The position numbers and the translations under genes were made by a program. Shown here one piece after another: positions 1 through 46,465 of a stretch of DNA of 46,465 nucleotides; within the stretch, counting starts at the first letter, position 1, and each line of letters begins with the position of its first letter. Below the pieces are notes generated by a model, which saw only the letters and a list, made by a program, of their open reading frames with translations, was not told where the DNA came from and did not search any database. Location: the IMG/VR virus record IMGVR_UViG_2061766007_001087, one strand, 5' to 3'. This stretch comes from an uncultured virus (IMG/VR IMGVR_UViG_2061766007_001087). Lineage: Duplodnaviria; Heunggongvirae; Uroviricota; Caudoviricetes; Schitoviridae.

Positions 1-1255
1 CTATTGATACATAACCATAAGGTGCATCAGATATTGCAGTAAGACCAAGGTCTATTCTTAGCTTTGCTAAAAGACTCTCATAATCAACGGAAACTAGCCC
101 ACTTAATACACTCAAGTACTCACCTACTTGCATGATTCCCAGTTGCTGTTTAGAGGCTACTGGAAGCTCAATTTCGGGTATCTCTACTGGGTCTTGTGGG
201 TCTGGATCTTCACCAGTAATAATCTTATTTAGTACCTTGGTAATATACTTGTATATCGTATCACCGGTACAAGGATTCTCTGCTCCTTCTTCTACTTCAC
301 CATATTCAGGTAATAAATCATGTACAAAATGGTATATACCATCACTGGTTACTGGATTAGTACTTCCATCAGTTGGAGTATCATCAAAATCCATAGTTAA
401 ATGGATATCATGTATAGCTGCCCATACACCACCGGAAGTAACACCTTTCTCACTTCCTTCAGTAGGAGTTTCATCAAATGGTACATATTGTAAGAAATCA
501 TCTAATATACCATCTAATGCAGCCTGTATCTTTGCTAATACCCAGTCGCATCTGGCAATCTGTGCAGAATCATCTACAGTAGGGTAAGTAGTAAATGTTT
601 CTGTAGTAGTAGGATCTCCTGCATTAGGTTGTTTAATACCTACTGCATTCTCACCTAACTGTAATGCAATACCGGCTTCACCGGATTTAGTACGATAGAA
701 GTTAATTCTACCTATTTCCTTACAGCAGTGGTCAGCAAATATAATACTGCTCTCTAATCTTTCACCATGCCACATAGCAGGAGTATCAATACAGGAATGA
801 GGGTTTCTTAAAATAATATCATTACAGAAAGTCCATAAACCTTCTACTACACACCTGTCATCCAGTCTCGGATACTTCTTCAACTGTTCAATTAGCCACT
901 GTGCATAGTGTCTCTCCGGCATCAAATAATGCCCCAGTACAGGATCATGTGGAGGAGGATTAATAGCTTTCCTAGGTAATACTATAGGATGTCTTGCATT
1001 AGGGAATCTTGGCTGAGGAGGCACATTAGGTATGTGAGGAGGCATTGGACCCATAGGAGGATGTGGGTGTACGAAATAGGCTCTATTAGCATCATTTGGT
1101 TCAATATGAGGTGGAGGTGGAGGAGGACAATCACAGTCACAATCACACCCATAATTATCGTATCTCCCAGGTACCGGAGTATCATCTGGGTCTAACTCGT
1201 AATGAGTACAGTTAGGGTTTACCAGATACTCATCTCTAAATAATTTCTTTTTCAT
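1..1255 (-). CDS. Tail-fibre-like protein, 5' part (runs off the window start), with Cys/His/Pro-rich N-terminus
   Basis: Absent from the ORF track because there is no stop in the window. Manual translation from ATG at 1255 (SD AAGGAG upstream) stays open for about 418 codons: MKKKLFRDEYLVNPNC...GCDCDCDCPPPPPPH..., then tail-fibre-type motifs DDSAQIARCDWV, FDETPTEGSEKGVTSGGVWAAI, FDDTPTDGSTNPVTSDGIYHFV and LPVASKQQLGIMQVG. Confidence 0.75.
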   Translation of the reverse strand, partial: MKKKLFRDEYLVNPNCTHYELDPDDTPVPGRYDNYGCDCDCDCPPPPPPHIEPNDANRAYFVHPHPPMGPMPPHIPNVPPQPRFPNARHPIVLPRKAINPPPHDPVLGHYLMPERHYAQWLIEQLKKYPRLDDRCVVEGLWTFCNDIILRNPHSCIDTPAMWHGERLESSIIFADHCCKEIGRINFYRTKSGEAGIALQLGENAVGIKQPNAGDPTTTETFTTYPTVDDSAQIARCDWVLAKIQAALDGILDDFLQYVPFDETPTEGSEKGVTSGGVWAAIHDIHLTMDFDDTPTDGSTNPVTSDGIYHFVHDLLPEYGEVEEGAENPCTGDTIYKYITKVLNKIITGEDPDPQDPVEIPEIELPVASKQQLGIMQVGEYLSVLSGLVSVDYESLLAKLRIDLGLTAISDAPYGYVSI

Positions 1256-1256
1256 A

Positions 1257-1403
1257 TTACTCCTTTATATTAGTATCATCGTCCCTTTCTATCAGTACAC
1301 GATAATCAACACCATTTACAGTTACTCTGAGCTTAGTAGGAGCTAAATCCTCCAGAGCACAGAGTAAATAAAATATATTTGTATTTACGTACAGTATTTC
1401 CAT
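1257..1403 (-). CDS. 48-aa protein paralogous to the C-terminus of the upstream receptor-binding protein
   Basis: MEILYVNTNIFYLLCALEDLAPTKLRVTVNGVDYRVLIERDDDTNIKE*. The ATG abuts the upstream stop, and the ORF fills the gap between its two neighbours. Confidence 0.7.
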   Translation of the reverse strand: MEILYVNTNIFYLLCALEDLAPTKLRVTVNGVDYRVLIERDDDTNIKE

Positions 1404-2921
1404 TTACGTATCTAAATCGTGTTTAGTTAAAATTGAATAGGTAGTACCGTCTATCTTGGCTCTTAACCTAGATGGGTATAAACCAGTATTAGAAGCTAAT
1501 AAGTAATATAGATTGTTATTACGCTTTACATTAAGTTTTCTATGCCATACAGTAGGATACCCACTATATATGCTGATAGAACCTAATTTATATAAAGTTA
1601 AATCATGAGAACCATGATAAAAGCTAAAAGAGCAATCAGTACTTAAACGTAAATCATCCTGATTAAAGTCACCTGTATATCTTAAATTATTATTAATAAA
1701 TACTTTACAGACTACTCTTCTTTTTATTGGTTTAAACTCAAGATAAATAGTAAATTTATATGGAGTATCTAATTCAATATTAAATGCTTNNNNNNNNNNN
1801 NNNNNNNTGGTACAAAATACCCGTAAACTAAAATAAGAAGGTCTTTTTAATGGAGGATTATCTGGAGTTATATCAATTAAATAAAACATATAATTAGGTA
1901 CATCATACTCTNNNNNNNNNNNNNNNNNNNNNNNNNNNNNAAATTCAAGGCATAGTCTATTTTCTGAATTAGCTAGATTAAAATAATCAGTATTAGATGT
2001 TTTTATCCACATACTTGTACCATGCCCAGATGCATCATATGCTGATAATTTTTCATATACATAATCTTGAAAAAATTCATCATAATGAAAAGAGTAATAT
2101 CTACTTGGGTTAGAACCTCCATNNNNNNNNNNNNNNNNNNNNNNNNATTCAGTTATTAAATTTGGATTATACTGATCTGGTATAAGATATTGATTATAAG
2201 GATCACTATCAGCATCCATTAAAGTAGGGGTTATATCACCATCCACAATACCCTTAAAACTAATCTTTGCTTTAATACCAGATGCAAAATCATCTGGTAA
2301 TGGTGAATACGCTTTTAATATTTCATTTCCTGCATGAATCAAAATAGTGCTAAAACTGGTTATATTAGTTTTANNNNNNNNNNNNNNNNNNNNNNNNAGA
2401 ATTATCAGTAGTATCACCTAATACTGTTAAATCAGTTATTACAGTAACATTGGAGTTAGCACTTGTTCTAATTTCAGAATCTATACGTAAAATATAATAT
2501 GTAAAATTATTTGAAGTATCTACCCATAAACCAAACTTACAATGATGCCATTCATTATAATCAACTCTTATAACTATTGGTCTAGATTGATTACAATTNN
2601 NNNNNNNNNNNNNNNNNNNNNNNNNNNNNNNNNNNNAGCAGAAGATGATTTATTTAAACTAATTATTGGCATATAAGAACCAGAATAAGTAGTTGCTTTA
2701 AAATCAAATTCTAGATAAATATCATTTCCTGCAATTAGAGGTATTTCTGGGTAATAGAAATAATAACCAGTACTGGTATTATTTACTGCATGTAATGAAT
2801 AATCATCTAATTCACTATCATATACAAATGTAGTATCACTTCTTCCTTCTCCAGAATAAGTACCTACTCTTGGAGTAAGACTATTCTGTAAGGGTATATC
2901 AAGTACTGTTACTTCACTCAT
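1404..2921 (-). CDS. Putative receptor-binding/tail protein with beta-rich (LamG/concanavalin-like) domains
   Basis: Track ORFs 2574..2948 and 1404..2417 join across N-runs (linking frame NCNQSRPIVIRVDYNEWHHCKFGLWVD...). Start MSEVTVLDIPL at 2921 overlaps the upstream stop. Aromatic, beta-strand-rich composition and tail-module position. The fold is inferred. Confidence 0.55.
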
Positions 2922-3990
2922 TTGATTCACACCATATTTCAGTACCATCAGGTAATACTAAATGTCCCTGAGAATTATATCTAGGTATCTTACCTGCTTC
3001 ATTTGCTACTTCAGAAGTTTCTACATAATCAGACATATCTGGTAAATCAGAAGAAGTAAGGAAGTTAGATGAATAATTAGCTAAAGTACTTTCAAAGTTA
3101 CCTGTAGTAATTAAATCAGAGATATTAAATAATACTTTATTACCAGCACATACGTAATTCATCCCACTATAAGGATTTGTATATCCTAAAGGTTGATAAG
3201 GCAAAAGATAAGATATTTTTTCATAATCACCTGTAGGAGAAGGTATATCTATCTGATAGAAGGAAGTAGTACCNNNNNNNNNNNNNNNNNNNNNNNNNNG
3301 TGATTCAATTAAATCAGTACTAATTAATTCACTTGCATCTCCAGTAACTACATTCTCTGGTAACTCAACAGGTGTACTAGGAGTACTTGGTTGTATACTG
3401 GAAGATTCACCAGAACCTCCGGTAACTACAGTAGAATTGATTGCAGGAAGAATCTCAGTAAATGTTTGTTCNNNNNNNNNNNNNNNNNNNNNNNNNNNTA
3501 CTGTAGTTGCATCTACTACAAATATATTATTACTATCTACAGTAATTTCTCGAGAAATGTTTCTATCTTTGGAGTAAACCTTAAATTTACTGATATCTCT
3601 TATCTTAGGTAACAGGAATGTATATACCAGATAACTTACTGTACCATCTTGATTTGGTACTTCTATCGTATCTTTATAATAGAATCTGGTATAACTGAAG
3701 TCTCCCATAATATGGGTAGCAAGTATCTGCATATCTTTAATACTTCTTGGGCTATATCCCAGTGTATCCAGATACTCTTCTCTGAAAGATATGCCATAGT
3801 AGTTACTGCATTTAAATGCATTAGTAAAAAACTCTGGTTTCTTGTCCAGAGCATACAGCATATCTCTTAAATTCATTAACTCAGGTAATCTCTGATATAC
3901 CTCTTCCACAATAGCAAAAGCCGTATTAGGAAGGTGATGGTGTACCAAATTAGAGAAACCTGTTACTGATGGTATAGGCATTATATCCAA
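2914..3990 (-). CDS. Putative tail/virion protein
   Basis: 358-aa ORF coupled to both neighbours, with an S/T/P-rich linker. It occupies the position of tail genes downstream of the gp67-like gene in N4-like phages. Confidence 0.5.
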   Translation of the reverse strand: MDIMPIPSVTGFSNLVHHHLPNTAFAIVEEVYQRLPELMNLRDMLYALDKKPEFFTNAFKCSNYYGISFREEYLDTLGYSPRSIKDMQILATHIMGDFSYTRFYYKDTIEVPNQDGTVSYLVYTFLLPKIRDISKFKVYSKDRNISREITVDSNNIFVVDATTVXXXXXXXXXEQTFTEILPAINSTVVTGGSGESSSIQPSTPSTPVELPENVVTGDASELISTDLIESXXXXXXXXXGTTSFYQIDIPSPTGDYEKISYLLPYQPLGYTNPYSGMNYVCAGNKVLFNISDLITTGNFESTLANYSSNFLTSSDLPDMSDYVETSEVANEAGKIPRYNSQGHLVLPDGTEIWCESNE

Positions 3991-4664
3991 CCTCCTCTAA
4001 TAGGTTTTATATTAGTTACTGTATTACAATTAGGTATAAGATTAAATTCTTTCACCTTTTCACATTCTGCGTCGTATTTACCCAGATAATTGGCTGCTTG
4101 TTTCATAGCTGCCTCATCTGACCTGGTACCGAACATACGGGAAGATACATAAGCAAGTAGAGCCTCCAGTAAATACTCAGGTACTAACAAAGGACTATTC
4201 TCATCTGTAATTACAGGGTGATTAGCCTGGTAAATAAATATAGCCAGTTCCCCACAGTACAGTGTATCTGGAATCTGTATCGTATTTCCACTTACAAAGA
4301 AGGTATTGGTAGGTCTGGAGTAATCATTTAACATTACTTCTCTACCATCTCCGGTATATCCACTTCTAATGGAAATTACATCATTGGTAAATGGATCCTC
4401 CAGTGTATCCAGTATATACCGGTACAGTTCGGTAGACTCTCTGTTACTTACCGCATATCTGCGGTCTAATACGTAATTTGATATATGAGGGAATCTCTGG
4501 ATAATTACCTGTTTCTCAATTAAGGGAAACCTGGTATAAAGAGTAGTTAGAGCAATCCGGATATTAGACATAAGCATGTCTAAATCATCTGGATCACTAA
4601 ACTTATCGTAGGCGGTAGCTAGTTCCCCATTTTCTAGATAGTGTATAAAATCTCTCACTAACAT
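3981..4664 (-). CDS. N4 gp67-like virion structural (head-tail adaptor) protein
   Basis: 227 aa, directly downstream of terL. Motifs ALTTLYTRFPL and LLEALLAYVSSRMF resemble the N4 gp67 family. Confidence 0.7.
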   Translation of the reverse strand: MLVRDFIHYLENGELATAYDKFSDPDDLDMLMSNIRIALTTLYTRFPLIEKQVIIQRFPHISNYVLDRRYAVSNRESTELYRYILDTLEDPFTNDVISIRSGYTGDGREVMLNDYSRPTNTFFVSGNTIQIPDTLYCGELAIFIYQANHPVITDENSPLLVPEYLLEALLAYVSSRMFGTRSDEAAMKQAANYLGKYDAECEKVKEFNLIPNCNTVTNIKPIRGGWI

Positions 4665-4672
4665 AGTAGCAC

Positions 4673-6249
4673 CTATACAATGTATGAATCTAGTGGGGAT
4701 ACTTCATTATATACATAAGAATCTGTTATATCAAAGCAATTATTTTCATAATTTGCAGTGAGTTCTACAGCAGCTTCTGGTTTATACATCTGATTATACA
4801 TATCACCCAGCATAGATATAGTATCTATAGCATCATCATGTTTGCTCTTAAACCCGGCAGCAGAGATTAAACTAAGTTCATTTACAATCTCTACTACTCT
4901 TGGGTCTTCTTTGTACTCAACAGGGAAATACACCTTATTTAACTTAAACCAAGGTAAGACTACATTGAATCTGGTTAACTTATCTTTAACTGGTCTAATA
5001 CCTACTGTATTACCTGTTTTAGCTAAATTAAAGTATATATTTCTTTGTACCATTAAATCAATAATGGTAGATACAAATCCTCCCTGTTGACCAGTAATTT
5101 CTATACCAACAAGTAGTGGTCTATACATCTGTACGAACATGAATAAATCATCATAGTTCTTATTCATATACTGACGTTTAACTATACCATCTACCCAGAA
5201 GAAATCACCATTACAGGAGTATGCCCATACACTAATTACAGAATAATCTGCAGAGTCTTNNNNNNNNNNNNNNNNNNNNNNNNNNNNNNNNNNNTAGTAA
5301 TATAGAAATTATAGTTATCTTTTCTTGGAAGAAGGGTAGTACGTTTATACCACATAATATCTGCATCACTAACGAGTCTATCTTCTTCTGACATAATTCG
5401 GAGCATAAGTTCCTGGTTAAAAGAATTGATAGCTCCGAGTCGCATTGCTTCATTGTACTGTCTTTGTACATATTCATATGGAAATCTATCCTCCCAGGAA
5501 CCTCTAAACTCTTCCTTGGTACAAGGAAACTTCTCACATATCGGGTATACATTTACATTATATACACCGGATTCTACTGCCTTATATAACGGGTCTTTCT
5601 TATTAAATGGGGTACCATTCCATATAATCTTACTATGAGGATGCATAGCATATTTAACTGCTTTATTTAAAGTATCCTCTATAGATTTAAGTACCAATGC
5701 ACTTCGTGCATCTTCATCAGACAGTAAATCATCCAGTATCAATAACTGAGGTCTGGTACCTAATTTCTTAGTACCACGAATACCGGTTTTAGCACCGAAT
5801 GCATCTACTACAAAGTGTTTACCATCGGCATTGGTAAACTCCCAACTAGTTTCAGTAAACTTAACTTGAGGTAAGTATTTCTTAAGGAATGGTGAATTAT
5901 TATATCTAANNNNNNNNNNNNNNNNNNNNNNNNNNNNNNNNNNNNNNNNNNNNNNNNNNNNNNNNNNAATCTCACCAAAGTTAGGTAACTCATTAAAGCA
6001 GGCTATATACAGGAAGAAGTATTCTCCGAAGACGGTAGTCTTGGCTATACCCCGGTGACAGAGATTAGCAGTATTACCCTCCTTAACTACATTATCCAAC
6101 ATGTGATAATGTACTATAGGAGTTTTATTCTCTTCTCCTTCCGGACNNNNNNNNNNNNNNNNNNNNNNNNNNNNNNNNNNNNNNNNNNNNNNNNNNNNNN
6201 NNNNNNNNNNNTCAGATAAGTATTCATCTACTGTTTTACTCTCGTTCAT
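4673..6249 (-). CDS. terL: Terminase large subunit (N4 gp68-like)
   Basis: Walker A-like HRGIAKTT, GIRGTK, Walker B LLILDD, WNGTPF and nuclease KHDDAIDTISML. The two track ORFs join across the N-run at about 5260-5294 (DSADYSVISVWAYSCNGDFFWVDG...). Confidence 0.93.
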
Positions 6250-6877
6250 AGAATTCTCCTTCTATGACTAAATCTCTCTCAGCAATCTCTTTAGCAGACA
6301 TACAACCAGATGCAATTAACTTCTTCTGAGTCTCTACTAAATCTTTTAAACTTGCTTTTAAATCCAGCATAGAATCAGTATCTTTCTGGTTTATATTTAA
6401 ATCTATCTTTTGTTCTNNNNNNNNNNNNNNNNNNNNNNNNNNAGCAGCGAAACTAGCTTTAGGATTACACATAATCTCTGCCTGGGTATTAATAGCTTTC
6501 TGATAAATATCCTGATTTAGTAACCAGGAAGGTATAAGCATCTTTTCAGTTATATTATTTACTAACTTAGTTTTATTATAGATACTTATATAACTGGCTA
6601 TCTTATTATCTTCTAAGTTATTTTCTATCCACTTAGCATATCTCTCTGGGAATACTTTACTATATGCTAATCTACAAGTATCTCCCATTGCTTTATAAGA
6701 TACATATTTAATAGCANNNNNNNNNNNNNNNNNNNTATAAGATACTATATTCTCTTTAAATACATCTCCTAATGATTCATCATTAATGAGATTATTAATA
6801 TCATTGATTACTTCATCACTTACCTTATTTCTTATCTTAGAAGGTAATGCACATATTAACTGATCTTTAGTAATCAT
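6236..6877 (-). CDS. N4 gp69-like protein (candidate terminase small subunit)
   Basis: Start MITKDQLICALP at 6877 with AGGAG SD. Motifs AIKYVSYKAMG and LLNQDIYQKAINTQAEIM. Overlaps the terL start, as in N4-like synteny. Confidence 0.75.
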   Translation of the reverse strand: MITKDQLICALPSKIRNKVSDEVINDINNLINDESLGDVFKENIVSYXXXXXXXAIKYVSYKAMGDTCRLAYSKVFPERYAKWIENNLEDNKIASYISIYNKTKLVNNITEKMLIPSWLLNQDIYQKAINTQAEIMCNPKASFAAXXXXXXXXXEQKIDLNINQKDTDSMLDLKASLKDLVETQKKLIASGCMSAKEIAERDLVIEGEFYERE

Positions 6878-6948
6878 ATTAATACTCCTATATAATATAT
6901 TATTTATCTCCGGAGGGAGGGCTACCTTTTTCGTTTGCCAGCAAACGT

Positions 6949-6977
6949 AGTTTACTTCGGATTTTAACACCTGTCAA
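6949..6977 (-). promoter_or_regulatory. Sigma70-type promoter for the gp69/terL operon
   Basis: Minus strand TTGACA (6977-6972), 17-nt spacer, TAAACT (6954-6949). N4 late genes are transcribed by host sigma70 RNAP. Confidence 0.75.
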
Positions 6978-7071
6978 CGGGGTTTTCAAAATTCTTAGGG
7001 AATATTTTTAATTTTTGTGTGAAGGTAATGTAACTGATTACTGAACAAGATAGGGGGATACCCCCCCCCCT

Positions 7072-7089
7072 ATTAAAATTTCTCGGTAG
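7072..7089 (+). promoter_or_regulatory. Phage promoter-like motif copy 1
   Basis: ATTAAAATTTCTCGGTAG, overlapped by the hairpin CTCGGTAGT-ATTC-ACTACCGAG (7082-7103). Confidence 0.7.
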
Positions 7090-7116
7090 TATTCACTACC
7101 GAGGAGGGAACAAGCC

Positions 7117-7203
7117 ATGATGTGGGCTTTCTTAATAATCATCGTTCTGAAGTTCGGCAAGCGTCTAGTAGACATACTAGACAAACTTGTCAGCGAGAAG
7201 TAA
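7117..7203 (+). CDS. 28-aa hydrophobic peptide, first early ORF
   Basis: MMWAFLIIIVLKFGKRLVDILDKLVSEK*, with SD GAGGAGG, lying between a promoter motif and a terminator. Confidence 0.65.
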   Translation: MMWAFLIIIVLKFGKRLVDILDKLVSEK

Positions 7204-7210
7204 GAACTTT

Positions 7211-7235
7211 AGGGAGCAAATGCTCCCTTTTTTTT
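7211..7235 (+). terminator. Rho-independent terminator
   Basis: AGGGAGC-AAAT-GCTCCCT followed by a T-run. Confidence 0.85.
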
Positions 7236-7971
7236 CAAACTCCAATACTTTCCCTTTATCCTCTATGATAGGGGAAGACAGAGTTTATCCCACTTTTTGG
7301 GTTATTCTCCTTATATCTTATTTGTGTATGAATACCTATATCCTCACAATAAACTAATTGATTAAATTAACCCTGCTTCGCTTAAGGGTTAATNNNNNNN
7401 NNNNNNNNNNNNNNNNNNNNNNNNNNNNNNNNNNNNNNNNNNNNNNNNNNNNNNNNNNNNNNNNNNNNNNNNNNNNNNNNNNNNNNNNNNNNNNNNNNNN
7501 NNNNNNNNNNNNNNNNNNNNNNNNNNNNNNNNNNNNNNNNNNNNNNNNNNNNNNNNNNNNNNNNNNNNNNNNNNNNNNNNNNNNNNNNNNNNNNNNNNNN
7601 NNNNNNNNNNNNNNNNNNNNNNNNNNNNNNNNNNNNNNNNNNNNNNNNNNNNNNNNNNNNNNNNNNNNNNNNNNNNNNNNNNNNNNNNNNNNNNNNNNNN
7701 NNNNNNNNNNNNNNNNNNNNNNNNNNNNNNNNNNNNNNNNNNNNNNNNNNNNNNNNNNNNNNNNNNNNNNNNNNNNNNNNNNNNNNNNNNNNNNNNNNNN
7801 NNNNNNNNNNNNNNNNNNNNNNNNNNNNNNNNNNNNNNNNNNNNNNNCATCATATTCGACGGTCCTGTAGAGGACTGGTTCGATGATGACGACGAATAAT
7901 CATTGAACCAGTTTGCAGTTATCGCTCTGCGTTACCAAAAGCGTGTTCATTAATTTAATAGGAGTATTATT

Positions 7972-8215
7972 ATGCGTGACTTCATATTTGATAATTTTGA
8001 GGAGGAAGAAAAAGATGCTCTCCTCAATAATGTTTCAGTTGTTAAACCAACTGANNNNNNNNNNNNNNNNNNNTGAAGAAAAATATGTTGAATCAGTCAG
8101 TTTGGATAAACTAACTGACGAACAGCAAGACAAACTTTTCACCGTGTTAGGTGAGGGTTTGAATAAGATTCTCAAGGGTCTCGCCAGTTTTGACGATGAC
8201 GATATTCCATTCTAA
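7972..8215 (+). CDS. Small acidic early protein with SSB-Ct-like tail (FDDDDIPF)
   Basis: AGGAG SD then ATG at 7972 (MRDFIFDNFEEEEKDALLNN...). Joins across an N-run to ...KGLASFDDDDIPF*. Confidence 0.75.
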
Positions 8216-8263
8216 ATGTAGCAGGCATCGGTATATCCGTGTAAGTCCTGCTACATTTTTTTT
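8214..8263 (+). repeat. UAAGY-bulged hairpin copy 1 (terminator-like)
   Basis: AAATGTAGCAGG-CA-t-CGG-tatat-CCG-TG-TAAGT-CCTGCTACATTT followed by a T-run. Confidence 0.8.
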
Positions 8264-8329
8264 AATCTTTTGGTAAGTAAATAGTAGTAAGGCTAACATC
8301 ATGCTTGATACATTCTACTTACCATCAGC

Positions 8330-8347
8330 AATAAAATTTCTCGGTAG
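8330..8347 (+). promoter_or_regulatory. Phage promoter-like motif copy 2
   Basis: AATAAAATTTCTCGGTAG. Confidence 0.75.
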
Positions 8348-8672
8348 AAACAGGTCCTCGTTTAGCGACGCGAGAATAAATAATGTTGCCATCGTAGACA
8401 GTTTGAGTTGGCATTCTGATACAAAAATGCTAACACCGATTCCGCTACGGGATATTAGCGGACGTCGTTCGGTAACATTGCGACGTTATAGACAAAAGTT
8501 ACCTACCCTAGACAACGCTGAGGGCGAACTGCAACGTCTAGGTTAGTGAAAACCGGTTTTCCTGATGTTTCCGGATACAAAAAACGACGTCCCGCTCAGT
8601 TTAATGGCATTGCTGAGTGATTGAGCAAAAACCATTCGTCTTTGGCACCTAGACGTAAAAATAAGGTGTACC
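8348..8672 (+). ncRNA. Candidate large structured non-coding RNA (3' end probably in the N-run 8673-8739)
   Basis: No SD-led ORF. At least seven helices, a 10-bp long-range closing helix (8460-8469/8583-8592) and two tandem H-type pseudoknots. Flanked by promoter motifs at 8330 and 8757. Confidence 0.7.
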
Positions 8673-8756
8673 NNNNNNNNNNNNNNNNNNNNNNNNNNNN
8701 NNNNNNNNNNNNNNNNNNNNNNNNNNNNNNNNNNNNNNNTTCATTACTTGAGAGAA

Positions 8757-8774
8757 AATAAACTTTCTTCATAG
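8757..8774 (+). promoter_or_regulatory. Phage promoter-like motif copy 3
   Basis: AATAAACTTTCTTCATAG followed by the hairpin GAGGTTGCTA-GAGA-TAGCAACTTC. Confidence 0.65.
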
Positions 8775-8830
8775 GCGAGGTTGCTAGAGATAGCAACTTC
8801 ATATGTTAATTTATTTTTATGGAGGTCGCT

Positions 8831-9200
8831 ATGACTACAATTTATACATCTTATTACACAAATATACGTAATTTAAATGCTGACTACTATAGAGTCAGCA
8901 TCTCNNNNNNNNNNNNNNNNTGTAGTAGATGAAAGGGTGCAATTACTTGCACCACCTGCTCATACATTATGGGCACATAAGAATGGGCAGATAAATAATG
9001 CTCAATATACAGAACAGTACATTGAGCATTTAAATGCTCACCATGAACAAGTCATTGAAGTCATGAGACAAATATGGCGAAATGCACATGGTCGGAACAT
9101 TGTGCTCTTATGCTGGGAGAGCAAATCGAAATTCTGCCACCGTCACCTGTTTGCTGATTGGTTCTATCGGCAAACAGGATACCGAATTGAGGAACTGTAA
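8831..9200 (+). CDS. DUF488-family protein
   Basis: GGAGG SD and ATG at 8831 (MTTIYTSYYTNIRNLNADYYRVSIS). Joins across the N-run to LLAPP...IVLLCWESKSKFCHRHLFADW, carrying the LLCxE...CHR signature of DUF488. Confidence 0.8.
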
Positions 9201-9203
9201 GGT

Positions 9204-9236
9204 GGGTGCTAGTAGTGAAACATTCTACTAGCACTC
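9204..9236 (+). terminator. Strong 3' stem-loop after the DUF488 gene
   Basis: GGGTGCTAGTAG-tgaaacatt-CTACTAGCACTC. No U-tract. Confidence 0.5.
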
Positions 9237-9239
9237 AAC

Positions 9240-9257
9240 AATAAAATTTCTCAGTAG
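9240..9257 (+). promoter_or_regulatory. Phage promoter-like motif copy 4
   Basis: AATAAAATTTCTCAGTAG. Confidence 0.75.
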
Positions 9258-9314
9258 TGCAAGATAGTTCTCGCACTTCAACATTTATTCACTAACAGCC
9301 ATAGGGAGGCTATC

Positions 9315-9521
9315 ATGAAATTTATCATCACTTTTCAAATTGCTGATGACTTTGCTGAACAGATTTCTTACCACAGCGTAGTCTGTGATGAAGAAGAAGT
9401 AAATTCTGTTCAGCAAAAGATGATGAGCGATTATGCTCCATTCATCGAGGTTCTGTCTGTTACCCCATACGAGGGTCCAGACGACAGTGATTATGAAGAC
9501 GACGAAGCAATCCCGTTCTAA
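9315..9521 (+). CDS. Small acidic early protein with SSB-Ct-like tail (EDDEAIPF)
   Basis: 68 aa, GGGAGG SD, ends DDSDYEDDEAIPF*. Confidence 0.8.
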   Translation: MKFIITFQIADDFAEQISYHSVVCDEEEVNSVQQKMMSDYAPFIEVLSVTPYEGPDDSDYEDDEAIPF

Positions 9522-9530
9522 GTCGTCTTC

Positions 9531-9563
9531 TGCAGGCATTGTTCCATACATGTAAGTCCTGCA
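9531..9563 (+). repeat. UAAGY-bulged hairpin copy 2
   Basis: TGCAGG-CA-t-TGT-tccat-ACA-TG-TAAGT-CCTGCA. Confidence 0.8.
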
Positions 9564-9591
9564 TTGGTTTAATCTAATTAGGAGAAAAAAG

Positions 9592-9795
9592 ATGATTAGG
9601 TTCGAAAGTGCCCTCATTGTTCTGGGCAACAAACAAGTTAAAGTGCAGTTATGCCGTAATGTGGCATATCTGCAATATTCCAAAGATATTGTAGAAGAAG
9701 TCAATTTCGTAGAACTGGCTAAACTTCTACAGAATGTACAGGTTCTCAAGCACTCCAGAAGTTTCTGGAAAGTGCTTCAGAGCAGAGTACAGTAA
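9592..9795 (+). CDS. Hypothetical early protein
   Basis: 67 aa, AGGAG SD. Confidence 0.7.
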   Translation: MIRFESALIVLGNKQVKVQLCRNVAYLQYSKDIVEEVNFVELAKLLQNVQVLKHSRSFWKVLQSRVQ

Positions 9796-9797
9796 AT

Positions 9798-9836
9798 CCA
9801 GCAGGCACTTGTCGTGAGACATATAAGCCCTGCTGG
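9798..9836 (+). repeat. UAAGY-bulged hairpin copy 3
   Basis: CCAGCAGG-CAct-TGTC-gtga-GACA-ta-TAAGC-CCTGCTGG, followed by TACATTTTTT. Confidence 0.75.
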
Positions 9837-9891
9837 TACATTTTTTAAGTATGCAGTAGTTAGAATAGATACGCTCTGCATACATGGAAAG

Positions 9892-9909
9892 AATAAAATT
9901 TCTCCATAG
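9892..9909 (+). promoter_or_regulatory. Phage promoter-like motif copy 5
   Basis: AATAAAATTTCTCCATAG followed by the hairpin ACGGTTGTT...AGCAACCGT. Confidence 0.75.
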
Positions 9910-9972
9910 AAACGGTTGTTCACGATAGCAACCGTAATCCAACTTGTCACTTGCCTTAGGAGGGCTACAATT

Positions 9973-10307
9973 ATGTTAAACTCTATCCACGTTTTCGATA
10001 TTTTCTTCATCAACGCAGTTTCTGAGCAGGCTGAGGCTTGCGAACTTGAAACNNNNNNNNNNNNNNNNNNNNNNNNNNNNNNNNNNNAGACCTCTCTGAT
10101 GAAATTATTCGTGCTGAAACGGCTCGCATTGTTCGTCATGCAGTTTCTAGACTGCGTTCGACTGAGCAGAAAGTCATTATTGGCACACTCGCTGGTCTCC
10201 CACCAGAAGAGATTGCCCGTAGATGTGACATATCTACTGAGCGGGCAAAAATCGTCTGGCGGGAGGCCACGCTCAAGTTGAGGAGAGAACTTGAGCCGTT
10301 GCTCTAA
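9973..10307 (+). CDS. Small protein with a sigma70 region-4-like HTH domain
   Basis: ATG at 9973 with AGGAGG SD. After the N-run a different frame reads DLSDEIIRAETARIVRHAVSRLRSTEQKVIIGTLAGLPPEEIARRCDISTERAKIVWREATLKLRRELEPLL*, which fits the Sigma70_r4 pattern. Confidence 0.75.
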
Positions 10308-10313
10308 ATCTCC

Positions 10314-10345
10314 AGCAGGCATTGTGCAAACATGTAAGTCCTGCT
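10314..10345 (+). repeat. UAAGY-bulged hairpin copy 4
   Basis: AGCAGG-CA-t-TGT-gcaa-ACA-TG-TAAGT-CCTGCT. Confidence 0.8.
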
Positions 10346-10355
10346 TAAACCCAAC

Positions 10356-10373
10356 AATAAAACTTCTCAATAG
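10356..10373 (+). promoter_or_regulatory. Phage promoter-like motif copy 6
   Basis: AATAAAACTTCTCAATAG. Confidence 0.7.
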
Positions 10374-10402
10374 TATTTAACAATCTGCCATAGGAGGCAC
10401 TT

Positions 10403-10657
10403 ATGAACAACTTTTCAAATACTGCATTTACTTCTTTCGACCGTGACCCAGTAAAGGTTGAGGTTCACGCCCTCTTTGAAATAAGAGGTTGTGATGACGA
10501 AATGATTGAAACTTATTTCGTCACAACCCACATGGTAGTGGGTACCTGCTGGGACGACGAAGTACCACAGTTCCTTGAAGTTCTCCGTAAGAGAGTCGAA
10601 GAGGAATACAGGCACTACTACGCCTTCCTGCTGGAACATTGGGTGTTTCCAGCATAA
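10403..10657 (+). CDS. Hypothetical early protein
   Basis: 84 aa, AGGAGG SD, forms its own promoter-terminator unit. Confidence 0.8.
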   Translation: MNNFSNTAFTSFDRDPVKVEVHALFEIRGCDDEMIETYFVTTHMVVGTCWDDEVPQFLEVLRKRVEEEYRHYYAFLLEHWVFPA

Positions 10658-10674
10658 TAGAAAATAGCCCAGGC

Positions 10675-10713
10675 GGGAGTACTAGTCTTATGACTGGTGC
10701 TCCCTTGTTTTTT
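10675..10713 (+). terminator. Rho-independent terminator
   Basis: GGGAGTACTAGTC-ttat-GACTGGTGCTCCC-TTGTTTTTT. Confidence 0.8.
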
Positions 10714-10741
10714 CAAGTAAATGGAAAGAAAGTACATTTAC

Positions 10742-10759
10742 AATAAAATTTCTTCATAG
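10742..10759 (+). promoter_or_regulatory. Phage promoter-like motif copy 7
   Basis: AATAAAATTTCTTCATAG. Confidence 0.75.
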
Positions 10760-10789
10760 TATCAACTTAGCCTGTAGGAGGGCACAATT

Positions 10790-10999
10790 ATGAACGAATC
10801 AATTCAGTTTAAAGTTACTTCTATCGTTTACTTTAACGAAAAGTACAATAAGGGAGGAGAGTCCGAGACTTATGTTTTGCGTGGGTTCTGCACTCCCGAA
10901 GAAGTCACGAAAATCAGAGACTATGTCCTCGCTGAGAACTGGCGACAGTTCAGATACGAGGCAAAAGACATCAAGATTGTAAAAGTCGAGATTGTCTAA
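10790..10999 (+). CDS. Hypothetical early protein
   Basis: 69 aa, AGGAGG SD. Confidence 0.8.
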   Translation: MNESIQFKVTSIVYFNEKYNKGGESETYVLRGFCTPEEVTKIRDYVLAENWRQFRYEAKDIKIVKVEIV

Positions 11000-11004
11000 C
11001 CTCG

Positions 11005-11040
11005 GGCAGGTGGTGCCAGTGTGTACTGCCTGCCTTTTTT
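11005..11040 (+). terminator. Rho-independent terminator
   Basis: GGCAGGTGGTGC-cagtgt-GTACTGCCTGCC-TTTTTT. Confidence 0.8.
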
Positions 11041-11045
11041 CAGCG

Positions 11046-11063
11046 AATAAAATTTCTCGATAG
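11046..11063 (+). promoter_or_regulatory. Phage promoter-like motif copy 8
   Basis: AATAAAATTTCTCGATAG. Confidence 0.75.
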
Positions 11064-11098
11064 ACCAACATTTATCAACTAACCAAAGGAGTTCTATT

Positions 11099-11242
11099 AT
11101 GAAACATATTTACATAATCACTGGTCGTCATTACGGAGAGTCCGAGTACTCATACGTAATGTACGAAGGTACATACCTCGAGGCATGCTCATACGCTGAG
11201 TGGGAGTTCGACGATGTAAAAGCGGTTGAACTACTCATCTAA
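11099..11242 (+). CDS. 47-aa acidic early protein
   Basis: AAGGAG SD; MKHIYIITGRHYGESEYSYVMYEGTYLEACSYAEWEFDDVKAVELLI*. Too short for the ORF track. Confidence 0.75.
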   Translation: MKHIYIITGRHYGESEYSYVMYEGTYLEACSYAEWEFDDVKAVELLI

Positions 11243-11311
11243 CAACCCACAGGGGCAGTAGTGTATGCTATCTGCCCCTTTAGCAACATTTTTTTAACCA
11301 AGGAGAATAGT

Positions 11312-11473
11312 ATGAACAAATATCGTGTTATTTATTTTAATTACGACTTCGACCTCGAAGAAGCATATATCTTCGGGGATACCGAAGAAGAAGCCCTGTA
11401 TAATGCAGGGATTCCAGAAACCGAGGTGTTCTCTATTGAGGAACTCGATGAAGACGAAGACGAGGAGGATTAA
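11312..11473 (+). CDS. 53-aa very acidic early protein
   Basis: AAGGAG SD; MNKYRVIYFNYDFDLEEAY...EELDEDEDEED*; followed by the hairpin GGGAAGTC-GAAA-GGCTTCCC. Confidence 0.8.
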   Translation: MNKYRVIYFNYDFDLEEAYIFGDTEEEALYNAGIPETEVFSIEELDEDEDEED

Positions 11474-11521
11474 TCGGTGGGAAGTCGAAAGGCTTCCCTT
11501 GTTTCTGCAAATCGGGAAACA

Positions 11522-11539
11522 AATAAAATTTCTCGATAG
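11522..11539 (+). promoter_or_regulatory. Phage promoter-like motif copy 9
   Basis: AATAAAATTTCTCGATAG followed by the hairpin GAGTGA-tagat-TCACTC. Confidence 0.75.
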
Positions 11540-11597
11540 AGTGATAGATTCACTCAAGTATTCAACATTCATCAACCAACCAAAAGGAGAAAAAAAA

Positions 11598-11800
11598 ATG
11601 ATGAACACTGAAAATACCCGCACTCTGTATACTGTCACTGGACTTGACACCGAGGGTTATCCAGACGCTTACAACGTTTGGGCAAATGACCCAGCCGACG
11701 CCANNNNNNNNNNNNNNNNNNNNNNNNNNNNNNNNNNNNNNNNNNNNNNNNNNNNNNNNNNNNNNNNNNNNNNNNNNNNNNNNNNNNNNNNNNNNNNNNN
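11598..11800 (+). CDS. Hypothetical early protein (3' end in N-run)
   Basis: AAGGAG SD; MMNTENTRTLYTVTGLDTEGYPDAYNVWANDPADA... Confidence 0.65.
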
Positions 11801-11847
11801 CAGGAGGCTCCCCAATTTTTTTCCCTAGTGCAAAGAGAGAAAGACTA

Positions 11848-11865
11848 AATAAAATTTCTCAATAG
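11848..11865 (+). promoter_or_regulatory. Phage promoter-like motif copy 10
   Basis: AATAAAATTTCTCAATAG followed by the hairpin ACGTTGCTA-cttga-TAGCAGCGT. Confidence 0.75.
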
Positions 11866-11917
11866 AAACGTTGCTACTTGATAGCAGCGTACATCCACCC
11901 TTCAACAACGGAGTTCC

Positions 11918-12163
11918 ATGATGAAAATTCTCTACACAATTTCATGCCCTACATTCATTTTCCGTATCCTTCTTACCAAGGAAAACGGGCAGTTCGTTTA
12001 CTCAACTGAAGACGGGCAGACATACNNNNNNNNNNNNNNNNNNNAGGAAGATTTTATCCTCCTTCTTGCACTCTTCGGAAAAGCCTATTCCGGTGCAGGC
12101 TATTACGAGAATTACGGAAATTCAACCAGAATTAAGTTCAATATCACAAAGGAGACTCTATGA
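11918..12163 (+). CDS. Hypothetical early protein
   Basis: 81 aa, GGAG SD. Confidence 0.7.
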   Translation: MMKILYTISCPTFIFRILLTKENGQFVYSTEDGQTYXXXXXXXEDFILLLALFGKAYSGAGYYENYGNSTRIKFNITKETL

Positions 12164-12432
12164 TGAACAGAAACAATTTAATCCGCTACCACGTTGTATT
12201 CGACGCAACCGAGGAAAGGCATAACTGCTACTTTCCAGTCGACTTCCTTATTGAAAGGACAGAACAAGGTACTATCATTTACGACACGCTTGAGAAACCG
12301 GTTCTAATCACCAAAACAGCAATTACCGAAGAGTATCTCAAACTCGTGGCTAACTACCTGTTTTGCAGAGAATTTAAACGAACTTACAACATGATTCCAA
12401 AAATCATAAAGTTCGACTGTTACGATGAATAA
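12160..12432 (+). CDS. Hypothetical early protein
   Basis: 90 aa, AAGGAG SD, ATGA overlap with the upstream gene. Confidence 0.75.
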   Translation: MMNRNNLIRYHVVFDATEERHNCYFPVDFLIERTEQGTIIYDTLEKPVLITKTAITEEYLKLVANYLFCREFKRTYNMIPKIIKFDCYDE

Positions 12433-12570
12433 TCTATACGGCAGAGACAGGAGGCTCNNNNNNNNNNNNNNNNNNNNNNNNNNNNNNNNNNNNNNNNNNN
12501 NNNNNNNNNNNNNNNNNNNNNNNNNNNNNNNNNNNNNNNNNNNNNNNNNNNNNNNNNNNNNNNNNNNNNN

Positions 12571-12774
12571 GACATTGTCGTAATCCCAGTAATGGACCCA
12601 GGAACTTATGACGAGGTGTACTGGGTTGTGTTTCCTACAGAACTCTACGGTCTGGTAACTGAACGCTACGACCCATCTGACCTTCTTACCCTTAAGGGAT
12701 TCATCAAGGCTTACCTGTACGGTGAATATCCAGATGTCCTCTGGATTGCCCTAGACGAAGAGGCAAACGACTAA
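12571..12774 (+). CDS. Hypothetical early protein (start probably in N-run)
   Basis: Frame is open from the edge of the N-run (DIVVIPVMDPGTYDEV...) and followed by a hairpin. Confidence 0.6.
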   Translation, partial: DIVVIPVMDPGTYDEVYWVVFPTELYGLVTERYDPSDLLTLKGFIKAYLYGEYPDVLWIALDEEAND

Positions 12775-12825
12775 TAACCAACCCCAGGGCAGGAGAAATC
12801 CTGTCCTTTAACATTGGAGAAAACA

Positions 12826-13017
12826 ATGAAAGCAACAATTTTAACAATTCTTTTTATCTTTGGTTCAGTCCTCTATATGGCTCATTACGCTTTAAGCCTT
12901 CCAGAAGTTGAGTTTAGTTACTCAACCAAAAAGTGTGTAAAAGTGATAGACGCAGACGGTGGAGTACACTCATGTAAGCATCTGCCAAAAAAGTTCTATC
13001 ACGTCTGGGTTAAGTAA
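12826..13017 (+). CDS. Small membrane-anchored protein
   Basis: GGAG SD; N-terminal hydrophobic helix MKATILTILFIFGSVLYMAHYAL; Cys pair in the soluble part. Confidence 0.7.
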   Translation: MKATILTILFIFGSVLYMAHYALSLPEVEFSYSTKKCVKVIDADGGVHSCKHLPKKFYHVWVK

Positions 13018-13082
13018 ATACAAGGAGGGTACTCATTGAGTACTCTCTNNNNNNNNNNNNNNNNNNNNNNNNNNNNNNNGCA

Positions 13083-13100
13083 AATAAAATTTCTAGATAG
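13083..13100 (+). promoter_or_regulatory. Phage promoter-like motif copy 11 (upstream of the gp2-like and RNAP II genes)
   Basis: AATAAAATTTCTAGATAG, overlapping the hairpin TAGATAGAT-agtaa-ATCTATCTA. Confidence 0.7.
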
Positions 13101-13149
13101 ATAGTAAATCTATCTACGTTTAACTTTTCACAATATGAGGATAAATTCT

Positions 13150-13620
13150 ATGAACGTATTTACTAATGCTTCTAACAATAATAACAAGGGTAACTTTATT
13201 GATGGTATGCTGTATGTCAAAGACTTGACTACTGGTGAGACTCGTTGCATTGGCTCAGTCTATACCCGTTCTCCAGTTGCTGAAGTTACTGCTTTGTTAA
13301 ACGCAGTTAACGCACACCCAGATAAACTCGGATTAGTGTTCGAAGACCGTAGAAGTAACATCAGTGCTAACTCCTTTCTGGGTCAGGTGATTGCTTCTGC
13401 TAAACCACAGCAGGTAGCACAGCCACAGTATGTCGTAGCACCACAGCCAGTAATTCAGCCATCAGCACAGACTGTTATGCCAATGGTACAGGTACAGCAA
13501 CAGCCTATGCCACAGGCTGTAGTACCACCACAGCAGAATGCTGGAATGCCACTGGGTGGTCAGCCAGTTCAGCAACAGCAGGTGCTTCAGCCTGTAACTC
13601 CTGATGAAGTTCCATTCTAA
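13150..13620 (+). CDS. Candidate N4 gp2/Drc-like ssDNA-binding protein with Q/P-rich linker and DEVPF tail
   Basis: GAGG SD before ATG at 13150. N-rich start, a short beta-rich domain, a long Q/P/V linker and the ending TPDEVPF*. Located upstream of RNAP II like gp2/Drc. Homology is inferred. Confidence 0.5.
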   Translation: MNVFTNASNNNNKGNFIDGMLYVKDLTTGETRCIGSVYTRSPVAEVTALLNAVNAHPDKLGLVFEDRRSNISANSFLGQVIASAKPQQVAQPQYVVAPQPVIQPSAQTVMPMVQVQQQPMPQAVVPPQQNAGMPLGGQPVQQQQVLQPVTPDEVPF

Positions 13621-13634
13621 TCAGTGAGGTTACA

Positions 13635-13904
13635 ATGAGAGCAGTTGCAATTTCTGACACAGCAACCATTGTAATCGCAAAGGCGGACCGGATAACGGTC
13701 TGCCAATGGGTTCCTAACATTGGCTGGCAGTTGTATGGCGATAAAGAAATCAGTAAAGAACTCAGTGGTTTTATTACCAAGAATTTAATCTCTAAAGATG
13801 TTAATTGCTGTACATTTAACGAGATTGTCTTGTTAGCACGTTTATACTGTGCTGAAAACACTGGGACACTTGAAGATTTTGGTAATTATCTCGCATCCTT
13901 TTAA
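13635..13904 (+). CDS. Hypothetical protein
   Basis: 89 aa, GAGG SD. Confidence 0.7.
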   Translation: MRAVAISDTATIVIAKADRITVCQWVPNIGWQLYGDKEISKELSGFITKNLISKDVNCCTFNEIVLLARLYCAENTGTLEDFGNYLASF

Positions 13905-13950
13905 CAATTCAATCTAACCGGAGGCAGAGCAGAAATGCTCTGTTCATACT

Positions 13951-14157
13951 ATGAAAAAGTTTTGTTTTATAACTACTGCTTACAAAATTATCAGAGAACA
14001 GTATCCAAAGATGAAGTTTGGATTTTCATCCGTTGAGTACCACGGTGATTACATGGCAGATGTATATTTTGTGGCACCTGGAGTTACTCTGAGAATTCGT
14101 ATAGAAAAGTCAGTTTATGACAATCCAGAATATGTATACATAATTACTCGTATTTAA
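13951..14157 (+). CDS. Hypothetical protein
   Basis: 68-aa ORF followed by a terminator-like hairpin at 14179-14210. Confidence 0.55.
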   Translation: MKKFCFITTAYKIIREQYPKMKFGFSSVEYHGDYMADVYFVAPGVTLRIRIEKSVYDNPEYVYIITRI

Positions 14158-14233
14158 TTTAATTTAATCTAACAGTAAAAGCCTTTGAGCATTCAAAGGC
14201 TTATTTATTTCCGGAAAGCAAGGATAGAATTAA

Positions 14234-15115
14234 ATGAAACAGCAAGAAATGGAAATGCTCTATGCAGAAAATAACATGACTCATCTTCTGGATACTTATA
14301 TTTCAGATGAGTACATGGATTATTTAATACAGCGATTAAAGATAGTAATGGTTGCTGATTCTGAGAAACCTTTTAAGAGAGAGTGCATAGATTTAATTAT
14401 CAAAAACTGCAATCCAAGAAAGGTATTTAAGAAAATGATTACTCCATTTATCTTAAAAGATAAAGTAATCCTCCAAGAGATAGTAAGTAAAGTATTTCCA
14501 ATCTTTGGTAATGCTACTACCAAGCATAGACAAGGTATATGTGTAGACTGTTTTCTTACTGCTCTATTAGATGGTAATTACTTTAGCATTACTCAGACTT
14601 CAGAAGAGTACTTTGTTACTACTATTATTGATTTTACAAGTCTCAGAACTGCTGCACAGAATATGGGATTTGTACTCCCTTCTATTGAACCACTGGAACC
14701 AGTAGATAACAGACACATTGGATATAAAACATTCAGTGAATCTATTATTTGTGGTTCCAAGAATAATCCATTGGATTATGAAAAATGCTTTTCTCATATC
14801 AATAGAGAGAATAGAACAAAACTATGCTGGGATGATAGAGTACTGAAACTTTCTCCTCTTACATTTGNNNNNNNNNNNNNNNNNNNNNNNNNNNNNNNNN
14901 NNNNNNNNNNNNNNNNNNNNNNATTAATAATAGATTTAAACAGTTTGAATTACTAAAACAGAGTATTCCAGATAAGGTAAGTAAACTGGACGGAAATGAA
15001 TTTTACATTGCACACAAATATGATAAACGAGGCAGGTGCTACTGCAAAGCACATGAGTTTNNNNNNNNNNNNNNNNNNNNNNNNNNNNNNNNNNNNNNNN
15101 NNNNNNNNNNNNNNN
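14234..15115 (+). CDS. RNA polymerase II subunit 1 (N4 gp15-like)
   Basis: MKQQEMEMLY start and LPSIEPLEPV. After an N-run a different frame gives HKYDKRGRCYC (DxRGR motif). End lies in an N-run. Confidence 0.85.
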
Positions 15116-15119
15116 GAAA

Positions 15120-16380
15120 ATGATTAATTTTGAACCAATCGAATGGGCATTTATTGAGACTGCTAATCAGTTAGGTTTTGATAAGAAACCTTTTCAGGAG
15201 AGAATAAAGATAGGTTCAGATATATTTGAGGAAATTAAGAAATACGGAGTAGAGAAAACTTATTTCAAGTATAACCCAGATGAACCTCAGTTATTTGCAA
15301 GAGCATTAATCGGATTGGGAGATATTGCAAATGGTAAGCCTACCAATATGCTTGTAGGACTAGATGTTACTTCATCCGGACCACAAAATGGTGAAGTAGG
15401 TTCAAGAGATTCTACAGGTCTTGCAATTACTGGTGCAATAGATTTAATAGTAAATGGAGTTACTATAGTACCAGATGTATATACTGAAATAGAGAATAAA
15501 CTCAGACCAGTAGGTGTACCAAAACTAAGTAGAAAAATGGTAAAAGAAGCAGTTATTCCATATGTATATGGCTCTACTGATGCACCGAAATCTTTGTTTG
15601 GTAAGTTCTATAAACACTTTAAGGAGGCATTCTTCCAGACAATTCCTGGTTCAGATTCGTTTAAAAACTTATTAATAGATGCATGGCAGGACGACTGTAT
15701 GCTCTATAAATGGGAATTACCAGACGGATTTGTTGCTACTACTGTACCAGAAAAGAATATAGAATTCCGGTTACAGTTATTAGGAAATCACTCATATACA
15801 TATGTATCCAAGGAACCATCTCCATTGGAGAAAGGAGACCTGCATACAAAGGCATTATCAGCAAATGTATTTCACGCATTTGACGGATTTATGCTTAGAG
15901 AGGTACATCGTATANNNNNNNNNNNNNNNNNNNNNNNNNNNNNNNNNNNNNNNNNNNNNNNNNNNNNNNNNNNNNNNNNNNNNNNNNNNNNNNNNNNNNN
16001 NNAGGTTCCAATGGAAGAGCAGAACATCTGGAACAGTTGTACTGGAAATTCAAATTCTTTAGTTTTGAAATTCTGGAAGTTATCCAGTTAAATATAGGAA
16101 ATATCTCAGAAGAGTATATCAATGTATGCTTACAGCAAATTGAATATCTGTTATCTAAGNNNNNNNNNNNNNNNNATTCATGATGAGTTTATGTGTTCTC
16201 CACTTAACTGTAATGTTATGAAGCAGGTATACAATAATCTTCTGGGTGCTTTGTATTGTTCTGACTGGTTCCGTATAGTAATTAACGAATTGAGAAATGA
16301 CAATTTAGCAGATAAGTATGTAGAACCAATAAACTGGGATATTTATAACAAAATCATAANNNNNNNNNNNNNNNNNNNNN
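15120..16380 (+). CDS. RNA polymerase II subunit 2 (N4 gp16-like)
   Basis: ANQLGFDK..F.ERI, motif A GLDVTSSGPQ, motif B RKMVKEAVIPYVYGS, ANVFHAFDG and motif C IHDEF (about 16176). End lies in an N-run. Confidence 0.92.
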
Positions 16381-16439
16381 NNNNNNNNNNNNNNNNNNNN
16401 NNNNTGTTCTCTATACTATTTTTTTTTCAAGGATTAACT

Positions 16440-17291
16440 ATGATAAATGTACAATTAATTGCAGATAATATATCAGCAGGCGGAGACCGTATTTCTACGT
16501 TTGTTTTAGAATACCCAAGGTATATCCATAGCGAATTGAAAACTCACAGGGTATTCAGTACAAATTCAGCATCCAGCAGAGCAATTCCTCTGGATATAAT
16601 GATAGAATTGGTAAAAGCAAATACGGTATATCCACAGTGGACTCTTAATCAATCTGGTATGCAGGGAATTCCAGTAACCAATGAGATAACTCAGAAGCAG
16701 GCTAATGCAATATGGGATAATGCCAGAGATGCAGCAATCAAATATGTAAGAGAACTACAGAAACTAGGTATACACAAGCAGAATGCCAATAGATTACTAG
16801 AACCATTTCAGCATATTAAAACAATAGTAACCGGTACTGAGTTCAGTAATTTCTTTCGATTACGTATCTCAGAAGAGGCTCAACCAGAAATCAAAGAACT
16901 CGCTGAGAAAATGAAGAAAGCACTGGATAAAAGTGAACCAAGATTACTAGGAGAGTATGAAGTACATTGTCCATTTGCTAAAGATGGAGTTGCTGAATAT
17001 AACGATATGAAAACTATCTTTAGGTCAGTAGCATTATGTGCTCAGGTATCTTATAGAAAAGAGAACTCAGATGAACAGGTAGTTCGTAGAGTAATTAATA
17101 GATTACTTAATAGTAAAAATCTACATGCATCTCCATTTGAGCATATTGCACTTCCTGCTAATGGAAAACATCTGGGTAATTTGACTGGTTTCCACCAGTT
17201 AAGACACAAAATCGAATATTTGAAATATCACACATTCGTTGATATGTCTTACGATAAATTGATAGATAGGTCTATATCTATCTGGAGTTAA
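16440..17291 (+). CDS. thyX: FAD-dependent thymidylate synthase
   Basis: MINVQLIADNIS...YPRYIHSELKTHRVFSTNSASSRAIP, HKQNANRLLEPF, NFFRLR...AQPEI and HASPFEH, typical of phage Thy1/ThyX. The ORF track fuses it to RNAP2 across Ns. Confidence 0.88.
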   Translation: MINVQLIADNISAGGDRISTFVLEYPRYIHSELKTHRVFSTNSASSRAIPLDIMIELVKANTVYPQWTLNQSGMQGIPVTNEITQKQANAIWDNARDAAIKYVRELQKLGIHKQNANRLLEPFQHIKTIVTGTEFSNFFRLRISEEAQPEIKELAEKMKKALDKSEPRLLGEYEVHCPFAKDGVAEYNDMKTIFRSVALCAQVSYRKENSDEQVVRRVINRLLNSKNLHASPFEHIALPANGKHLGNLTGFHQLRHKIEYLKYHTFVDMSYDKLIDRSISIWS

Positions 17292-17808
17292 ATTGTTTCT
17301 TAGCCAAAGTGTGTAGTCTGTGTATACAGGCTTATTTTTTGAGNNNNNNNNNNNNNNNNNNNNNNNNNNNNNNNNCATACAAATTAGGAGATTCTGGTTA
17401 TATAAGAAATCCAGAAACAGATGAACAAGAAGATATATATGCTGTATCTGTTGTTGGTTCTAAACTAACGATAGAACTTCCTAATATACAGAAATATATA
17501 GATGCATTAAATGAGGCTCGAGAGNNNNNNNNNNNNNNNNNNNNNNNNNNNNNNNNNNNNNNNNNNNNNNNNNNNNNNNNNNNNNNNNNNNNNNNNNNNN
17601 NNNNNNNNNNNNNNNNNNNNNNNNNNNNNNNNNNNNNNNNNNNNNNNNNNNNNNNNNNNNNNNNNNNNNNNNNNNNNNNNNNNNNNNNNNNNNNNNNNNN
17701 NNNNNNNNNNNNNNNNNNNNNNNNNNNNNNNNNNNNNNNNNNNNNNNNNNNNNNNNNNNNNNNNNNNNNNNNNNNNNNNNNNNNNNATTTAGAGGAGTTA
17801 TTAGAAAA

Positions 17809-18057
17809 ATGATATATAAGGAATTCCTAAATAATAGAACATATCCAATAGTTACATACTGTGCAGTGAAATCTAATAGTATTAAACTGGCTGATTGCAA
17901 TGATAGAAAAGAAGAAGAACTAGGTGATATGAAGGTACTTGCTATNNNNNNNNNNNNNNNNNNNNNNNNNNNNNNNNNNNNNNNAGTAGTAGTACTTGGT
18001 GAACCACTGGAAAATACAGATGAAGAAGTAGCTAGATACTTTAAGGATTTAAAATGA
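17809..18057 (+). CDS. Hypothetical protein
   Basis: 82 aa, GAGGAG SD, ATGA overlaps. Confidence 0.6.
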   Translation: MIYKEFLNNRTYPIVTYCAVKSNSIKLADCNDRKEEELGDMKVLAXXXXXXXXXXXXXXVVVLGEPLENTDEEVARYFKDLK

Positions 18058-18299
18058 AACTTAGCTCTAGAATAACTGAAGGACCATTAGATTGTTTTGA
18101 TACTGAAATTGCTGAACAGTTTATTGGTAAAACAGTTTACTGTACTAATATTGCCAGTTATTTAGTTGATTTAAAACATTGTAAAAAAGGTAAGTTCTTG
18201 AGTATTGATGAAGACAGTGAATATGCTTATGAAGTANNNNNNNNNNNNNNNTTGTACCTGTATATAATCCCAGAAGAATGGGTTAAGGAAGAAAAATGA
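18054..18299 (+). CDS. Hypothetical protein (paralog of 19777..20237)
   Basis: PLDCFDTEIAEQFIGK motif; coupled ORF. Confidence 0.65.
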   Translation: MKLSSRITEGPLDCFDTEIAEQFIGKTVYCTNIASYLVDLKHCKKGKFLSIDEDSEYAYEVXXXXXLYLYIIPEEWVKEEK

Positions 18300-18532
18300 G
18301 TAGTTGGCAAGAAGTAGCAGCAAAACATATTACAGACGAATGTGATACTTTATATCATAAAGATTTATGTATAGCCGAAATAGATGATTTAATGGAAAAG
18401 GCTGATTACTCAGAAGATAGAGAAGAGTTTATTAGCTGGGTTAGAGATAATGCAATAGAGCATAAACCAGGTAGGTCATTATTGTTTGACCTACTGTATA
18501 GAGATTTTATTTATTTAAAGCATAAAGGATAA
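18296..18532 (+). CDS. Hypothetical protein
   Basis: 78 aa, coupled ORF. Confidence 0.6.
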   Translation: MSSWQEVAAKHITDECDTLYHKDLCIAEIDDLMEKADYSEDREEFISWVRDNAIEHKPGRSLLFDLLYRDFIYLKHKG

Positions 18533-18687
18533 ATTAAANNNNNNNNNNNNNNNNNNNNNNNNNNNNNNNNNNNNNNNNNNNNNNNNNNNNNNNNNNNNNN
18601 NNNNNNNNNNNNNNNNTAGCACATGGTTACAAGGTTATCTTAAATGTGCTAAAGATTTAAAACTGGAAATTGAAGAGGAGTTAGAAA

Positions 18688-19212
18688 ATGAGTGACAATA
18701 TAAATAAACCAGAGCATTACACATATGGTAAGTTCGAATGTGTTGATGTAATACATGAACTTACTCAGGATCTGGCAGGTATACAGGCATTCTGCCTTGG
18801 TAATACAATCAAGTATTTGTGGAGATTTCAGCACAAGAACGGAGTAGAAGATTTAAAGAAAGCCAAATGGTATCTGGATAGATTAATCAAGGAATTTGAT
18901 ACAGATGTATTTGTTGACGTAAAGTTATATGATACTAATTTAAAAGGGCATTATATATATAACCCAAATCATGAGTACTTAGGAGATGCTACTAATCCTA
19001 AGAAGTGTGTAGATACTTCTAAGCCTAATCCATCATATGTTAATAGGCATAATCCTAGACCAGTGTATCAGTTAGATTCAGGTATGAATATAATAAAGCA
19101 TTATCCTTCTATTCATGCTGCTTCAAAAGCAATTAATAATAGAGGAGTAGGATATGCTGTAAGACATGGTACTAGGTGCAATGGTTATTACTGGAGATAT
19201 GCAGATGAGTGA
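18688..19212 (+). CDS. DUF3310-family protein fused to a NUMOD1-like domain
   Basis: N-terminal DNINKPEHYT.GKFECVDVI...FCLGNTIKYLWR..HKNG.EDLKKAKWYL; C-terminal RPVYQLD..NIIKHYPSIHAASKA...GYYWRY. Confidence 0.8.
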   Translation: MSDNINKPEHYTYGKFECVDVIHELTQDLAGIQAFCLGNTIKYLWRFQHKNGVEDLKKAKWYLDRLIKEFDTDVFVDVKLYDTNLKGHYIYNPNHEYLGDATNPKKCVDTSKPNPSYVNRHNPRPVYQLDSGMNIIKHYPSIHAASKAINNRGVGYAVRHGTRCNGYYWRYADE

Positions 19213-19411
19213 TGCATTATCTGATTTTATAGTAGCAGTTATTACATTTGCAGTAGGTTTAGTGATTGGTTATACATGCTTTAGAGAACCAGCAGAAGCA
19301 CATGAGTATAAACCTGTTACTACACAGATATCCCAATATACAATTAAGTGTACTAAATTTAAAGATAATGTATGTGAAGAGTACACATTGTTTAAAACAA
19401 TTAAAGAATAA
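19205..19411 (+). CDS. Small membrane-anchored protein
   Basis: MSDALSDFIVAVITFAVGLVIGY..., GGAG SD. Confidence 0.6.
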   Translation: MSDALSDFIVAVITFAVGLVIGYTCFREPAEAHEYKPVTTQISQYTIKCTKFKDNVCEEYTLFKTIKE

Positions 19412-19600
19412 ATGACCCGATTCTGTATATATGTATTTAGATGGATAGTAAGCGGAGCAGTAATGTATCCGCTTATGCAGTTTTTGGCACCTTATATTGA
19501 TTTATGGCTCAATCTCCTGCTGGGTCAGATATTTGGTGCCTGCATATTTTACTGGATAGATAANNNNNNNNNNNNNNNNNNNNNNNNNNNNNNNNNNNNN
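19412..19600 (+). CDS. Small membrane protein (end in N-run)
   Basis: Two hydrophobic segments: YVFRWIVSGAVMYP and NLLLGQIFGACIFYWID. Confidence 0.55.
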
Positions 19601-19776
19601 NNNNNNNNNNNNNNNAATTGGTTATTTCCTGGCTAGTACAATTTCGAGCAAATTTTGAAGATGCTGAAATAGATAGAGTTATTAGTTTTTTCAGAGGATA
19701 TTTATCTCGTGCAAAATTTGAAGAGTGTAAAACTACAGAACTTTCATGGCATATTGAAGAAACCAAGGAGTAAGAA

Positions 19777-20237
19777 ATGAATTTAGATATTAGGATTAAA
19801 TCAATATCAGATATTTTTACTTGCACTAATATGGAAGAAGCAAAGCAATTTATAGGTAAAAGAGGNNNNNNNNNNNNNNNNNNNNNNGAGAGTTATATAA
19901 CTTAGACCGTATTGATGATGATGAGATTCCATTTGCAACAGATAATGTACATTGGAGATATTTTCTACCTGTAGATAATCTTAAACCAGCAGAGAAGAAA
20001 TACAGACCTTTTGTCGATACAAAGGAGTTTTTTATAAAGACGAATTTTGAAGTGGGTGACTTAATTCATATACGTTCTAAACTCAACAATTATGAATATC
20101 ACCTCCTTTTTATAGGATGGACAGATGAAGGATTAATGTTAGGCAACTTTAGCGAAATGACTTTTGATGAACTGCTTGACAAGTTTGAATTGTGGGACGG
20201 GGAAGAAAAGTTTATACCGTTTGGAGTGGAAGAATGA
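19777..20237 (+). CDS. Hypothetical protein (paralog of 18054..18299)
   Basis: AAGGAG SD; MNLDIRIKSISDIFTCTNMEEAKQFIGKRG... joins across Ns to EKKYRPF...FIPFGVEE*. Confidence 0.65.
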
Positions 20238-20563
20238 CTTTTGAAGAAAAGAAAGAAATCGTATTAAAAAATTGGTATAAAACGGACTGTAAAAATCCAG
20301 AGGGTACTACCGTTAAGGAAGCGTATTCTTTAGGTTTTAATAGAGCATGCCATCTTTTAAGAAAAGAGACTAAAACCAATAATTTAGATACTAAAATTAA
20401 AACATTAGAAGGTCAAAAATTCGTTGCTGATACAATTTCCCTTCCATTATCTAAGGAAGAATTGAAATTACTTATCACCGGGTTGTCCTATGTTCCTACA
20501 AATGATCAGGTTGTCAACCTATACCAAAAATTAACGAAAAAACTTGAACTTCTGGAGAACTAA
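20234..20563 (+). CDS. Hypothetical protein
   Basis: MTFEEKKE..., ATGA overlap, GGAG SD. Confidence 0.6.
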   Translation: MTFEEKKEIVLKNWYKTDCKNPEGTTVKEAYSLGFNRACHLLRKETKTNNLDTKIKTLEGQKFVADTISLPLSKEELKLLITGLSYVPTNDQVVNLYQKLTKKLELLEN

Positions 20564-20567
20564 AAGA

Positions 20568-20759
20568 ATGCTGATTGATGATCTTATTGAAAAGTTGTAT
20601 GAACTTAAAAAAGAATACGGAAATCTGGAGGTTATCTTATGGACTCAGAAAGATGCGTGGTCTTATGATATGCATAAGATTGATATGACCTATCATGATA
20701 ATGCTGATAACTTAATTGTTATACAGGGTAAAGAAAAGAAGACTGAAGATCAAGAATGA
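20568..20759 (+). CDS. Hypothetical protein
   Basis: MLIDDLIEKLYELKKEYGNLEV..., GGAG SD. Confidence 0.6.
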   Translation: MLIDDLIEKLYELKKEYGNLEVILWTQKDAWSYDMHKIDMTYHDNADNLIVIQGKEKKTEDQE

Positions 20760-20814
20760 ATAGACTAAAGTCTACTTAAAGTCTATTCAAAGGCTACTAC
20801 AATGGGGATTAAAA

Positions 20815-21006
20815 ATGAAACTATATGAACTAATGCAGAAACTGGATGCTATGCAACAAGTAATAATTAAAGATAGGAATGAACCAGATAATATATATTC
20901 TGGTCCTTTATTTGAAGCCAGTGGTAGTTGGATATTTCAAGATATGGAAGTAACCAGTGTATATACCAAAGGTTCATATTTAGTTATAGAGGTAGAGAGA
21001 TATTAA
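20815..21006 (+). CDS. Hypothetical protein
   Basis: 63-aa ORF. Confidence 0.6.
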   Translation: MKLYELMQKLDAMQQVIIKDRNEPDNIYSGPLFEASGSWIFQDMEVTSVYTKGSYLVIEVERY

Positions 21007-21469
21007 AGCATTAAAACATGAATCTAATAATACAAAAGTGTTAGAAATATGTTCTAACGCTTTATACACATTAAAAAACTATAAGGAAATGGAATAAAAT
21101 GCCTAAAATAAAATTTAAAAATATAGTAGAGATAATGTCAGAAAAGAGGATATGCGTATATATCTATAATCCTACTAGAGTTTCACCAAAGAATTTTATC
21201 AATGATAAAAGTTTATTTAAGTTATTATTAACTAAATACGACAATTACTATGTAGACCAGTTNNNNNNNNNNNNNNNNNNNNNNNNNNNNNNNNNNNNNN
21301 NNNNNNNNNNNNNNNNNNNNNNNNNNNNNNNNNNNNNNNNNNNNNNNNNNNNNNNNNNNNNNNNNNNNNNNNNATCAGGTAGCAACTCTAACTAATATGA
21401 AATCAGCAGATGATTTAAGGAAGTTAGCTAGCACTATTTATTACTTAGAAGAATTAAAGGAATTAAAAA

Positions 21470-21646
21470 ATGGTAGTAAGAGAAATGGAAAAGTTTCTAA
21501 GCGAAATAAAAGACAAGGAGATGGAGATAGCCCTGGTAGTGAGGGACAAGGATAAGGACTGTATAGTTGCACTCACTGCACTGGAGTATGATAAAAAAAT
21601 AAATGCTATTAAGGTTGTGCCAAGTGATAGAGTTAGTATAAAATAA
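21470..21646 (+). CDS. 58-aa hypothetical protein
   Basis: AAGGA SD; MVVREMEKFLSEIKDKEMEIALVV...; ends 4 nt before tRNA-Gln. Confidence 0.6.
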   Translation: MVVREMEKFLSEIKDKEMEIALVVRDKDKDCIVALTALEYDKKINAIKVVPSDRVSIK

Positions 21647-21650
21647 TTCT

Positions 21651-21725
21651 AGGGGTGTGGTGTAATGGAAGTCACTACAGGTTTTGATCCTGTCAGATAA
21701 GGTTCGAGTCCTTACACCCCTGCCA
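21651..21725 (+). tRNA. tRNA-Gln(UUG)
   Basis: Acceptor AGGGGTG/CACCCCT + GCCA; anticodon arm ACAGG-TTTTGAT-CCTGT; T arm TAAGG-TTCGAGT-CCTTA. Confidence 0.95.
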
Positions 21726-21730
21726 GTTTA

Positions 21731-21806
21731 GTGCATCTATGTAAATAGGTTAAATTCCTATGATGAGCCACGTGCCCACCAGCAGAAGTGCCATAGATGT
21801 ACCCCA
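21731..21806 (+). ncRNA. 76-nt CCA-ended structured RNA between the two tRNAs (not a cloverleaf)
   Basis: 11-bp terminal helix GTGCATCTATG/CATAGATGTAC followed by C-CCA; internal hairpin ATAGG/CCTAT; no T-arm or anticodon arm. Confidence 0.55.
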
Positions 21807-21816
21807 TTTATGTTAT

Positions 21817-21901
21817 GCCCGTATGGTGAAATTAGTAAACACAAGGGACTTAAAATCCCTCGGATAAATCCTTATCAGTGCAAGTCTGATTACGGGCACC
21901 A
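21817..21901 (+). tRNA. tRNA-Leu(UAA)
   Basis: Acceptor GCCCGTA/TACGGGC + ACCA; anticodon arm AGGGA-CTTAAAA-TCCCT; long variable arm; T arm ATCAG-TGCAAGT-CTGAT. Confidence 0.93.
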
Positions 21902-22505
21902 AATCACTATATAAATTGTTTTGTTTTTTGTTTAACTTGCTCTGACATAACAGGTTCAAAAACTAATATGGCTACTAGTNNNNNNNNNNNNNNNNNNNNN
22001 NNNNNNNNNNNNNNNNNNNNNNNNNNNNNNNNTGGAACATAATGTATCTGCTTTATTAGAAAAGAAACATTTTCTAGATACTGAAAGAGAAAAAACCTAC
22101 AAGAATTATTTGAGAATTTTATCTGAATTAGTTAATGTAGAGTTAGATATAGAGAGTATCAGGAAAGGTGAATATAANNNNNNNNNNNNNNNNNNNNNNN
22201 NNNNNNNNNNNNNNNNNNNNNNNNNNNNNNNNNNNNNNNNNNNNNNNNNNNNNNNNNNNNNNNNNNNNNNNNNNNNNNNTTTAATGTTAAAGATTAAGAG
22301 GTTAAACAGACAGGTCACCAGAGAAAAGAATTTAGGTAGACGTACACATTTTTTGAAGTTACTAAATGAATACAGAGACCAGTTAGATTTACTGGTTGAA
22401 GAGNNNNNNNNNNNNNNNNNNNNNNNNNNNNNNNNNNNNNNNNNNNNNNNNNNNNNNNNNNNNNNNNNNNNNNGTTGTTTCCGTTGTTTTTGTCATGGGG
22501 CGTTT

Positions 22506-22529
22506 AGGGGTCGTAAGACCCCTTTTTTT
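22506..22529 (+). terminator. Rho-independent terminator
   Basis: AGGGGTC-GTAA-GACCCCT-TTTTTT. Confidence 0.85.
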
Positions 22530-23159
22530 ATAGGATTTTATATGAAGATACAACTATATAATGCTACTGTATTTAAAGCATTAGAGTATTTACAGACAGG
22601 ACAGTANNNNNNNNNNNNNNNNNNNNNNNNNNNNNNNNNNNNNNNNNNNNNNNNNNNNNNNNNNNNNNNNNNNNNNNNNNNNNNNNNNNNNNNNNNNNNN
22701 NNNNNNNNNNNNNNNNNNNNNNNNNNNNNNNNNNNNNNNNNNNNNNNNNNNNNNNNNNNNNNNNNNNNNNNNNNNNNNNNNNNNNNNNNNNNNNNNNNNN
22801 NNNNNNNNNNNNNNNNNNNNNNNNNNNNNNNNNNNNNNNNNNNNNNNNNNNNNNNNNNNNNNNNNNNNNNNNNNNNNNNNNNNNNNNNNNNNNNNNNNNN
22901 NNNNNNNNNNNNNNNNNNNNNNNNNNNNNNNNNNNNNNNNNNNNNNNNNNNNNNNNNNNNNNNNNNNNNNNNNNNNNNNNNNNNNNNNNNNNNNNNNNNN
23001 NNNNNNNNNNNNNNNNNNNNNNNNNNCCTTAGAAGTAGTAGTAGATAAAGCAATATCTCAAACAAATGATTTACAGGATTTACTGGTTAAACTGGAAGAA
23101 CAATCGTGTACCAGTGAGTTTGATAGAATAGGTTTTGATTTATTAAGTGATAANNNNNN

Positions 23160-24195
23160 NNNNNNNNNNNATTTAGCATGTACTCCTAAAGCAACTAAGG
23201 AAAACTGCATTGCAGTATTAAAAGCAAATAGAGTTCCATTTATTCAAGGTTCTCCTGGTATCTCCAAGTCAGATATTGTTAAAGAAATTGCTAATGAATT
23301 TGGACTTAAACTAATTGATTTAAGACTGTCTCAGATGGAACCATGTGATCTTCTTGGATTCCCATTTGAAGTAGGTGACAGAGCAGACTATAAACCAATG
23401 AAAACATTTCCGTTAGAAACAGATAATGTACCTGAAAATTACAATGGCTGGCTATTGTTCTTTGATGAATTTAACTCGGCTAATAGGGAGGTACAGGCTG
23501 CTTCATATCGTATCATTCTGGATAGAGAAATAGGTAATAAAAAGATACATCCTTCCTGCTTTATGGTATGTGCTGGTAATAAGAGCAGTGATAAAGCAAT
23601 AGTAAATAAGTTATCTAGTGCTCTTCAGTCAAGACTGGTACATCTGTTTATGCAACCTAATACAGATGATTGGATTGAATGGGCTATTACTCATAATATA
23701 GATGCAAGAATAATTGCATATCTGTCTAGTAAGCCAGGTAATATATCTACCTTTAATCCAGACTCTACAGATGTTACTTATGCTTGTCCTAGAACATGGC
23801 ATATGCTCTCAGACATCATTAAGGAGACACCAGAGTTAAAGGGTAAGCATCCGTTGATAGCAGGTGTAGTAGGTAAAGGTGTAGCAGTTGAATTTGCTGC
23901 CTTTTGTGACCTTGGTACTGACTTACCTTCTATTGCAGATATTATTGCTAATCCACAGCGTACCAAGATACCAGATAAGTTAAATGCTATGTATTATCTT
24001 ATCTCCAGTATTGCTACTAACTTAGATAAGACTAACTGTACCCCACTTCTGGAATACTGTGACCGCATTACTCGTAAAGAGATGTTGGTATTATTATTTA
24101 GAATTGCCTCTAACGGACCACATGGAAAGGAGTTACTAGATGAATCAGAATTTACAACCAGAGCAATTAAATTTGTTAAAGATTTTGGAGCCTGA
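23160..24195 (+). CDS. MoxR-like AAA+ ATPase (N4 gp24-like); start in N-run
   Basis: Frame extends upstream of the track ORF: VPFIQGSPGISKSDIV (Walker A), LIDLRLSQMEPCDLLGFP, Walker B LLFFDEFNSA, ALQSRLVH, CPRTW. Confidence 0.9.
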
Positions 24196-25200
24196 GTTAA
24201 ACGACCTGTGCGTTAAGTTTGCTATTAAGGGAGGTGCTTTTTTAAGCACCATTTTTTATTCTGTACAAAAGAGTTTTTCATATGATCTTCCATGTGCTGG
24301 TACTAATGGAAGAGTAATTCTGTTTAATCCTAATTTCTTTGCAGAATTAAATAAAGAAGAAAGATTATTTGTTATAGCCCATGAAGTATTGCATATAGCC
24401 TTTCTCCATTTTGTCAGACAAGGTAACAGAGACCAGAGAATCTGGAATATGGCAGGNNNNNNNNNNNNNNNNNNNNNNNNNNNNNNNNNNNNNNNNNNNN
24501 NNNNNNNNNNNNNNNATTGTGATTATAGGGATATGACTACTGAAGAAGTATATGATGCATTAATACAGAAAGACCCAGAAGAACTGAACCAGATAATGCT
24601 AAATGCTAAATTTGGTATGAAAGATATTATGGAAGATTCTATGACAGATGCATCTGGAGAGTCTCACCCTGCAGCAAGTAAAGATGAGGTTACTACTGTT
24701 CTGGTTCAGGCAGAGCAGGTAGCCCAAATGCAGGGTGCAGGTAACTTTTCTAATACTATATCTAAGTTATTGGAGGCTATTAAGACTGTACAGATAGACT
24801 GGTACACATTGTTAATTGATTATGTAAGTAAGAGGATAAAAGATAGTTATTCTTTTACCAAGAGGAATAGGAGGTATAGTCATATGTACTTACCTTCTAT
24901 GAATAGTCTGGGTATGGGTACTATTGCAGTATATATGGACGNNNNNNNNNNNNNNNNNNNNNNNNNNNNNNNNNNNNNNNNNNNNNNNNNNNNNNNNNNN
25001 NNNNNNNNNNNNNNNNNNNNNNNNNNNNNNNNNNNNNNNNNNNNNNCCAATTAATTTAGATTTTGACATATATGGTGGCACTGACATAAACCCATGTCTA
25101 AAGGATATGAATGAACAGAAGTACGATATTTCTATCGTTTTTTCAGATGGTTATTTCNNNNNNNNNNNNNNNNNNNNNNNNNNNNNNNNNNNNNNNNNNN
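24140..25200 (+). CDS. Metallopeptidase-like/vWA domain protein (N4 gp25-like)
   Basis: AGTNG, AHEVLH (HExxH), WNMA, YLPS, IAVYMD, GGTD and FSDGY. Usual partner of the AAA ATPase. End lies in an N-run. Confidence 0.88.
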
Positions 25201-25209
25201 NNNNNNNNN

Positions 25210-26425
25210 NNNNNNNNNNNNNNNNNNNNNNNNNNNNNNNNNNNNNNNNNNNNNNNNNNNNNNNNNNTTTCCAGTAAATCAGAGATTATTCTTACTGGTA
25301 CTCCAGGTACTGGTAAGACCTTCTTTCTGGCAGAGTTCTTAAAATCCTGCTCAGAGGATATTAAATCTTTAAGAGAGATAGGTCTTAATGTAAAGATTAA
25401 TTCTTTGATTTGTACTGCTACTACTAATAAAGCCAGTAATCTCTTAAGAAAGGCTAAAACTATTTATACACTTCTTGGTTTAAAACCAGTAATTGATAAG
25501 ACTACTGGTATGACCTATCTGGAGAAGTGGCAGAATGTAGATAGAAAGGATACTCTTTATATCATAGATGAAGCCAGTATGATTAGCAGTGACTTGTATA
25601 AATATATCCAGGAAGAAATAAAGAAAGGTAATAAGTTTATGTATGTAGGAGATATTAATCAGTTACCACCGGTAAATGATAATAACTTCTCTGTATTTAA
25701 TTTACCGAATCTGGAAGTACTGGAGTTNNNNNNNNNNNNNNNNNNNNNCTCTGCTGATTTACAGGGTCTTATTATTGATATAAGAGATAATATGAAATGT
25801 CCTAATGCTGTTATTAGTCTGTTAAATAATTTAAAGGATTCTGAGCATATTCATATATTGAAAGGTGAGGAAGATGTAAAACAGGTATTAGAGAATTTTA
25901 CTAATTATGATAAGTGCATAGCATATACCAATAAGAGAGTAAATAAGATTAATGGATATATGAGAGCACTTAGGAAAATGCCAAAGAACATTAGTTCAGG
26001 TGACCTGGTAGTAAGCAAGTCTTCTGTATGTAACACAGATAATGGTTTTAGACTGTGCTGTGAAGATGTACTTACTGTTAAGTATATAAAGCAGGATAGT
26101 CGTAATCCAGGTGCATATCTTATTTCATTTTTGAATGTTCCAGGAGAGTTCCACGGGTTTAATGATGTATATAAGTATGATACAGAATGTAAGAGAATTT
26201 ATGCAGAATGTAAAANNNNNNNNNNCTAATTTTAGTGATATGTATCTGAAATTGAAGTTCTCCTATGCAAGTACTGTACACAGTGCTCAGGGGAGTACCT
26301 ATAATAAGGTATTTGTAGATTTAACAGATATTAACTCCTGCAATGATATAGAGACATTTATCAGATTGATTTATGTTGCTATAAGCAGAGCCAAAGATGA
26401 GGTGTATATTTATTATGGAGACTAG
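25210..26425 (+). CDS. Dda/RecD-like SF1 DNA helicase (start in N-run)
   Basis: GTPGTGKT, TATTNKA, IIDEASMI, VGDINQLPPV, YASTVHSAQGST, YVAISRA. Confidence 0.92.
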
Positions 26426-28262
26426 GTATTTACTGATTAAAGAGTCATTAATTATTACAGAGAACATTAGATACTATTATTTTGATAATGGTGTTAGTCC
26501 AGATGTACCAGTAGTACCATTAAAATATGTACAAGATAAATTTAAAGCAAATGAAGCAAAGATGTATTTGCAGGATTTATTAAAAGACCTGCATAGATTA
26601 GGTGCTACTAAGTTACTGGTATGTGATGCAAACTATTTTAAATTAATGACTGGTCAGAAAACTATAGAATTTTCCTATGGGCAGGAGTTCTCCTGTAAAA
26701 TAGGTAACTATAGTTTTAAAATAATACCTGGTATAAACTATAAAGCAATTTCATATAATCCAGAATTACTTAACAAGTTACAGTTATCTATTGATAAATT
26801 TAATGATGTTAATCAATCATTTGCTAATATAACCAGAATAGGAGTTACTGATGTTAGAAAATCTCTGTTATCTCTGCATAATTATAGTATGCTTACCGTT
26901 GATATTGAAACTACTGGGTTATGTTTTTATCTTCATTCTCTCTATAGTATTAGTTTCTCGTGGAGTAACAGANNNNNNNNNNNNNNNNNNNNNNAAGGAC
27001 AAGAAGAAGTTTTAAAAAATTTCTTTGATACTTATCAAGGTAAACTGGTATTCCATAATTCCTCTTTTGATATAAAGTTTCTTATTTATAAGTTGTACAT
27101 GAAAGACATTAATGACCAGGAAGGATTACTTACTGGTCTACATACTCTCTGTAGGAATTTTGGAGATACTAAGATTATTGCATATTTAGCATTAAATTCT
27201 ACTGGTAAACCAGATTATGGATTAAAGCATCTGGCATTACCTTATGTAGGTAAATATGCATTAGAAGATATAAATGATGTTACTAAGGTGCCTGTAGATG
27301 ATTTACTAAATTATAATGTTACAGATACTTGTGCTACCTATTGGGTATATGAGAAATATTATCCAAAGATGGTAGCAGACAATCAGGAGAATATATACAA
27401 TACTTTATTTTTACCTAGTCAGAAAGTACTAATTCAGACTGAATTAACTGGAGTAAGACTAAATCCAACAAAAGTAAAAGATTTTAAACAGAGTGTACAA
27501 GATGCAATTACTGAAGCGGAGAACTATTTAAATAGTNNNNNNNNNNNNNNNNNNNNNNNNNNNNNNNNAGAACTAGATAAAATTAACAGTAAATTAAAGA
27601 CTAAAGTAAAGACACTGGAAGATATTAATTTTAAGATTAATTTGAACTCACACTCTCAGATTGCTCATTTGCTTTATGAAGTAATGCTTCTACCAGTAAT
27701 TGACTATACAGATTCAGGTAAGCCTTCCAGTAGTAAAGATACTATAGAGAAGTTATTAGAAAAGAATACTAATCCAGAATATACAGATATATTAAAGAAC
27801 TTGGTAGAACTGCAAAAGGCTTCTAAAATCTTTTCGGATTTCATCCCTACTATGGAGAATGCTTTCAATGAAAGAATTTTCGGTAGTTTTGTTCTAGGTG
27901 GCACTATATCTGGTAGGTTATCCAGTAAGGAACCAAATCTACAGAATATGCCTTCTACTGGTACTAGTTATGCTAAAGCATTTAAAGCCTGTTTTGATTA
28001 TAGAGATGGGTGGATTATGGTAGGCAGTGATTTTAATGCACTGGAAGACCATATTAATGCATTATTAACTAAAGACCCTAATAAACTGGCTGTATATACA
28101 GACGGGTACGATTCCCATTGTATTAGAGCATTCAATTATTACGGTGACCAGATGCCAGATATAAGACTAGCAGTAGAAGGAGATGAGTGCTGGGTAGAAG
28201 AAGATAAAAATGGACACAAAGAGTATTTTTGTAAACACGGAGACGAGGTATTTAAAGTATGA
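26415..28262 (+). CDS. DNA polymerase family A, N-terminal piece (3'-5' exonuclease, thumb, motif A)
   Basis: VDIETTGL, FHNSSFD, YNVTD, GTISGRLSSKEPNLQN, motif A GSDFNALED, YDSHCIRA. True TGA stop, not next to Ns. Confidence 0.92.
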   Translation: METRYLLIKESLIITENIRYYYFDNGVSPDVPVVPLKYVQDKFKANEAKMYLQDLLKDLHRLGATKLLVCDANYFKLMTGQKTIEFSYGQEFSCKIGNYSFKIIPGINYKAISYNPELLNKLQLSIDKFNDVNQSFANITRIGVTDVRKSLLSLHNYSMLTVDIETTGLCFYLHSLYSISFSWSNRXXXXXXXXGQEEVLKNFFDTYQGKLVFHNSSFDIKFLIYKLYMKDINDQEGLLTGLHTLCRNFGDTKIIAYLALNSTGKPDYGLKHLALPYVGKYALEDINDVTKVPVDDLLNYNVTDTCATYWVYEKYYPKMVADNQENIYNTLFLPSQKVLIQTELTGVRLNPTKVKDFKQSVQDAITEAENYLNSXXXXXXXXXXXELDKINSKLKTKVKTLEDINFKINLNSHSQIAHLLYEVMLLPVIDYTDSGKPSSSKDTIEKLLEKNTNPEYTDILKNLVELQKASKIFSDFIPTMENAFNERIFGSFVLGGTISGRLSSKEPNLQNMPSTGTSYAKAFKACFDYRDGWIMVGSDFNALEDHINALLTKDPNKLAVYTDGYDSHCIRAFNYYGDQMPDIRLAVEGDECWVEEDKNGHKEYFCKHGDEVFKV

Positions 28263-28760
28263 ACGTTACTGATAGAATTGCTAATGAGTTAGTACGCACT
28301 ATAACTGAAGATTATAAAGAAAAACACAAAGTAGAAACTAAATCATTTTTTGAGTATTTTAATATCACTGAAGAAAGTTTAGTAGAAGACCTTAAGAGTA
28401 AATTAAATATCATTATAGAGGCGGNNNNNNNNNNNNNNNNNNNNNNNNNNNNNNNNNNNNNNNNNNNNNNNNNNNNNNNNNNNNNNNNNNNNNNNNNNNN
28501 NNNNNNNNNNNNNNNNNNNNNNNNNNNNNNNNNNGTAGTTTATCTGGAGAATATCTACCCAGAACAGGCAAAAGATTATGCAGATTATGTAAGAACTAAT
28601 GGCATACTTGAAGATAATTTAAGTAGACAAATAAGAGAATTAGAAAAGAATGTTAATAGTGCTATTGCTTGTTGTGCTACGGTAAAAGAANNNNNNNNNN
28701 NNNNNNNNNNNNNNNNNNNNNNNNNNNNNNNNNNNNNNNNNNNNNNNNNNNNNNNNNTAT
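28259..28760 (+). CDS. Protein inserted between the polymerase halves (possibly Nmad5-like)
   Basis: ATGA overlap with the pol-N stop. Helical protein with VNSAIACCATVKE, resembling the C-terminal motif of Nmad5 proteins. End lies in an N-run. Confidence 0.5.
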
Positions 28761-28769
28761 AAAGAAATA

Positions 28770-29117
28770 TATGGAGAGTCAAATGAAGTATGAAGATGAA
28801 CGTGGTATGGTTAATTCTGTAAATGTATATACAACAGAAGAAACTGAATACTTTGATAAGTCTGCCCAGATAGTTATTAATATGAATNNNNNNNNNNNNN
28901 NNNNNNNNNNNNNNNNNNNNACATAAGTATACGAAACTATAATGAAAATTTTGATCAGTTTTATAGTACAGTAGGTGATATACAAAATAGTAGAATAAAA
29001 GATTTGGTACACGAGTATGACAGAGAAAGTGAGAAGAGACGTAACAGTACAACAGTTCAATGTGCAGATGATAAACTCAATAAAGAAGAAGTATCCAGCA
29101 CTGAGACAGGCAAGTAA
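28770..29117 (+). CDS. Second insert ORF (or C-terminal part of the first), overlapping the pol-C start
   Basis: MESQMKYEDERG... then after Ns ISIRNYNENFDQFYSTVGDIQNSRIKDLVHEY...ETGK*. Confidence 0.45.
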
Positions 29118-29742
29118 AGCTCCTACCTTTGCTCTTACTTATGCTGGTACTGCACATACTCTGGTTAATAACTTAGGTATGGAAGAAGAACAAGCCAAAA
29201 AAATAGAAGAAAAATATCATGAAATGTATAAAGTATCTGATGAGTGGGTTGCTGAAAAGATACAGCAGGCTACTATAGATGGATACGTTACCTGTGCTTT
29301 TGGTTTAAGGTTACGTACTCCCCTATTAAAGGCTACTGTACTCAATACTAAAAACACTCCTAAAGAGGCTATAAAGGAGGGTAGAAGTGCAGGTAATGCA
29401 CTGGGTCAGTCTTGGGGACTGTTAAACTGCAGAGCAGTAAATGAAGTAATGCAGCAGGTATGGAACAGTCCTTACAAGAATGATATTAAGCCAATAATGC
29501 AGATACATGATGCCAGTTATTATTTAGTAAAAGAAGATTTAGATGTTATCTGTTACTTAAATAATATACTGGTTAAAGCAATGGAATGGCAGGAAGATCC
29601 TGCTATTGCACATGACCAGGTAAAGTTAGGTGGTGACCTGGATATATATTATCCTGACTGGGCACATCCTATTACAATACCACATAACATTACACCAGAA
29701 GATTTATTTACTTTTTTAAAGGAAAAAACAAATGGACATTGA
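29017..29742 (+). CDS. DNA polymerase family A, C-terminal piece (motifs B and C)
   Basis: Motif B RQASKAPTFALTYAG, GYVTCAFGLRLR, AGNALGQS, motif C QIHDASY. Confidence 0.92.
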   Translation: MTEKVRRDVTVQQFNVQMINSIKKKYPALRQASKAPTFALTYAGTAHTLVNNLGMEEEQAKKIEEKYHEMYKVSDEWVAEKIQQATIDGYVTCAFGLRLRTPLLKATVLNTKNTPKEAIKEGRSAGNALGQSWGLLNCRAVNEVMQQVWNSPYKNDIKPIMQIHDASYYLVKEDLDVICYLNNILVKAMEWQEDPAIAHDQVKLGGDLDIYYPDWAHPITIPHNITPEDLFTFLKEKTNGH

Positions 29743-30050
29743 AACAGAAATTGAAGAAATGGAACAGCGTCTTAAGGCTCTTCGTGAGAAAGTAGCCAAG
29801 AAAAAGAAGATGTATGCTCTCAGTGATGAAGGTAAAGAGATATATTTCGATACTGATTATTTCTCAGAGGGTGCTTTGACAGTACAGATTAAAGCATATA
29901 ATCCTAAGGTATGTTATGCTGATTTTATTGCACTGGAACATAAGTTACTTTCTGGAGGTGCAGTAGAGGGTATACTGGATACTGAGCGTCAGATGGTTGG
30001 TATAAATGGTTTCTACTACCCTACAGATTTGTTGAAAGAAGTCAAANNNN
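29732..30050 (+). CDS. Hypothetical protein (end in N-run)
   Basis: AAGGA SD; N-terminal coiled coil. Confidence 0.55.
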
Positions 30051-30707
30051 NNNNNNNNNNNNNNNNNNNNNNNNNNNNNNNNNNNNNNNNNNNNNNNNNN
30101 NNNNNNNNNNNNNNNNNNNNNNNNNNNNNNNNNNNNNNNNNNNNNNNNNNNNNNNNNNNNNNNNNNNNNNNNNNNNNNNNNNNNNNNNNNNNNNNNNNNN
30201 NNNNNNNNNNNNNNNNNNNNNNNNNNNNNNNNNNNNNNNNNNNNNNNNNNNNNNNNNNNNNNNNNNNNNNNNNNNNNNNNNNNNNNNNNNNNNNNNNNNN
30301 NNNNNNNNNNNNNNNNNNNNNNNNNNNNNNNNNNNNNNNNNNNNNNNNNNNNNNNNNNNNNNNNNNNNNNNNNNNNNNNNNNNNNNNNNNNNNNNNNNNN
30401 NNNNNNNNNNNNNNNNNNNNNNNNNNNNNNNNNNNNNNNNNNNNNNNNNNNNNNNNNNNNNNNNNNNNNNNNNNNNNNNNNNNNNNNNNNNNNNNNNNNN
30501 NNNNACATTTATATTATCTTTTATGGTTGCAGGTATGTTTATTGGATTATTTACATATAATCCACCAGAGCAGTTCAGTCAGGTATTGATTATGATTTCT
30601 GGTACTGTACTTGGTGCTTTCAGCACTTCAGTTGCNNNNNNNNNNNNNNNNNNNNNNNNNNNNNNTTGGTTGAAACAACAGCAAATTTTAGATAAGGAAG
30701 ATTCTAA

Positions 30708-31070
30708 ATGAATTACAATAGAAACATCAAAGTGAAATGCGATAACAAAGAGTTTACTAAACTTTATGATTTATTTGCATATCTATACTCGATTAATCAT
30801 ATTAATAGTATTTATGAGTTACTGGACTACCCTATTTGTCTACCTACTATTTCTGAGTGCGATATTGATTTCTGCAATGTTATTACAGATGATATTAAGC
30901 CTTTTCTCAAGGAAGACATATCAGATGAAATCAGAGCAGTAATTAAGCCACATCTGAAAGAGCAGATTACATGGGATTCTCCAGCACTGGTTAAAGACCT
31001 TGCAGAGATACTTGATTTAGATGAAAAGGTACTGTTAAAGATAGCGTTTAAGTGGTTACATGAAATCTAA
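30708..31070 (+). CDS. Hypothetical protein
   Basis: 120 aa, coupled ORF. Confidence 0.6.
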   Translation: MNYNRNIKVKCDNKEFTKLYDLFAYLYSINHINSIYELLDYPICLPTISECDIDFCNVITDDIKPFLKEDISDEIRAVIKPHLKEQITWDSPALVKDLAEILDLDEKVLLKIAFKWLHEI

Positions 31071-31317
31071 AGACTCAGATATTGAGGCACTGAAGCAGGA
31101 GAATGAGGACTTAAAAACTCAAATCCTGCTTTTAAAGTCTCAGAATAATTGCACTAAGATAATCTTGGATAAAGCCTGGAAATTGTTGGAAACACATAGA
31201 CAGGAATTAAACAAGGTTATTGATATGCTTACTCCTGGTACTCCAGCTAATCTTAAGTATATGAAAATTAAACTGGAAGAAGTACAGAAAGAAATACTAC
31301 AGGAAATAAAGAAATGA
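31060..31317 (+). CDS. Hypothetical coiled-coil protein
   Basis: 85 aa, coupled ORF. Confidence 0.55.
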   Translation: MKSKDSDIEALKQENEDLKTQILLLKSQNNCTKIILDKAWKLLETHRQELNKVIDMLTPGTPANLKYMKIKLEEVQKEILQEIKK

Positions 31318-32246
31318 TAAATGAAAAGAATGTTAGTTTACCCTTACAAGTTTGGTGTGTAGATTGTACATACTCAGGTGAAAGAGCAGAAAAGACTATT
31401 AGCTGTACTGAACTGTTAAAACCTATTAAATGTTTTTTCTTATNNNNNNNNNNNNNNNNTAATGATGTACTGGATAGCTGGAAGGCACAATTAGGTACTT
31501 CTATACATAGTGGTATTGCTTCTGCCTGGATTGACAGATACAAGTATAATCTGAAGAAACTTGGTTATACTGATGAGTATATTGACTCTATTAAGATTAA
31601 TCCAGAAACAGTAGAGAAAGGAGATATACCAGTATATATAGAGAACCGTATTAGTAAGGAGTTACTAGGTTGGACTGTTACTGGTCAATATGACATGATT
31701 TTAAATGGTCAGTTGATTGATTTTAAATCTACTTCTACTTATACATATAAAACCAAGAATAAGGATAAGGACTACATATATCAAGGTAGTATCTATCGTT
31801 GGTTGGTAGGAGATAAGATAACAGAAGATACTATAGCAATTAACTTTATTTTTACTGACTGGAAAGAAGCAGAAACAGGCAATCCAGAGTATCCTAATAG
31901 TCCCCTATTGGAGTACCGGTTACCTTTGATAGATAAGGCTCAAATTACTACATTTATACTGGATAAATTAACCAGGTTGAATGAGTCGCTTTCCAGCGGT
32001 ATTATACCTGATTGTACGCATGAGGAAATGCAATGGTCAGAAAGTACCTTTGCATATTATTCCGGTGCTACAACAGGTAGGGCTACTAAAGTATTTGCTA
32101 CAAGACATGAGGCTCTTAAGCATAAGGTAGATAAGGGTAAAGGTACTGTAGTAGAAAGACTGGGTAAGCCTAGAAGGTGTATGTATTGTGCTGGTAGAGA
32201 ACTATGTAACCAGTATAAAGAATTGAAAGAAAAGGGCATAGTATGA
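31314..32246 (+). CDS. PD-(D/E)XK exonuclease (N4 gp42-like)
   Basis: ISCTELLKP, LGTSIH, YIENR, VTGQYD...DFKSTS, QGSIYRWL, C-terminal C..C....C. Directly upstream of primase. Confidence 0.85.
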   Translation: MINEKNVSLPLQVWCVDCTYSGERAEKTISCTELLKPIKCFFLXXXXXXNDVLDSWKAQLGTSIHSGIASAWIDRYKYNLKKLGYTDEYIDSIKINPETVEKGDIPVYIENRISKELLGWTVTGQYDMILNGQLIDFKSTSTYTYKTKNKDKDYIYQGSIYRWLVGDKITEDTIAINFIFTDWKEAETGNPEYPNSPLLEYRLPLIDKAQITTFILDKLTRLNESLSSGIIPDCTHEEMQWSESTFAYYSGATTGRATKVFATRHEALKHKVDKGKGTVVERLGKPRRCMYCAGRELCNQYKELKEKGIV

Positions 32247-34335
32247 CTGACTTCACTCAGGGATTTCCCTATCATGAAACATCTGAAAAGATTGTAGATA
32301 TATTAAGAAACTATACACATAATGAAGGTAGTGATACCTTCTTCAGGTTATTAACTGCATTCTTTGAAGCACAAATAGCCAGTAATATGAGAGTTTCTTT
32401 AAAAACAGTTAATGGTACTATTCCATTAAATTTATATGGAATATGTTTTGCTCCTTCAGGTGCAGGTAAAAATCTTAGTAAGAACTTACTGGAAAGAGAA
32501 ATTTTCCATAAGTTTAAAGCTAAGTTTAAAAACTTATATATTGTTAATGCAGAAGAAAAATTAAAGGAAGCAGTACCTAAAGTAGCAGCAGAAAAAGGAG
32601 TTACTGATGAAGAGGCTCTTTTAATTTTAGAGAAAGAATTTAATTCTTATGGTCCATTCTGCTATGACTTTTGTGATGGTACTATTCCTGCATTCAAGCA
32701 GGTAAGAGCAAAGGCTCAGATGTGTGGTTTAGGTGCTCTTACTTTTATTTGTGATGAATTAGGTTCTAATCTAATAACTATAGAAGATATGCTTACTGTT
32801 GGTTTAGAAGCATATGATATGGGTATAGTAAAAACAAAGCTTGTTAAAAACTATGCNNNNNNNNNNNNNNNNNNNNNNNNNNNNNNNNNNNNNNNNNNNN
32901 NNNNNNNNNNNNNNNNNNNNNNNNNNNNNNNNNNNNNNNNNNNNNNNNNNNNNNNNNNNNNNNNNNNNNNNNNNNNNNNNNNNNNNNNNNNNNNNNNNNN
33001 NNNNNNNNNNNNNNNNNNNNNNNNNNNNNNNNNNNNNNNNNNNNNNNNNNNNNNNNNNNNNNNNNNNNNNNNNNNNNNNNNNNNNNNNNNNNNNNNNNNN
33101 NTAGAATATATGCAATATAACGAGCAGAGAGCGAGTGCTATTCCACAAAACAAGATTGAGTTAAAAACTGAGATAAAGCATAGAGACTTTAAAGCAAAGA
33201 AATTAGCGGGTATATATGCATTTATAGNNNNNNNNNNNNNNNNNNNNNNNNNNNNNNNNNNNNNNNNNNAGCATGTACTGGCAGCAATCCAGTTAACAGA
33301 AGATAGTGGAAACTGCTTTCAGCAGATTTTGCATAGAGATAAGCCATATGTCAAACTTGCAAAATACTTAGCTGAAGTAGGAGAACCTAAGACTCATGCA
33401 GACTTGTGTAGTGAACTTCCCTTTTATCCAGAGGCTAAAAATAAGAGAGCTGATNNNNNNNNNNNNNNNNNNNNNNNNNNNNNNNNNNNNNNNNNNNNNA
33501 TTAGACGGAACTACAGACTTAGTCGAAGGACTTAAATTAGAAACCTCTGACTGTAATAATCTAATACTGTCGTATTCTGATAATTACTACGAGGGTTTTA
33601 CAAATGTTAATGCAACTTTTACACAGGTGTGTGAGTTTCTGCAACAAGGTGGTTATGGTTGGGTCAATCATCATTTACACAGTAAAATTGATAGCCAGGG
33701 CACTGACCTACTTGGGTACAGGGACGATGAACACATCAATGAAGAAGATGGTTTTAACTTATTAGTACTGGACTGCGATAATGGAACTCCGGTTAGTATT
33801 GCTAAATATATGCTTAGTAGATATAAGTATGCTATTTACTTTACTAAACGGAATACAGATGAGGCAAATAGATTTAGAATAGTTCTACCAATGAAGTATA
33901 GTATATCTTTAGGTAAGGTAGACTATTCTGATTTCTATAATAATATACTTAAATGGTTCCCTNNNNNNNNNNNNNNNNNNNNNNAAGGATAGGTGCAGAC
34001 TATGGAGTGTATATGGAAAGGAGGTATTCATAAATGATGGAGAAGACTTAGAATTATTTAATCCATTACCTTTTATACCAAAGACTGTAAAGAATACTAA
34101 ATTTATGGCTAAACAACAGCATGAATTAAATAAAGCCCACTTAAGTAAAATAGAAATATACTTTAAAGGTATTGCAGAAGAGGGGAATAGGAATAATGCG
34201 TTGTTTAATTATGCTTGTGTTTTAAAAGACTATGGTCAAATCTTAGCAGAAATACAGGATAATGTATTAAAACTTAATAGTAAGTTAGCCAGTCCTTTGG
34301 AGGAAGAGGAAATTAAATNNNNNNNNNNNNNNNNN
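32243..34335 (+). CDS. DNA primase (N4 gp43-like; P-loop region, primase region, PriCT-like C-terminus)
   Basis: APSGAGKN, DGTIPAFKQ, DELGSN, HRDFKAKKLAGIYAF, FNLLVLDCD, NRFRIVLP, GNRNNALFNYA. Three track ORFs joined across N-runs. Confidence 0.85.
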
Positions 34336-35034
34336 TAGAGAATAGTGTATTAATTTGTGGTAGGTCAGGTACAGGAAAGAGTTTTTCCTTAAGAAATTTA
34401 AGAAATCCAGAAGGAGTAATGTACTTAAATTGCGAGGGTAAACCGCTTCCTTTTCCTAACAAGTTTCAGGTATATGATGTATCTGAACCACAACAGGTAT
34501 ATGAGGCATTGGTAGCAGTAAATGATATGGATAACATACATACTGTAGTCATTGACTCTGTTACTTATTTAATGGAAATGTTTGAAACACAGATTGTAAA
34601 TAAGAGTAGTAATACCCAGAAAGCATGGGGTGATTATGNNNNNNNNNNNNNNNNNNNNNNNTAGAGCCTGTAAGAAAAATGTTATTATCCTTTCTCATAT
34701 AACCAGTTTCTATAATGGAGATACCATGATAAATGAAACTAGAGCATCAGTGAAAGGAAGCGTAGGTAAAGGTAACGGATTTGAAAGTTATTTTACTACT
34801 GTAATATATTCTAAGATTGTAGGACTGGATAAAGTAACCGAGAACGAAGATTTACATATAACCAAGGCAGAATCGAAGAAGAACTTTAAACATGTATTTC
34901 AGGTAGACCATACCAAGGACGATACACATGAGTCCATTAAAGTACCTCCTGGAATATTTGGAGAAGATGTAACTTATATTGATAATGATATTCAAATTGT
35001 TTTAGATAGATTGGAGAAATACTATGCAGATTGA
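34330..35034 (+). CDS. Sak4-like AAA ATPase (N4 gp44-like)
   Basis: NSVLICGRSGTGKSFSLRNL, YLNCEGKPLPF, VVIDSVTYLMEMFE, AWGDY, IDNDIQ. Start lies in an N-run. Confidence 0.88.
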
Positions 35035-35722
35035 TGCATTTAATACTACTGTACCAGCATGTGAAGAAGATAGAGCAGGTGCCAAGATACTGGATTCTGG
35101 CATTTATCAGGCAAACATTAAACTGGCTTATCTTGAGAATGTGGGACAGGCAGGTTCCAAGAAACTGATTATTCAGTATGCAGTAGAAGATGAAGGAGAT
35201 ACAGTTACTCTGAGAGATGAGGAAATTGTATTGAATAAGGAAGGAAAGAATACTTGTAAAGATGGTAAGAAACTACTTCCTGGTTTCCTGAAGATGAATG
35301 CTGTATGTGTATGTGCCAGTGGTGCAGACCTGGGTAAGCAGGCATTTGAAGAGAAGGATATAGAGGTATTTAAGCAGGGAGAAAAGGTAGTAGAGAAGAA
35401 ACTGGTTGCTACTACTCTGCTTAATAAGACTCTTCTTATTGGTGTACAGAAAGGCTTAATGTCCCGTAAGCAGAAGCAGGGTAATGAGTGGGTATCTACT
35501 GATAAGACTTTTATGGGTAACAGGATTGATAAGGCATTCTCCAGTGAAGGTAAGACTCATAAGGAGATACTTAACAAGGCAGAACCTTCCTTTATTAATA
35601 TCTGGAAAGAGAAGAATGAAGGTAAAGAAGGTAACTTTGTACCTACTGATGTTAAGCCTTGGATTACTCAAACAGGAAGTCCATTAAGTGGTAAACCAGC
35701 AAAGAGTATCTTTGCCAAGTAA
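35024..35722 (+). CDS. ssb: Single-stranded DNA-binding protein (N4SSB/gp45-like)
   Basis: EEDR..ILDSGIY...IKLAY, LLPGF, NRIDKAF and basic/aromatic tail KSIFAK. Synteny after the Sak4-like gene. Confidence 0.8.
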   Translation: MQIDAFNTTVPACEEDRAGAKILDSGIYQANIKLAYLENVGQAGSKKLIIQYAVEDEGDTVTLRDEEIVLNKEGKNTCKDGKKLLPGFLKMNAVCVCASGADLGKQAFEEKDIEVFKQGEKVVEKKLVATTLLNKTLLIGVQKGLMSRKQKQGNEWVSTDKTFMGNRIDKAFSSEGKTHKEILNKAEPSFINIWKEKNEGKEGNFVPTDVKPWITQTGSPLSGKPAKSIFAK

Positions 35723-36150
35723 TTGGCAACTAGTTGGTAAGTTAGTAGCTCCTACTCATTTACAGCTTGGTAAGAAGAAGATAAGGAAATATTCCATAAG
35801 TATGAATACTTATAGGAACCTGCATTACCAAACTAAAAATAAATTGAAGGAGCTATATAAAACTACGCTAGAGTCTCAGATACTTGCGTTACCGCAATTA
35901 CATACAATCTCATTAGNNNNNNNNNNNNNNNNNNNNNNNNNNNNNNNNNNNNNNNNNNNNNNNNNNNNNNNNNNNNNNNNNNNNNNNNNNNNNNNNNNNN
36001 NNNNNNNNNNNNNNNNNNNNNNNNNNNNNNNNNNNNNNNNNNNNNNNNNNNNNNNNNNNNNNNNNNNNNNNNNNNNNNNNNNNNNNNNNNNNNNNNNNNN
36101 NNNNNNNNNNNNNNNNNNNNNNNNNNNNNNNNNNNNNNNNNNNNNNNNNN
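35712..36150 (+). CDS. RusA-like Holliday junction resolvase (N4 gp46-like); end in N-run
   Basis: YSISMNTYRNLHYQTKNKLKELY motif and synteny. Confidence 0.65.
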
Positions 36151-36350
36151 NNNNNNNNNNNNNNNNNNNNNNNNNNNNNNNNNNNNNNNNNNNNNNNNNN
36201 NNNNNNNNNNNNNNNNNNNNNNNNNNNNNNNNNNNNNNNNNNNNNNNNNNNNNNNNNNNNNNNNNNNNNNNNNNNNNNNNNNNNNNNNNNNNNNNNNNNN
36301 NNNNNNNNNNNNNNNNNNNNNNNNNNNNNNNNNNNNNNNNNNNNNNNNNN

Positions 36351-36548
36351 AATGGTAATTTCACTGTTACTCTTGGTTCAGTTGATAAAAAGGAAGAACC
36401 AAAGAAAGAAGAACCAGTAGTAGAAGAGAAGAAAGCAGAGGAACCAAAGAAGGAAGCTCCTGCTAATATCTTTGTTACTAATAAATCTGCTCAGAATATC
36501 TTTGGTCAGAAAGTAACTGTTGGAGATGCTGTTAAGAATGAAGCTTAA
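36351..36548 (+). CDS. 3' end of a hypothetical protein with K/E/P-rich tail
   Basis: NGNFTVTLGSVDKKEEPKKEEP...; start lies in the N-run. Confidence 0.5.
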   Translation, partial: NGNFTVTLGSVDKKEEPKKEEPVVEEKKAEEPKKEAPANIFVTNKSAQNIFGQKVTVGDAVKNEA

Positions 36549-36970
36549 AATTAAACCATTAGTAGAAGGCTTTATTGCTCCTGAGTACAAGAGAGATGCA
36601 TCTGCTGGTATGGATATATACTTTCAGTCAGATGTTGTTCTGGAGACTGGTATAGTAACTAAAGTTAATTTAGGTTTTGCTGCAGAGGTTCCTAATGGCT
36701 GNNNNNNNNNNNNNNNNNNNNNNNNNNNNTGGTATGAAGGGTGTATGTCTTCGTAATACTGTAGGTGTTATTGATGCAGATTACCGTGGAGAATGGATTG
36801 CTATGTTAACTCTGGATAGTGCAGTAGGGCATAGTAAGATGTTCTATAGCAGAGGTGATAGAGCATTACAGGCACTCATTGTACCATTCAAGAAAATGGA
36901 TATAGAACTTACTAATGAACTGTCTCATACCGGTAGAGGTGAAGGAGGGTTTGGTTCTACTAATACTTAA
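36538..36970 (+). CDS. dut: Trimeric dUTPase
   Basis: SAGMDI, LGFAAEVPNG, NTVGVIDADYRGE, RGEGGFGST. Joined across one N-run. Confidence 0.93.
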
Positions 36971-37178
36971 CATGTAAAGAATTATATTTTATAATTGTGA
37001 ATAATATCACAAAGAGGAAATATATGCTTTATATACTTAGTATTGTTCTATTATGTATGGGGATTGCTCTTTTGGAGCCTCCCCTATCTGTAATATGTNN
37101 NNNNNNNNNNNNNNNNNNNNNNNNNNNNNNNNNNNNNNTACATAGATACAGTGATTTCTAACATTGTTTGACCTCTTC

Positions 37179-37202
37179 AAGGCAGGGTGACCTGCCTTTT
37201 TT
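37179..37202 (+). terminator. Terminator at the convergence of the middle genes and vRNAP
   Basis: AAGGCAGG-GTGA-CCTGCCTT-TTTT. Confidence 0.8.
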
Positions 37203-37203
37203 A

Positions 37204-40200
37204 TTACCAAGGTAAATTACTAAACCAAGCAAAGAATTTAAATGCTGGTAACTGGTTACTAGAATCAAATACCGAAGTAATAGGGTTCTTAATGTTATAT
37301 AAGTTCTTATCTATATTTAGTAGATTAGATGTAAGTATTGCACCATCCGTTAATGGTNNNNNNNNNNNNNNNNNNNTGCTCTAGCAAACTTTCTAGTAAA
37401 CAAATGCAGTATAGGCATTTGAGTTCTTAATATGAACTTACTAAACCAAACTACACCTAAGTCATTAGCTGCCTGTGTAACTTTATTAGTTGGCAGGTCA
37501 TAGTTAATAAACATCTCCTGTGCATCCAGGAATGCATTAGTAGCATTCTGTTCATTGATTCTACGATCTCTGCTTTGTGGATACTTCTTTTCTCTCAGAT
37601 GAGTGTAGTATATCCATTTAGCTACTGTATCCGTACCTGTAGCAAGCTCCTGTGCCATGTCATATAGTTTAGTATTATGACGTATAAAGAGTACATCCAG
37701 TATAGGAGTTAAGCGTCTAAATACACCTGCATCCATTCTACTATTATCCAGGAATTTAAGTTCATCTGGTAATGGAGAAGGCTCTTCTCTGTTAATATCA
37801 TACTCACCACCTACTATAGAAGTAGCACCACCTAATCTAATAAATTCACTCATTGGGTTATTCTGTATATCATTTTGCAATGAAGTAAATTCACTTCTTA
37901 ATGCTGCTCTTTCATCTGCAGTTAATTCTTCTATATTTAGTCTAGTAAGTATATTACGGAATCTCCTCATTTTATCATTGTAGTCAGTGTAGTATTCGTA
38001 TCCTTTAAGTGTTTGTGATATAGCCTTTATTGGGCTAACTCCAGCAATAGACAATACTTGAATATTACTTCTTATATTGTTAAGAGATACTATAAAAGAT
38101 TTATTTACNNNNNNNNNNNNNNNNNNNNNNTTGCCTGTGTACGTAATCCCCACTTTTGTGCAAATATCTGATATGCAGCTTTTTTCAGGATATGTAAGCA
38201 TCTATCTCCATAGGCTTTATATTCCTCTGTACCTGGGTCCATCAGTCTTCTAAGAGAGAAGTTATGGAAACCAAATATAAGATTATAATAGTCTTTCTTT
38301 ATAAATAGATGTTCACCACCTAATCTTTCATGCAGGTACTTTCTAGTATCTTGTGGTAAAGTACTGTAGTCTTCCTGTACTACTGGATTCTCTGAATCTG
38401 GTGAAAGTTCAATCCATTCATCTTCATCATAGTCTTTATCAGTTCTGTGATTATGAATATCTATTAATGCATCAATCATGTTTCTATTGGCTGCAAAGGA
38501 AACTTGTTTTTCTTCAATGTTTGCTGCAGTTGCTGCAAGANNNNNNNNNNNNNNNTTTAATAGTTTTTCTCTCAGTTCCATTGAGTCTACAAATCTGATT
38601 GCCTTTGTTACACCTTTAGAATCAAATCCCAATTCACGGGCAAGTGATTTATTTGGAGTAATAGGTAATATAGTATCAAACTGGTTATCAATAGGAACTG
38701 CAGCCATATAGTTTTCTACTGCTTCTTTTTCACTGATTAACTCTGCACCAACAAAGTGAGTATCAATAGTAGCCAGTGCACCAGAAGTATGCCTATTAAC
38801 TACTGGTACTGAATTGTGCATAAGTTTAGGTGTAAATCCTAGTTTATTAGGTACAAATCCTGCTGTCTCTGGACCAGTATATACTACATATCCTTTTTGT
38901 TTTAAATCTTCATATGTAGCTTCATCATTTACTATTATTGATTCATNNNNNNNNNNNNNNNNNNNNNNNNNNNNNNNNNNNNNNNNNNNNNNNNNNNNNN
39001 NNNNNNNNNNNNNNNNNNNNNNNNNNNNNNNNNNNNNNNNNNNNNNNNNNNNNNNTGAATCAAAACCAGTAGATTTATGAGCTGCTCTCATAGCAGCAGC
39101 ATTAGTTTCTACTCGATAGAGTTCCTGTAGAGTTTGTAAATCTTCCTGGTTTGCTTCCTGCTCTCTGTATAATTTCATTGCCTGTAAGGTAATATAGGCA
39201 TTTAACTGAGATTCTACTTGAGCCTGTTCTTCCGGTGAAGAATGCTTAAGTAATACTCCGTTGTATTCTGTACCAAAACCTAGAAGAATCTGAGCAGCAT
39301 TATGTAATGTTATCTCATTACTCCAGGAATCAGTAGCCAGTTTACATGCAAGGTTGTTTGCAGCATTAATTACAAAGTTAGTATAGTTACTCGGTAATTC
39401 AGGTATATTTAATATAGGATTATTTACTACTGCATCATTATAGTACCGTAAAGTATCATCTAAACCTACTCCAGTAGTAAGCATACTCATTATCTGTTGG
39501 TTATTGTAACCTACATTTTTTAAGCACTGTAAATCAAGTATACATACACCATTTCTAATTGCTCTTGCCATTGGTTCAGTAAGTTTATTAGCAAATGAAC
39601 CTAAAAGAACTCTAGTATCTTCAGTCAGATTTTGCTGTCTGGTTCTATTAAGAGCAGANNNNNNNNNNNNNNNNNNNNNNNNNNNNNNNNNCTTCCATCT
39701 TTAGAGTAGTAAGAGTTAGTTACTTCATTTAAGGTTTCCCTAGTAAACCTATTAACCTTCTTTAATACTCTTTCTAAACGATGTCCAAATGCCTGTACTC
39801 TTTGTGCAACAGGTTCTCTTCCTATTTCATCCAGATGCATAGATACACCAGTATCAGTAGTATCTAAAGTTCTATCTAATACTGTAGATAATCTATCTAT
39901 TGTTTGTCTATATGGAATTTGGAAGTAATCTTTTTCAGTCTTGTTTGCTGCATCAAATACTGCTTCTACTGTATCCATTAAACTAGGAGTTACATTAACT
40001 GTATTCCGTTTAAATTTATTAGATGCTTTTTGTAATAAAGTAGATATAGCAGTTGAAATGAAATCTATAAGAGCACCAAGTACACTTCGAGCAGTATCTT
40101 TATCATTTACATTGGTTAAATGACCTTTTACATATGGAACTTGACTTAATGCATTATTAATAAATTCATTGGTATATGCCAGTACTGCAAACTCTTCTAT

Positions 40201-43200
40201 TACATCATTGGATGCAGTACCTTCTGCTCCTGTACCAAACATATAATCATACATTACTTGTGCATTAGCATCTTCTCTTGCATTAGCCTGGTCTGCTAAA
40301 TCCTGACTACCCAGTTCTGCTGCTGTCCAGTTATGCTGTCTGAGTAAATGCATATTATCAGCAAAGTATTCTCTTGCCTGTACCCAGGATCTACGAAGTG
40401 TCTTGAATTCTGGACTATACCTATCTACTGCCTTGAATACAATATGCATATTCTCATGTGCATACATCTCTCGAACACTCATAGGTATACCATGTTGTAT
40501 TGCATCTCCAACACTTCTGGTTATTGCTACTACTTTATTTGAAGTAGCAGCTAAACCTGCTCTACCATGATTTACTACCAGTACTTTTACACCAGCAAGC
40601 ATATCTGCTATTTTTTCCATACGTCCTCTAAGAGTATTGGAGAACTGTGGACTTATAGCACGAATAGTACCTACACCAGATGCAGTATTAACTGTAACAG
40701 TACTTTCTAATGCATCAAAGTTTCTTAATACTTGATTCTTAGTATTAGTTACTATTGTTTGTACTGCTGGGTCACTGATAGGCTGGTTATTAATAGCAGC
40801 TATCATTGCAGAGCGTAAGTCTGCATCTTCTCTGGCTCCTGCATTATTGTGCCTTTCATCTTTACCTGCTGTACGTAAATCCTGTGGAAGTACATTTTTC
40901 CATTCATTAAATTTAGCTTTATAAGCTTCTTTTACACCTTGTTTAAATTGATTGAATACATCTAATGCATCTCTTTGTTTTTGTTTCTTACAATGAGCTG
41001 CAAGGTCATTATTATCTGTAATAGCAATTAAATTAATAAATGGAATACCATAGGCAGGTCTATCTTTATCTGTTGGATTTTGCTTTTCTTCCAATATACC
41101 CATTGCATGGTTAGCAGTATTAGTTAGCTCACTTATTTTTCCATTTGTGCCAATAGAGAGTCTCTGGATTTCAGCAATAAAATCATATGGGTTAGTGCTG
41201 GCTAAAGTTTCATCAAAGTCTAAATCTGCATTTTTTACATAGTAAGGTAACGCCTCAGCTATTTCATCTAATACACGATTCTTCTCTGTTTCAGATAATT
41301 CATTAAATGCCTTTGGAGGATCGTCTTTATCCACTCTTTTATGGTAGCGGATCTTAGGTGCTTTATCTATTGGATATACATCTTCCAGCATATAGTCATT
41401 AATTTCTATAAGCGAAGCCAGTGCACTCTTGGTTTCATTATATGGAGTTTCATTTGCTTTCCCATATAATTCAGCTATATTCTGCCTATTTTTAACCCTA
41501 TATCTAGGCTGATTATAGGTATCCATTAACTCATTACCTTTAAATGCAATACCCATATTGTACTGGAATATAGAGTAATCTCCAGAATGGAAATCCTGCA
41601 TAGCTTTTAAGTGCTCTTCTTCTGCTCCCTGAATAAGTTTAAGCATATGATTAAACAGTGTGTTATGTACTTCAGGATTCTGGAATATAGTATTAAATAT
41701 GTTATTACGCTGGTCCATATTAAATAAGGTAGCACCAGCTCTATACGCTTCTTTAGAGTCAGTTCTAACAACTTGTTTATAGTTAGCTAATTCTCTTTTA
41801 CCTGTCTCATAGTAAGTTTGAGTTTTATCATTAGCGAGTATACCATTATAGGCTTCTTCATCAATAGAGGCATATGGGTTGTATGCCTGCTTAAAGAACT
41901 CTATAAACTTACTCTGCATATCTGTTAATACAGCACCAGTTTGGTCTTCAATAGTACCATCTGGTAAATAGAGTGTACCTAAATCACTTTCCAGATTTAA
42001 TACATCATGATAGTCTGCTCCTGGATGCTCCTCTATATAGTAACCAATAGTAGCATACAGAGCAGAAGTAATTGCTTTGTTATACAAACCCATATGGTAA
42101 CTATAAGATTTCTTATGCTGATCTGGCATTAACAGCATACCTCTAGCAGACTCTATACAAGCATTATAGAATCCATCATTAAACGCCTGTCTGATTGCTA
42201 TCTTAGTCCATCCCAATCGTCTAACTAGTTTTTCTGTATTGTAGTACCACTGGTTAATTGTAGATTCATCTTTATCTTTAGAGTCTATTTCTTGATATAC
42301 TCTATTACCATCTTCATCTGTAGTTAATTCAACACCAAGATCTCTTAATGTTTTACTAGTAATAAGACCCATCTGTGCTGCTACAGCAATTACATTTGCA
42401 CGGTTATATTTGTTATCTAAATTTACAGTTAATTCCGTACTAAGGTCAACATTAAGTATCTGACTATACTTAGCAAACAATGTTGCATAGTTCTTGAAGA
42501 AAGATGCATATTGTAAGTACCTAGATTTAGCTCCTGGATTTGCTATTGAATTAAGGAATGCCTTATTCTGTAAACGATTAAATACAAATGCCATATGATT
42601 ACACAACATTTCTGCAGCATCGTGTATATTCAGTGGCATCGTACCAGTTTGCTGTAATCCCTCTAATGCAGTATCACTGGCTATATTAGAGTCATTGCTC
42701 TGAATACCATCTACTGTTAAACTAATACCAGCACTGTTAGTAGAAGCAATTCTACCACTGCCTGTTACTACTACACCATTGGTATCAGTCATACGTAATG
42801 GATTATTTAAATCACTTTCGTACTCCTTCTTAAGTATAGATATACCCTCTCCAGAAGGAAGATTTAACTGAGACTTATTAAACAGAATATTAAAGGATTC
42901 TACCAATGCTTCTTTAATATCTANNNNNNNNNNNNNNNNNNNNNNNNNNNNAATTAAAGCGTCATTACGTTTTAAAATTTCCTGGTAGTTTATGTTACTA
43001 AAGTTAGCCAGGTAATCTTCCTCTACTCCTGCCTCATTCTGGATTGTTCTAATCCTATAATTTAATGGAGTTTTACCATTTAAGATATTCTTAAAGGAAT
43101 CTGCCATAAATGAGAGTATTTCCAATGGAGCAATACACATTTGAGTCATTGCTCTATTATTACCCATTGGTTTCATCATAGATTTAAAGATTGCTTGACC

Positions 43201-46200
43201 TATAGTATTTTCAAACAGAGGAATAATTGCATGAGTTAAATCATAGATATTCTCTGAAGTAAATCCTCTAGAATGGTCATATCCTTTCTCAAAGTTCTCT
43301 GCATTACGTTCTGTATACTTAGAACTCTTTGTAAAGATATCTTTAATTTCTACTGCATCTACATAAGCCTGTGCACAGTTACCCATTGAGAAATTCTTTG
43401 CTTTAGGGAACCCTGATTTACCAAGTACTAAGTCAAAACTACCATTCTTATTTGTAGCAGTTCTTTGGCTACCCAGGAACTTAGTATATACCTCAGCAAA
43501 CTTAATAGGATTTTTAATGTACATCAGTTTTAACCGATGACCTATTCTGGCACCTACTGGATTAGTACCATCTTTGTATTTAAAAATATCTTTCAGTAAG
43601 CTAAGAGGAAATACCTCTGCAGTAAGGAAATCTTTATTTTCTTCCTGTATCTTATTATCTCTTGCAGCTCGTTTAGCTTTTACTATATTAAGCATTAACT
43701 TTCTGCCTTCCTTGGAAGAAGATAAGTAATACTTATTATGGAATTTAATTACATGTGCTGAGTAATTTAATACAGGAATACCAGCAGCCTTAGCTTCTTT
43801 TACTACAAGTCCATTATCTCCTAATGCATTAGGTACAGTAACTAAATCTACATTTTTAATTACCGGGTTACCATTACTATCTTTACCAGGAGAATAAACA
43901 GTATCAGCCATATAGTATGCCTGACTACACTGTACGTACTGAGTAGTACCACTCTTGGTTATATAATTATCTCCTGTTTTACCAGTAAGCATATCAGCAG
44001 GTTTATAGTAAGTACCATCCTGGTTCTGTCTAGGCTGAAACAGGCTTAATACTTCCTGACTGCAATCAAATATATAAAGTCTTCTAGATTCTCTTTCTCT
44101 TGCTTCTGCAGTGTCATATGGTTNNNNNNNNNNNNNNNNNNNNNNNNNNNNNNNNNNNNNNNNNNNNNNNNNNNNNATTTATACGATTATATGCTTCTGC
44201 AGTATTGATAAGAGTCTCTATACCGTTATCTCGTTTATCCGAATTAAACTGGAAATAGCTCATTATAAAGTTAGCTATTTCTATTTGCTTGGCTTCAAAT
44301 GCAGTAACATCTTTCTCACCTTTAATAACCTTCTTCCATGGAGTATTACTAAAGTTAATTTTAATAAATNNNNNNNNNNNNNNNNNNNNNNNNNNNNNNN
44401 NNNNNNNNNNNNNNNNNNNNNNNNNNNNNNNGAATTTACATCCAGCAATATGTGATATTGCCTGTGGAGTATATTGTGATACCTGTGGATTATAGTCTTG
44501 ACCAATAACAGTATTGAGTAACTCAGTACTATATGAATTATCTGGATGTAGTAAATCNNNNNNNNNNNNNNNACTATTAAACAAACTAGTATCATCACTA
44601 ATACTGTAAGTTTTACCTTTTGGTGCAAAACCAGGACGTATATTAGAGAAACTAGTAGAGTATTTACCCAGTGCTACACAACTAATAGCATTTAAGATAT
44701 ANNNNNNNNNNNNNNCTGATTATCTAATTTACTTAAAGATTCATATAGTAACTTTCTTGGTTTAGCTGCATTAAAGTTATTCCAATCAAGTTTACTGTTT
44801 ATTTCTGGTTTTTGATTTAATAAATTAATTACCTCTTCATAGGTATTTAATTCTGGTAAGTTTTCTTCTGGTGCAGATGCTCTATACTCTTTATACATAT
44901 TAACCCAGAGTTGTCTTACATCAGTAAGTTGCTCCAGTTTTTTCTGCATAAACTGATTAAAATCATTTAAGCCTAAATCATTATCCAGAAATTCCTTATA
45001 CTGGTTCTCTACCCATGTAAACCAATATGGAGCACTTTCTTTATTGTACTTATTAAACTGAGCTTCCATATGGAAAGAGGCTACCAGTTTATTAGCAAAT
45101 GCTTCCAGTGCCTTAGGTCTTGCTGTTTCAGATAAGTTACCTTCAAGGCTGTTCATTAAAGAAGTAAGTAAATAAGGTAATGCATAGTTTCTTACATGTG
45201 CTTTGATATTACCCCAGAATTCCCACTTTGGTACTACTGTATTCTCTTGAGAATAGTAACTATCTTCAATGCTATCCTGGACTTCTTTAAATTTCTTAGA
45301 TAATGTGAATGCTCCTGNNNNNNNNNNNNNNNNNNNNNNNNNNNNNNNNNNNNNNNNNNNNNNNNNNNNNNNNNNNNNNNNNNNNNNNNNNNNNNNNNNN
45401 NNNNNNNNNNNNNNNNNNNNNNNNNNNNNNNNNNNNNNNNNNNNNNNNNNNNNNNNNNNNNNNNNNNNNNNNNNNNNNNNNNNNNNNNNNNNNNNNNNNN
45501 NNNNNNNNNNNNNNNNNNNNNNNNNNNNNNNNNNNNNNNNNNNNNNNNNNNNNNNNNNNNNNNNNNNNNNNNNNNNNNNNNNNNNNNNNNNNNNNNNNNN
45601 NNNNNNNNNNNNNNNNNNNNNNNNNNNNAAACGCTTAATAGGGCACTCAGTACCGTTAATTTTAGTGTCTAAATTAAAATCTGATATTGAGTCCATTGTA
45701 CAGAGAATATCTAAATCTATATTTGCTTTAATAGTTTCATATAAGTCCNNNNNNNNNNNNNNNNNNNNNNNNNNNNNNNNNNNNNNNNNNNNNNATTTTC
45801 CAGACCACCATTTAGTCTGGCAATACCAATACTATCCAGGAAGTTATAACCATCTACTTCTGGTACATTTAATCCCTGATTTTTAATATAGGATAATATA
45901 CCAAGAGTAAATAACACACCCATTGCAGGACCATTGGTTACACCATCTGATTCTATGTGCATGTAGTTAACATACTTACCATTTTCCAGAGAATCATCTA
46001 ATGCTTTCCAGAATTCATCTACTGTACAGTTTTCTGGTATTTCTGCATTTGCAAACTGCTCCATAGTCTGCATTATATTAATAATGGCAAACTTATGTTC
46101 AAACTCGTAACCCTTAGATTCCAGATCCTCAATGCACTTTAACCAAGTATCTAACTTTGTATCATAGTCTTTAGCAGCTTTACTCTTTTTAGCAGCATCT

Positions 46201-46465
46201 ACCAGAATACGTACTGCGGTCATCATTTTCCCGTTCTTGTACCAGGTTTGTAATGTACCTTTTTTTTCTGGTTTTAATCCAAGATTCTGCATTATTCCAA
46301 AGGCGAATATATCATGTTCTGATANNNNNNNNNNACTAATTTATTTTCTATTGCTGTTTGTTCATTAAACCGCATAACCTTTGTTATATTAGGATTTGCA
46401 AGCACACCCAATAATTTATCTAACTCTGCTTTGGTTTTCTCTGCATCCTGTATGTACTCAGGTGT
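37204..46465 (-). CDS. Virion-encapsidated RNA polymerase (N4 gp50-like), 5'-truncated by the window
   Basis: Track ORFs 45717.., 44692.., 44114.., 39625.., 38105.. and 37350.. link across N-runs into one reading of about 3080 codons ending FSNLPW* at 37204. Motif A IESDGVTNGP (about 45946), motif C LNIHDA (about 42620), zincin HENMH...EEF and C-terminal FINYDLP...NDLGVVWFSKFILRTQ. Convergent with dut, as in N4-like genomes. Confidence 0.9.

Follow-up and report, generated by a model that had tools for sequence, protein, structure and literature searches.

The window, i.e., the whole stretch of 46,465 nucleotides that we analysed, belongs to a very divergent N4-like phage (Schitoviridae) from the bovine gut. 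Its early region is filled by an array of an 18-bp motif, with the late-gene block on one side and the two genes of the two-subunit RNA polymerase (RNAPII) on the other; every one of the 11 copies falls in the interval that separates the gp69-like/terminase block from the RNAPII genes, the same layout as in N4. The window encodes no T7-like polymerase of full size; it holds a minimal two-subunit RNAPII (240 aa, plus 413 aa in relatives; the closest relatives have 413 aa and PF00940) and a giant virion RNA polymerase (vRNAP). The central 1455 aa of the vRNAP gene product have no detectable sequence similarity, and its promoter-binding part is either outside the window or masked. The features of the region are as follows.

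7055 to 7071, plus strand: hairpin GGGGG-ATA-CCCCC, continuous with a C10 tract, immediately 5′ of copy 1
7072 to 7089, plus strand: motif copy 1 (1 mismatch), 28-nt leader, hydrophobic ORF of 28 aa at 7117-7203
7211 to 7228, plus strand: terminator with a T8 run, 3′ of ORF 7117-7203 (unit of copy 1)
8221 to 8251, plus strand: first copy of a second repeat family, a 3′ hairpin (GCAGGCA...CCTGC) with a T-run; other copies at 9532-9562, 9801-9833 and 10315-10344
8330 to 8347, plus strand: motif copy 2 (exact), then about 400 nt without an SD-led ORF
8757 to 8774, plus strand: motif copy 3 (2 mismatches), leader hairpin 8777-8800, ORF 8831-9200 (DUF488-N3a)
9203 to 9237, plus strand: 3′ hairpin of 13 bp after ORF 8831-9200, ending 2 nt before copy 4
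9240 to 9257, plus strand: motif copy 4 (exact), leader hairpin 9257-9276 starting from the final G, ORFs 9315-9521 and 9592-9795
9892 to 9909, plus strand: motif copy 5 (exact), leader hairpin 9912-9935, ORF 9973-10307
10356 to 10373, plus strand: motif copy 6 (1 mismatch), 30-nt leader, ORF 10403-10657, terminator 10675-10704
10742 to 10759, plus strand: motif copy 7 (1 mismatch), ORF 10790-10999, terminator 11004-11035
11046 to 11063, plus strand: motif copy 8 (exact), ORFs 11099-11242 and 11312-11473, terminator 11479-11498
11522 to 11539, plus strand: motif copy 9 (exact), leader hairpin 11539-11555 starting from the final G, ORF from 11598 into a masked stretch
11848 to 11865, plus strand: motif copy 10 (exact), leader hairpin 11868-11890, ORFs 11918-12163 and 12160-12432
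13083 to 13100, plus strand: motif copy 11 (1 mismatch), leader hairpin 13100-13114, ORFs 13150-13620, 13635-13904 and 13951-14157
14179 to 14202, plus strand: hairpin (10 bp, 4-nt loop, weak T-run) in the gap that separates the last small ORF from the first RNAPII gene
14234 to 16091, plus strand: two-subunit RNAPII genes, 14234-14956 and 15120-16091 (phrog_2166, phrog_2051), partly masked
37350 to 46465, minus strand: vRNAP gene (phrog_2206 on C-terminal pieces), broken by masked stretches and running off the window end

The window carries at least 11 copies of the motif, AATAAAATTTCTCNNTAG, all on the plus strand and spanning positions 7072-13100; since 12% of the window is N, in 74 runs, extra copies may be hidden, for example within 7394-7847 or 12458-12570. 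All 11 sites listed in the original prediction were recovered on that strand, six of them exact, four with one mismatch and one with two. When up to three mismatches are allowed, the window contains 14 matches, a count reached by none of 100 dinucleotide-preserving shuffles (mean 2.0, maximum 6), and the most repeated 10-mers of the window are the motif's own (9, 8 and 7 copies; unrelated 10-mers ≤5). A weight matrix derived from the 11 sites and scored on both strands of the window gives them 23.2-28.7 bits, while the next best site on either strand, located on the plus strand outside the array, reaches 12.2 bits; the same scan finds zero copies among the replication genes (14-37 kb). The confinement to this region that had been noted by eye thus holds. 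The motif is an 18-nt block of about 21.6 bits that ends in an invariant G, and its flanks are unconserved (≤0.5 bit per position). Its placement is non-coding, as had been claimed, with 11/11 copies outside SD-led ORFs (copy 2 overlaps just a mechanical ORF devoid of SD); far from being equally frequent inside genes, the copies are strictly intergenic and confined to the early region.

Each copy occupies a recurrent position between transcription units. At least nine of the 11 copies have a hairpin within 75 nt upstream (two upstream flanks are masked), in keeping with the described location just after a 3′ hairpin, and the gap from hairpin or terminator to motif is about 0-12 nt. Four of these upstream elements are canonical intrinsic terminators with T-runs, just before motif copies, and terminator-like sites are in excess in the region as a whole (14 vs. 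4.4 ± 2.0 in shuffles). Downstream, an SD-led small gene follows in 10 of 11 cases, again as anticipated, with 28-64 nt between the final G and the start codon. Leaders are either short (28-36 nt; copies 1, 6, 7 and 8) or long (50-64 nt; copies 3, 4, 5, 9, 10 and 11), the extra length of the six long ones corresponding to a stem-loop that starts at +1 to +4 relative to the final G (z-scores −2.7 to −4.1 in five of six). Such 5′ stem-loops, present in about half of the leaders, probably serve RNA stability. The idea of single-gene cassettes applies to some units but not to several others, which have two to five ORFs, nor to one without a clear ORF (range: 0 to at least 5). In the unit of copy 11, no later motif copy is found and the RNAPII genes come next.

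A promoter is the best supported reading of the motif, whose copies are strictly intergenic, point the same way as the genes and directly follow terminators. At face value, the internal −10-like hexamer TAAAAT might designate the host RNA polymerase as its reader, perhaps assisted by an injected or early phage factor: it matches the −10 consensus at five of six positions (including A2 and T6), a promoter scan flags one copy (10722-10749), and ORF 9973-10307, in the early region, shows weak, sub-threshold similarity (19 bits) to sigma-70 region 4. However, there is neither a conserved −35 element nor a TG extension (upstream flanks ≤0.5 bit), and conservation is strongest 3′ of the hexamer, at the C in position 11 and at TAG, a pattern that sigma-70 recognition leaves unexplained. 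Moreover, the region shows no excess of sigma-70-like sites (26 vs. 23.3 ± 5.2), and in N4-like phages the host polymerase serves the late genes, which lie on the opposite strand. We thus regard a host promoter as very improbable.

Only slightly less improbable is a role of the motif in RNA, as a processing site comparable to the RNase III sites of T7 early RNA, or as a protein-binding site or operator for an early shut-off protein. The motif would suit such functions in being strand-specific, intergenic and often followed by a stem-loop, and the hairpin at 7055-7067 could supply a single upstream start. Yet, at least four units end in canonical T-run terminators immediately 5′ of the motif, so that the downstream genes would be left untranscribed unless these terminators were leaky. 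In addition, the following stem-loops vary in spacing and sequence, four of 11 copies have none, and no Rfam family matches the motif region.

If the motif is instead a promoter, the first ~6 kb would be split into short insulated small-gene units, each promoter standing directly behind the hairpin or terminator of the previous unit, with no space left for another promoter in between. Our preferred reading, to which we give about an even chance, is that of a linear, non-hairpin, phage-specific early promoter extending from −17 to +1 and most likely read by the vRNAP. RNA synthesis would start at or near the motif's final G, and easy melting of the AT-rich core may take the place of hairpin extrusion; the reader would be a phage single-subunit RNA polymerase, most likely the vRNAP injected with the DNA. 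This is consistent with a motif that is non-random, restricted to the early region and on the coding strand, and whose copy 1 stands right after the C10 tract, beside the late-gene block. Furthermore, the RNAPII genes lack a motif copy of their own and are located 3′ of copy 11, which means that at least copy 11 would have to act before RNAPII exists. The original prediction had left the choice between vRNAP and RNAPII open; its promoter part has the best support, with vRNAP the likelier of the two readers.

The vRNAP promoters of N4 are conserved exactly from −17 to +1 and need a template +1C, hence a G start (PMC4496689), and the early starts of LUZ7 also favour G (PMC9163698). The motif resembles N4 P1-P3 and the LUZ7 early promoters in its position at the leading genome end, upstream of small early genes and RNAPII genes and on the same strand, as well as in the length of the block, which would span −17 to +1 if the final G, the presumed start, is +1. 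Copy 1 follows a C-tract, and in N4, too, P1 is preceded by one (C9) close to the left end. As for copy number, N4 does have only three such promoters, as was pointed out, but LUZ7 has nine early start sites (PMC9163698), so that 11 copies are less exceptional than was implied. The motif nevertheless differs from these early promoters by the lack of an inverted repeat or 3-nt loop, by a core that is AT-rich rather than a GC-rich heptamer, and by its 11 near-identical copies, each behind a terminator. N4-type vRNAP promoters are read without new protein synthesis and need gyrase and host SSB.

Hairpin promoters of the N4 type have an inverted repeat that forms a stem of 5-7 bp and a 3-nt loop centred near −11. 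The motif itself was rejected as such a hairpin, its arms around −11 pairing at three of five positions only, all A:T; nor, with the final G as +1, does it have the template bases that N4 vRNAP reads (−11 purine, −10 G, −8 G; PMC4496689). Nor did positions 6900-16200 yield an N4-type hairpin family: six perfect hairpins (stem ≥5 bp, 3-nt loop) are present there, devoid of a common sequence, and none of them falls inside a copy of the motif or keeps a constant distance to it. Further points count against the preferred reading. If the final G is the start, the template strand has T at −11 and A at both −10 and −8, where N4 vRNAP reads purine, G and G, and recognition would therefore have to differ from that of N4 vRNAP. 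Besides, in copies 1 and 11 the longest stem takes in the last eight motif bases, as would be expected if transcription started upstream of the G.

The main rival, which we consider unlikely without dismissing it, is that the motif is a promoter of the two-subunit RNAPII, of middle or delayed-early class: vRNAP would use a few hairpins (e.g., 7055-7067 and 14179-14202), while RNAPII would fire the 11 promoters and read into the replication genes. RNAPII is the closer relative of T7 RNA polymerase, which uses linear duplex promoters about as long as the motif. The promoters of N4 RNAPII are likewise linear and AT-rich, with easy melting proposed (PMC4496689). In N4, a hairpin promoter (at 4554) immediately precedes gp15, and the hairpin 14179-14202 of the window, which could be an attenuator or, if RNAPII reads the motif, a hairpin promoter, lies at the equivalent place. 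Finally, an N4 virion delivers no more than about four molecules of vRNAP, which is the basis of an argument for few vRNAP promoters, whereas RNAPII can be made in quantity, as would suit 11 of them (PMC4496689).

Against this, the motif has zero copies in the replication genes at 14-37 kb, where the middle starts of N4 spread. Its ~21.6 bits over 18 nt also contrast with the minimal element of N4 RNAPII, which needs just −7 to +2 plus cofactors and is scattered across the left genome half; on these two counts, length and distribution, the motif was rejected as a promoter of the N4 RNAPII middle type. The two candidate hairpins share no common sequence, and the first one (7055..7071 with its C-tract) matches the C-tract end motif also found in N4, and is thus probably a genome-end motif rather than a promoter. 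Moreover, copy 1 is located where the first-entering promoter is expected.

T7-group promoters are contiguous, roughly 18 bp long, AT-rich in their upstream half and have TA immediately 5′ of a G; many near-identical copies occur on one strand. The motif shares all of these traits and differs in that its positions +2 to +6 carry ≤0.3 bit, whereas they are conserved in the T7 group. A broader scenario, which we put forward tentatively and hold to be possible rather than probable, is that in a deep N4-like branch the injected giant polymerase swapped hairpins for a linear AT-rich 18-bp promoter of T7-like geometry that drives both expression and exchange. A dozen copies, 300-1250 bp apart along the leading end and each behind a terminator, would allow a few injected polymerases to re-initiate stepwise, drawing the genome in while expressing insulated anti-host genes, and these patches would also drive the exchange of cassettes among phages. 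Hairpin promoters typify both the biology of N4 and its injected polymerase; if the vRNAP reading is true, an AT-rich linear signal of 18 bp that covers the same span would imply that the way this polymerase family recognizes promoters can evolve, and would provide a short and simple orthogonal promoter-polymerase pair for testing.

The suggestion that the repeats act as recombination points finds real support in the cassette content of relatives, i.e., contigs from four other bovine-gut runs, in which genes are replaced, deleted or reordered. Among the breakpoints listed and not beside a masked stretch, which are not independent events, 20 of 27 fall in linkers (vs. 41% expected) and five of 27 lie within 1 nt of a motif copy. 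One joint (12457->9240), found in three runs (X3, X5 and X6), lands exactly at the start of copy 4; others are at 10357 and 10373 (copy 6) and at 11064 (copy 8), while the joint 10307->9547 of run X5 falls within the GCAGGCA...CCTGC hairpin family. The patches of terminator and putative promoter are the only sequences common to otherwise unrelated units, and we infer from this pattern that they may act as homology patches for gene exchange, deletion and reordering.

A comparable arrangement has been described in T4-type phages as promoter-early stem-loop (PeSL) elements, with mini-circles formed by exchange between nearby elements (PMC2839356, PMC4122927). Both systems consist of small terminator and early-promoter composites among small, mostly unknown genes, and in both the breakpoints of replacement, deletion and reordering between related phages fall at the elements. 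They differ in that PeSL promoters are strong, sigma-70-like and read by the host polymerase, while the motif has no −35/−10 layout and belongs to an N4-like phage that brings its own polymerase. Breakpoints at promoter and terminator patches would carry this mode of gene shuffling beyond T4-type phages, whose promoters are of host type, to an N4-like phage that uses a promoter type of its own.

Candidate host-takeover genes are found in the swapped units, among them three whose products end in an SSB-tip-like tail. At the level of single copies, the off-consensus position 10754 of copy 7 is the consensus C in four of four relatives, and a loose contig end in run X3 carries another motif variant 3′ of a terminator.

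All 11 copies of the 18-nt motif that the original prediction placed on the plus strand of the early region were recovered (six exact, four with one mismatch and one with two), and its claim that the motif is restricted to this region also held, with weight-matrix scores of 23.2–28.7 bits at the 11 sites and at most 12.2 bits elsewhere on both strands. According to the same matrix, conservation ends abruptly on either side of the 18-nt block. When up to three mismatches were allowed, 14 matches were found in the window, while shuffled sequences gave 2.0 on average and none of 100 reached 14. Within the window, 10-mers of the motif recur more often than any other word; in the early regions used as controls, the top 10-mer had 0 copies in N4, 3 in Erwinia phage Pastis and 4 in Vibrio phage PG11, where it encodes the N-terminus of paralogous small proteins. 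Masked runs of N may conceal additional copies. Outside the window, the exact motif occurs in 30 IMG/VR loci, with one match each, and in at least 115 stretches of metagenome contigs, where no stretch has a second match among the matches listed; moreover, a second copy at up to two mismatches is absent from all 145 loci fetched by exact-motif scans. A role as iterons or as a packaging site was rejected, since the copies stand one per gap with genes between them, as was a role as minus-strand terminators, since the T-rich run begins at least 9 nt past most stems. As for PG11 (locus L152), the early-region word TGTCTAGA has 13 copies in the locus, mostly preceded by A (i.e., ATGTCTAGA); it is not a promoter but seems to coincide with the start codon and the first amino acids (MSR-) in a family of paralogous small early ORFs.

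PHROG scans revealed that the gene order in the window is the N4 layout:

1–6970, minus strand: terminase, gp69-like protein and virion protein
14234–16091: the two subunits of RNAPII, an RNA polymerase encoded by the phage
up to ~36.5 kb: replication genes
37350 to window end, minus strand: C-terminal part of vRNAP, the virion RNA polymerase injected with the DNA

Judged by its sequence, this phage is very divergent. A blastn search of the window against 50,697 phage records returned no DNA match, and for the conserved exonuclease identity does not exceed ~41% across 472 matching records, all from N4-like phages of Proteobacteria. The host is probably a rumen proteobacterium. Neither the RNAPII large subunit nor a structural-protein alignment found a relative in IMG/VR. 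An RNAPII alignment matched only four loci there (best matched segments 23–58% identical), with no close relative among them, and none of the four has a repeated 9-mer array. Likewise, the RNAPII query found no relative in JGI metagenomes or GTDB genomes. The DNA originates from metagenomes of the bovine gut, and the relatives discussed below are contigs of four further bovine-gut runs, each belonging to a separate study. Among the datasets listed for this stretch none is of RNA, and the one run labelled metatranscriptomic is probably DNA.

Within the window, 74 runs of N mask 12% of the sequence. Two of them, 13049–13079 (31 N) and 15061–15115 (55 N), appear shorter than the real sequence, as they correspond to 68 and 70 letters in three to four relatives, and the frame shifts across masks in several ORFs; because the letter counts of the relatives differ from the N counts, masked lengths and frames across masks are untrustworthy. 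Per-kb G+C values, which the masks lower, are ~0.35–0.42 (unmasked) in the early region (7000–14000) vs. ~0.28–0.33 in the replication and late regions. Genes for tRNA-Gln(TTG) and tRNA-Leu(TAA) lie within the replication genes (21651–21901). The central 1455 amino acids of vRNAP (39625–43992, minus strand) have no match in PDB, with no detectable similarity to N4 vRNAP structures, and none in PHROG below E = 0.1, and the promoter-binding part of vRNAP lies beyond the window or under masks; the central fragment includes an HExxH-like HENMH and an NIHDAAE, which we take to be a possible polymerase motif C.

Upstream of the motif copies, a hairpin ends 0–12 nt away, two of the upstream flanks being masked. 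Apart from strong unique stems (e.g., 9203–9237), these hairpins are of two kinds:

7211–7228, 10675–10704, 11004–11035 and 11479–11498: canonical intrinsic terminators with T-runs
8221–8251, 9532–9562, 9801–9833 and 10315–10344: a second repeat family of 3' hairpins, GCAGGCA...CCTGC

Members of the second family have a conserved interior and all four follow stop codons, with T-runs after two of the four. In addition, the 10-mer CAGGAGGCTC, found at 11801–11810 and 12448–12457 next to masked runs at unit 3' ends, may be a third terminator family. The mask at 12458–12570 may conceal another motif copy; in relatives, position 12457 is linked via ~34 letters to a motif copy.

Downstream, the expected ORF led by a Shine-Dalgarno sequence (SD) follows 10 of the 11 copies. 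The distance from the final G of the motif to the start codon falls into a short class (28–36 nt; copies 1, 6, 7 and 8) and a long class (50–64 nt; copies 3, 4, 5, 9, 10 and 11), the long leaders forming a stem-loop that starts at +1 to +4 of the final G (z from −2.7 to −4.1 for five). In units 4–7 (each unit being the early gene or genes behind one motif copy), the SD lies inside the loop of a small hairpin just 5' of the start codon:

9298–9314, 9953–9968, 10386–10399 and 10770–10783: GCC...GGC hairpins with the SD in the loop

The idea of single-gene cassettes stands only in part, since the units hold from zero to at least five ORFs. Copy 11 precedes three small ORFs and then the RNAPII genes, with no motif between, while two genes at ~7848–8215 lack a visible promoter and are preceded by a 454-nt mask. 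The copy 2 unit (8348–8740) has no SD-led or otherwise convincing ORF; this segment is the best conserved of the early region in relatives (8–26 differences in 458 nt). It folds no better than shuffled sequences (z = −1.27), and Rfam gave no match across 6900–14300.

The best reading of the motif is that of a predicted promoter. Because terminators stand directly before it, transcription of the genes behind it has to begin anew, and terminator and motif leave no space for any further element. Moreover, the motif is strand-specific, close to genes and present once per gap; that it acts instead at the RNA level or as an operator seems improbable. Recognition by the host polymerase, which the TAAAAT included in the motif might suggest, is very improbable: the sigma-70 layout is missing, the upstream flanks carrying no information, and sigma-70-like sites are not enriched in the region. 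In the limited literature searched, linear early promoters are not described for Schitoviridae, which does not prove their absence.

If the motif is a promoter, its reader is probably one of the phage polymerases. A review of N4 transcription (PMC4496689) describes vRNAP promoters as conserved from −17 to +1, with a GC-rich heptamer centred at −11 and flanking inverted repeats, the polymerase reading a purine at −11, G at −10, G at −8 and C at +1 of the template. In the N4 record, we located the hairpins at 96, 565 and 4554, each with a G ~11 nt past the loop centre. The motif shares the 18-nt span and the terminal G with these promoters, but it has neither the hairpin nor the −11, −10 and −8 bases, and an N4-type hairpin family was not found in the early region. 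From sequence considerations, we predict, with evenly balanced confidence, that vRNAP reads the motif. The leading end is where the array is found, and its copy 1 abuts a C10 tract (cf. the C9 tract before N4 P1); the RNAPII genes rely on copy 11 or read-through; and the replication region has zero copies. Furthermore, the high information content of the motif is ill-suited to a minimal two-subunit RNAPII. Recognition by RNAPII itself, rather unlikely in our view, would agree with this enzyme being nearer to T7 RNAP, and with a hairpin (14179–14202) at the position of the N4 gp15 hairpin promoter. Also in favour of RNAPII, its N4 promoters are linear, being minimal and AT-rich (−7 to +2) with starts across the left genome half, and the same review argues that a small number of promoters goes with the few vRNAP molecules injected (PMC4496689); LUZ7, however, has nine early starts (PMC9163698).

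Three early proteins have tails resembling the conserved C-terminal tip of SSB, the protein that binds single-stranded DNA:

7972–8215: early protein with SSB-tip-like tail
9315–9521: early protein with SSB-tip-like tail
13150–13620: early protein with SSB-tip-like tail

One tail (...FDDDDIPF) ends exactly in DDDIPF, given as the SSB-Ct hexapeptide in PMC5872125, while the others read ...DDEAIPF and ...PDEVPF; the 156-aa protein has a Q/P-rich linker ahead of its tail, as in SSB. Possible roles are as decoys for the partners of host SSB and, since N4 vRNAP requires host SSB, a link to the polymerase. The C-terminal part of the unit 5 ORF (10089–10307) gave sub-threshold matches to sigma-70 region 4 (19.3 and 19.0 bits; cut-offs 24.1 and 25.7), and the unit 3 ORF (8831–9200) belongs to DUF488-N3a, with a score of 44.5 bits against a cut-off of 27.

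The contigs of the relatives span most of 6736–16159 at 80–99% likeness. Their RNAPII region is near-collinear, while the cassette shuffling that had been suggested for the early region gains support, since many early ORFs are missing, sit elsewhere or have given way to an unrelated stretch of comparable length:

7098 to 7212: 110 different letters in place of 113 nt, exactly the first ORF, between its promoter and terminator
9251 to 9529: 286 letters in place of 277 nt
11064 to 11238, 11242 to 11490 and 9942 to 10775: segments skipped in relatives
12457 to 9240: copy 4 unit placed after another unit, in three runs
10307 to 9547: junction inside the GCAGGCA hairpin family
8802 to 9201: DUF488-N3a ORF of unit 3 skipped or replaced, in run X4

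Among the distinct breakpoints listed away from masks, 20 of 27 fall in linkers, i.e., the gaps between ORFs, vs. 41% of the unmasked region being linker, and five are at most 1 nt away from a motif copy; this excess should be taken as a tendency and not as a statistical result, because 20 further joints stand beyond those listed and the events are not independent. Work on the PeSL elements (promoter-early stem-loop cassettes) of T4-type phages (PMC2839356, PMC4122927) points to the same exchange pattern, but with another type of promoter. Finally, among the few differences listed, all four relatives show the consensus base where copy 7 departs from it, and all four turn a G-U pair of the copy 10 leader stem into A-U.

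Follow-up and report, generated by a model that had tools for sequence, protein, structure and literature searches.

Three unrelated proteins of an uncultured schitovirus end in a bacterial SSB-type C-terminal tip and may mimic the host SSB

Why should a phage encode three proteins that end like a bacterium's SSB (single-stranded DNA-binding protein), when its own SSB does not? The question is raised by 46,465 nt of DNA from an uncultured virus of the Schitoviridae, referred to here as the window. A preliminary description of this DNA had proposed that three unrelated early proteins, here P1, P2 and P3, imitate the bacterial SSB tip and form a single multi-gene system. The three C-terminal ends, all on the + strand, were confirmed in the sequence as ASFDDDDIPF (P1), DYEDDEAIPF (P2) and VTPDEVPF (P3), each followed by a stop codon, and the phage replicative SSB does end in KSIFAK, without the host-type tip. 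The features concerned are as follows.

7972..8215, + strand: P1 gene, encoding an 84-aa acidic protein of net charge -12; AGGAG is found 7 nt ahead of the ATG
8192..8212, + strand: P1 tip codons (DDDDIPF), then TAA
8221..8251, + strand: conserved hairpin element of 30-31 nt, copy 1, 6 nt past the P1 stop
9315..9521, + strand: P2 gene, encoding a 68-aa protein of net charge -15; GGGAGG lies 6 nt before the ATG
9498..9518, + strand: P2 tip codons (DDEAIPF)
9532..9562, + strand: second copy of the conserved hairpin element, 10 nt past the P2 stop
13150..13404, + strand: P3 N-terminal domain, residues 1-85, nearly invariant among homologues
13405..13593, + strand: P3 linker, residues 86-148, rich in Q, P and V, variable and indel-rich, modelled with low confidence
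13594..13620, + strand: P3 tip VTPDEVPF and stop codon
35024..35722, + strand: phage N4-type SSB, ending KSIFAK (PHROG 743 'single strand DNA binding protein', E 4.9e-30)

The tips were compared with all ends available in the window. Among 304 mechanically called ORFs of at least 30 aa on both strands, only P1, P2 and P3 end in P[FWY] (3/304), although further tip-bearing ORFs could be hidden in masked sequence, which makes up about 12% of the window. Ends of the form [DE]x[IV]PF were observed three times against 0.007 expected from the 304 ORFs (Poisson probability of at least three, 6e-8), and the pattern was found at no internal position within 21,835 ORF residues. When the tip was treated as a DNA pattern, three matches were obtained against 0.22 expected, and at least three were reached in 0 of 100 shuffles. 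Chance is excluded as the origin of the three tips.

Two of the genes required attention to their limits. The interval 7972-8215 spans 244 nt, which is not a multiple of three, because a run of N inside the gene does not keep the frame. The database protein P0010 (84 aa) is identical to both readable halves of P1 joined in one frame, and the P1 gene was therefore taken as intact. For P3, the first in-frame ATG is at 13135 and the stop codon ends at 13620; the start at 13150 given in the preliminary description fits better, since GAGGA lies 8 nt upstream of it and it is the start common to 9/9 homologues. In hairpin copy 1 the outer stem extends further and a T run follows, so that this element looks like a terminator. 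All three genes are located on the + strand between the end of the terminase gene and the RNAPII genes (14234-16091), they are not adjacent to one another, and we infer their early status from this position alone.

The three proteins share a layout in which a variable, indel-rich linker precedes a conserved tip. In P1, a conserved N-terminal acidic and aromatic segment is followed by the linker, which forms the middle of the protein and varies among homologues; a helical segment, again conserved, then leads to the tip. In the P2 structure model (pLDDT 78), residues 1-52 form a beta-beta-alpha-beta body and residues 53-68 an acidic tail ending DDEAIPF; the body is modelled with confidence and the tail is not (pLDDT 51-61). 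The P3 N-domain is predicted as beta-beta-alpha-beta-alpha with a mean pLDDT of 54, and residues 88-143 fall mostly below 50. Its linker contains 20 Q, 13 P and 10 V among 63 residues in P0001.

The preliminary description had named beforehand the conservation of the tails among homologues as a point on which mimicry could fall. The tips are kept. A PF end is present in 28/29 family sequences, that is in 2/3 for P1, 4/4 for P2 and 22/22 for P3; with 3, 4 and 22 members, and identities of 63-97%, the sets are small and close, which makes the test a modest one. All four P2 sequences end in DDE[AD]IPF, while the preceding 12 residues vary and carry indels. The P3 family, made up of the window sequence, nine homologues and 12 cluster members, ends in [VI]PF in every case and in P-D-x-[VI]-P-F in 21/22. 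Mean pairwise identity is 0.9-1.0 in the P3 N-domain and 0.17-0.55, with many gaps, in the linker; of the final seven columns, four do not vary at all (P, D, P and F), and the remaining three stand at 0.40-0.47. In the variant P0028 the preceding segment differs, yet the protein ends in LDVPF. In the P1 family one homologue ends in DDDYLPF and another, P0017, in DDDDDIPFW; [IL]PF closes two of its three sequences. The pockets that bind the SSB tip, as in the structures of ExoI and chi, read the terminal carboxylate. The IPFW end of P0017 would bury that group, which counts against the mimicry reading.

The bodies that carry these tips were examined for relatedness. Profile-profile comparison gave no match between P2 and P3, and the P1-P2 alignment covered only the seven tip residues; as the preliminary description had held, the three bodies are mutually unrelated as far as their sequences can tell. 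Searches of Pfam, PHROGs, NCBIfam and PDB sequences found no SSB, OB or other family match for any of the three, and none matched the PHROG 743 profile of the N4-type SSB (gp45 family). When folds were searched with the P2 model, none of the matches was significant and those listed included no OB fold. Similarly, the P3 N-domain had no family or fold match, its best listed structure match reaching Z 4.3 with no OB fold among those listed. The earlier view that P1 and P2 are too small for an OB fold plus linker is in keeping with the lack of any SSB or OB family match and, for P2, with a modelled body of 52 residues.

Set beside the SSB C-terminal peptide of bacteria (SSB-Ct, ...DDDIPF), which is read by ExoI, RecQ, PriA, chi, RecO, RNase HI and DnaG, among others, the phage tips occupy the same extreme C-terminal position, and in both an acidic run and a hydrophobic-Pro-Phe end follow a flexible linker. 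The comparison was made with the E. coli tip, and both the SSB tip and the partner pockets of the phage host may differ. All three window proteins end in Phe with a free carboxylate, preceded by Pro and by an aliphatic residue (IPF, IPF and VPF; IPF, LPF or VPF in homologues). P1 includes the E. coli hexapeptide DDDIPF exactly. An acidic run precedes the hydrophobic end in P1 (DDDD) and P2 (EDDE-A) and in part in P3, which, unlike bacterial SSB-Ct, has one or two acidic residues only: the window protein has D and E, while the four homologues P0006-P0009, which end PDSIPF or PDAIPF, have one D each. This weak acidity counts against the mimicry reading. A disordered linker is also found, with 63 residues in P3, a short acidic low-confidence stretch in P2 and the variable middle of P1. 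Bacterial SSB linkers are rich in Q and P, like that of P3, and the order of domain, linker and tip in P3 is the layout of an SSB tail. In contrast to bacterial SSB (PF00436 / TIGR00621), the bodies of P1, P2 and P3 gave no OB or SSB family match.

On balance we consider it probable that the three tips arose by convergence as short-motif mimics of the SSB tip of the host, with SSB-binding enzymes as their targets, and the three proteins probably plug into the host SSB network. The hexapeptide DDDIPF is described as the docking site of many genome-maintenance enzymes (e.g. PMC5872125, PMC10018359). P1, P2 and P3 would be independent carriers of one motif, in which acidic residues are followed by a hydrophobic-Pro-Phe sequence at a free carboxyl end. 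Early in infection their tips would enter the pockets where host SSB-interacting enzymes read the SSB tail. P1 and P2 are short, highly acidic proteins in which no DNA-binding body can be detected; as soluble competitors they would uncouple tip-reading enzymes from SSB-coated DNA, and the candidate targets are exonuclease I, RecQ, PriA, the Pol III chi subunit and RNase HI. P3, with its folded domain, long flexible linker and tip, may be a tether by which a tip-reading enzyme is brought to the ligand of the N-domain, and could supply in trans the tail that is absent from the phage SSB.

It is unlikely, in our estimation, that the tips are instead read by phage-encoded partners as a docking code internal to the phage. 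The candidate readers would be the DNA polymerase, a Dda-like helicase, primase, a PD-(D/E)XK exonuclease, RNAPII and vRNAP, and the window does encode a full replication set (DNA polymerase A, helicase, primase and exonuclease), with the P1, P2 and P3 genes just upstream of the RNAPII genes. There is precedent in T7 gp2.5, with an acidic Phe-terminated tail, and T4 gp32, with an acidic C-terminus, both of which recruit phage polymerase and helicase. As in P1, P2 and P3, the acidic tail of these proteins is a protein-recruiting peptide, and in gp2.5 it ends in Phe; in those phages, however, the tail is on the phage SSB and recruits phage proteins, whereas here the phage SSB, on which one would expect such a code, is tail-less and the motif is bacterial, agreeing with the consensus of bacteria as far as the final Pro-Phe. 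In the ORF that follows the phage SSB gene, the C-terminal piece carries ANIF and QNIF, faint hints that a phage-internal code may be [SN]IF.

The distribution of the motif also bears on this alternative. A count of acidic-x-PF ends across the Schitoviridae, called for in the preliminary description, gave one real ORF in 21 other genomes, N4 included, and the motif is nearly absent from the family. N4 and 19 of the 20 other scanned genomes have no ORF with such an end, and the triple set is therefore lineage-specific. An internal docking code would sit poorly with twenty other Schitoviridae that have homologous replication genes and no such ORF; judged from these genomes, the tip motif is not needed for an N4-type life cycle, and its near absence elsewhere in the family counts against the preferred reading as well. 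That the three genes act as one system, as proposed earlier, is no more than possible: the genes are non-adjacent and unrelated, and the sole hint that they occur together in relatives is a P2 homologue and a P3 homologue that each lie on a contig of 16,545 nt.

A second possibility, which we judge quite unlikely, places function in the bodies rather than the tips. P1 and P2 would then imitate DNA through their acidity or be other small inhibitors used in host takeover, P3 would be an early protein unrelated to them, and the ends they share would be of minor function or serve something else, such as stability or turnover. In its favour are the net charges, -12 over the 84 residues of P1 and -15 over the 68 of P2, although no family match to the acidic DNA-mimic class (Ocr, ArdA, p56 type) was obtained. 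Fold neighbours of P2, all weak and non-significant, include two acidic phage inhibitors of small size (T7 Gp2, E 0.98; the UDG inhibitor p56, E 1.0). Additionally, a plain acidic run without PF closes two further early ORFs. DdrB of Deinococcus radiodurans, a bacterial ssDNA-annealing protein, is the closest architectural precedent for P3 with no sequence relation to it, and its SSB-like motif is reported to be dispensable for radioresistance (PMC3834827). Body function leaves unexplained, however, both the threefold recurrence of precisely the SSB-type end on unrelated bodies and the fact that each tail is best conserved at its final residues.

We regard as very unlikely the proposal that the tips compete with or replace host SSB at vRNAP, either shutting off early transcription or serving as its cofactor. 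The position of the three genes in the early region speaks for it. A 2003 PNAS study reportedly mapped a template-recycling determinant to the C-terminal residues of EcoSSB. EcoSSB is described as the cofactor of N4 vRNAP in promoter-hairpin activation and template recycling (PMC4496689, PMC13492108), but according to the 2015 N4 review no direct interaction was detected between purified EcoSSB and vRNAP (PMC4496689). Furthermore, no DNA-binding body can be detected in P1 or P2, the product of an early gene would come too late for the first round of early transcription, and the Schitoviridae found to have no such ORF, N4 and 19 of 20 others, are all vRNAP-dependent. Of the original mimicry interpretation, then, the part that stands is that the tips are real, far beyond chance, on unrelated non-SSB bodies and kept in the homologues found, and the vRNAP-cofactor part is weak.

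Finally, it is most improbable that P3 is a true non-canonical ssDNA-binding protein, a second, host-compatible phage SSB whose N-domain binds ssDNA: its order of domain, Q/P-rich disordered linker and tip is that of bacterial SSB, and an Enc34-type ssDNA-binding domain appears at rank 28 among its language-model neighbours, where its score of 0.82 does not reach the noise bar, but P3 has no SSB or OB family match, its listed structure matches lack an OB fold, and its predicted topology, in a low-confidence model, is not the five-stranded OB barrel.

Mimicry of the host SSB tip, the reading we prefer, has a close counterpart in the phage protein Bas52_0087, which is SSB-like, ends in an FDDDIPF tip and is reported to be required for DRT10 activation, and for which the authors propose interference with host ssDNA processing, including ExoI (bioRxiv 10.64898/2026.04.29.721553). 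Similarly, T5 gp58 is reported to shield 3' ends from ExoI (PMC12483538). Both are taken as examples of phage interference with the SSB network. Like P1, P2 and P3, Bas52_0087 is phage-encoded with a conserved host-type SSB tip; in contrast, it has two OB folds in its authors' AlphaFold model, whereas the window proteins, of which there are three in one genome, gave no OB family match. A literature search for non-OB carriers of the tip in phages found no paper.

A fuller version of this reading, which we hold to be possible but doubtful, is that this rumen N4-like phage takes over the host SSB hub as a whole through three convergently evolved carriers, with P1 and P2 as acidic decoys that would strip tip-reading enzymes from host SSB and P3 as a tethered adaptor that would supply in trans the host-type tail absent from the phage SSB. 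If so, host enzymes would be excluded from work on host DNA and put to selective use on phage DNA, and this virus would provide a case of multi-gene short-linear-motif mimicry in a phage, of a kind known from eukaryotic viruses.

Three small early-region genes, P1, P2 and P3, were found to carry the SSB-like C-termini that the preliminary description had reported, and each follows a Shine-Dalgarno sequence at the right spacing.

7972-8215, + strand: P1, ending ASFDDDDIPF; Shine-Dalgarno AGGAG
9315-9521, + strand: P2, ending DYEDDEAIPF; Shine-Dalgarno GGGAGG
13150-13620, + strand: P3, ending VTPDEVPF; Shine-Dalgarno GAGGA

The 244 nt of P1 are not divisible by three because an internal run of N breaks the frame; P0010, an 84-aa database protein, is identical to both readable halves of P1 and joins them in one frame. 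Among 304 mechanical ORFs of at least 30 aa on both strands of the window, exactly three end in Pro-aromatic, namely P1, P2 and P3. For [DE]x[IV]PF ends, 0.007 were expected from composition and three were observed (Poisson P = 6e-8), and no internal copy of this pentapeptide occurs in the 304 ORFs. Similarly, the equivalent DNA pattern gave three matches against 0.22 expected, a number reached in none of 100 shuffles. A chance origin of the three tips is excluded.

Homologues of the three proteins were found solely in metagenome protein collections. P2 has three non-identical homologues (71-84% identity), and all four sequences, the window's own counted, end in DDE[AD]IPF, while the residues just upstream are variable and contain indels. 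For P3, nine homologues at 72-97% identity and twelve more cluster members were recovered; [VI]PF closes 22/22 sequences, again with the window's own, and P-D-x-[VI]-P-F is present in 21 of them. In one of these homologues, P0028, the segment before the tip is rewritten and an LDVPF end is still kept. Column-wise identity in P3 is 0.9-1.0 in the N-domain and 0.17-0.55 in a gap-rich linker; of the seven final columns, four (P, D, P and F) do not vary and the remaining three stand at 0.40-0.47. This is the profile that a short linear motif should give. For P1, two true homologues came out of a full scan across 1.84 billion representative proteins, one ending DDDYLPF and the other DDDDDIPFW, with an extra Trp. 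The proposal of mimicry had been held open to refutation should the tails prove not conserved among homologues; they are conserved, which is a modest test because the homologue sets are small and close. Additionally, the first 15 residues of P1 (MRDFIFDNFEEEEKD; window 7972-8016), an acidic/aromatic peptide, are invariant in both homologues, and a second docking motif may lie at this N-terminal end.

The bodies that carry the tips are unrelated, and here too hhalign bore out the earlier account: no alignment was found between P2 and P3, and the aligned part of P2 and P1 consisted of the seven tip residues alone. The architecture of each protein is as follows.

P1: 84 aa, net charge -12; conserved acidic/aromatic N-terminus and conserved helical segment; tail with a variable, indel-rich middle, then DDDDIPF
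P2: 68 aa, net charge -15; 52-residue beta-beta-alpha-beta domain, confident model (pLDDT near 88); acidic 16-residue tail of low model confidence, ending DDEAIPF
P3: 156 aa, net charge 0; 85-residue predicted beta-beta-alpha-beta-alpha domain of low confidence (mean pLDDT 54); 63-residue Q/P/V-rich segment (Q 20, P 13, V 10), then VTPDEVPF

P2 and the P3 N-domain both start beta-beta-alpha-beta and were considered as paralogues, for which hhalign gave no support. Pfam, PHROGs, NCBIfam and PDB sequences gave no match for any of the three proteins, and family models detected in none of them the OB domain by which the SSB family is defined. Neither the P3 nor the P2 model had a significant fold match (best E in Foldseek PDB 0.17 and 0.14, in BFVD 0.014; best Z in VIA wide 4.3), and no OB fold was among the fold matches listed. 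In the ESM Atlas every match to the P3 N-domain stayed below 0.9, and P1 was without a usable match. The early region holds many small acidic proteins; two small ORFs on the + strand, 11312-11473 and 12592-12774, are very acidic and end DEDEDEED and DEEAND, without Pro-Phe.

A host-type SSB tip is found, then, on three unrelated non-SSB proteins of the early region, conserved after variable linkers, and the phage SSB ends otherwise. By a narrow balance of probability, we favor a mechanism in which the tips would dock in the pockets where SSB-interacting enzymes recognize the SSB tail, with P1 and P2 as soluble competitors and P3 as a tether. The clamp loader is targeted by N4 through gp8, and for this reason chi is by analogy an attractive candidate target. 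ExoI is likewise an attractive candidate, because phages counter this enzyme and an FDDDIPF-tipped phage protein has been tied to it: T5 gp58 is reported to shield 3' ends against ExoI (PMC12483538), and Bas52_0087, a phage SSB-like protein with that tip, is linked to ExoI-controlled DRT10 activation (bioRxiv 10.64898/2026.04.29.721553). A caution for reading the tips as functional may be taken from the Deinococcus radiodurans ssDNA-annealing protein DdrB, whose SSB-like motif is described as dispensable for radioresistance (PMC3834827).

Other explanations were weighed against this competitor-and-tether mechanism. It is improbable, in our judgment, that the tips form a docking code internal to the phage, whose own SSB ends in KSIFAK, as had been stated. 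A function residing in acidic bodies, with the tips minor, has a lower probability still; the strong negative charge of P1 and P2 fits such bodies. Slightly more doubtful again is an action of the tips on the virion RNA polymerase (vRNAP) or early transcription: a review on N4 describes E. coli SSB as the vRNAP cofactor and states that no direct interaction was seen between the two purified proteins (PMC4496689). That P3 is a non-canonical SSB is very unlikely. Its parts, a domain, a disordered linker and the tip, are arranged like a bacterial SSB tail set on a non-SSB body.

By family and PHROG profile matches, the window is a section of the genome of an N4-like phage (Schitoviridae), with genes for ThyX, a DNA polymerase of family A, a Dda-like helicase, a primase and a PD-(D/E)XK exonuclease. 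Further features are these.

8221-8251, 9532-9562 and 10315-10344, + strand: a conserved element of 30-31 nt, present three times
10089-10307, + strand: sigma-like ORF of the early region, N-terminal part masked
14234-16091: split T7-type RNAPII subunits
35024-35722, + strand: N4-type phage SSB
minus strand: virion RNA polymerase pieces
left end of the window, minus strand: terminase and structural genes

The element consists of GCAGGCAT, a variable inner hairpin and GTAAGTCCTGC, and none would be expected by chance. Each copy begins 6-10 nt past a stop codon, that of P1, P2 or the sigma-like ORF, and in the first copy (8221-8251) the stem is extended and a T run is present. Candidate roles for these elements are vRNAP terminator, RNA 3' hairpin and early promoter; N4 has three early promoters, the same number as the copies here. 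The sigma-like ORF, which sits in a phage carrying its own RNA polymerases, is similar to C-terminal region 4 in sigma-70 factors of the ECF type (TIGR02937 E 3e-06, with 27 bits short of the 42.9 cut-off; Pfam Sigma70_r4 E 8e-04). After the phage SSB, beyond a RusA-like part and a large N run, only the C-terminal piece of an ORF is readable (36351-36548, + strand); its Lys/Glu/Pro-rich tail holds ANIF and QNIF, to be compared with KSIFAK, although tripeptides are weak evidence. N-masking covers 5,478 of the 46,465 bases, and the unmasked bases are 34.7% G+C. Length and frame are not always preserved across the masked runs, and genes spanning them, such as P1, look split or shifted as a result; the family A DNA polymerase shows up as two ORFs (26397-28262 and 29017-29742) with N runs between 28262 and 29017.

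The closest cultured relatives are distant, with a DNA polymerase about 40% identical to those of Salmonella, Klebsiella and Acinetobacter N4-like phages and an RNAPII subunit at no more than 36% identity to Vibrio N4-like phages. No isolated phage matched the region, P2 or P3 among 50,697 phage records (megablast, blastn, tblastn), and searches with the three family alignments confirmed no related locus in IMG/VR, JGI metagenomes or GTDB genomes. A 1.8-kb stretch of the region was present, whole or in part, in 20 sequencing-run rows from 14 studies (two rows possibly being the window's source), all labeled bovine or sheep gut metagenome or bovine metagenome; no RNA run was among those listed.

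We scanned 21 whole Schitoviridae records, from phages of Escherichia, Salmonella, Klebsiella, Kosakonia, Pectobacterium, Acinetobacter, Pseudomonas, Stenotrophomonas, Achromobacter, Vibrio, Rhizobium, Agrobacterium and Dinoroseobacter, with a nucleotide pattern that encodes [DE]-x-[ILVMF]-P-F followed by a stop. Five matches were obtained, versus nine for the reversed control pattern. The only one closing a real ORF was gp24 of Dinoroseobacter phage vB_DshP-R7L (190 aa, PHROG 29075, end NIDDIPF; record 10582-11154, L023:946-1518), whose gene lies between an AAA ATPase gene and an N4 gp25-like gene, and the same scan found no ORF with an SSB-type tip in the N4 genome. Therefore, the triple set is lineage-specific and no family trait.

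Judged from sequence, the motif of P1, P2 and P3 would act like the SSB tip, on carriers that lie outside the SSB family by family models. The nearest published case, Bas52_0087, contains an OB domain, unlike the three proteins here, which lack an OB-family match, and full-text literature searches turned up no account of small phage proteins without an OB fold that mimic the SSB tip. We regard as credible, and as well supported at the sequence level, that a known hub peptide is found on new carriers, three in one phage. The SSB tip is the chief peptide on which genome-maintenance proteins of bacteria dock, and it is pursued as an antibiotic target (PMC5872125, PMC10143822). Small natural proteins presenting this tip without a DNA-binding body would, if the reading is true, be ready-made probes and inhibitors of the hub. 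The three carriers are a simple test set, and the tie to ExoI and to SSB-like triggers of reverse-transcriptase defence systems offers a concrete place for a phenotype search. The presence of three independent carriers in one phage suggests strong selection on the tip route; if true, phages would rewire host replication and repair by short-motif mimicry.

Follow-up and report, generated by a model that had tools for sequence, protein, structure and literature searches.

The window analysed here is a stretch of 46,465 nt, heavily masked (74 N-runs), from an uncultured N4-like (Schitoviridae) phage that is carried in ruminant-gut runs. No RNA run was listed among those carrying the stretch. Its assignment to the N4-like phages is based on the presence in the window of both RNAPII subunits, pieces of the virion RNA polymerase and the terminase, as found with PHROGs; the initial annotation made no mention of the genome being N4-like. 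The best named phages reach no more than 47.6% identity, over the ATPase, the nearest named relative being Erwinia phage S6, and a megablast search with the window returned no match to named phages. When the RNAPII small subunit was used as the query, just two proteins (99% and 56% identity) were retrieved from the protein collection, and no locus from IMG/VR. N4-like phages have been studied for their three-polymerase transcription programme; to our knowledge, their transcription signals are barely known outside N4 and LUZ7.

The region under study encodes 13 small proteins, two of which have a Pfam match (DUF488-N3a and a weak sigma-70 region 4). On the + strand, a small ORFan gene at 8015..8215 encodes 66 aa with the C-terminus ...DDDDIPF and no Pfam match, a small acidic ORFan gene at 9315..9521 encodes 68 aa ending in ...DDEAIPF, and a third small ORFan gene, at 9592..9795, encodes 67 aa. 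The 3′ part of a further gene is seen at 10089..10307; its start lies in an N-run, and its weak matches to sigma-70 region 4 fall under the Pfam cut-offs. Each of these four genes is followed by a copy of the hairpin described below. Other genes of the region are ended by ordinary terminators with a GC stem and a T-run (at 7211, 10675, 11004 and 11479), and gene-end hairpins are therefore the rule here.

The initial annotation had described four copies of the hairpin, each within about 10 nt of a stop codon, and both the count and the position are borne out. In the whole window, the pattern GCAGGCA-N(6-25)-TAAGYCCTGC has exactly four matches, all on the + strand (8221-8251, 9532-9562, 9801-9833 and 10315-10344); dinucleotide shuffling (100 replicates) gave a mean of 0.00 matches, and no replicate reached four. 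With a covariance model derived from all four, copies 1-4 score 54.2, 54.4, 41.8 and 51.9 bits, respectively, and the next match, at 31090-31134 within a coiled-coil ORF, scores 16.0 bits; no fifth copy was found with this model in the unmasked sequence, and the 74 N-runs could conceal others. In all four cases a TAA lies 0-9 nt upstream, in the sense orientation. Copy 1 (8216..8256, +) directly follows the TAA at 8213-8215, with no intervening nucleotide, and is composed of the outer stem ATGTA/TACAT, the core GCAGG...CCTGC and the upper stem CGG/CCG. Copy 2 (9531..9563, +; T-GCAGG...CCTGC-A, upper stem TGT/ACA) starts 9 nt 3′ of the TAA at 9519-9521. Copy 3 (9796..9838, +) combines the outer stem CCA/TGG, plus GTA/TAC, with the upper stem TGTC/GACA, the loop GTGA and the TAAGC variant; its stem is counted from 9798, 2 nt after the TAA at 9793-9795. 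Copy 4 (10314..10345, +; A-GCAGG...CCTGC-T, upper stem TGT/ACA) lies 6 nt after the TAA at 10305-10307 and has the loop GCAA, so that GNRA loops are present in copies 3 and 4, as had been noted earlier. It is likewise correct that only two of the four copies have a U-tract: T8 on the + strand at 8256..8263, which gives copy 1 the shape of an intrinsic terminator and belongs to a tail, TACATTTTTT, common to copy 3, and T6 on the + strand at 9841..9846, following copy 3 with its extended stem. A U-run is absent from copies 2 and 4.

On the structure proposed in the initial annotation, both sides have changed in 6 of the 15 stem pairs, a degree of covariation equalled by 1 of 500 shuffles and, with n = 4 copies, indicative only. 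Paired cells amount to 83.1% on that structure versus 27-43% when the partner column is slid. Within the same limit of four copies, the compensatory changes would indicate selection for pairing. The outer stem extensions also behave as had been described, differing in sequence among the copies while pairing is kept. The lower stem, the CA and the G-UAAGY are invariant in all four copies; the upper stem and the loop vary with compensation. The UAAGY bulge stands in part: its sequence and the 3′-side asymmetry are constant, but the bulge itself depends on the folding model. In the minimum-energy RNA fold, UAAGY is unpaired in copies 1 and 3, and AGU pairs with AUU in copies 2 and 4 (also with RNAalifold); with DNA parameters, the 5-nt bulge is the minimum-energy fold in copies 1, 2 and 4. 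Copies 1 and 3 form RNA folds of -19.6 kcal/mol (z -5.38) and -19.3 kcal/mol (z -3.82), respectively. Copies 2 and 4 alone fold weakly, no better than shuffles (RNA z -0.57 and -2.44; DNA z -1.04 and -0.66), which makes a stabiliser role for those two doubtful.

The two-tier shape with an asymmetric internal loop on the 3′ side, the position between early genes and the T7-family polymerases of the phage recall the early-gene RNase III sites of T7, at which one cut in the internal loop would leave a protective 3′ hairpin. RNase III substrates require roughly two helical turns. The helices here are much shorter, adding up to about 11 bp in copies 2 and 4, whereas copies 1 and 3 reach about 13-16 bp, so that the comparison with T7 made in the initial annotation does not hold up well, and processing by RNase III is extremely unlikely.

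All stem pairs are Watson-Crick, with zero G-U pairs, and the sequence is therefore silent on whether folding takes place in RNA or in single-stranded DNA. If the element acted as DNA, it might be a template-strand hairpin from which the injected virion RNA polymerase would start transcription, as happens in N4, or a single-strand recombination site; we judge this very unlikely. The exclusively Watson-Crick pairing, the bulged fold favored by DNA parameters in three copies and the location of all four copies within the early region of an N4-like genome would agree with such a role, as would the conserved and covarying stem bases, which DNA-hairpin early promoters of N4-like phages also hold (in the available part of PMC4496689). 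The three virion-RNAP promoters of N4 read GTTGCttcGCAAC, GAAGCtccGCTTC and GCTGCtccGCAGC; on the coding strand, N4 promoters are a hairpin followed by TTTT/TTAT and GG, and copies 1 and 3, with their coding-strand T-run, resemble them. However, the N4 and LUZ7 promoters, in the available parts of the sources, have a stem of 4-7 bp, a 3-nt loop and a fixed distance to the start (PMC4496689, PMC9163698, PMC3715699), whereas the hairpin here is two-tiered, its two stems being accompanied by a 5-nt asymmetry and by loops of 4-5 nt. Its distance to the downstream words is variable (TTAA starts 1, 7, 11 and 12 nt after CCTGC), which may likewise set it apart from those promoters. Moreover, what comes after copy 1 is a second hairpin and a promoter box rather than a gene, and the region already has, on its left edge (7053-7065), a canonical short hairpin, GGGGGataCCCCC. 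As for recombination, no recombinase was found with PHROGs among the 26 larger ORFs of the unmasked parts. An integron attC site was rejected because the core words of attC, RYYYAAC/GTTRRRY, are absent from the four copies and those ORFs include no integrase or recombinase.

The hairpin is part of a larger spacer, in which a stop codon and the GCAGG hairpin are followed by an optional TACA, U-run and second hairpin, then by a promoter-like box, a leader hairpin, an SD and an ATG. This longer repeated spacer, with its 11-copy box, had been missed in the initial annotation. The box, AATAAAATTTCTCnRTAG, is AT-rich and belongs to a 22-nt family with 11 copies on the + strand, from 7069 to 13101. 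In the spacer of copy 1, the second hairpin (8272..8323, +; GGTAAGTA...TACTTACC) ends 6 nt 5′ of the box AATAAAATTTCTCGGTAG (8330..8347, +); in that of copy 3, the corresponding hairpin (9849..9883, +; GTATGCAG...CTGCATAC) ends 8 nt 5′ of the box AATAAAATTTCTCCATAG (9892..9909, +). After copy 4, the box AATAAAACTTCTCAATAG (10356..10373, +) begins 10 nt downstream of the hairpin. Copies 1, 3 and 4 thus show the order of stop, hairpin and box, followed by a GGAGG-type SD and an ATG; copy 2, which lies 29 nt 5′ of the ATG at 9592, is not followed by a box. No box is present from 9240 to 9892, so the genes at 9315-9521 and 9592-9795 have one box in common and the latter has none of its own. A sigma-70 scan gave 18 sites versus 14.6 expected, and no -35/-10 pair was found in the repeated box. 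Being AT-rich and not sigma-70-like, the box is probably read by a phage polymerase. When IMG/VR was scanned with the promoter box, only 15 single matches were obtained.

The spacers of copies 1 and 3 can be aligned end to end over about 140 nt (142 columns) with a mean identity of 78%, the alignment spanning the hairpin, the TACAT and T-run, a TAAGTA..AGTAGT stretch and the box. Such homology throughout the spacer, beyond the hairpin, and the common flanks of the promoter-box families D3 and D4 could mean that the copies are leftovers of spacer duplication, in which the core is identical owing to youth or gene conversion and has no function beyond forming a hairpin. This explanation is distinctly unlikely, because compensatory changes are seen in the 6 of 15 pairs mentioned above, because gene conversion would not fix the core yet leave the upper stem variable, and because a related contig retains hairpin 2 without change between flanks that have diverged beyond alignment.

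In that contig (X3), from a related phage, 9531-9562 is identical at 32 of 32 nt, with 0 differences; the letters before 9531 and the 76 letters after hairpin 2 are unalignable. In two others (X4 and X5), the alignment breaks after the box (at 9259 and 9290, respectively) and resumes exactly at 9531; the stretch of the gene at 9315..9521 is unalignable at >=80%, and the interval up to 9531 holds 279 and 212 other letters versus 271 and 240 in the window. Because the replaced lengths are similar and the upstream gene in X3 has a similar acidic ...VPF tail, the unaligned stretches may be diverged orthologues, not swapped genes. Gene shuffling in the related contigs is not supported: extra alignments of 9235-9257 are those contigs' own copy of the 8330 box, and the gene order is thus collinear. 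The description of the hairpin as a conserved element at gene 3′ ends is supported by the TAA in front of all four copies and by the retention of hairpin 2 in a related contig. The early region of Erwinia phage S6 contains no such repeat families, which are thus not a general N4-like trait.

That the element is more than a terminator, as had also been proposed, agrees with the two copies that have no U-run and with copy 2, which lies between two genes on one box; the shared core itself is thus not a terminator. Because a U-run accompanies the core in some copies and not in others, termination does not account for the conservation of the core. Together with the lopsided 3′ side, which neither termination nor recombination explains, the invariant core points to a sequence-specific reader. 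The core may then be a site in the RNA that is bound sequence-specifically by a protein of the phage or of the host, such as a regulator, a nuclease involved in processing, or a termination or antitermination factor, with the upper stem merely holding the shape. An unlikely possibility, though one with some claim to attention, it accords with the invariance of the lower stem, CA and G-UAAGY next to a compensated upper stem and loop, with the retention of hairpin 2 between unalignable flanks, and with a near-copy of hairpin 3 in an unrelated phage, described below. However, none of the 13 neighbours was recognised as a candidate RNA-binding protein, the roughly 20 invariant positions in only four copies could reflect recent duplication, and neither an Rfam family nor a known RNA 3D motif fits the hairpin core. 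The pattern is, in addition, not commoner in IMG/VR than its reversed control (25 versus 21 loci).

The failure of the initial annotation to assign the hairpin to a named Rfam family is confirmed, since no model of release 15 matches the hairpins: at the gathering threshold, two tRNAs only were found in the whole window, and with E up to 10 on 8150-10420 there were six weak matches, none on a hairpin. In IMG/VR, the strict pattern gave 25 loci with 30 matches, and the reversed control 21 loci with 21 matches. Seven of the 19 unique strict matches look intergenic versus 1 of 12 in the control (Fisher p = 0.086), and multi-copy loci number 3 of 25 versus 0 of 21 (p = 0.15). A widespread phage motif, as a general claim, was rejected. 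A loose scan of IMG/VR gave at least 120 loci; of the 87 unique matches listed, most are in open frames. About 10 of the matches listed are in T4-like genomes; they all represent a single locus, between rIII and 30.9, and were treated as chance. No additional copies were found by a covariance-model search of five other contigs, and a metagenome pattern scan gave nine single matches, none related. Among bacterial genomes (one per species, 185,579 species), there were 17 loci with one match each, mostly coding, and a REP or other repeated palindrome of the host was rejected because these single matches do not form a multi-copy bacterial family. In the literature, the core 11-mer was found only in unrelated primers, and no paper was found on the intergenic terminators of rumen N4-like Schitoviridae.

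Only one contig of an unrelated phage (G005) stands out beyond the pattern itself. It carries a near-copy of hairpin 3 adjoining an ORF of the homing-endonuclease type (NUMOD4), and its inner segment has an alignment score of 8 versus a mean of -4.44 (sd 3.11) over the 87 unique matches listed. Others from unrelated phages, namely G001 (two copies), the G002 type (three copies on two contigs), G003, G004 and L172, have the same layout and are unproven homologues. The core GCAGG-CA ... G-UAAGY-CCUGC could accordingly be a portable recognition hairpin for a specific factor that moves between unrelated phages at the edges of small-gene cassettes, the near-copy by the NUMOD4 ORF being one such transfer; we hold this idea to be speculative and unlikely. 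Candidate readers of a portable hairpin would be one of the T7-family polymerases of the phage, for which it would be a pause or termination signal, a nuclease or a binding protein.

We favor, at about even odds, the interpretation that the GCAGG stem-loop is part of a composite terminator/promoter cassette with a phage-type promoter, similar to the promoter-early stem-loops (PeSLs) of T4-type phages. In such a cassette, the four copies would represent one asymmetric stem-loop that closes small early gene units at their 3′ ends. Where the stem-loop is long (copies 1 and 3; lower stem of 10-12 bp and a U-run), transcription would end as at an intrinsic terminator. The short form (copies 2 and 4, with a lower stem of 6 bp and no U-run) would be read through by the polymerase, causing at most pausing or attenuation and protecting the upstream message at its 3′ end. 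Single ORFan genes would be insulated by the spacers and expressed as units of their own, and the spacers, being repeated, may provide homology for recombination, as is the case for the PeSL cassettes. We infer from the sequence that the hairpin acts as RNA in terminating or attenuating transcription, that a phage polymerase reads the box and that the spacers have a role in recombination. In this lineage, nearly every small early gene would form a unit by itself, placed between an AT-rich promoter-like box and a gene-end hairpin, and one hairpin class has a fixed asymmetric core. For a divergent RNAPII or virion RNAP, the box and the hairpin are concrete candidates as the promoter and as the signal for termination or pausing. 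Should the core turn out to be recognised specifically, a small new signal in RNA or DNA would have been identified; otherwise, the locus would be another example of a known phage genome organisation.

Among known systems, integron attC sites and REP elements share with the hairpin an imperfect structure placed in one orientation after stop codons, with a conserved base, a variable top and one-sided unpaired bases; the difference is that, in the related contigs, the hairpin stays and the upstream stretch changes. Intrinsic terminators, which occur in plain form in N4 itself and in the window, are resembled by copies 1 and 3, in which a stem of 10-12 bp and 6-8 U come right after the gene. Unlike independent terminators, however, the hairpins agree at about 20 positions and are all lopsided on the 3′ side, and two of the four have no U-run. 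The nearest known system is the PeSL cassette of T4-type phages (Arbiol et al., 2010, PMC2839356; Comeau et al., 2014, PMC4122927). As described in the available parts of these papers, a PeSL is a composite unit of an upstream stop codon, a stem-loop, a promoter, an SD and a start (PMC2839356), and PeSLs sit in ORFan-rich regions and have been shown to have terminator and promoter activity (PMC2839356, PMC4122927). On that description, both systems have a repeated spacer that runs from the upstream stop through a stem-loop and a promoter to an SD and a start, both are located between small ORFan early genes with a stem-loop that acts, or is placed, as a terminator or attenuator, and in both the repeats are kept while the genes between them diverge. 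PeSLs belong to T4-like genomes, with promoters read by the host polymerase and a polyG/polyC stem-loop, whereas the genome here is N4-like, the box is AT-rich and not sigma-70-like, and the asymmetric core of the hairpin is fixed. The swapping of genes at the repeats and the mini-circles associated with PeSLs are at most a possibility for the present cassette. The hairpin spacer is thus real but only moderately new, and it would extend the PeSL idea, so far tied to T4-type phages and promoters of the host polymerase, to a phage equipped with polymerases of its own.

The window derives from an N4-like podovirus (Schitoviridae), as indicated by PHROGs matches to the large terminase (5236-6249, minus strand), both subunits of the T7-like RNAPII (14234-14956 and 15120-16091, plus strand) and pieces of the giant virion RNA polymerase (37350-39571, minus strand); DNA polymerase pieces, a primase and SSB were also found. 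Two tRNA genes (21651-21722 and 21817-21898) were recognized by Rfam at 53.6 and 54.8 bits. Because the window contains 74 N-runs, parts of the genome are unseen. No near match was found among named phages, the ATPase being at most 47.6% identical to theirs with N4-like Erwinia and Pantoea phages as top matches, and the RNAPII small subunit has only two homologues in the protein collection (99% and 56% identity). DNA of related phages was not found in IMG/VR, JGI metagenomes or named phages; the phage or its relatives are present in runs labelled bovine and goat gut metagenome. By comparison with the N4 map, positions 7000-13100 (plus strand), flanked by the terminase side and the RNAPII genes, are the counterpart of the N4 early region. 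Its genes include one with a DUF488-N3a domain (8877-9200; Pfam E 2.3e-11) and one for a small protein with weak matches to sigma-70 region 4 (10089-10307; E about 1e-3, below cut-offs), whose frame does not join the ORF starting at 9973 across a 35-nt N-run.

The hairpin that the initial annotation had described in this region, with a lower stem GCAGG/CCTGC and a UAAGY bulge, is real and beyond chance. Its pattern matches four times on one strand (8221-8251, 9532-9562, 9801-9833 and 10315-10344), as annotated, against 0.00 matches expected, and every copy lies 0-9 nt after a TAA, in agreement with the claimed proximity to stop codons. A covariance model built from the four copies recovers them in the window at 41.8-54.4 bits, the best other match being one of 16.0 bits in a coding region. 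As to the proposed covariation, both partners are altered in 6 of the 15 pairs, a value reached by 1 of 500 shuffles, which with four sequences is indicative rather than proof; 83.1% of cells pair on the proposed structure versus 27-43% for slid partners. The bulge stood in part: in minimum-energy RNA folds UAAGY is unpaired in copies 1 and 3 and partly paired in copies 2 and 4. Rfam gave nothing on the hairpins, either at gathering thresholds or at E up to 10, so that the earlier inability to name a family is borne out. RNase III requires a certain helix length in its substrates, and the suggested comparison with the T7 RNase III sites fails on this point; processing by this enzyme is very improbable.

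With DNA parameters, copies 1, 2 and 4 show UAAGY as a clean bulge of 5 nt, and because the stems lack G-U pairs, RNA and single-stranded DNA are not told apart by sequence. A role of the element at the DNA level, for example as a promoter, is hardly to be expected. The three N4 early promoters, read from the record, consist of a 5-bp stem and a 3-nt loop followed by TTTT/TTAT and GG, and those outlined for LUZ7 and LIT1 are of the same type (PMC9163698, PMC3715699), whereas the window element differs in shape and lies at a varying distance from downstream words. Between genes at the left margin of the early region, only GGGGGataCCCCC (7053-7065) forms a 5-bp stem closed by a 3-nt loop. This short hairpin, 6 nt upstream of the first copy of the promoter-like box described below, is a candidate N4-type virion-RNAP promoter.

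The box is a second, larger repeat family of 22 nt built around AATAAAATTTCTCnRTAG, with 11 copies, all on the plus strand, from 7069 to 13101 (starting at 7072, 8330, 8757, 9240, 9892, 10356, 10742, 11046, 11522, 11848 and 13083). A strong SD and ATG lie 40-70 nt downstream of every copy, usually with a leader hairpin in between; those directly behind the box are at 7082-7103, 8780-8797, 9911-9931, 11872-11890 and 13096-13117. The box is AT-rich, showed no resemblance to sigma-70 promoters in a sigma-70 scan, and gave single chance matches only in IMG/VR scans. It is probably a promoter for one of the phage's own polymerases. N4 RNAPII promoters are outlined as minimal and AT-rich from -7 to +2 (PMC4496689), and from the agreement of the box with this description we infer that it may belong to the same class. 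The stem GTTGC...GCAAC occurs in three leader hairpins, and the same words occur in the hairpin of the first N4 early promoter (locus L227, ~90-102), which may be a coincidence or a shared recognition element. Behind the 8330 box, a stretch of about 330 nt (8347-8672) has no ORF with an SD and runs into an N-run; the sole long ORF nearby (8301-8546) starts upstream of the box, and the RNA fold predicted for the stretch is not more stable than those of shuffled sequences (z -1.27).

Most genes of the early region end in a hairpin; one class of these consists of the GCAGG hairpins, and plain GC stems with a T-run are found at 7211, 10675, 11004 and 11479. All the way from stop codon to box, the spacers of copies 1 and 3 (8213-8352 and 9793-9914) can be aligned with a mean column identity of 78%; the alignment takes in the hairpin, TACAT with a T-run and TAAGTA..AGTAGT, followed by a second hairpin and finally the box. 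Copy 4 is a short form in which the box follows the hairpin after 10 nt, and copy 2 is the hairpin only. Judged by these repeated surroundings, the hairpin supplies the stem-loop of a composite terminator/promoter spacer that recurs in the region. That the hairpin is a relic of duplication is decidedly unlikely.

Copies 1 and 3 are shaped like intrinsic terminators, with a lower stem of 10-12 bp followed by 6-8 U; the lower stem of copies 2 and 4 is 6 bp and the U-run is missing, which confirms the annotated count of two copies with U-runs. No box separates genes 9315-9521 and 9592-9795, which flank copy 2, so that polymerase must read through this hairpin for expression of the second gene. 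The shared core is thus not in itself a terminator, and the earlier view that the element is more than a terminator is upheld. With middling confidence, we read the element as a gene-end RNA stem-loop, set in a composite spacer like the PeSL of T4-type phages discussed below, that would terminate transcription as the long form (copies 1 and 3) and be read through by polymerase as the short form (copies 2 and 4).

Contigs of four runs were compared over window positions 8921-10052 at >=80% likeness. Related contigs are collinear with the window and differ by about 12% where aligned. A 227-nt contig from one ruminant-gut run (X3) has no differences over 9531-9562, while neither its 93 letters upstream, at the end of which an acidic ...VPF tail is followed by a stop codon, nor its 76 letters downstream can be aligned. 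In two further runs (X4 and X5), alignment stops at 9290 and 9259, a short way behind the 9240 box, and restarts exactly at 9531, with 212 and 279 other letters in place of the 240 and 271 of the window. These edges make hairpin 2 a sharp-edged island of conservation; given the similar lengths and tail, the preceding gene may have been swapped or may only have diverged. The terminator and read-through reading leaves the fixed core unexplained; recognition of the core by a specific reader is a possible, if doubtful, alternative. The bacterial SSB C-terminal tip is DDDIPF, and small early proteins of the window carry similar acidic tails (...DDDDIPF, 8015-8215; ...DDEAIPF, 9315-9521; ...DEVPF, 13150-13620), as does a related phage's gene before hairpin 2 (...DDDKVPF). 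The proteins of 8015-8215 and 9315-9521 share nothing beyond the tail, which may mimic that of SSB.

A loose IMG/VR scan with many look-alikes had suggested a widespread motif, which controls did not uphold: the strict pattern gave 25 loci versus 21 for the reversed control, and neither intergenic matches (7/19 versus 1/12) nor multi-copy loci (3/25 versus 0/21) differed significantly. The one match beyond chance is in an unrelated phage fragment (G005), whose hairpin agrees with copy 3 in the variable upper stem and the loop (inner-segment score 8; over 87 unique matches, mean -4.44, sd 3.11, runner-up 2). In the stretch 14824-15231 (minus strand), this hairpin stands directly before a short ORF of 113 aa with a NUMOD4 motif (E 1.5e-15) and no nuclease domain match, likely a remnant of a homing endonuclease gene; a phosphoesterase gene is on its other side. 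Five other contigs (G001-G004 and L172) have the same layout behind stop codons and are only suggestive because they were chosen by the pattern itself. Short core forms stand behind small ORFs three times in G002 (2543-3377) and twice in G001 (963-1480), each contig having conserved flanks of its own (TAACC...ACAAA; AGAAACC...); the third G002 copy has a separate hairpin with a T-run 10 nt downstream. The hairpin is not a host REP, since no multi-copy family of it was found in bacterial genomes. A Lapillicoccus MAG contig carries at ~270-400 a head-to-tail 30-nt tandem unit, AGCAGGCA..AAGCCCTGCTGTG, unrelated to the phage element. Repeats like those of the window's early region are missing from that of Erwinia phage S6; the trait therefore belongs to the lineage of the window.

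In T4-type phages, the promoter-early stem-loop cassette (PeSL) is described as a repeated unit of upstream stop, stem-loop, promoter, SD and start among ORFans (PMC2839356); its terminator and promoter activities have been shown in tests, and it plays a part in modular shuffling (PMC2839356, PMC4122927). Shuffling at repeats is a PeSL feature outside those likened here. Unlike PeSL, the window belongs to an N4-like genome, its promoter box is not sigma-70-like, and its stem-loop has a fixed asymmetric core. By analogy of layout, PeSL is the closest known counterpart in kind for the spacer of the window.

Follow-up and report, generated by a model that had tools for sequence, protein, structure and literature searches.

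What is made from a phage promoter unit that seems to carry no gene? The question is raised by positions 8348-8672 of an uncultured virus (IMG/VR IMGVR_UViG_2061766007_001087), in a window (i.e. the whole stretch of DNA that was analysed) of 46,465 nt. A first-pass annotation had proposed that this sequence is a large ornate non-coding RNA occupying its own early cassette, with dense pairing that includes a multibranch domain and two tandem H-type pseudoknots. Here we consider what bounds the unit, how it varies between related phages, whether it could be translated, and whether its predicted fold exceeds that expected by chance.

The early cassettes and the boundaries of the unit

The window derives from an uncultured N4-like phage of the Schitoviridae type from bovine gut metagenomes. 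Across 70 records, a 4.9-kb stretch matches DNA polymerase genes from N4-like coliphages, Salmonella phages and Klebsiella phages at 60-80% identity. The ORFs at 14234-14956 and 15120-16091 match PHROG families for N4-like RNA polymerase and RNA polymerase, and that at 38105-39571 matches the C-terminal part of the virion RNA polymerase profile. A search of sequencing runs places the phage DNA in bovine gut metagenomes. The lineage is rare, since its RNAPII-like subunit has three relatives (94%, 65% and 29% identity) among 5.8 billion clustered proteins. Many runs of N mask parts of the window, and the length of such a run need not equal the true length; 19 N at 8055-8073 interrupt the frame of the gene upstream of the unit.

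The 19-nt motif AATAAAATTTCTCnnTAGA occurs 12 times in the window with three or fewer mismatches compared with 0.68 expected, and none of 100 shuffles reached 12. Eleven of the matches lie on the plus strand between 7072 and 13101, and the twelfth (with three mismatches) is on the minus strand at 26787. An SD-like sequence and the start codon of a small ORF follow about 27-63 nt after the motif in ten of the eleven plus-strand copies, and a terminator-like hairpin usually precedes the next copy in this array of cassettes. The SD duplex has a free energy of -6.1 to -12.3 kcal/mol at ten of the 12 cassette start positions scored; the other two are 13135 (+1.2 kcal/mol) and 9974, which was entered one base off. 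From its position we infer that AATAAAATTTCTCnnTAGA is a phage-specific early promoter. Given that the motif is common to ten gene-bearing cassettes, it would be expected to fire rightwards.

A hairpin begins in or right behind the motif at several copies, and larger hairpins lie downstream of some. In the excerpts of PMC4496689 and PMC9163698, promoters of N4-type virion RNA polymerases are hairpins with a stem of at least 4 bp (5-7 in N4) and a 3-nt loop centred near -11, and the early promoters of N4 and LUZ7 are 3-nt-loop hairpins of this kind. By contrast AATAAAATTTCTCnnTAGA contains no obvious hairpin of that type, permitting a stem of 3-5 bp at most (TTTCT/AGAAA is best) around a 4-nt loop.

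The features of the unit and its flanks are as follows.

8215-8262, plus strand: terminator hairpin of the upstream acidic early gene, a perfect 11-bp stem (8215-8225/8247-8257) and then a T run
8271-8324, plus strand: imperfect inverted repeat before the motif, with arms 8271-8291 and 8304-8324
8301-8546, plus strand: ORF of 81 codons, judged spurious as a whole
8330-8348, plus strand: copy of AATAAAATTTCTCnnTAGA with 0 mismatches, the presumed start of the unit
8357-8374, plus strand: promoter-proximal hairpin H1 (CTCG/CGAG), the stem of which is unchanged in the variants
8394-8593, plus strand: conserved core, near-invariant among the variant contigs
8407-8434, plus strand: hairpin H2, 9 bp including one G-T pair, with GATACAAAAA in its loop
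8418-8427, plus strand: first copy of the exact 10-mer GATACAAAAA, in the H2 loop
8460-8592: multibranch domain with a perfect 10-bp closing helix (8460-8469/8583-8592) and hairpins at 8471-8503, 8507-8542 and 8553-8574
8534-8543/8647-8656: alternative perfect 10-bp pairing, competing with hairpin 8507-8542 and with the second proposed pseudoknot stem
8574-8583, plus strand: second copy of GATACAAAAA, 156 nt from the first
8593-8619, plus strand: hairpin CGCTCAG/CTGAGTG, stem 8593-8599/8613-8619, pair probability ≤0.16
8673-8739: masked stretch of 67 N, where the variant contigs have 88-89 letters
8757-8775, plus strand: next copy of AATAAAATTTCTCnnTAGA, with 3 mismatches, heading the DUF488-N3a gene

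The unit is thus bounded by the motif copies at 8330-8348 and 8757-8775, and because the sequence sits between them the earlier assignment to its own early cassette was correct. The right arm of the inverted repeat together with the motif constitutes a 42-nt element that is repeated at 9216-9257 with 83% identity. H1 is of a promoter-proximal class that is found behind other motif copies too.

Our preferred reading, which we put forward as a tentative one, is that the array comprises eleven early transcription units, of which the one between about 8347 and about 8750 gives rise to a non-coding RNA, roughly 400 nt long and expressed early. Such a transcript would open with the small hairpin at 8357-8374, and would contain a core (8394-8593, looser to 8672) that appears to be kept almost unchanged among related phages.

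Conservation among variant contigs

The variants were compared using contigs assembled from four runs of four studies, with differing flanks; part of 8078-8672 is present in 20 of the 21 runs listed, although such a share in a run beyond these four is in itself no evidence. The differences displayed leave out 33, including all of those in X20. The contigs X3 (depth 12.8) and X4 (depth 2) have the same gene order as the window. Over 8215-8672 they are 97-98% identical to it (13 differences and 2 indels in X3, 8 and 2 indels in X4), whereas the downstream DUF488 gene is about 90% identical (34 differences in X3 and 32 in X4, in about 330 nt) and in place of the middle of the upstream gene there are 209 (X3) or 148 (X4) letters that are unalignable at ≥80%. 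The unit is therefore much better conserved than the neighbouring genes, a comparison that is confounded by possible mosaic recombination.

The listed differences of X3 cluster at 8328-8393, comprising 10 substitutions and an inserted base, and none is listed for 8394-8593. The changes in this divergent patch spare the promoter core and the stem of H1, affecting instead the spacer, the nn positions and the loop of H1 (the latter at 8362, 8364 and 8367 in X3, and at 8364 and 8367 in X4). This pattern looks like constraint. Two changes further downstream, 8594 G>A and 8608 C>T, are common to X3 and X4. The former converts the G8594-T8618 pair into A-T, and the latter lies in a hairpin loop. Nine of the ten variant events in 8348-8672 fall outside the proposed helices, which cover 134 of the 325 nt, and the tenth is the change of G-T to A-T; this fits the helices, but the events are few and clustered.

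Two shorter contigs cover the core. X5 (DNA) is a 227-nt contig that is 100% identical over 8368-8593, while X20, from an RNA library, is 218 nt long and covers 8378-8593, where it differs at 9 positions and has one base inserted behind 8560. Both end at 8593, beside the polymorphic position 8594, so that their common end is an assembly effect and not an RNA end. Note that the restriction of X5 and X20 to the core says nothing on transcription, as these are assembled contigs and the ends from the RNA and DNA libraries are identical.

The same data bear on the alternative that this is an empty or decayed cassette, in which the promoter survives but the cargo is a functionless remnant, and where the near-identity results from recent block recombination rather than selection. 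We consider this somewhat unlikely. The identity spans the flanking terminator, the upstream hairpin and the next promoter, with 0 substitutions in X3 over 8215-8327 and 8741-8802; the differences are clustered at 8328-8393 in the manner of a mosaic; and the left edge of the near-identical block in X3 is exactly at the stop codon of the upstream gene. Flank identity and clustered differences would be expected from mosaic recombination of a recently shared block no less than from selection, and part of the conservation may be due to cassettes having recombined at regulatory sequences that they have in common. Yet the core is not a single recent copy, since it was recovered in four studies between flanks that differ, and in X20 it has diverged by 4%. 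Moreover, retention of the promoter core and the H1 stem while the spacers change looks like divergence in place under constraint. The T run of the upstream terminator is one base longer in both X3 and X4.

Coding potential of the unit

The motif copy at 8330-8348 heads 324 visible bases, and in a scan of 8349-8672 the best start has an SD duplex of just -3.6 kcal/mol. The earlier statement that the unit has no SD-led ORF therefore stands. The gene in the next cassette, DUF488-N3a, begins at ATG 8831 with an SD duplex of -10.0 kcal/mol.

ORF 8301-8546 begins upstream of the motif, its ATG lying in the loop of the inverted repeat 8271-8291/8304-8324 with an SD duplex of -3.7 kcal/mol, and codons 1-16 correspond to the 42-nt promoter element that recurs at 9216-9257. 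It belongs to no Pfam or PHROG family. Among 5.8 billion proteins its only match is a protein, P0002, that shares 26 of the first 29 residues; beyond residue 29 P0002 has nothing significant in any frame of the window. Since the match is confined to residues 1-29 the apparent homology is that of the promoter and about 40 nt of leader, and the promoter copy at 9220 likewise translates to a peptide similar to the P0002 match. In the lineage of P0002 the same promoter has unrelated sequence behind it, and therefore the core is lineage-specific cargo. For an empty cassette, this would mean that the cargo has been swapped. H1 is also kept in that relative; the first helix of the earlier model thus belongs to the promoter-proximal class, and is retained where the sequence further downstream is unrelated.

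A single-base indel is found inside ORF 8301-8546 in both of the contigs that cover it, i.e. an insertion behind 8391 in X3 and a deletion at 8364 in X4 (the latter at depth 2), so that the 81-codon frame is broken in each. The substitutions listed for X3 are distributed 4/3/3 over codon positions 1/2/3 (n=10), and as no differences are listed in 8394-8546 these counts carry no information on that part. The corresponding values for the DUF488 gene in X3 are 6/3/19, i.e. 19 of the 28 listed are at the third position, as are 12 of 18 listed in X4. When 8394-8543 of the core was translated in frame 0 and compared by phmmer with 1.84 billion representatives, no true homolog emerged. Four matches were tandem-repeat proteins that score by accumulation and were rejected as spurious, and a fifth was the sequence itself. 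We judge that ORF 8301-8546 as a whole is not a conserved gene. Protein-level conservation of this ORF had been named at the outset as one of the observations that would count against an RNA; what is found is a pair of disrupting indels, no third-position bias and no true homolog. Nor is there a remnant of any known protein in Pfam, PHROG or phmmer searches, which argues against a decayed cassette.

The codon score of the 81-codon ORF is -0.06, where windows of true genes have a mean of 0.29 and spurious ORFs a mean of -0.27. Frame 0 of the core scores -0.01 to -0.07, and real small early genes range from -0.27 to +0.34. A raw comparison of the three frames was dropped, as it is biased by stop codons. 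On the minus strand there are four short ORFs of 25-30 codons within 8315-8635; two of these span 8560 and would be disrupted by the base inserted behind it in X20.

It is nevertheless conceivable that a small basic protein of 39-55 residues is translated from a start inside ORF 8301-8546 and in its frame, at TTG 8403 or ATG 8427, or at ATG 8383 in X3, although we regard this as very doubtful. Frame 0 of the core is open in all the variants seen, with no X3 difference listed for 8394-8546, and it is the sole stop-free frame of six across the core. Its codon score of -0.01 is inside the range of real small early genes. In our reading the X3 insertion, together with two neighbouring substitutions, joins ATG 8383 to the downstream frame, and therefore this alternative stays alive. 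On the other hand the candidate starts have no SD (the best values being -3.0 to +0.3 kcal/mol) where early genes mostly have a strong one, and the start would vary between variants. ATG 8427 is in the 3′ arm of H2, and so would be buried in the most stable hairpin (pair probability 0.98). The protein has no homolog in the 1.84 billion representatives, Pfam or PHROGs, and 17-24% of spurious ORFs of ≥40 codons reach an equally high codon score.

A different possibility is that the sequence is a long structured leader of a micro-ORF (of up to about 35 codons), or some other cis-acting leader, with the coding part or the terminator in the masked 8673-8739. The unit's terminator or a micro-ORF may indeed sit there: a terminator search reveals none ahead of the mask, and AAGGTG is present at 8664-8669, just before it. 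The first cassette of the array encodes a 28-residue peptide only, and the mutually exclusive perfect pairings of 8534-8543 with 8647-8656 (10 bp) or with 8507-8513 (7 bp) resemble a switch. But the SD duplex of AAGGTG is -4.4 kcal/mol compared with -6.1 to -12.3 kcal/mol at ten of the 12 cassette starts, leaders measure about 27-63 nt in the other ten cassettes, and there is space for about 30-39 codons at most. We therefore think a leader improbable, and a non-coding transcript continues to be the reading that we prefer.

Folding, known families and repeated sequence elements

The helices drawn by the first-pass annotation are all present and fully paired, including two G-T pairs, one in H2 and one in the stem 8593-8599/8613-8619; positions 8460-8461 are claimed by both helix H3 and the long-range helix. 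The pairing is no denser than chance, however. The minimum free energy of 8348-8672 is -87.1 kcal/mol on both strands. Shuffled plus-strand sequences give -79.9 ± 5.8 kcal/mol (z -1.24, 13 of 100 shuffles being as good), and for the minus strand z is -1.51. With 200 shuffles of sub-windows z ranges from -1.17 to -1.98 on the plus strand and from -1.11 to -3.16 on the minus strand, the best value being that of the multibranch domain (8458-8594), with -3.16 on the minus strand against -1.80 on the plus. Thirty-two other N-free 200-nt windows of this phage have a mean z of -1.5 (sd 1.5), 47% of them reaching ≤-1.61, and the neighbouring protein cassettes fold at z -2.7 to -5.8. With plus-strand z values of -1.2 to -2.0, the folding energy is essentially no better than that of shuffled sequences or of the phage's own windows, and the description as a large ornate RNA is not upheld. 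A folding energy no better than that of shuffled controls is an outcome that the first-pass annotation had itself listed as counting against its proposal. Folding at background level is also what an empty cassette would give.

Counts of stems lead to the same view. There are 11 perfect stems of ≥6 pairs compared with 9.6 ± 3.1 in 1000 shuffles (P 0.37), and four of ≥7 pairs compared with 2.4 ± 1.6 (1000 shuffles, P 0.23). The long-range stem is the sole mildly unusual one, a 10-bp stem occurring in 3.6% of shuffles (P 0.036). In a sequence of 325 nt with 45% GC, chance alone is expected to provide helices that can be drawn by hand.

The plus-strand ensemble is diffuse, with H2 alone highly paired (pair probability 0.98). 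The closing helix 8460-8469/8583-8592 has a pair probability of 0.31-0.84 on the plus strand depending on context, and 0.86-0.88 on the minus strand. The mean pair probability of the two proposed pseudoknot stems is ≤0.17 on either strand, using tools that do not score pseudoknot loops, and on these values the tandem pseudoknots are not supported. It had also been argued that G-U pairs place the RNA on the plus strand. There are just two such pairs, G8594 is A in X3 and X4, and the multibranch part folds better on the minus strand, so this argument is not supported. The real signal at this locus is the absent gene and the conservation, and not the fold.

The lack of strand preference raises the question of whether the function might reside in the DNA. 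In transcription-activated origins such as the T7 primary origin, T4 oriF and oriG, and ColE1 RNA II, a promoter fires into gene-free DNA, an arrangement that the unit may share; if the unit worked like the T7 primary origin or ColE1 RNA II then the RNA or its synthesis would be the functional product. We see little likelihood that the unit is a DNA-level element of this kind, or an array of protein-binding sites. The helices are nearly all Watson-Crick and fold no less well on the minus strand than on the plus, the exact 10-mer GATACAAAAA is repeated 156 nt apart, and this is a gene-free promoter unit in a phage whose polymerases, in the excerpts of PMC4496689 and PMC9163698, act on single-stranded or extruded DNA. 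Against this there is no iteron array and no tandem repeat, and the GC content of the unit is 45-46% so that it is not AT-rich; in contrast to the T7 primary origin and ColE1 RNA II, no AT-rich unwinding element is visible. The literature searched gave nothing on origins in N4-like phages.

The unit, which we continue to read as an early transcript, matches no RNA family in Rfam, and no homologous DNA was found in the phage, IMG/VR, JGI and GTDB collections. Rfam 15, including tmRNA, ROOL, GOLLD, HEARO, raiA, group I intron and RNase P, gave no match, and when 8340-8672 (333 nt) alone was compared with the Rfam covariance models there were 0 matches at E ≤10. The matches in the window at gathering score are two tRNAs, at 21651 and 21817; ARAGORN finds no tRNA or tmRNA in the unit, and a tRNA-Gln and a tRNA-Leu elsewhere in the window. 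No match to 8200-8672 was found by blastn in 50,697 phage records, and there were 0 matches for each of two 22-mers from the region in IMG/VR, for a 22-mer in JGI metagenomes, and in GTDB genome contigs. IMG/VR loci anchored on the 81-codon ORF, a phrog_2109 protein or the RNAPII subunit yielded none that was confirmed. Sixteen IMG/VR loci with the promoter motif had a single match each and were judged to be chance, and none of 40 JGI metagenome loci containing both arms of the long-range helix was homologous by blastn. Within the window, the longest match to an antisense or paralogous copy of the region is 12 nt (E 0.71).

ROOL and GOLLD are RNAs with rumen or phage association. The unit shares with them a cattle-gut habitat and, in the model of the first-pass annotation, the character of a large structured phage-associated RNA without assigned function, but it is much shorter at about 400 nt, its fold is unsupported and it has no covariance-model match at E ≤10. 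A resemblance to type III antitoxins of the ToxI kind had been suggested, and a small structured RNA in the context of phage or abortive infection would be common to both. Unlike ToxI, the unit has no tandem repeats (0 arrays at a minimum score of 30), and the next gene, DUF488-N3a, is not toxin-like and has its own motif copy; the idea of an antitoxin mimic thus loses its basis.

The closest analogue that we have come across in the literature is found in the N4-like Pseudomonas phage LUZ7, namely its late intergenic sRNA candidates. In the excerpts of PMC9163698 these are putative sRNAs, intergenic and promoter-driven, of unknown function, that were detected by ONT-cappable-seq. Both cases would involve a promoter-driven stretch without coding potential in an N4-like phage, which in LUZ7 gives transcripts. 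The LUZ7 sRNAs are <250 nt, and arise late in infection between orf69 and orf70 (PMC9163698), while the present unit is in an early array. It has no similarity to any record of the phage collection, of which LUZ7 may not be a member. The literature searched, mostly as listings, contained no ncRNA in the early region of N4-like phages and no RNAs of rumen Schitoviridae.

What such a transcript might do is suggested, with low confidence, by its repeats. Within minutes of the onset of infection the RNA would bind protein in trans, serving as a decoy or sponge. It would expose several copies of a single-stranded (G)AUACAAAA(A) element, adjacent to short helices (H2 and the junction domain closed by 10 bp). 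In its most specific form the proposal is of an undescribed early ncRNA of cattle-gut N4-like phages, made by a phage RNA polymerase within minutes, the 200-nt core of which uses (G)AUACAAAA(A) to titrate a host RNA-binding protein or a defence sensor; taken as a whole this is unlikely. The early genes of N4-like phages are a host-takeover toolkit, and nearly all of them encode small orphan proteins. If the proposal were true, an early RNA product would be a new kind of takeover or anti-defence agent for the N4-like family, from an uncultured rumen lineage with almost no public protein relatives.

The proposal of a decoy or sponge was made because the CAAAA and GATACAAAAA sites are enriched and predicted to be single-stranded beside helices, which is a hint and not a test. 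The stretch contains just two 10-nt two-copy repeats. In addition to the two copies of GATACAAAAA there are related ACAAAA/CAAAAA sites at 8492 and 8626, and each of the sites is in a predicted single-stranded segment directly 5′ of the 3′ arm of a helix. Per 325 nt, CAAAA averages 0.37 copies over the window, but the unit contains four, a number attained by no other of the 881 N-free sliding windows. Such enrichment would be unexpected in the junk of an empty cassette.

Promoter-like motif and the switch of gene direction

The early cassettes (7072-13101) are headed by the promoter-like motif AATAAAATTTCTCnnTAGA, which occurs in 11 copies, all on the + strand, where 0.68 matches would be expected in the window. 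Promoters of the N4/LUZ7 type are hairpins with a 3-nt loop (PMC4496689, PMC9163698), whereas the putative promoter motif of the window, presumably read by one of the phage's three polymerases, looks linear, and therefore the lineage of this phage may use a different early-promoter grammar. Immediately upstream of the first motif copy, where leftward genes give way to rightward ones, there is a palindrome made of a G run and a C run (7040-7075). This may lie near a genome end, or be a site related to packaging.

Downstream gene and masked runs

The gene-free early unit is followed by a gene with a motif copy of its own:

8831-9200, DUF488-N3a family protein gene (Pfam E 2e-11; phrog_2450)

Variants of this gene differ chiefly at third codon positions. 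The masked N runs at 8055-8073 and 8673-8739 do not keep the true length. The first (19 N) breaks the frame of the gene upstream of the gene-free unit, while the second has 67 N in the window against 88-89 letters in the variant contigs, which come from related phages. Reading frames that cross the masks in the window are unreliable.

Small genes and recurring elements of the cassettes

The sole product of the first cassette (7117-7203) is a hydrophobic peptide of 28 residues. Its Shine-Dalgarno site, at -12.3 kcal/mol, is stronger than any other in the array, and a terminator follows the coding sequence. The C-terminal part of another early ORF (10089-10304) matches sigma-70 region 4 weakly, with scores of 19.3 and 19.0 bits where Pfam requires 24.1 and 25.7; the product could be a small helix-turn-helix protein of the phage, either a sigma or an anti-sigma-like one.

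7211-7228, terminator after the first cassette
9277-9296, 11064-11083 and 11561-11580, CA-rich leader module, between promoter motif and Shine-Dalgarno site
8221-8251, 9532-9562 and about 10307-10345, terminator-like hairpins recurring between early cassettes

The 20-nt leader module is common to three cassettes with 80% identity, and might serve to enhance translation or mark where the transcript is processed. Both stem and loop sequence are conserved in the hairpin family (81% identity between 8221-8251 and 9532-9562), and some members lack a T run.

Palindromic repeat in the metagenome scan

Scanning JGI metagenomes with both arms of the proposed long-range helix of the gene-free unit matched, by chance, a long palindromic repeat at 16 places, an element that has no relation to the unit (loci L020, L022-L024, L028-L031, L035, L037, L042, L048-L050, L052 and L054). 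The copies are distributed across contigs from three related data sets, and a single organism may carry the element as an interspersed repeat.

Follow-up and report, generated by a model that had tools for sequence, protein, structure and literature searches.

The window, the whole stretch of 46,465 nucleotides that was analysed (IMG/VR record IMGVR_UViG_2061766007_001087), represents part of a divergent N4-like podovirus and is masked with N in places; runs labelled bovine gut contain it. PHROGs matches include a virion RNA polymerase, small N4-type RNA polymerase subunits, a DNA polymerase, a primase and a terminase. The nearest phages in GenBank share 66-72% DNA identity with it over short parts of the polymerase. 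The family-A DNA polymerase (26397-29742) is represented by two ORFs (26397-28262 and 29017-29742) that align to successive portions of a single PHROG profile; an ORF of 167 amino acids lies between the two halves, and an HNH endonuclease ORF lies at 24140-25054. The order at the locus considered here is tRNA-Gln, 5 nt, a 76-nt element, 10 nt and tRNA-Leu. The features are shown in Table 1.

Table 1. Features of the element and its immediate neighbours in the window
Feature	Position	Strand	Description
Element	21731..21806	+	76 nt; cattle-gut phage; 5 nt after tRNA-Gln, 10 nt before tRNA-Leu
tRNA-Gln(UUG), CCA encoded	21651..21725	+	upstream neighbour; ARAGORN; Rfam tRNA 53.6 bits
Leader GUUUA, 5 nt	21726..21730	+	final four bases = UUUW
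P1 5' strand GUGCAUCUAUG	21731..21741	+	partner strand 21792-21802
Junction UAA	21742..21744	+	invariant across the family (alignment)
P2 hairpin	21745..21761	+	stem 21745-21749 / 21757-21761; 7-nt loop UUAAAUU
Junction GA	21762..21763	+	invariant across the family (alignment)
P3 hairpin	21764..21778	+	stem 21764-21767 / 21775-21778; loop CCACGUG (21768-21774)
Conserved segment CCAGCAGAAGUGC	21779..21791	+	family CYAGCAGA(U)RGUGC; 13-14 nt
Putative P4, 3 bp	21782-21784 / 21789-21791	+	predicted inside the conserved segment
P1 3' strand CAUAGAUGUAC	21792..21802	+	fold, pair counts, alignment
3' tail CCCA	21803..21806	+	read from the sequence
Spacer to tRNA-Leu, 10 nt	21807..21816	+	read from the sequence
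tRNA-Leu(UAA), CCA encoded	21817..21901	+	downstream neighbour; ARAGORN, Rfam

The size of the element and its two spacers, as given in the first-pass annotation, match the ARAGORN coordinates, and the 11-bp pairing of the ends with a C-CCA overhang is present in the window sequence and in the fold. Within P1, nucleotides 1-11 pair with 62-72, including one G.U pair at 3/70, and CCCA overhangs. The minimum free energy is -20.6 kcal/mol (z = -3.83), and none of 200 shuffled sequences was as stable. The window contains 42 inverted-repeat pairs of at least 11 nt within 80 nt; the significance of the element therefore comes from its conservation and not from the stem. The interior, noted at first pass as one hairpin with neither T-loop nor anticodon arm, is not otherwise unstructured, since homologues reveal a second hairpin (34-37/45-48). 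The interior hairpins thus number two, each with a 7-nt loop; there is no T-loop, and neither loop is a canonical anticodon loop.

On the + strand of the element no tRNA was called by ARAGORN with default thresholds, relaxed thresholds or mitochondrial models, as expected at first pass, and no tRNA row was returned there by Rfam even at E <= 10. The four homologues described below were likewise not called as tRNA by ARAGORN and gave no tRNA row in Rfam, nor any other Rfam family at E <= 1. The position of the last hairpin can accommodate no more than 3 bp around a loop of 4-5 nt, and the closing helix measures 11 bp in all five members, against 7 bp in an acceptor stem. The best weak Rfam row at the element was the archaeal C/D-box model sR7 (E = 1.8); with relatives carrying ACGACUG, a box C/D reading of AUGAUGA was dropped. 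A hammerhead or other self-cleaving ribozyme was dropped as well, no ribozyme family having appeared in the Rfam scans and AUGAUGA not being conserved. The G3.U70 wobble is confined to the window, with G-C in four of the five members, and an AlaRS-type G3.U70 identity was dropped on the same grounds.

Close relatives were examined in contigs from four runs of four studies, compared over 21400-21975; all four cover the element. The contig of run X4 (21561-21808) shows three differences, all at 21619-21625, and an identical element, while the upstream-ORF contig of that run differs at 17 of 181 positions. Between 21808 and 21813 the X4 relative carries 158 other letters in place of 4, which leaves room for another gene-sized RNA. 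Run X7 has 17 differences over 21427-21863, and among the 14 listed none falls in 21626-21821. Run X5 has a more divergent copy: it shows 26 differences, the 6 gap letters are confined to the spacer ahead of tRNA-Gln, leaving tRNA-Gln and the element free of indels, and the match stops exactly at 21806. The relatives in X4, X5 and X7 indicate that the element forms a unit whose 3' edge is fixed and whose conservation at least equals that of tRNA-Gln. The RNA runs X19 and X20 contain a small share (0.03) of the words; X10 is labelled metatranscriptomic and is probably DNA.

Distant homologues were sought with a covariance model built from the window sequence alone (R1) and with a two-sequence model (R2). 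R1 gave no match in 80 loci around N4-like ATPase genes, taken from an ATPase alignment at <= 50% identity. Among whole IMG/VR records it matched one, the 76-kb G004, in which the ATPase shares 47% identity with that of the window. R2 added no match in 50 IMG/VR records, so that with both models combined one of 52 distinct IMG/VR records carries the element. Three collections were also scanned with a pattern of the blocks common to the window and G004. The viral contigs yielded G004 only; seven loci were found among the metagenome contigs, three of which score with R2 (L089, L090, L093), and two among the genome contigs, of which one does (L095). The loci L087, L088, L091, L092 and L094 were rejected as chance pattern matches with no R2 score at E <= 1. 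The element of L090 is identical in sequence to that of G004, and the family therefore comprises five distinct sequences: the window and four more, two on N4-like podovirus contigs and two on T4-like myovirus contigs. The homologue search with a covariation check that had been proposed at first pass thus delivered four further distinct versions, with compensatory pair changes.

Other searches returned nothing: an exact 19-mer scan of the viral contigs, an exact 21-mer scan of the metagenome contigs and an exact scan of the viral contigs with the 3' half of tRNA-Gln. No close relatives were found in IMG/VR with the window's single ATPase protein or with the terminase of the T4-like contig, and no BLAST alignment to GenBank phages covers the element. 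R2 gave no match in 150 other genomes belonging to the same order as the bin with the T4-like contig, nor in any of five cultured phages (T4, Pollock, KpCHEMY26, Vibrio pv27 and Campylobacter CC_R7). In the annotated tRNA cluster of the N4-like Klebsiella phage KpCHEMY26 (L002), intervals of about 140-530 nt separating tRNAs carry no annotation (locus positions 1163-1307, 1394-1929 and 2090-2261) and could harbour other non-tRNA RNAs.

The contig of L095, G053:C1 (L098-L101), is 79.7 kb long with a G+C content of 29.5% and was binned with a bacterial genome (uncultured Rickettsiales). It is a fragment of a T4-like myovirus: it encodes a T4-type tail sheath, baseplate, portal and head, its terminase shares 50.7% identity with the terminase of a Vibrio myovirus, and its coding strand contains 29 TATAAATA words. 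L093 is a relative of L095. G004 and the T4-like contigs are 89-91% identical over 78-81 nt, the extent of the element, and otherwise show weak tRNA matches only.

One copy is present in each searched genome (G004, G053), and in all five members the element has the orientation of the neighbouring tRNAs. It begins exactly 5 nt after the CCA of a tRNA in three of five, and UUUW stands directly before G1 in all five, in a U-rich leader. In G004 and L089 the order is tRNA-Met, 5 nt, element, about 160-260 nt, a small cysteine-rich ORF, and tRNA-Leu, -Trp and -Gln. On the T4-like contigs it is tRNA-Gln, an ORF of 83 amino acids, the element, a short hairpin and a strong hairpin followed by a U run, which we read from the sequence as a probable terminator; the nearest tRNA lies about 300 nt away, with the 83-aa ORF between. 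An 11-nt direct repeat, ATAGAGCCTTT, flanks the T4-like element and has no other copy in the 79.7 kb. This repeat, together with homology that ends at the edges of the element, suggests acquisition as a cassette.

Searches of the small ORFs beside the element against Pfam and PHROGs gave nothing significant. The stretch that follows the element in G004 (L084:1335-1498, - strand) and, in a longer form, in L089 (L089:1572-1835) is richer in G+C and has a predicted 8-bp closing helix; the G004 stretch of about 164 nt folds no better than shuffled sequences (z = -0.73) and has no Rfam match. The cysteine-rich ORF after it in G004 (57 aa; L084:1164-1334, - strand) runs into the start of tRNA-Leu. 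A homologue of this ORF, with 57% identity across 49 aa (E = 8e-19), is encoded on the T4-like contig at G053:C1:27176-27373, at a distance of 18 kb from the element of that phage. G004 also encodes a tRNA-Phe with anticodon AAA (L084:173-247, - strand; ARAGORN), an anticodon that is unusual for bacteria and phages; the centre of the P2 loop in the window reads AAA too.

The five distinct sequences are aligned in Table 2. Members are 76-80 nt long and sharply bounded.

Table 2. Alignment of the family
Row	Sequence
L090 / L086	GTGCATCTGTGTAAGTGGGTTTGAATTACCACGACTGGCCACGTGTCAGCTAGCAGATGGTGCCACAGATGCACACCCCA
L089	GTGCATCTGTGTAAGCGGGTTTGAATTACCACGACTGGCCACGTGTCAGCTAGCAGATGGTGCCACAGATGCACACCCAA
Window	GTGCATCTATGTAAATAGG-TTAAATTCCTATGATGAGCCACGTGCCCACCAGCAGA-AGTGCCATAGATGTACCCC--A
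L095	GTGCATCTGTGTAAGCGGGCTTAGATTGCCACGACTGGCCACGTGCCAGCCAGCAGATGGTGCCACAGATGCACCTCTAA
L093	GTGCGTCTGTGTAAGCGGGCTTAGATTGCCACGACTGGCCACGTGCCAGCCAGCAGATGGTGCCACAGATGCACCCCTAA

RNAalifold, unaided, returned P1 with 11 bp, P2 with its 7-nt loop, P3 around CCACGUG with a possible additional C-G pair, and a P4 of 3 bp. For the chosen structure, 93.0% of 115 cells pair across the five distinct sequences, in an alignment that was fitted to the model; when the partners are shifted by 1-3 columns, pairing falls to 21.7-52.2% of the cells. Double-sided changes occur at five of the 23 pairs (one in P1, two in P2, two in P3), a number equalled by none of 500 shuffles, and represent few independent events because all five set the window apart from the rest of the family. 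Within the remaining four sequences one independent change is seen: the loop-closing pair of P2 reads U-A in both G004 and L089, against C-G in L095 and L093; the window has G-C. All 11 pairs of P1 are standard in all five members: one changes from A-U to G-C, two change to G.U, and eight never vary. One further pair, in P3, changes from G-C to G.U. The G.U sites are columns 3/72 (window, positions 3/70), 5/70 (L093, positions 5/68) and 38/46 (window numbering 37/45; G004 and L089, three rows with two distinct sequences). These pairs fit the tRNA-sense strand only, since the opposite strand would give C.A.

The P3 loop CCACGUG is invariant in all five members, as are the junctions UAA and GA and the AGCAGA..UGC segment, with P1 nearly so; the stems of P2 and P3 vary yet pair. 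The P2 loop occurs as UUAAAUU, UUGAAUU and UUAGAUU (consensus UURRAUU). The region 21779-21791 is conserved in sequence and may form a short fourth helix, the putative P4, but its three pairs never vary and so show no compensatory change, and the minimum free energy folds of L093 and L095 place a different small hairpin in this region. Fold z-scores of the four relatives are modest, from -1.9 to -2.6.

The tails read CCCA, ACCCCA, ACCCAA, CCCUAA and CUCUAA. Letters 1-3 are N-C-C in four of five; N-C-C is the part of the tRNA tail that is paired by bacterial RNase P RNA. An encoded CCA within 1-3 nt of the stem is found in three of five, these being the only members directly behind a tRNA, and the two others, with the tails CUCUAA and CCCUAA, lack it. 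Mimicry of an acceptor end, which had been proposed at the outset, is not borne out for the family, as no C-CCA overhang is encoded in the two members away from a tRNA.

The hexamer CACGTG of the P3 loop occurs once in the window (46 kb), twice in G004 (76 kb) and twice in the T4-like contig (80 kb), against about 5-9 sites expected by our own composition estimate. The P3 loop is the sole site in the window, and the second site of G004 lies inside tRNA-Gln; the hexamer is scarce, yet kept in the loop. The scarcity in the window, G004 and G053:C1 may reflect avoidance of a restriction site. An antisense RNA directed against the phage's own genes was unsupported, no arrangement of CACGTG being shared with a site complementary to the P2 loop.

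A chance spacer is excluded by the data, and the element very probably represents a real, selected RNA family. The best explanation is that the element encodes a small structured RNA belonging to a new family, one absent from Rfam, and is neither a tRNA nor a decayed tRNA.

To our knowledge, no explanation has been given for the non-tRNA RNAs of phage tRNA clusters, which have been familiar since T4; the clusters themselves are read mainly as aids to codon usage or as a counter to tRNA-cleaving defences. The likeness to the T4 species I and II drawn in the first-pass annotation stands for the context: species 1 and 2 (rnaC, rnaD) are also non-tRNA RNA genes beside tRNA genes on the same strand. 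It fails for sequence and structure, as the family model finds nothing in T4. With filters off, the best R2 row on the T4 tRNA region has E = 0.23 and falls on the opposite strand, outside rnaC and rnaD, and the whole T4 record gave no match at E <= 1. The T4 RNAs are 139 and 119 nt long, against 76-80 nt for the element; rnaC has a T-arm-like hairpin, whereas the element has no T-loop; and their annotated ends are not CCA, contrary to the earlier description of the T4 species as CCA-ended.

The C4 antisense RNA is similar in size to the element and acts through exposed loops. Hairpin-like non-tRNA RNAs, namely the phage M3 and C4 RNAs and pre-4.5S RNA, are described as substrates of RNase P, and in C4 of P1 and P7, M3 of phi80 and pre-4.5S the 5' and 3' ends are joined in a helix, as in the element (PMC11143913). 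No curated Rfam model of such RNase P-matured RNAs matches the element, however, chance rows being all that Rfam gave there at E <= 10, and its cleavage by RNase P would be by analogy. Polycistronic tRNA transcripts are described as processed by RNase E and RNase P (PMC2190699). Irregular tRNAs are reported from phage tRNA clusters, some of them apparently unused in translation (Mukai et al., PMC5389517). As described there, irregular tRNAs and allo-tRNAs retain an acceptor branch of 12 bp (8/4 or 9/3) together with an anticodon arm and loops resembling those of tRNAs, and tRNA-type searches detect them (PMC5389517), whereas the element fails all tRNA models, has 11 bp plus at most 3 bp, offers only non-canonical and variable candidate anticodon loops and lacks a T-loop. 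The window element resembles a canonical tRNA (RF00005) in length, end helix, N-CCA tail, order of the helices round one junction and location in a tRNA operon; it differs in having no T-loop, D-stem or canonical anticodon loop and in its 11-bp rather than 7-bp stem. Full-text searches of an open-access library, on tRNA-like non-tRNA RNAs in phage tRNA clusters and on tRNA mimics or decoys, listed no paper describing such an element.

The element would be co-transcribed with the tRNAs. Host RNase P would then cleave immediately 5' of G1, directed there by the length of the closing helix and by the C-rich tail at the 3' end. The 3' side would be trimmed by an endonuclease and exonucleases, and the freed RNA would accumulate stably and act in trans through the exposed invariant loop and the 3' segment. 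We regard the odds of such release by tRNA-processing enzymes followed by action in trans as about even. Processing by the tRNA machinery is less obvious for the T4-like members, which lie about 300 nt from a tRNA, behind an ORF, and have no CCA.

As an alternative, the element could serve in cis as a processing or stability module of the tRNA transcript, its helix and tail recruiting RNase P or blocking exonucleases and so aiding maturation of the tRNAs or of downstream RNA, with a functionless released piece. The 5-nt distance to a tRNA in three of five members, the constant tRNA orientation, the long closing helix with an N-C-C tail in four of five, and the location of the T4-like copies near the end of a transcription unit, before the presumed terminator, are consistent with such a role. 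It would have no need, however, of an invariant 7-nt loop, junctions and 13-14-nt segment across unrelated phages, and most tRNA-bearing N4-like phages do without the element (one of 52 IMG/VR records has it); a purely cis role is possible but not probable.

The element might also be a selfish mobile mini-element of little or no benefit to the phage. Its transfer could take place at the DNA level, the 11-bp arms then serving as terminal inverted repeats, or by way of an RNA copy. Homology between unrelated phages that ends at its edges points in this direction, as do the nearly fixed arms (eight of 11 P1 pairs), the direct repeat present once on each side in the T4-like contig, the CCA on both sides in the three tRNA-adjacent cases and the A-rich sequence after the tail in four of five. 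Against it stand the single copy per genome and the tRNA orientation in five of five, internal helices that covary and G.U pairs that are strand-specific, conservation within lineages above that of the neighbouring DNA, and the direct repeat itself, which abuts the upstream arm only, with 8 nt separating the downstream copy from its arm; an exact scan with the flank of the T4-like copy found no empty site. We consider this origin distinctly unlikely. A miniature inverted-repeat element in the strict sense was rejected, since the element is neither multicopy nor found in either orientation, and no duplications abut both arms.

That the element is a decayed tRNA gene, having kept the acceptor stem, U8 and a D-loop-like AA..GG while its interior drifts, is highly improbable. 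The window member does have tRNA length, with acceptor strands, discriminator and CCA in canonical register, and positions 8, 14, 15, 18 and 19 carry letters common in tRNAs by the general consensus. In the family, however, the interior is the most conserved part and not the least, so that the homologues did not reveal a decaying canonical tRNA, an outcome envisaged at first pass; relatives reach 80 nt with other tails, the 11-bp stem is present in all, and no tRNA model scores the element in any of its five contexts. A non-canonical decoding tRNA (for example one lacking a D-arm or having a longer acceptor stem) that is aminoacylated and takes part in translation is scarcely credible: the helix order is cloverleaf-like, the 7-nt P2 loop has U in second place and irregular tRNAs are described from phage tRNA clusters (PMC5389517), but the would-be anticodon varies (AAA, GAA, AGA), U occupies position 6 of the loop, a T-loop is lacking, the acceptor branch with P4 would be 14 bp and not 12, the ARAGORN mitochondrial models are silent on the + strand, and CCA is missing in two of five although the tRNAs of the same contigs appear to encode it, to judge by the ends called by ARAGORN and Rfam, which lie 3 nt apart.

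For an RNA that acts in trans, the difference between the phages makes the partner most likely a broadly conserved host component that handles tRNA-like RNAs, or the element's own RNA; self-association is possible, as the P3 loop contains a 6-nt palindrome. A function as decoy against a tRNA-directed defence is unlikely. A broader proposal, which we hold only as speculation, is a new class of phage non-coding RNA that would spread horizontally between unrelated virulent phages by settling in their tRNA transcription units and would capture a universally conserved tRNA-handling factor with its invariant palindromic CACGUG loop, singly or as a kissing dimer, and the anticodon-like P2 loop. Were it true, the RNA would be released by host RNase P and 3' trimming and would act, for example, as a decoy or inhibitor of a tRNA-directed defence nuclease or a tRNA-modifying enzyme. 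The near-identity of the RNA in unrelated N4-like and T4-like phages from different sources favours a partner that many hosts share. The family belongs to a known kind, the small non-tRNA RNAs of phage tRNA clusters, and is new in its fold and in its unusually wide spread among phages. With a compact size of 76-80 nt and clear boundaries, it lends itself to synthesis and expression and would make the function of such RNAs directly approachable.

Follow-up and report, generated by a model that had tools for sequence, protein, structure and literature searches.

A probable giant N4-type virion RNA polymerase with a large insertion in its fingers, from a divergent N4-like phage

The vRNAP gene and its surroundings

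The window, i.e., the whole stretch of 46,465 nucleotides analyzed here, carries a vRNAP gene on its minus strand in an N4-like context, together with genes for RNAPII subunits, DNA polymerase, primase, Sak4, SSB, and resolvase. The vRNAP gene is convergent with the resolvase/SSB genes; its placement by the resolvase, SSB, Sak4, and primase genes is common to N4, and Vibrio phage D456 has the same gene order in this neighborhood. N4-like Salmonella phages have a DNA polymerase 40% identical to that encoded here. The window is a gapped scaffold with 74 N-runs, whose lengths are wrong and disrupt the vRNAP frame at about half of the gaps. In their visible letters (those of the gaps being unseen), all 13 non-N segments between 37377 and 46465 keep a stop-free frame on the minus strand, and all 13 match a 6,001-aa relative, P0003. 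Contigs from four public runs (three samples) were placed on 42600-46465 and gave the true gap sizes. The features of the gene, in the order of translation except for the first, are as follows:

46335..46465, minus strand: misplaced scaffold piece with the first 43 visible residues of the insertion (TPEYIQ...ENKLV), whose true place is inside the 311-N gap
45795..46322, minus strand: vRNAP palm piece with motif A, 82% identical to P0003 2870-3045; motif A aligned by hhalign to N4 1546-1568 (E 1.5e-4)
45631..45747, minus strand: piece between motifs A and B, ending in ...CPIKR, 77.5% identical to P0003 3066-3105
45318..45628, no strand: 311-N gap hiding motif B; true content 467 nt (304 unseen bases, the 131-nt piece now at 46335-46465, and 32 bases)
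43231..45315, minus strand: body of the fingers insertion, with four gaps; about 763 codons including the end piece; hhalign boundaries at P0003 ~3210 and ~3961
43765..43920, minus strand: AYYMADTVY...GIPVLN, the best conserved block of the insertion; GIPVLN and flanking residues invariant in all four sequences
42640..43230, minus strand: resumed conserved fingers, with the helix block AIIPLFENTIG...PMGNNRAMTQMCIA, the stretch equivalent to the specificity loop, and the pre-motif-C block AGISLTVDGIQSNDSNIAS (42732-42691)
42607..42639, minus strand: MPLNIHDAAEM (motif C), catalytic Asp codon 42621-42619; invariant in all four sequences
40444..40458, minus strand: HENMH, the HExxH of the vRNAP C-terminal domain, as read in the window
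37204..39658, minus strand: vRNAP C-terminal domain to the stop codon (37206-37204); pieces match phrog_2206 with E values of 9e-8, 7e-15, and 5e-32

Only three relatives were found, namely, P0001, P0002, and P0003 (3,593, 4,384, and 6,001 aa). Against the closest, P0003, the window vRNAP shows 78-85% identity over the core and 45-72% over the insertion, free of stop codons. Public data contain few members of the lineage, which recurs in cattle-gut samples.

The identification of the gene as an N4-type vRNAP, which the original prediction had made from the letters, is supported by the phrog_2206 matches of the C-terminal domain, the collinear hhalign motifs, and the N4-like gene context. P0001 matches phrog_2206 at an E value of 6e-107, the palm piece does so weakly (profile positions 1448-1470), and hhalign of the C-terminal domain of the clade against a Schitoviridae profile gave a probability of 99%. 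This domain, homologous in the other Schitoviridae vRNAPs (phrog_2206) and shared with N4 gp50, contains an HExxH motif in all 10 Schitoviridae vRNAPs, a motif described for the N4 subdomain C1 in excerpts of PMC13434306; the stretch with HENMH is also the sole part of the window vRNAP that matches cultured phages by tblastn.

The clade departs from the N4 enzyme in several respects. The vRNAP has 3,500 aa in N4 versus about 6,000 here, and 3,024-3,584 aa across the Schitoviridae compared versus 6,001 aa in P0003. The N4 protein has no Cys, whereas the relatives have 23-30 (P0001, 29; P0002, 30; P0003, 23), and the visible window pieces also contain Cys; the lack of Cys in N4 has been tied to the route that the protein takes across tail and periplasm (PMC3821669, in excerpts). 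The four Pfam families of the N4 Pol domain (PF21867, PF21624 [plug], PF21894 [helical], and PF21769) all match N4 but not this clade, with the window pieces remaining unmatched at E values up to 1 and P0001 and P0002 at E values up to 10. A parallel is provided by the Alteromonas phages AltAD45, described in excerpts of PMC3821669 as a divergent N4 relative with a vRNAP-like gene split into proteins of 1,404 and 2,481 aa. Like the present clade, they depart from the 3,500-aa, cysteine-free, single-chain form; however, their summed vRNAP size is normal, and a large core insertion is not reported in those excerpts.

Catalytic motifs and the fingers insertion

Motif A (IESDGVTNGP, 45956-45927, minus strand; catalytic Asp codon 45947-45945) is of the DG..NG type and aligns with EADGVTNGP of N4. 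Downstream in the gene, the pre-motif-C block AGISLTVDGIQSND (42732-42691, minus strand) precedes motif C, and SNDSNIAS at about 42700 and NIHDA at 42639-42607 align by hhalign with N4 1923-1974. Both Asp residues, predicted at about 45946 and 42620, are found there on the minus strand of one vRNAP gene. The long spacing between them also stands, but the figure of about 1,100 codons does not: the nominal Asp-to-Asp distance is 3,326 nt (1,108.7 codons), 529 nt of which are N, whereas the true distance, with gap sizes from the contigs, is 3,549 nt, or exactly 1,183 codons, placing all pieces in one frame. The corresponding distance is 995, 1,005, and 1,175 aa in P0001, P0002, and P0003, respectively, versus 392 aa in N4, where our verified numbering equates D1556 and D1948 with D559 and D951 of the mini-vRNAP. 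It is 275 aa in T7 (D537 to D812) and 355-442 aa in all 10 diverse Schitoviridae; in the latter, the motif B Lys lies 249-281 aa from motif C, compared with 839-1,001 aa in the clade.

Motif B is hidden in the window by the 45318-45628 gap. The corresponding residues of P0003 (3106-3261) include its motif B (R3165, K3169, Y3177, and G3178), and the motif (Rx3Kx7YG) is present in all three relatives as R..IKGPATQG.YG. The contigs of all four runs join 45317 to 46335 and then 46465 back to 45629, and the piece so relocated matches P0003 3206-3248, directly after motif B. The suggestion that motif B lies in the gap following ...CPIKR is thus supported: in P0003 it falls within the 100 residues that match the 304 bases found there in the contigs. 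The T/DxxGR block, with its invariant Arg, and the NPQ that follows it fall upstream of 46324 and outside the window; the relatives spell them GxNSRF...NPQADKEFTRQ, with the Gly replaced by Ser.

For the alignments, the clade (three sequences) was compared by hhalign, in single-template runs, with a profile of 10 Schitoviridae vRNAPs. The whole polymerase region gave a probability of 94% (E 1e-7), with motifs A and B correctly paired. The TxxGR/NPQ block (E 1e-6, 91%), motif B (on N4 1662-1709; E 2.8e-6, 88%), and the pre-C block with motif C (P0003 3961-4198 on N4 1781-1974, D4170 on D1948; E 6.7e-5, 64%) were recovered individually, the probabilities of such short blocks being moderate (51-91%) and based on three clade sequences. 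The order of motif A (E[AS]DGVTNGP), motif B (Rx3Kx7YG), pre-C, and motif C is that of N4 gp50, for which a mini-vRNAP/Pol domain structure is available (PDB 2PO4; PMC4496689, in excerpts). The other Schitoviridae vRNAPs (LIT1 gp71; Vibrio phages D456, VBP47, and phi50-12; pYD6-A; DFL12phi1; TR2; OLIVR1; and 98PfluR60PP) likewise share the S.D[AS] block ahead of motif C, and the motif C spelling recurs in the same column as NIHDA in LIT1 and as VHDA in five others, including D456, pYD6-A, VBP47, and phi50-12. By eye, VHSQDSGIAS...NIHDA of P0001 resembles VHSQDGSHLR...LIHDSFG of T7 RNA polymerase, and motif B resembles RSVTKRSVMTLAYG; this likeness holds at the motif level only, because the single T7 sequence gave no match when compared with the clade by hhalign. 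The collinear alignment and the invariance of both motifs in all three relatives argue for the Asp residues being those of catalytic motifs A and C, as first proposed.

Since motif B falls on N4 1662-1709 and the pre-C/C region on N4 1781-1974, about 763 residues replace the roughly 70 of N4 (1710-1780), a net gain of about 690 that agrees with the ~700-aa insertion between motifs B and C originally envisaged. Taking these comparisons together, we consider it probable that the locus encodes one giant N4-type vRNAP of a divergent N4-like phage, with its core intact and about 763 residues inserted in the fingers. The T7/N4-type core would be preserved throughout, with motifs A and C visible in the window and motif B and the TxxGR/NPQ block visible in the relatives. 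The extra sequence had been assigned to the fingers or specificity region; the fingers part of that assignment holds, but the specificity-loop part does not, as hhalign places the insertion upstream of the loop region, where the aligned pre-C stretch keeps an N4-like length. The insertion accordingly sits just past the motif B helices and ahead of the helix leading to the specificity loop.

The insertion is present in all four known clade members, and it evolves faster than the core yet is constrained. Compared with P0003, it retains 45-62% identity over its first two thirds and 72% over its last 300 aa, against 84-85% for the conserved fingers (42640-43230), and its first 500 aa are not alignable between the two sub-lineages. 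It had no match in Pfam, PHROGs, NCBIfam, PDB sequences, or the ESM Atlas, and, when run alone against Schitoviridae vRNAPs with hhalign, no part of it was matched (best E 0.3). The segment at 43920-43765, thought earlier to look Rossmann- or SLOG-like, likewise had no match in Pfam, PHROGs, NCBIfam, the ESM Atlas, or PDB, and this AYYMADTVY...GIPVLN block has a pLDDT of about 30 in the AlphaFold model. AlphaFold2 modeling of P0001 660-1859 with four sequences gave a mean pLDDT of 33.8, with both AlphaFold runs at about 33. We infer that the insertion forms one or several discrete modules protruding from the fingers and leaves catalysis intact. Extra modules built into a single-subunit RNAP core that stays active have a precedent in the plug and palm insertion of N4, both lineage-specific (PMC4496689 and PMC13434306, in excerpts); the plug, however, spans about 85 aa in the interval from TxxGR to motif A (PF21624, N4 1456-1538), whereas the present insertion is about nine times that size and is placed after motif B.

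Candidate roles of the insertion

Several roles can be suggested, the weights given to them being judgement rather than measurement. We tentatively favor an added surface that contacts DNA or a partner protein in early transcription. It is also possible, if somewhat doubtful, that the insertion furnishes further “beads” for the packaging and ejection of a polymerase enlarged at three places. That it is an accessory or effector domain delivered by injection we regard as unlikely.

A more specific proposal, which goes back to the original prediction, is that the insertion is a promoter-recognition or DNA-opening module, with transcription starting at a linear 19-nt early motif rather than at N4-type hairpins. 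The sequence AATAAAATTTCTCNNTAG(A/T) occurs 11 times at 7072-13101, ahead of the RNAPII genes, each copy 35-60 nt upstream of an RBS and the ATG of a small plus-strand ORF, and a hairpin of at least 7 bp is found near only about five of the 11. Excerpts of PMC4496689 also describe contacts of the N4 fingers, the subdomain holding the insertion, with promoter DNA. Against this, the insertion lies outside the specificity loop, whose region keeps its usual length; three possible polymerases could read the motif, which itself contains a small TCT...AGA inverted repeat and could take a hairpin form; a scan of IMG/VR with it returned 16 single chance matches; and the first 500 aa of the insertion, as noted above, cannot be aligned across the sub-lineages. 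On balance, we hold such a module to be rather improbable. Early transcription in N4 needs supercoiling-driven hairpin extrusion and host SSB. In its fullest form, to which we give little credence, the proposal would have the 763 residues recognize and open DNA such that the virion-delivered polymerase starts on a linear duplex promoter; were this true, the phage would be freed from both of those needs, and its injected polymerase would find the first promoters in a new way.

Other explanations of the long spacing, and significance

If NIHDA were not motif C, the catalytic Asp might be found some 470-510 residues past motif A (FHDANF in P0001, D3502 in P0003, SISDDT in the window). P0001 does have an HDA tripeptide at 1254-1256, 473 aa past motif A, and the aligned Asp of the insertion (P0003 D3502) is conserved in all four sequences. 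However, the flanks of this Asp differ (FHDA, FHDN, SKDA, and SDDT), and its segments are unmatched in the Schitoviridae profile (best E 0.8). NIHDA, in contrast, is invariant, is accompanied by the pre-C block and a following QN.AF block, and aligns with N4 D1948 and the NIHDA/VHDA of cultured Schitoviridae. We therefore regard the alternative, and with it the motif C about 400 aa after motif A that the original prediction had considered, as very improbable.

The spacing could also be an artefact of separate genes or a chimeric scaffold. The many N-runs and the frame breaks at about half of the vRNAP gaps lend themselves to this reading, as does the one piece (46335-46465) that is demonstrably misplaced; moreover, P0001 begins only 781 residues before motif A, and therefore gene splits do occur upstream in the lineage. 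Nevertheless, with the contig gap sizes, all nine junctions from 46322 to 42921 are in frame, and the piece order is the same in the contigs of all four runs from three samples, one contig being 20,840 nt. Furthermore, motifs A, B, and C share a single ORF in each of the three relatives, which come from other sources. The pieces thus belong to one gene, as predicted, with a small residual chance of a stop codon among the unseen gap letters, and an artefact is highly unlikely.

Least probable of all is an intein or other self-removing element that would leave a mature polymerase of normal spacing, for although inteins often account for large insertions beside polymerase motifs, P0001/P0002 (E up to 10) and the window pieces (E up to 1) lacked any Hint, LAGLIDADG, or HNH match, the junctions are unfit (KIN|T/S at the start, TH|A or EL|V at the end, without His-Asn plus Cys/Ser/Thr), and all four members share one insertion site and diverge like a host-protein domain.

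We return, then, to a giant vRNAP with a genuine fingers insertion as the preferred reading. Single-subunit RNA polymerases tend to be compact enzymes, with the N4 vRNAP serving as the model of one that has to be threaded through the tail of a phage. The present gene would imply that an insertion about the size of the whole T7 RNA polymerase can be accommodated by the catalytic core at a single position in the fingers and that a vRNAP can reach about 6,000 residues, roughly twice the usual size, with cysteines. Such a polymerase, with its large insertion, would strain current ideas on packaging and ejection. As the lineage recurs in cattle-gut samples, material for tests should exist. If the insertion binds DNA or a partner, the site would be a permissive one for engineering and might reveal a new use of early promoters.

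The virion RNA polymerase gene and its relatives

A single, very long gene on the minus strand, that of the N4-type virion RNA polymerase (vRNAP; gp50 in N4), fills the rightmost 9 kb of the window with its C-terminal part. Its frame is free of stops in all 13 segments without N bases from 37377 to 46465, and the gene runs on past 46324. Its features are as follows:

45956-45927, minus strand: motif A, IESDGVTNGP (Asp codon 45947-45945)
43920-43765, minus strand: invariant GIPVLN block, in the last 250 residues of the insertion described below; the segment originally predicted to be Rossmann-like
42639-42607, minus strand: motif C, MPLNIHDAAEM (Asp codon 42621-42619)
40444-40458, minus strand: HENMH, an HExxH motif, kept in all 10 Schitoviridae vRNAPs checked
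37206-37204, minus strand: stop codon of the vRNAP gene

Motifs A and C lie exactly where the original prediction had placed them, at a nominal distance of 3326 nt, 529 of which are N bases. The HENMH stretch is the sole part of the 1476-aa query with a match in cultured phages (27 Vibrio phages; tblastn against 50,697 phage records), and the available text of one study places an HExxH motif in subdomain C1 of the N4 protein (PMC13434306).

Outside the vRNAP gene, the window carries the genome of an N4-like phage, with genes for both subunits of RNAPII, ATPase, helicase, DNA polymerase, exonuclease, primase, Sak4, SSB, resolvase and terminase. The gene order adjoining the vRNAP is the same as in Vibrio phage D456, and the DNA polymerases of N4-like Salmonella phages are 40% identical to that of the window. 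The latter is present as two ORFs (26397-28259 and 29017-29739, region 26397-29739) that match consecutive parts of phrog_17 (518-1057, then 1056-1251); ~750 bases, with three N-runs and a 167-aa ORF lacking matches, separate the two and could be either an intervening element or an artefact of the gaps.

Three related vRNAPs came from word-index searches (1 and 3 proteins): P0001 (3593 aa), P0002 (4384 aa, truncated by the end of its contig) and P0003 (6001 aa). Together with the window vRNAP they are here termed the clade. A HMMER search over 1.84 billion representative proteins gave only two matches, P0002 and the C-truncated P0006, and no further relatives were found in IMG/VR (two scans) or in JGI metagenome contigs; public data contain very few members of the lineage. 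In the core P0003, the closest relative, is 78-85% identical to the window, and in the insertion 45-72%. For P0001, the match to phrog_2206, the vRNAP family, has an E-value of 6e-107. All three relatives carry motifs A, B and C in a single ORF:

Catalytic motifs in the relatives (protein: motif A, motif B, motif C, A-to-C distance in residues)
P0001: D782, K938, D1777, 995
P0002: D3311, K3465, D4316, 1005
P0003: D2995, K3169, D4170, 1175

Catalytic motifs and the fingers insertion

In N4 gp50 the corresponding motifs are EADGVTNGP (D1556), RGIAKNPLTITIYG (R1663, K1667, Y1675) and KIFDG (D1948), the two aspartates being D559 and D951 of mini-vRNAP, which begins at residue 998. For comparison we aligned 10 diverse Schitoviridae vRNAPs from phage records; an N4-seeded search, in which each of the 120 proteins listed had 71% or more identity to N4, was too uniform to be used. 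Throughout this set of 10, motifs A and C are 355-442 aa apart, and the motif B Lys lies 249-281 aa before motif C. The clade's spelling of motif C recurs in several of them, as NIHDA in LIT1 and as VHDA in D456, pYD6-A, VBP47 and phi50-12, and the Schitoviridae vRNAPs sharing this spelling possess a pre-C S.D[AS] block 20-25 residues before motif C.

The clade profile and the Schitoviridae alignment, compared by hhalign (with E-values that refer to a single template), share collinear blocks. Over the whole region the probability was 94% (E 1e-7), with A and B paired correctly. Motif A fell on N4 1546-1568 (E 1.5e-4), motif B on N4 1662-1709 (88%, E 2.8e-6), and P0003 3961-4198 on N4 1781-1974 with D4170 on D1948 (64%, E 6.7e-5); the TxxGR/NPQ block and the C-terminal domain gave 91% and 99%, respectively. 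A low-stringency whole-region run drifted past motif B and mis-paired motif C, and local runs were used instead. By eye, VHSQDGSHLR...LIHDSFG of T7 resembles VHSQDSGIAS...NIHDA of P0001; hhalign of the clade against the single T7 sequence gave no match. By its C-terminal domain, motifs and synteny we classify the protein as an N4-type vRNAP, yet one that stands outside the family norms in core compactness, length, cysteine content and fit to the Pfam Pol-domain models. Since the core residues are all kept, the enzyme is taken to be active.

A second HDA in P0001, only 473 aa past motif A, could be thought the true motif C, for this spacing is near-normal and its Asp is kept in all four clade sequences. 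Its context, however, varies (FHDA, FHDN, SKDA, SDDT), and the surrounding sequence finds no match in the Schitoviridae family profile; we therefore reject it and retain NIHDA as motif C.

With NIHDA as motif C, the clade departs from the N4 alignment at about N4 1709 (P0003 3209), right after ...HPIGGIFTTF..KIN, and rejoins it at N4 1781 (P0003 3961; window codon 43230) with AIIPLFENTIG. Hence, as originally predicted, the extra sequence lies between motifs B and C, with the hhalign alignment lost after the former and regained before the latter. The intervening stretch in the window amounts to 2289 nt, or 763 codons, where N4 has ~70 residues, a net gain of ~690. The site falls within the Pfam N4_RNAP_helical region (N4 1616-1832), in the fingers. 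The clade segment just before the pre-C block, the specificity-loop stretch in N4, is of about N4 length by hhalign, which puts the insertion upstream of, rather than within, the specificity loop; of the predicted fingers/specificity location, only the fingers part holds.

The insertion has no matching part in Schitoviridae vRNAPs (best E 0.3), no match in the rest of P0003 and no internal duplication by BLAST, and no matches in Pfam, PHROGs, NCBIfam, the ESM Atlas or PDB sequences (phmmer and profile). An intein is rejected, as there is no Hint or endonuclease match in Pfam and the junction residues are unsuitable. BLAST comparison of the P0003/window with the P0001/P0002 sub-lineage aligned the last 250 residues of the insertion, at 25% identity (E 4e-5), and not the first 500. 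AlphaFold2 models from 4-row alignments were unusable, both for P0001 660-1859 (mean pLDDT 33.8) and for window 42952-44121 (33.3). No vRNAP of comparable size, or with an insertion of this kind, was among the papers listed by a narrow literature search on N4-like/Schitoviridae virion RNA polymerases, which does not prove absence.

Scaffold gaps and reading frame

The window contains 74 N-runs, and the frame shifts at about half of those within the vRNAP gene. Gaps were sized with contigs of four public runs aligned to 42600-46465; the runs represent three samples from three studies, all labelled bovine or bovine gut metagenome, and one of the contigs is 20,840 nt long. Two of the four runs are a possible source of the window DNA; the remaining two originate in other samples and other studies and are ~96% alike.

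Contig-derived sizes of short N-runs (position: bases in window, true size)
45749-45794: 46, 62
44702-44715: 14, 21
44558-44572: 15, 33
44370-44431: 62, 41
44124-44176: 53, 88
42924-42951: 28, 40

The length errors thus range from -21 to +35 bases for these six, and reach 156 bases for a 311-N run (true size 467). In all four runs the contig order is 45317, 32 bases, 46335-46465, 304 bases, 45629; hence the proper place of the window's final 131 bases is within the 311-N gap (45318-45628). Protein evidence agrees, the 46335-46465 piece matching P0003 3206-3248, directly past motif B. The order of the scaffold is wrong at the right end, and frames across its other N-runs are probably unreliable too.

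With the gaps closed to their contig-derived sizes, every junction sized is in frame (9/9), and the Asp-to-Asp distance becomes 3549 nt, exactly 1183 codons. The great A-C length of the original prediction stands, with this figure replacing its ~1100 codons. The contigs gave the sizes of the gaps and not their letters, and a stop codon within them is unlikely. That the distance is an assembly artefact is rejected on the contigs of three samples and three independent relatives. Near-identical or ~96%-alike contigs over 39692-42923 and 42600-46465 occur in bovine or bovine gut metagenome runs; this phage is thus a recurrent one in cattle-gut samples. Further runs (X5-X20), with small shares of the sequence words, are not counted towards this habitat.

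Possible roles and further expansions of the protein

The insertion most likely consists of one or more separate modules leaving a fingers loop already variable in length. As the first choice for its role, we infer that it might provide an added DNA- or partner-binding surface in early transcription. In the window, a promoter-like 19-nt motif, AATAAAATTTCTCNNTAG(A/T), has 11 plus-strand copies (7072-13101) and a degenerate 12th at 21107. The copies lie 35-60 nt upstream of the RBS and ATG that begin small ORFs of the early region, before the RNAPII genes; about five of the 11 are accompanied by a 7-9 bp hairpin, located at the motif or just past it, and the others lack one. An IMG/VR scan for the motif gave 16 loci with one match apiece, regarded as chance. 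The originally proposed link between the insertion and linear-promoter recognition is possible. The available text of two studies describes the N4 C-terminal domain as packing on the palm and fingers and inhibiting the enzyme (PMC13492108, PMC13434306); a large fingers module could also alter this control.

P0001-P0003 contain 23-30 cysteines, which are also present in the visible window pieces, as against none in N4 vRNAP; absence of cysteine has been linked, in the available text of one study, to passage through the tail and periplasm (PMC3821669). The long N-terminal region of P0002 includes a DprA-like/nucleoside 2-deoxyribosyltransferase-like (SLOG-type) stretch (2203-2356; phrog_768, E 8e-10; Pfam PF05014, weak, E 0.045), a hint that this injected protein has acquired enzyme-like domains.

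At least three expansions, the fingers insertion among them, distinguish this protein from that of N4: upstream of motif A, P0003 has ~2995 residues versus 1556 in N4, and 718-728 separate motif C from HExxH in the relatives versus 280 in N4. Growth at these two further places suggests that the vRNAP has been enlarged through a general accretion of modules, which could serve in packaging or ejection, or be injected as cargo.
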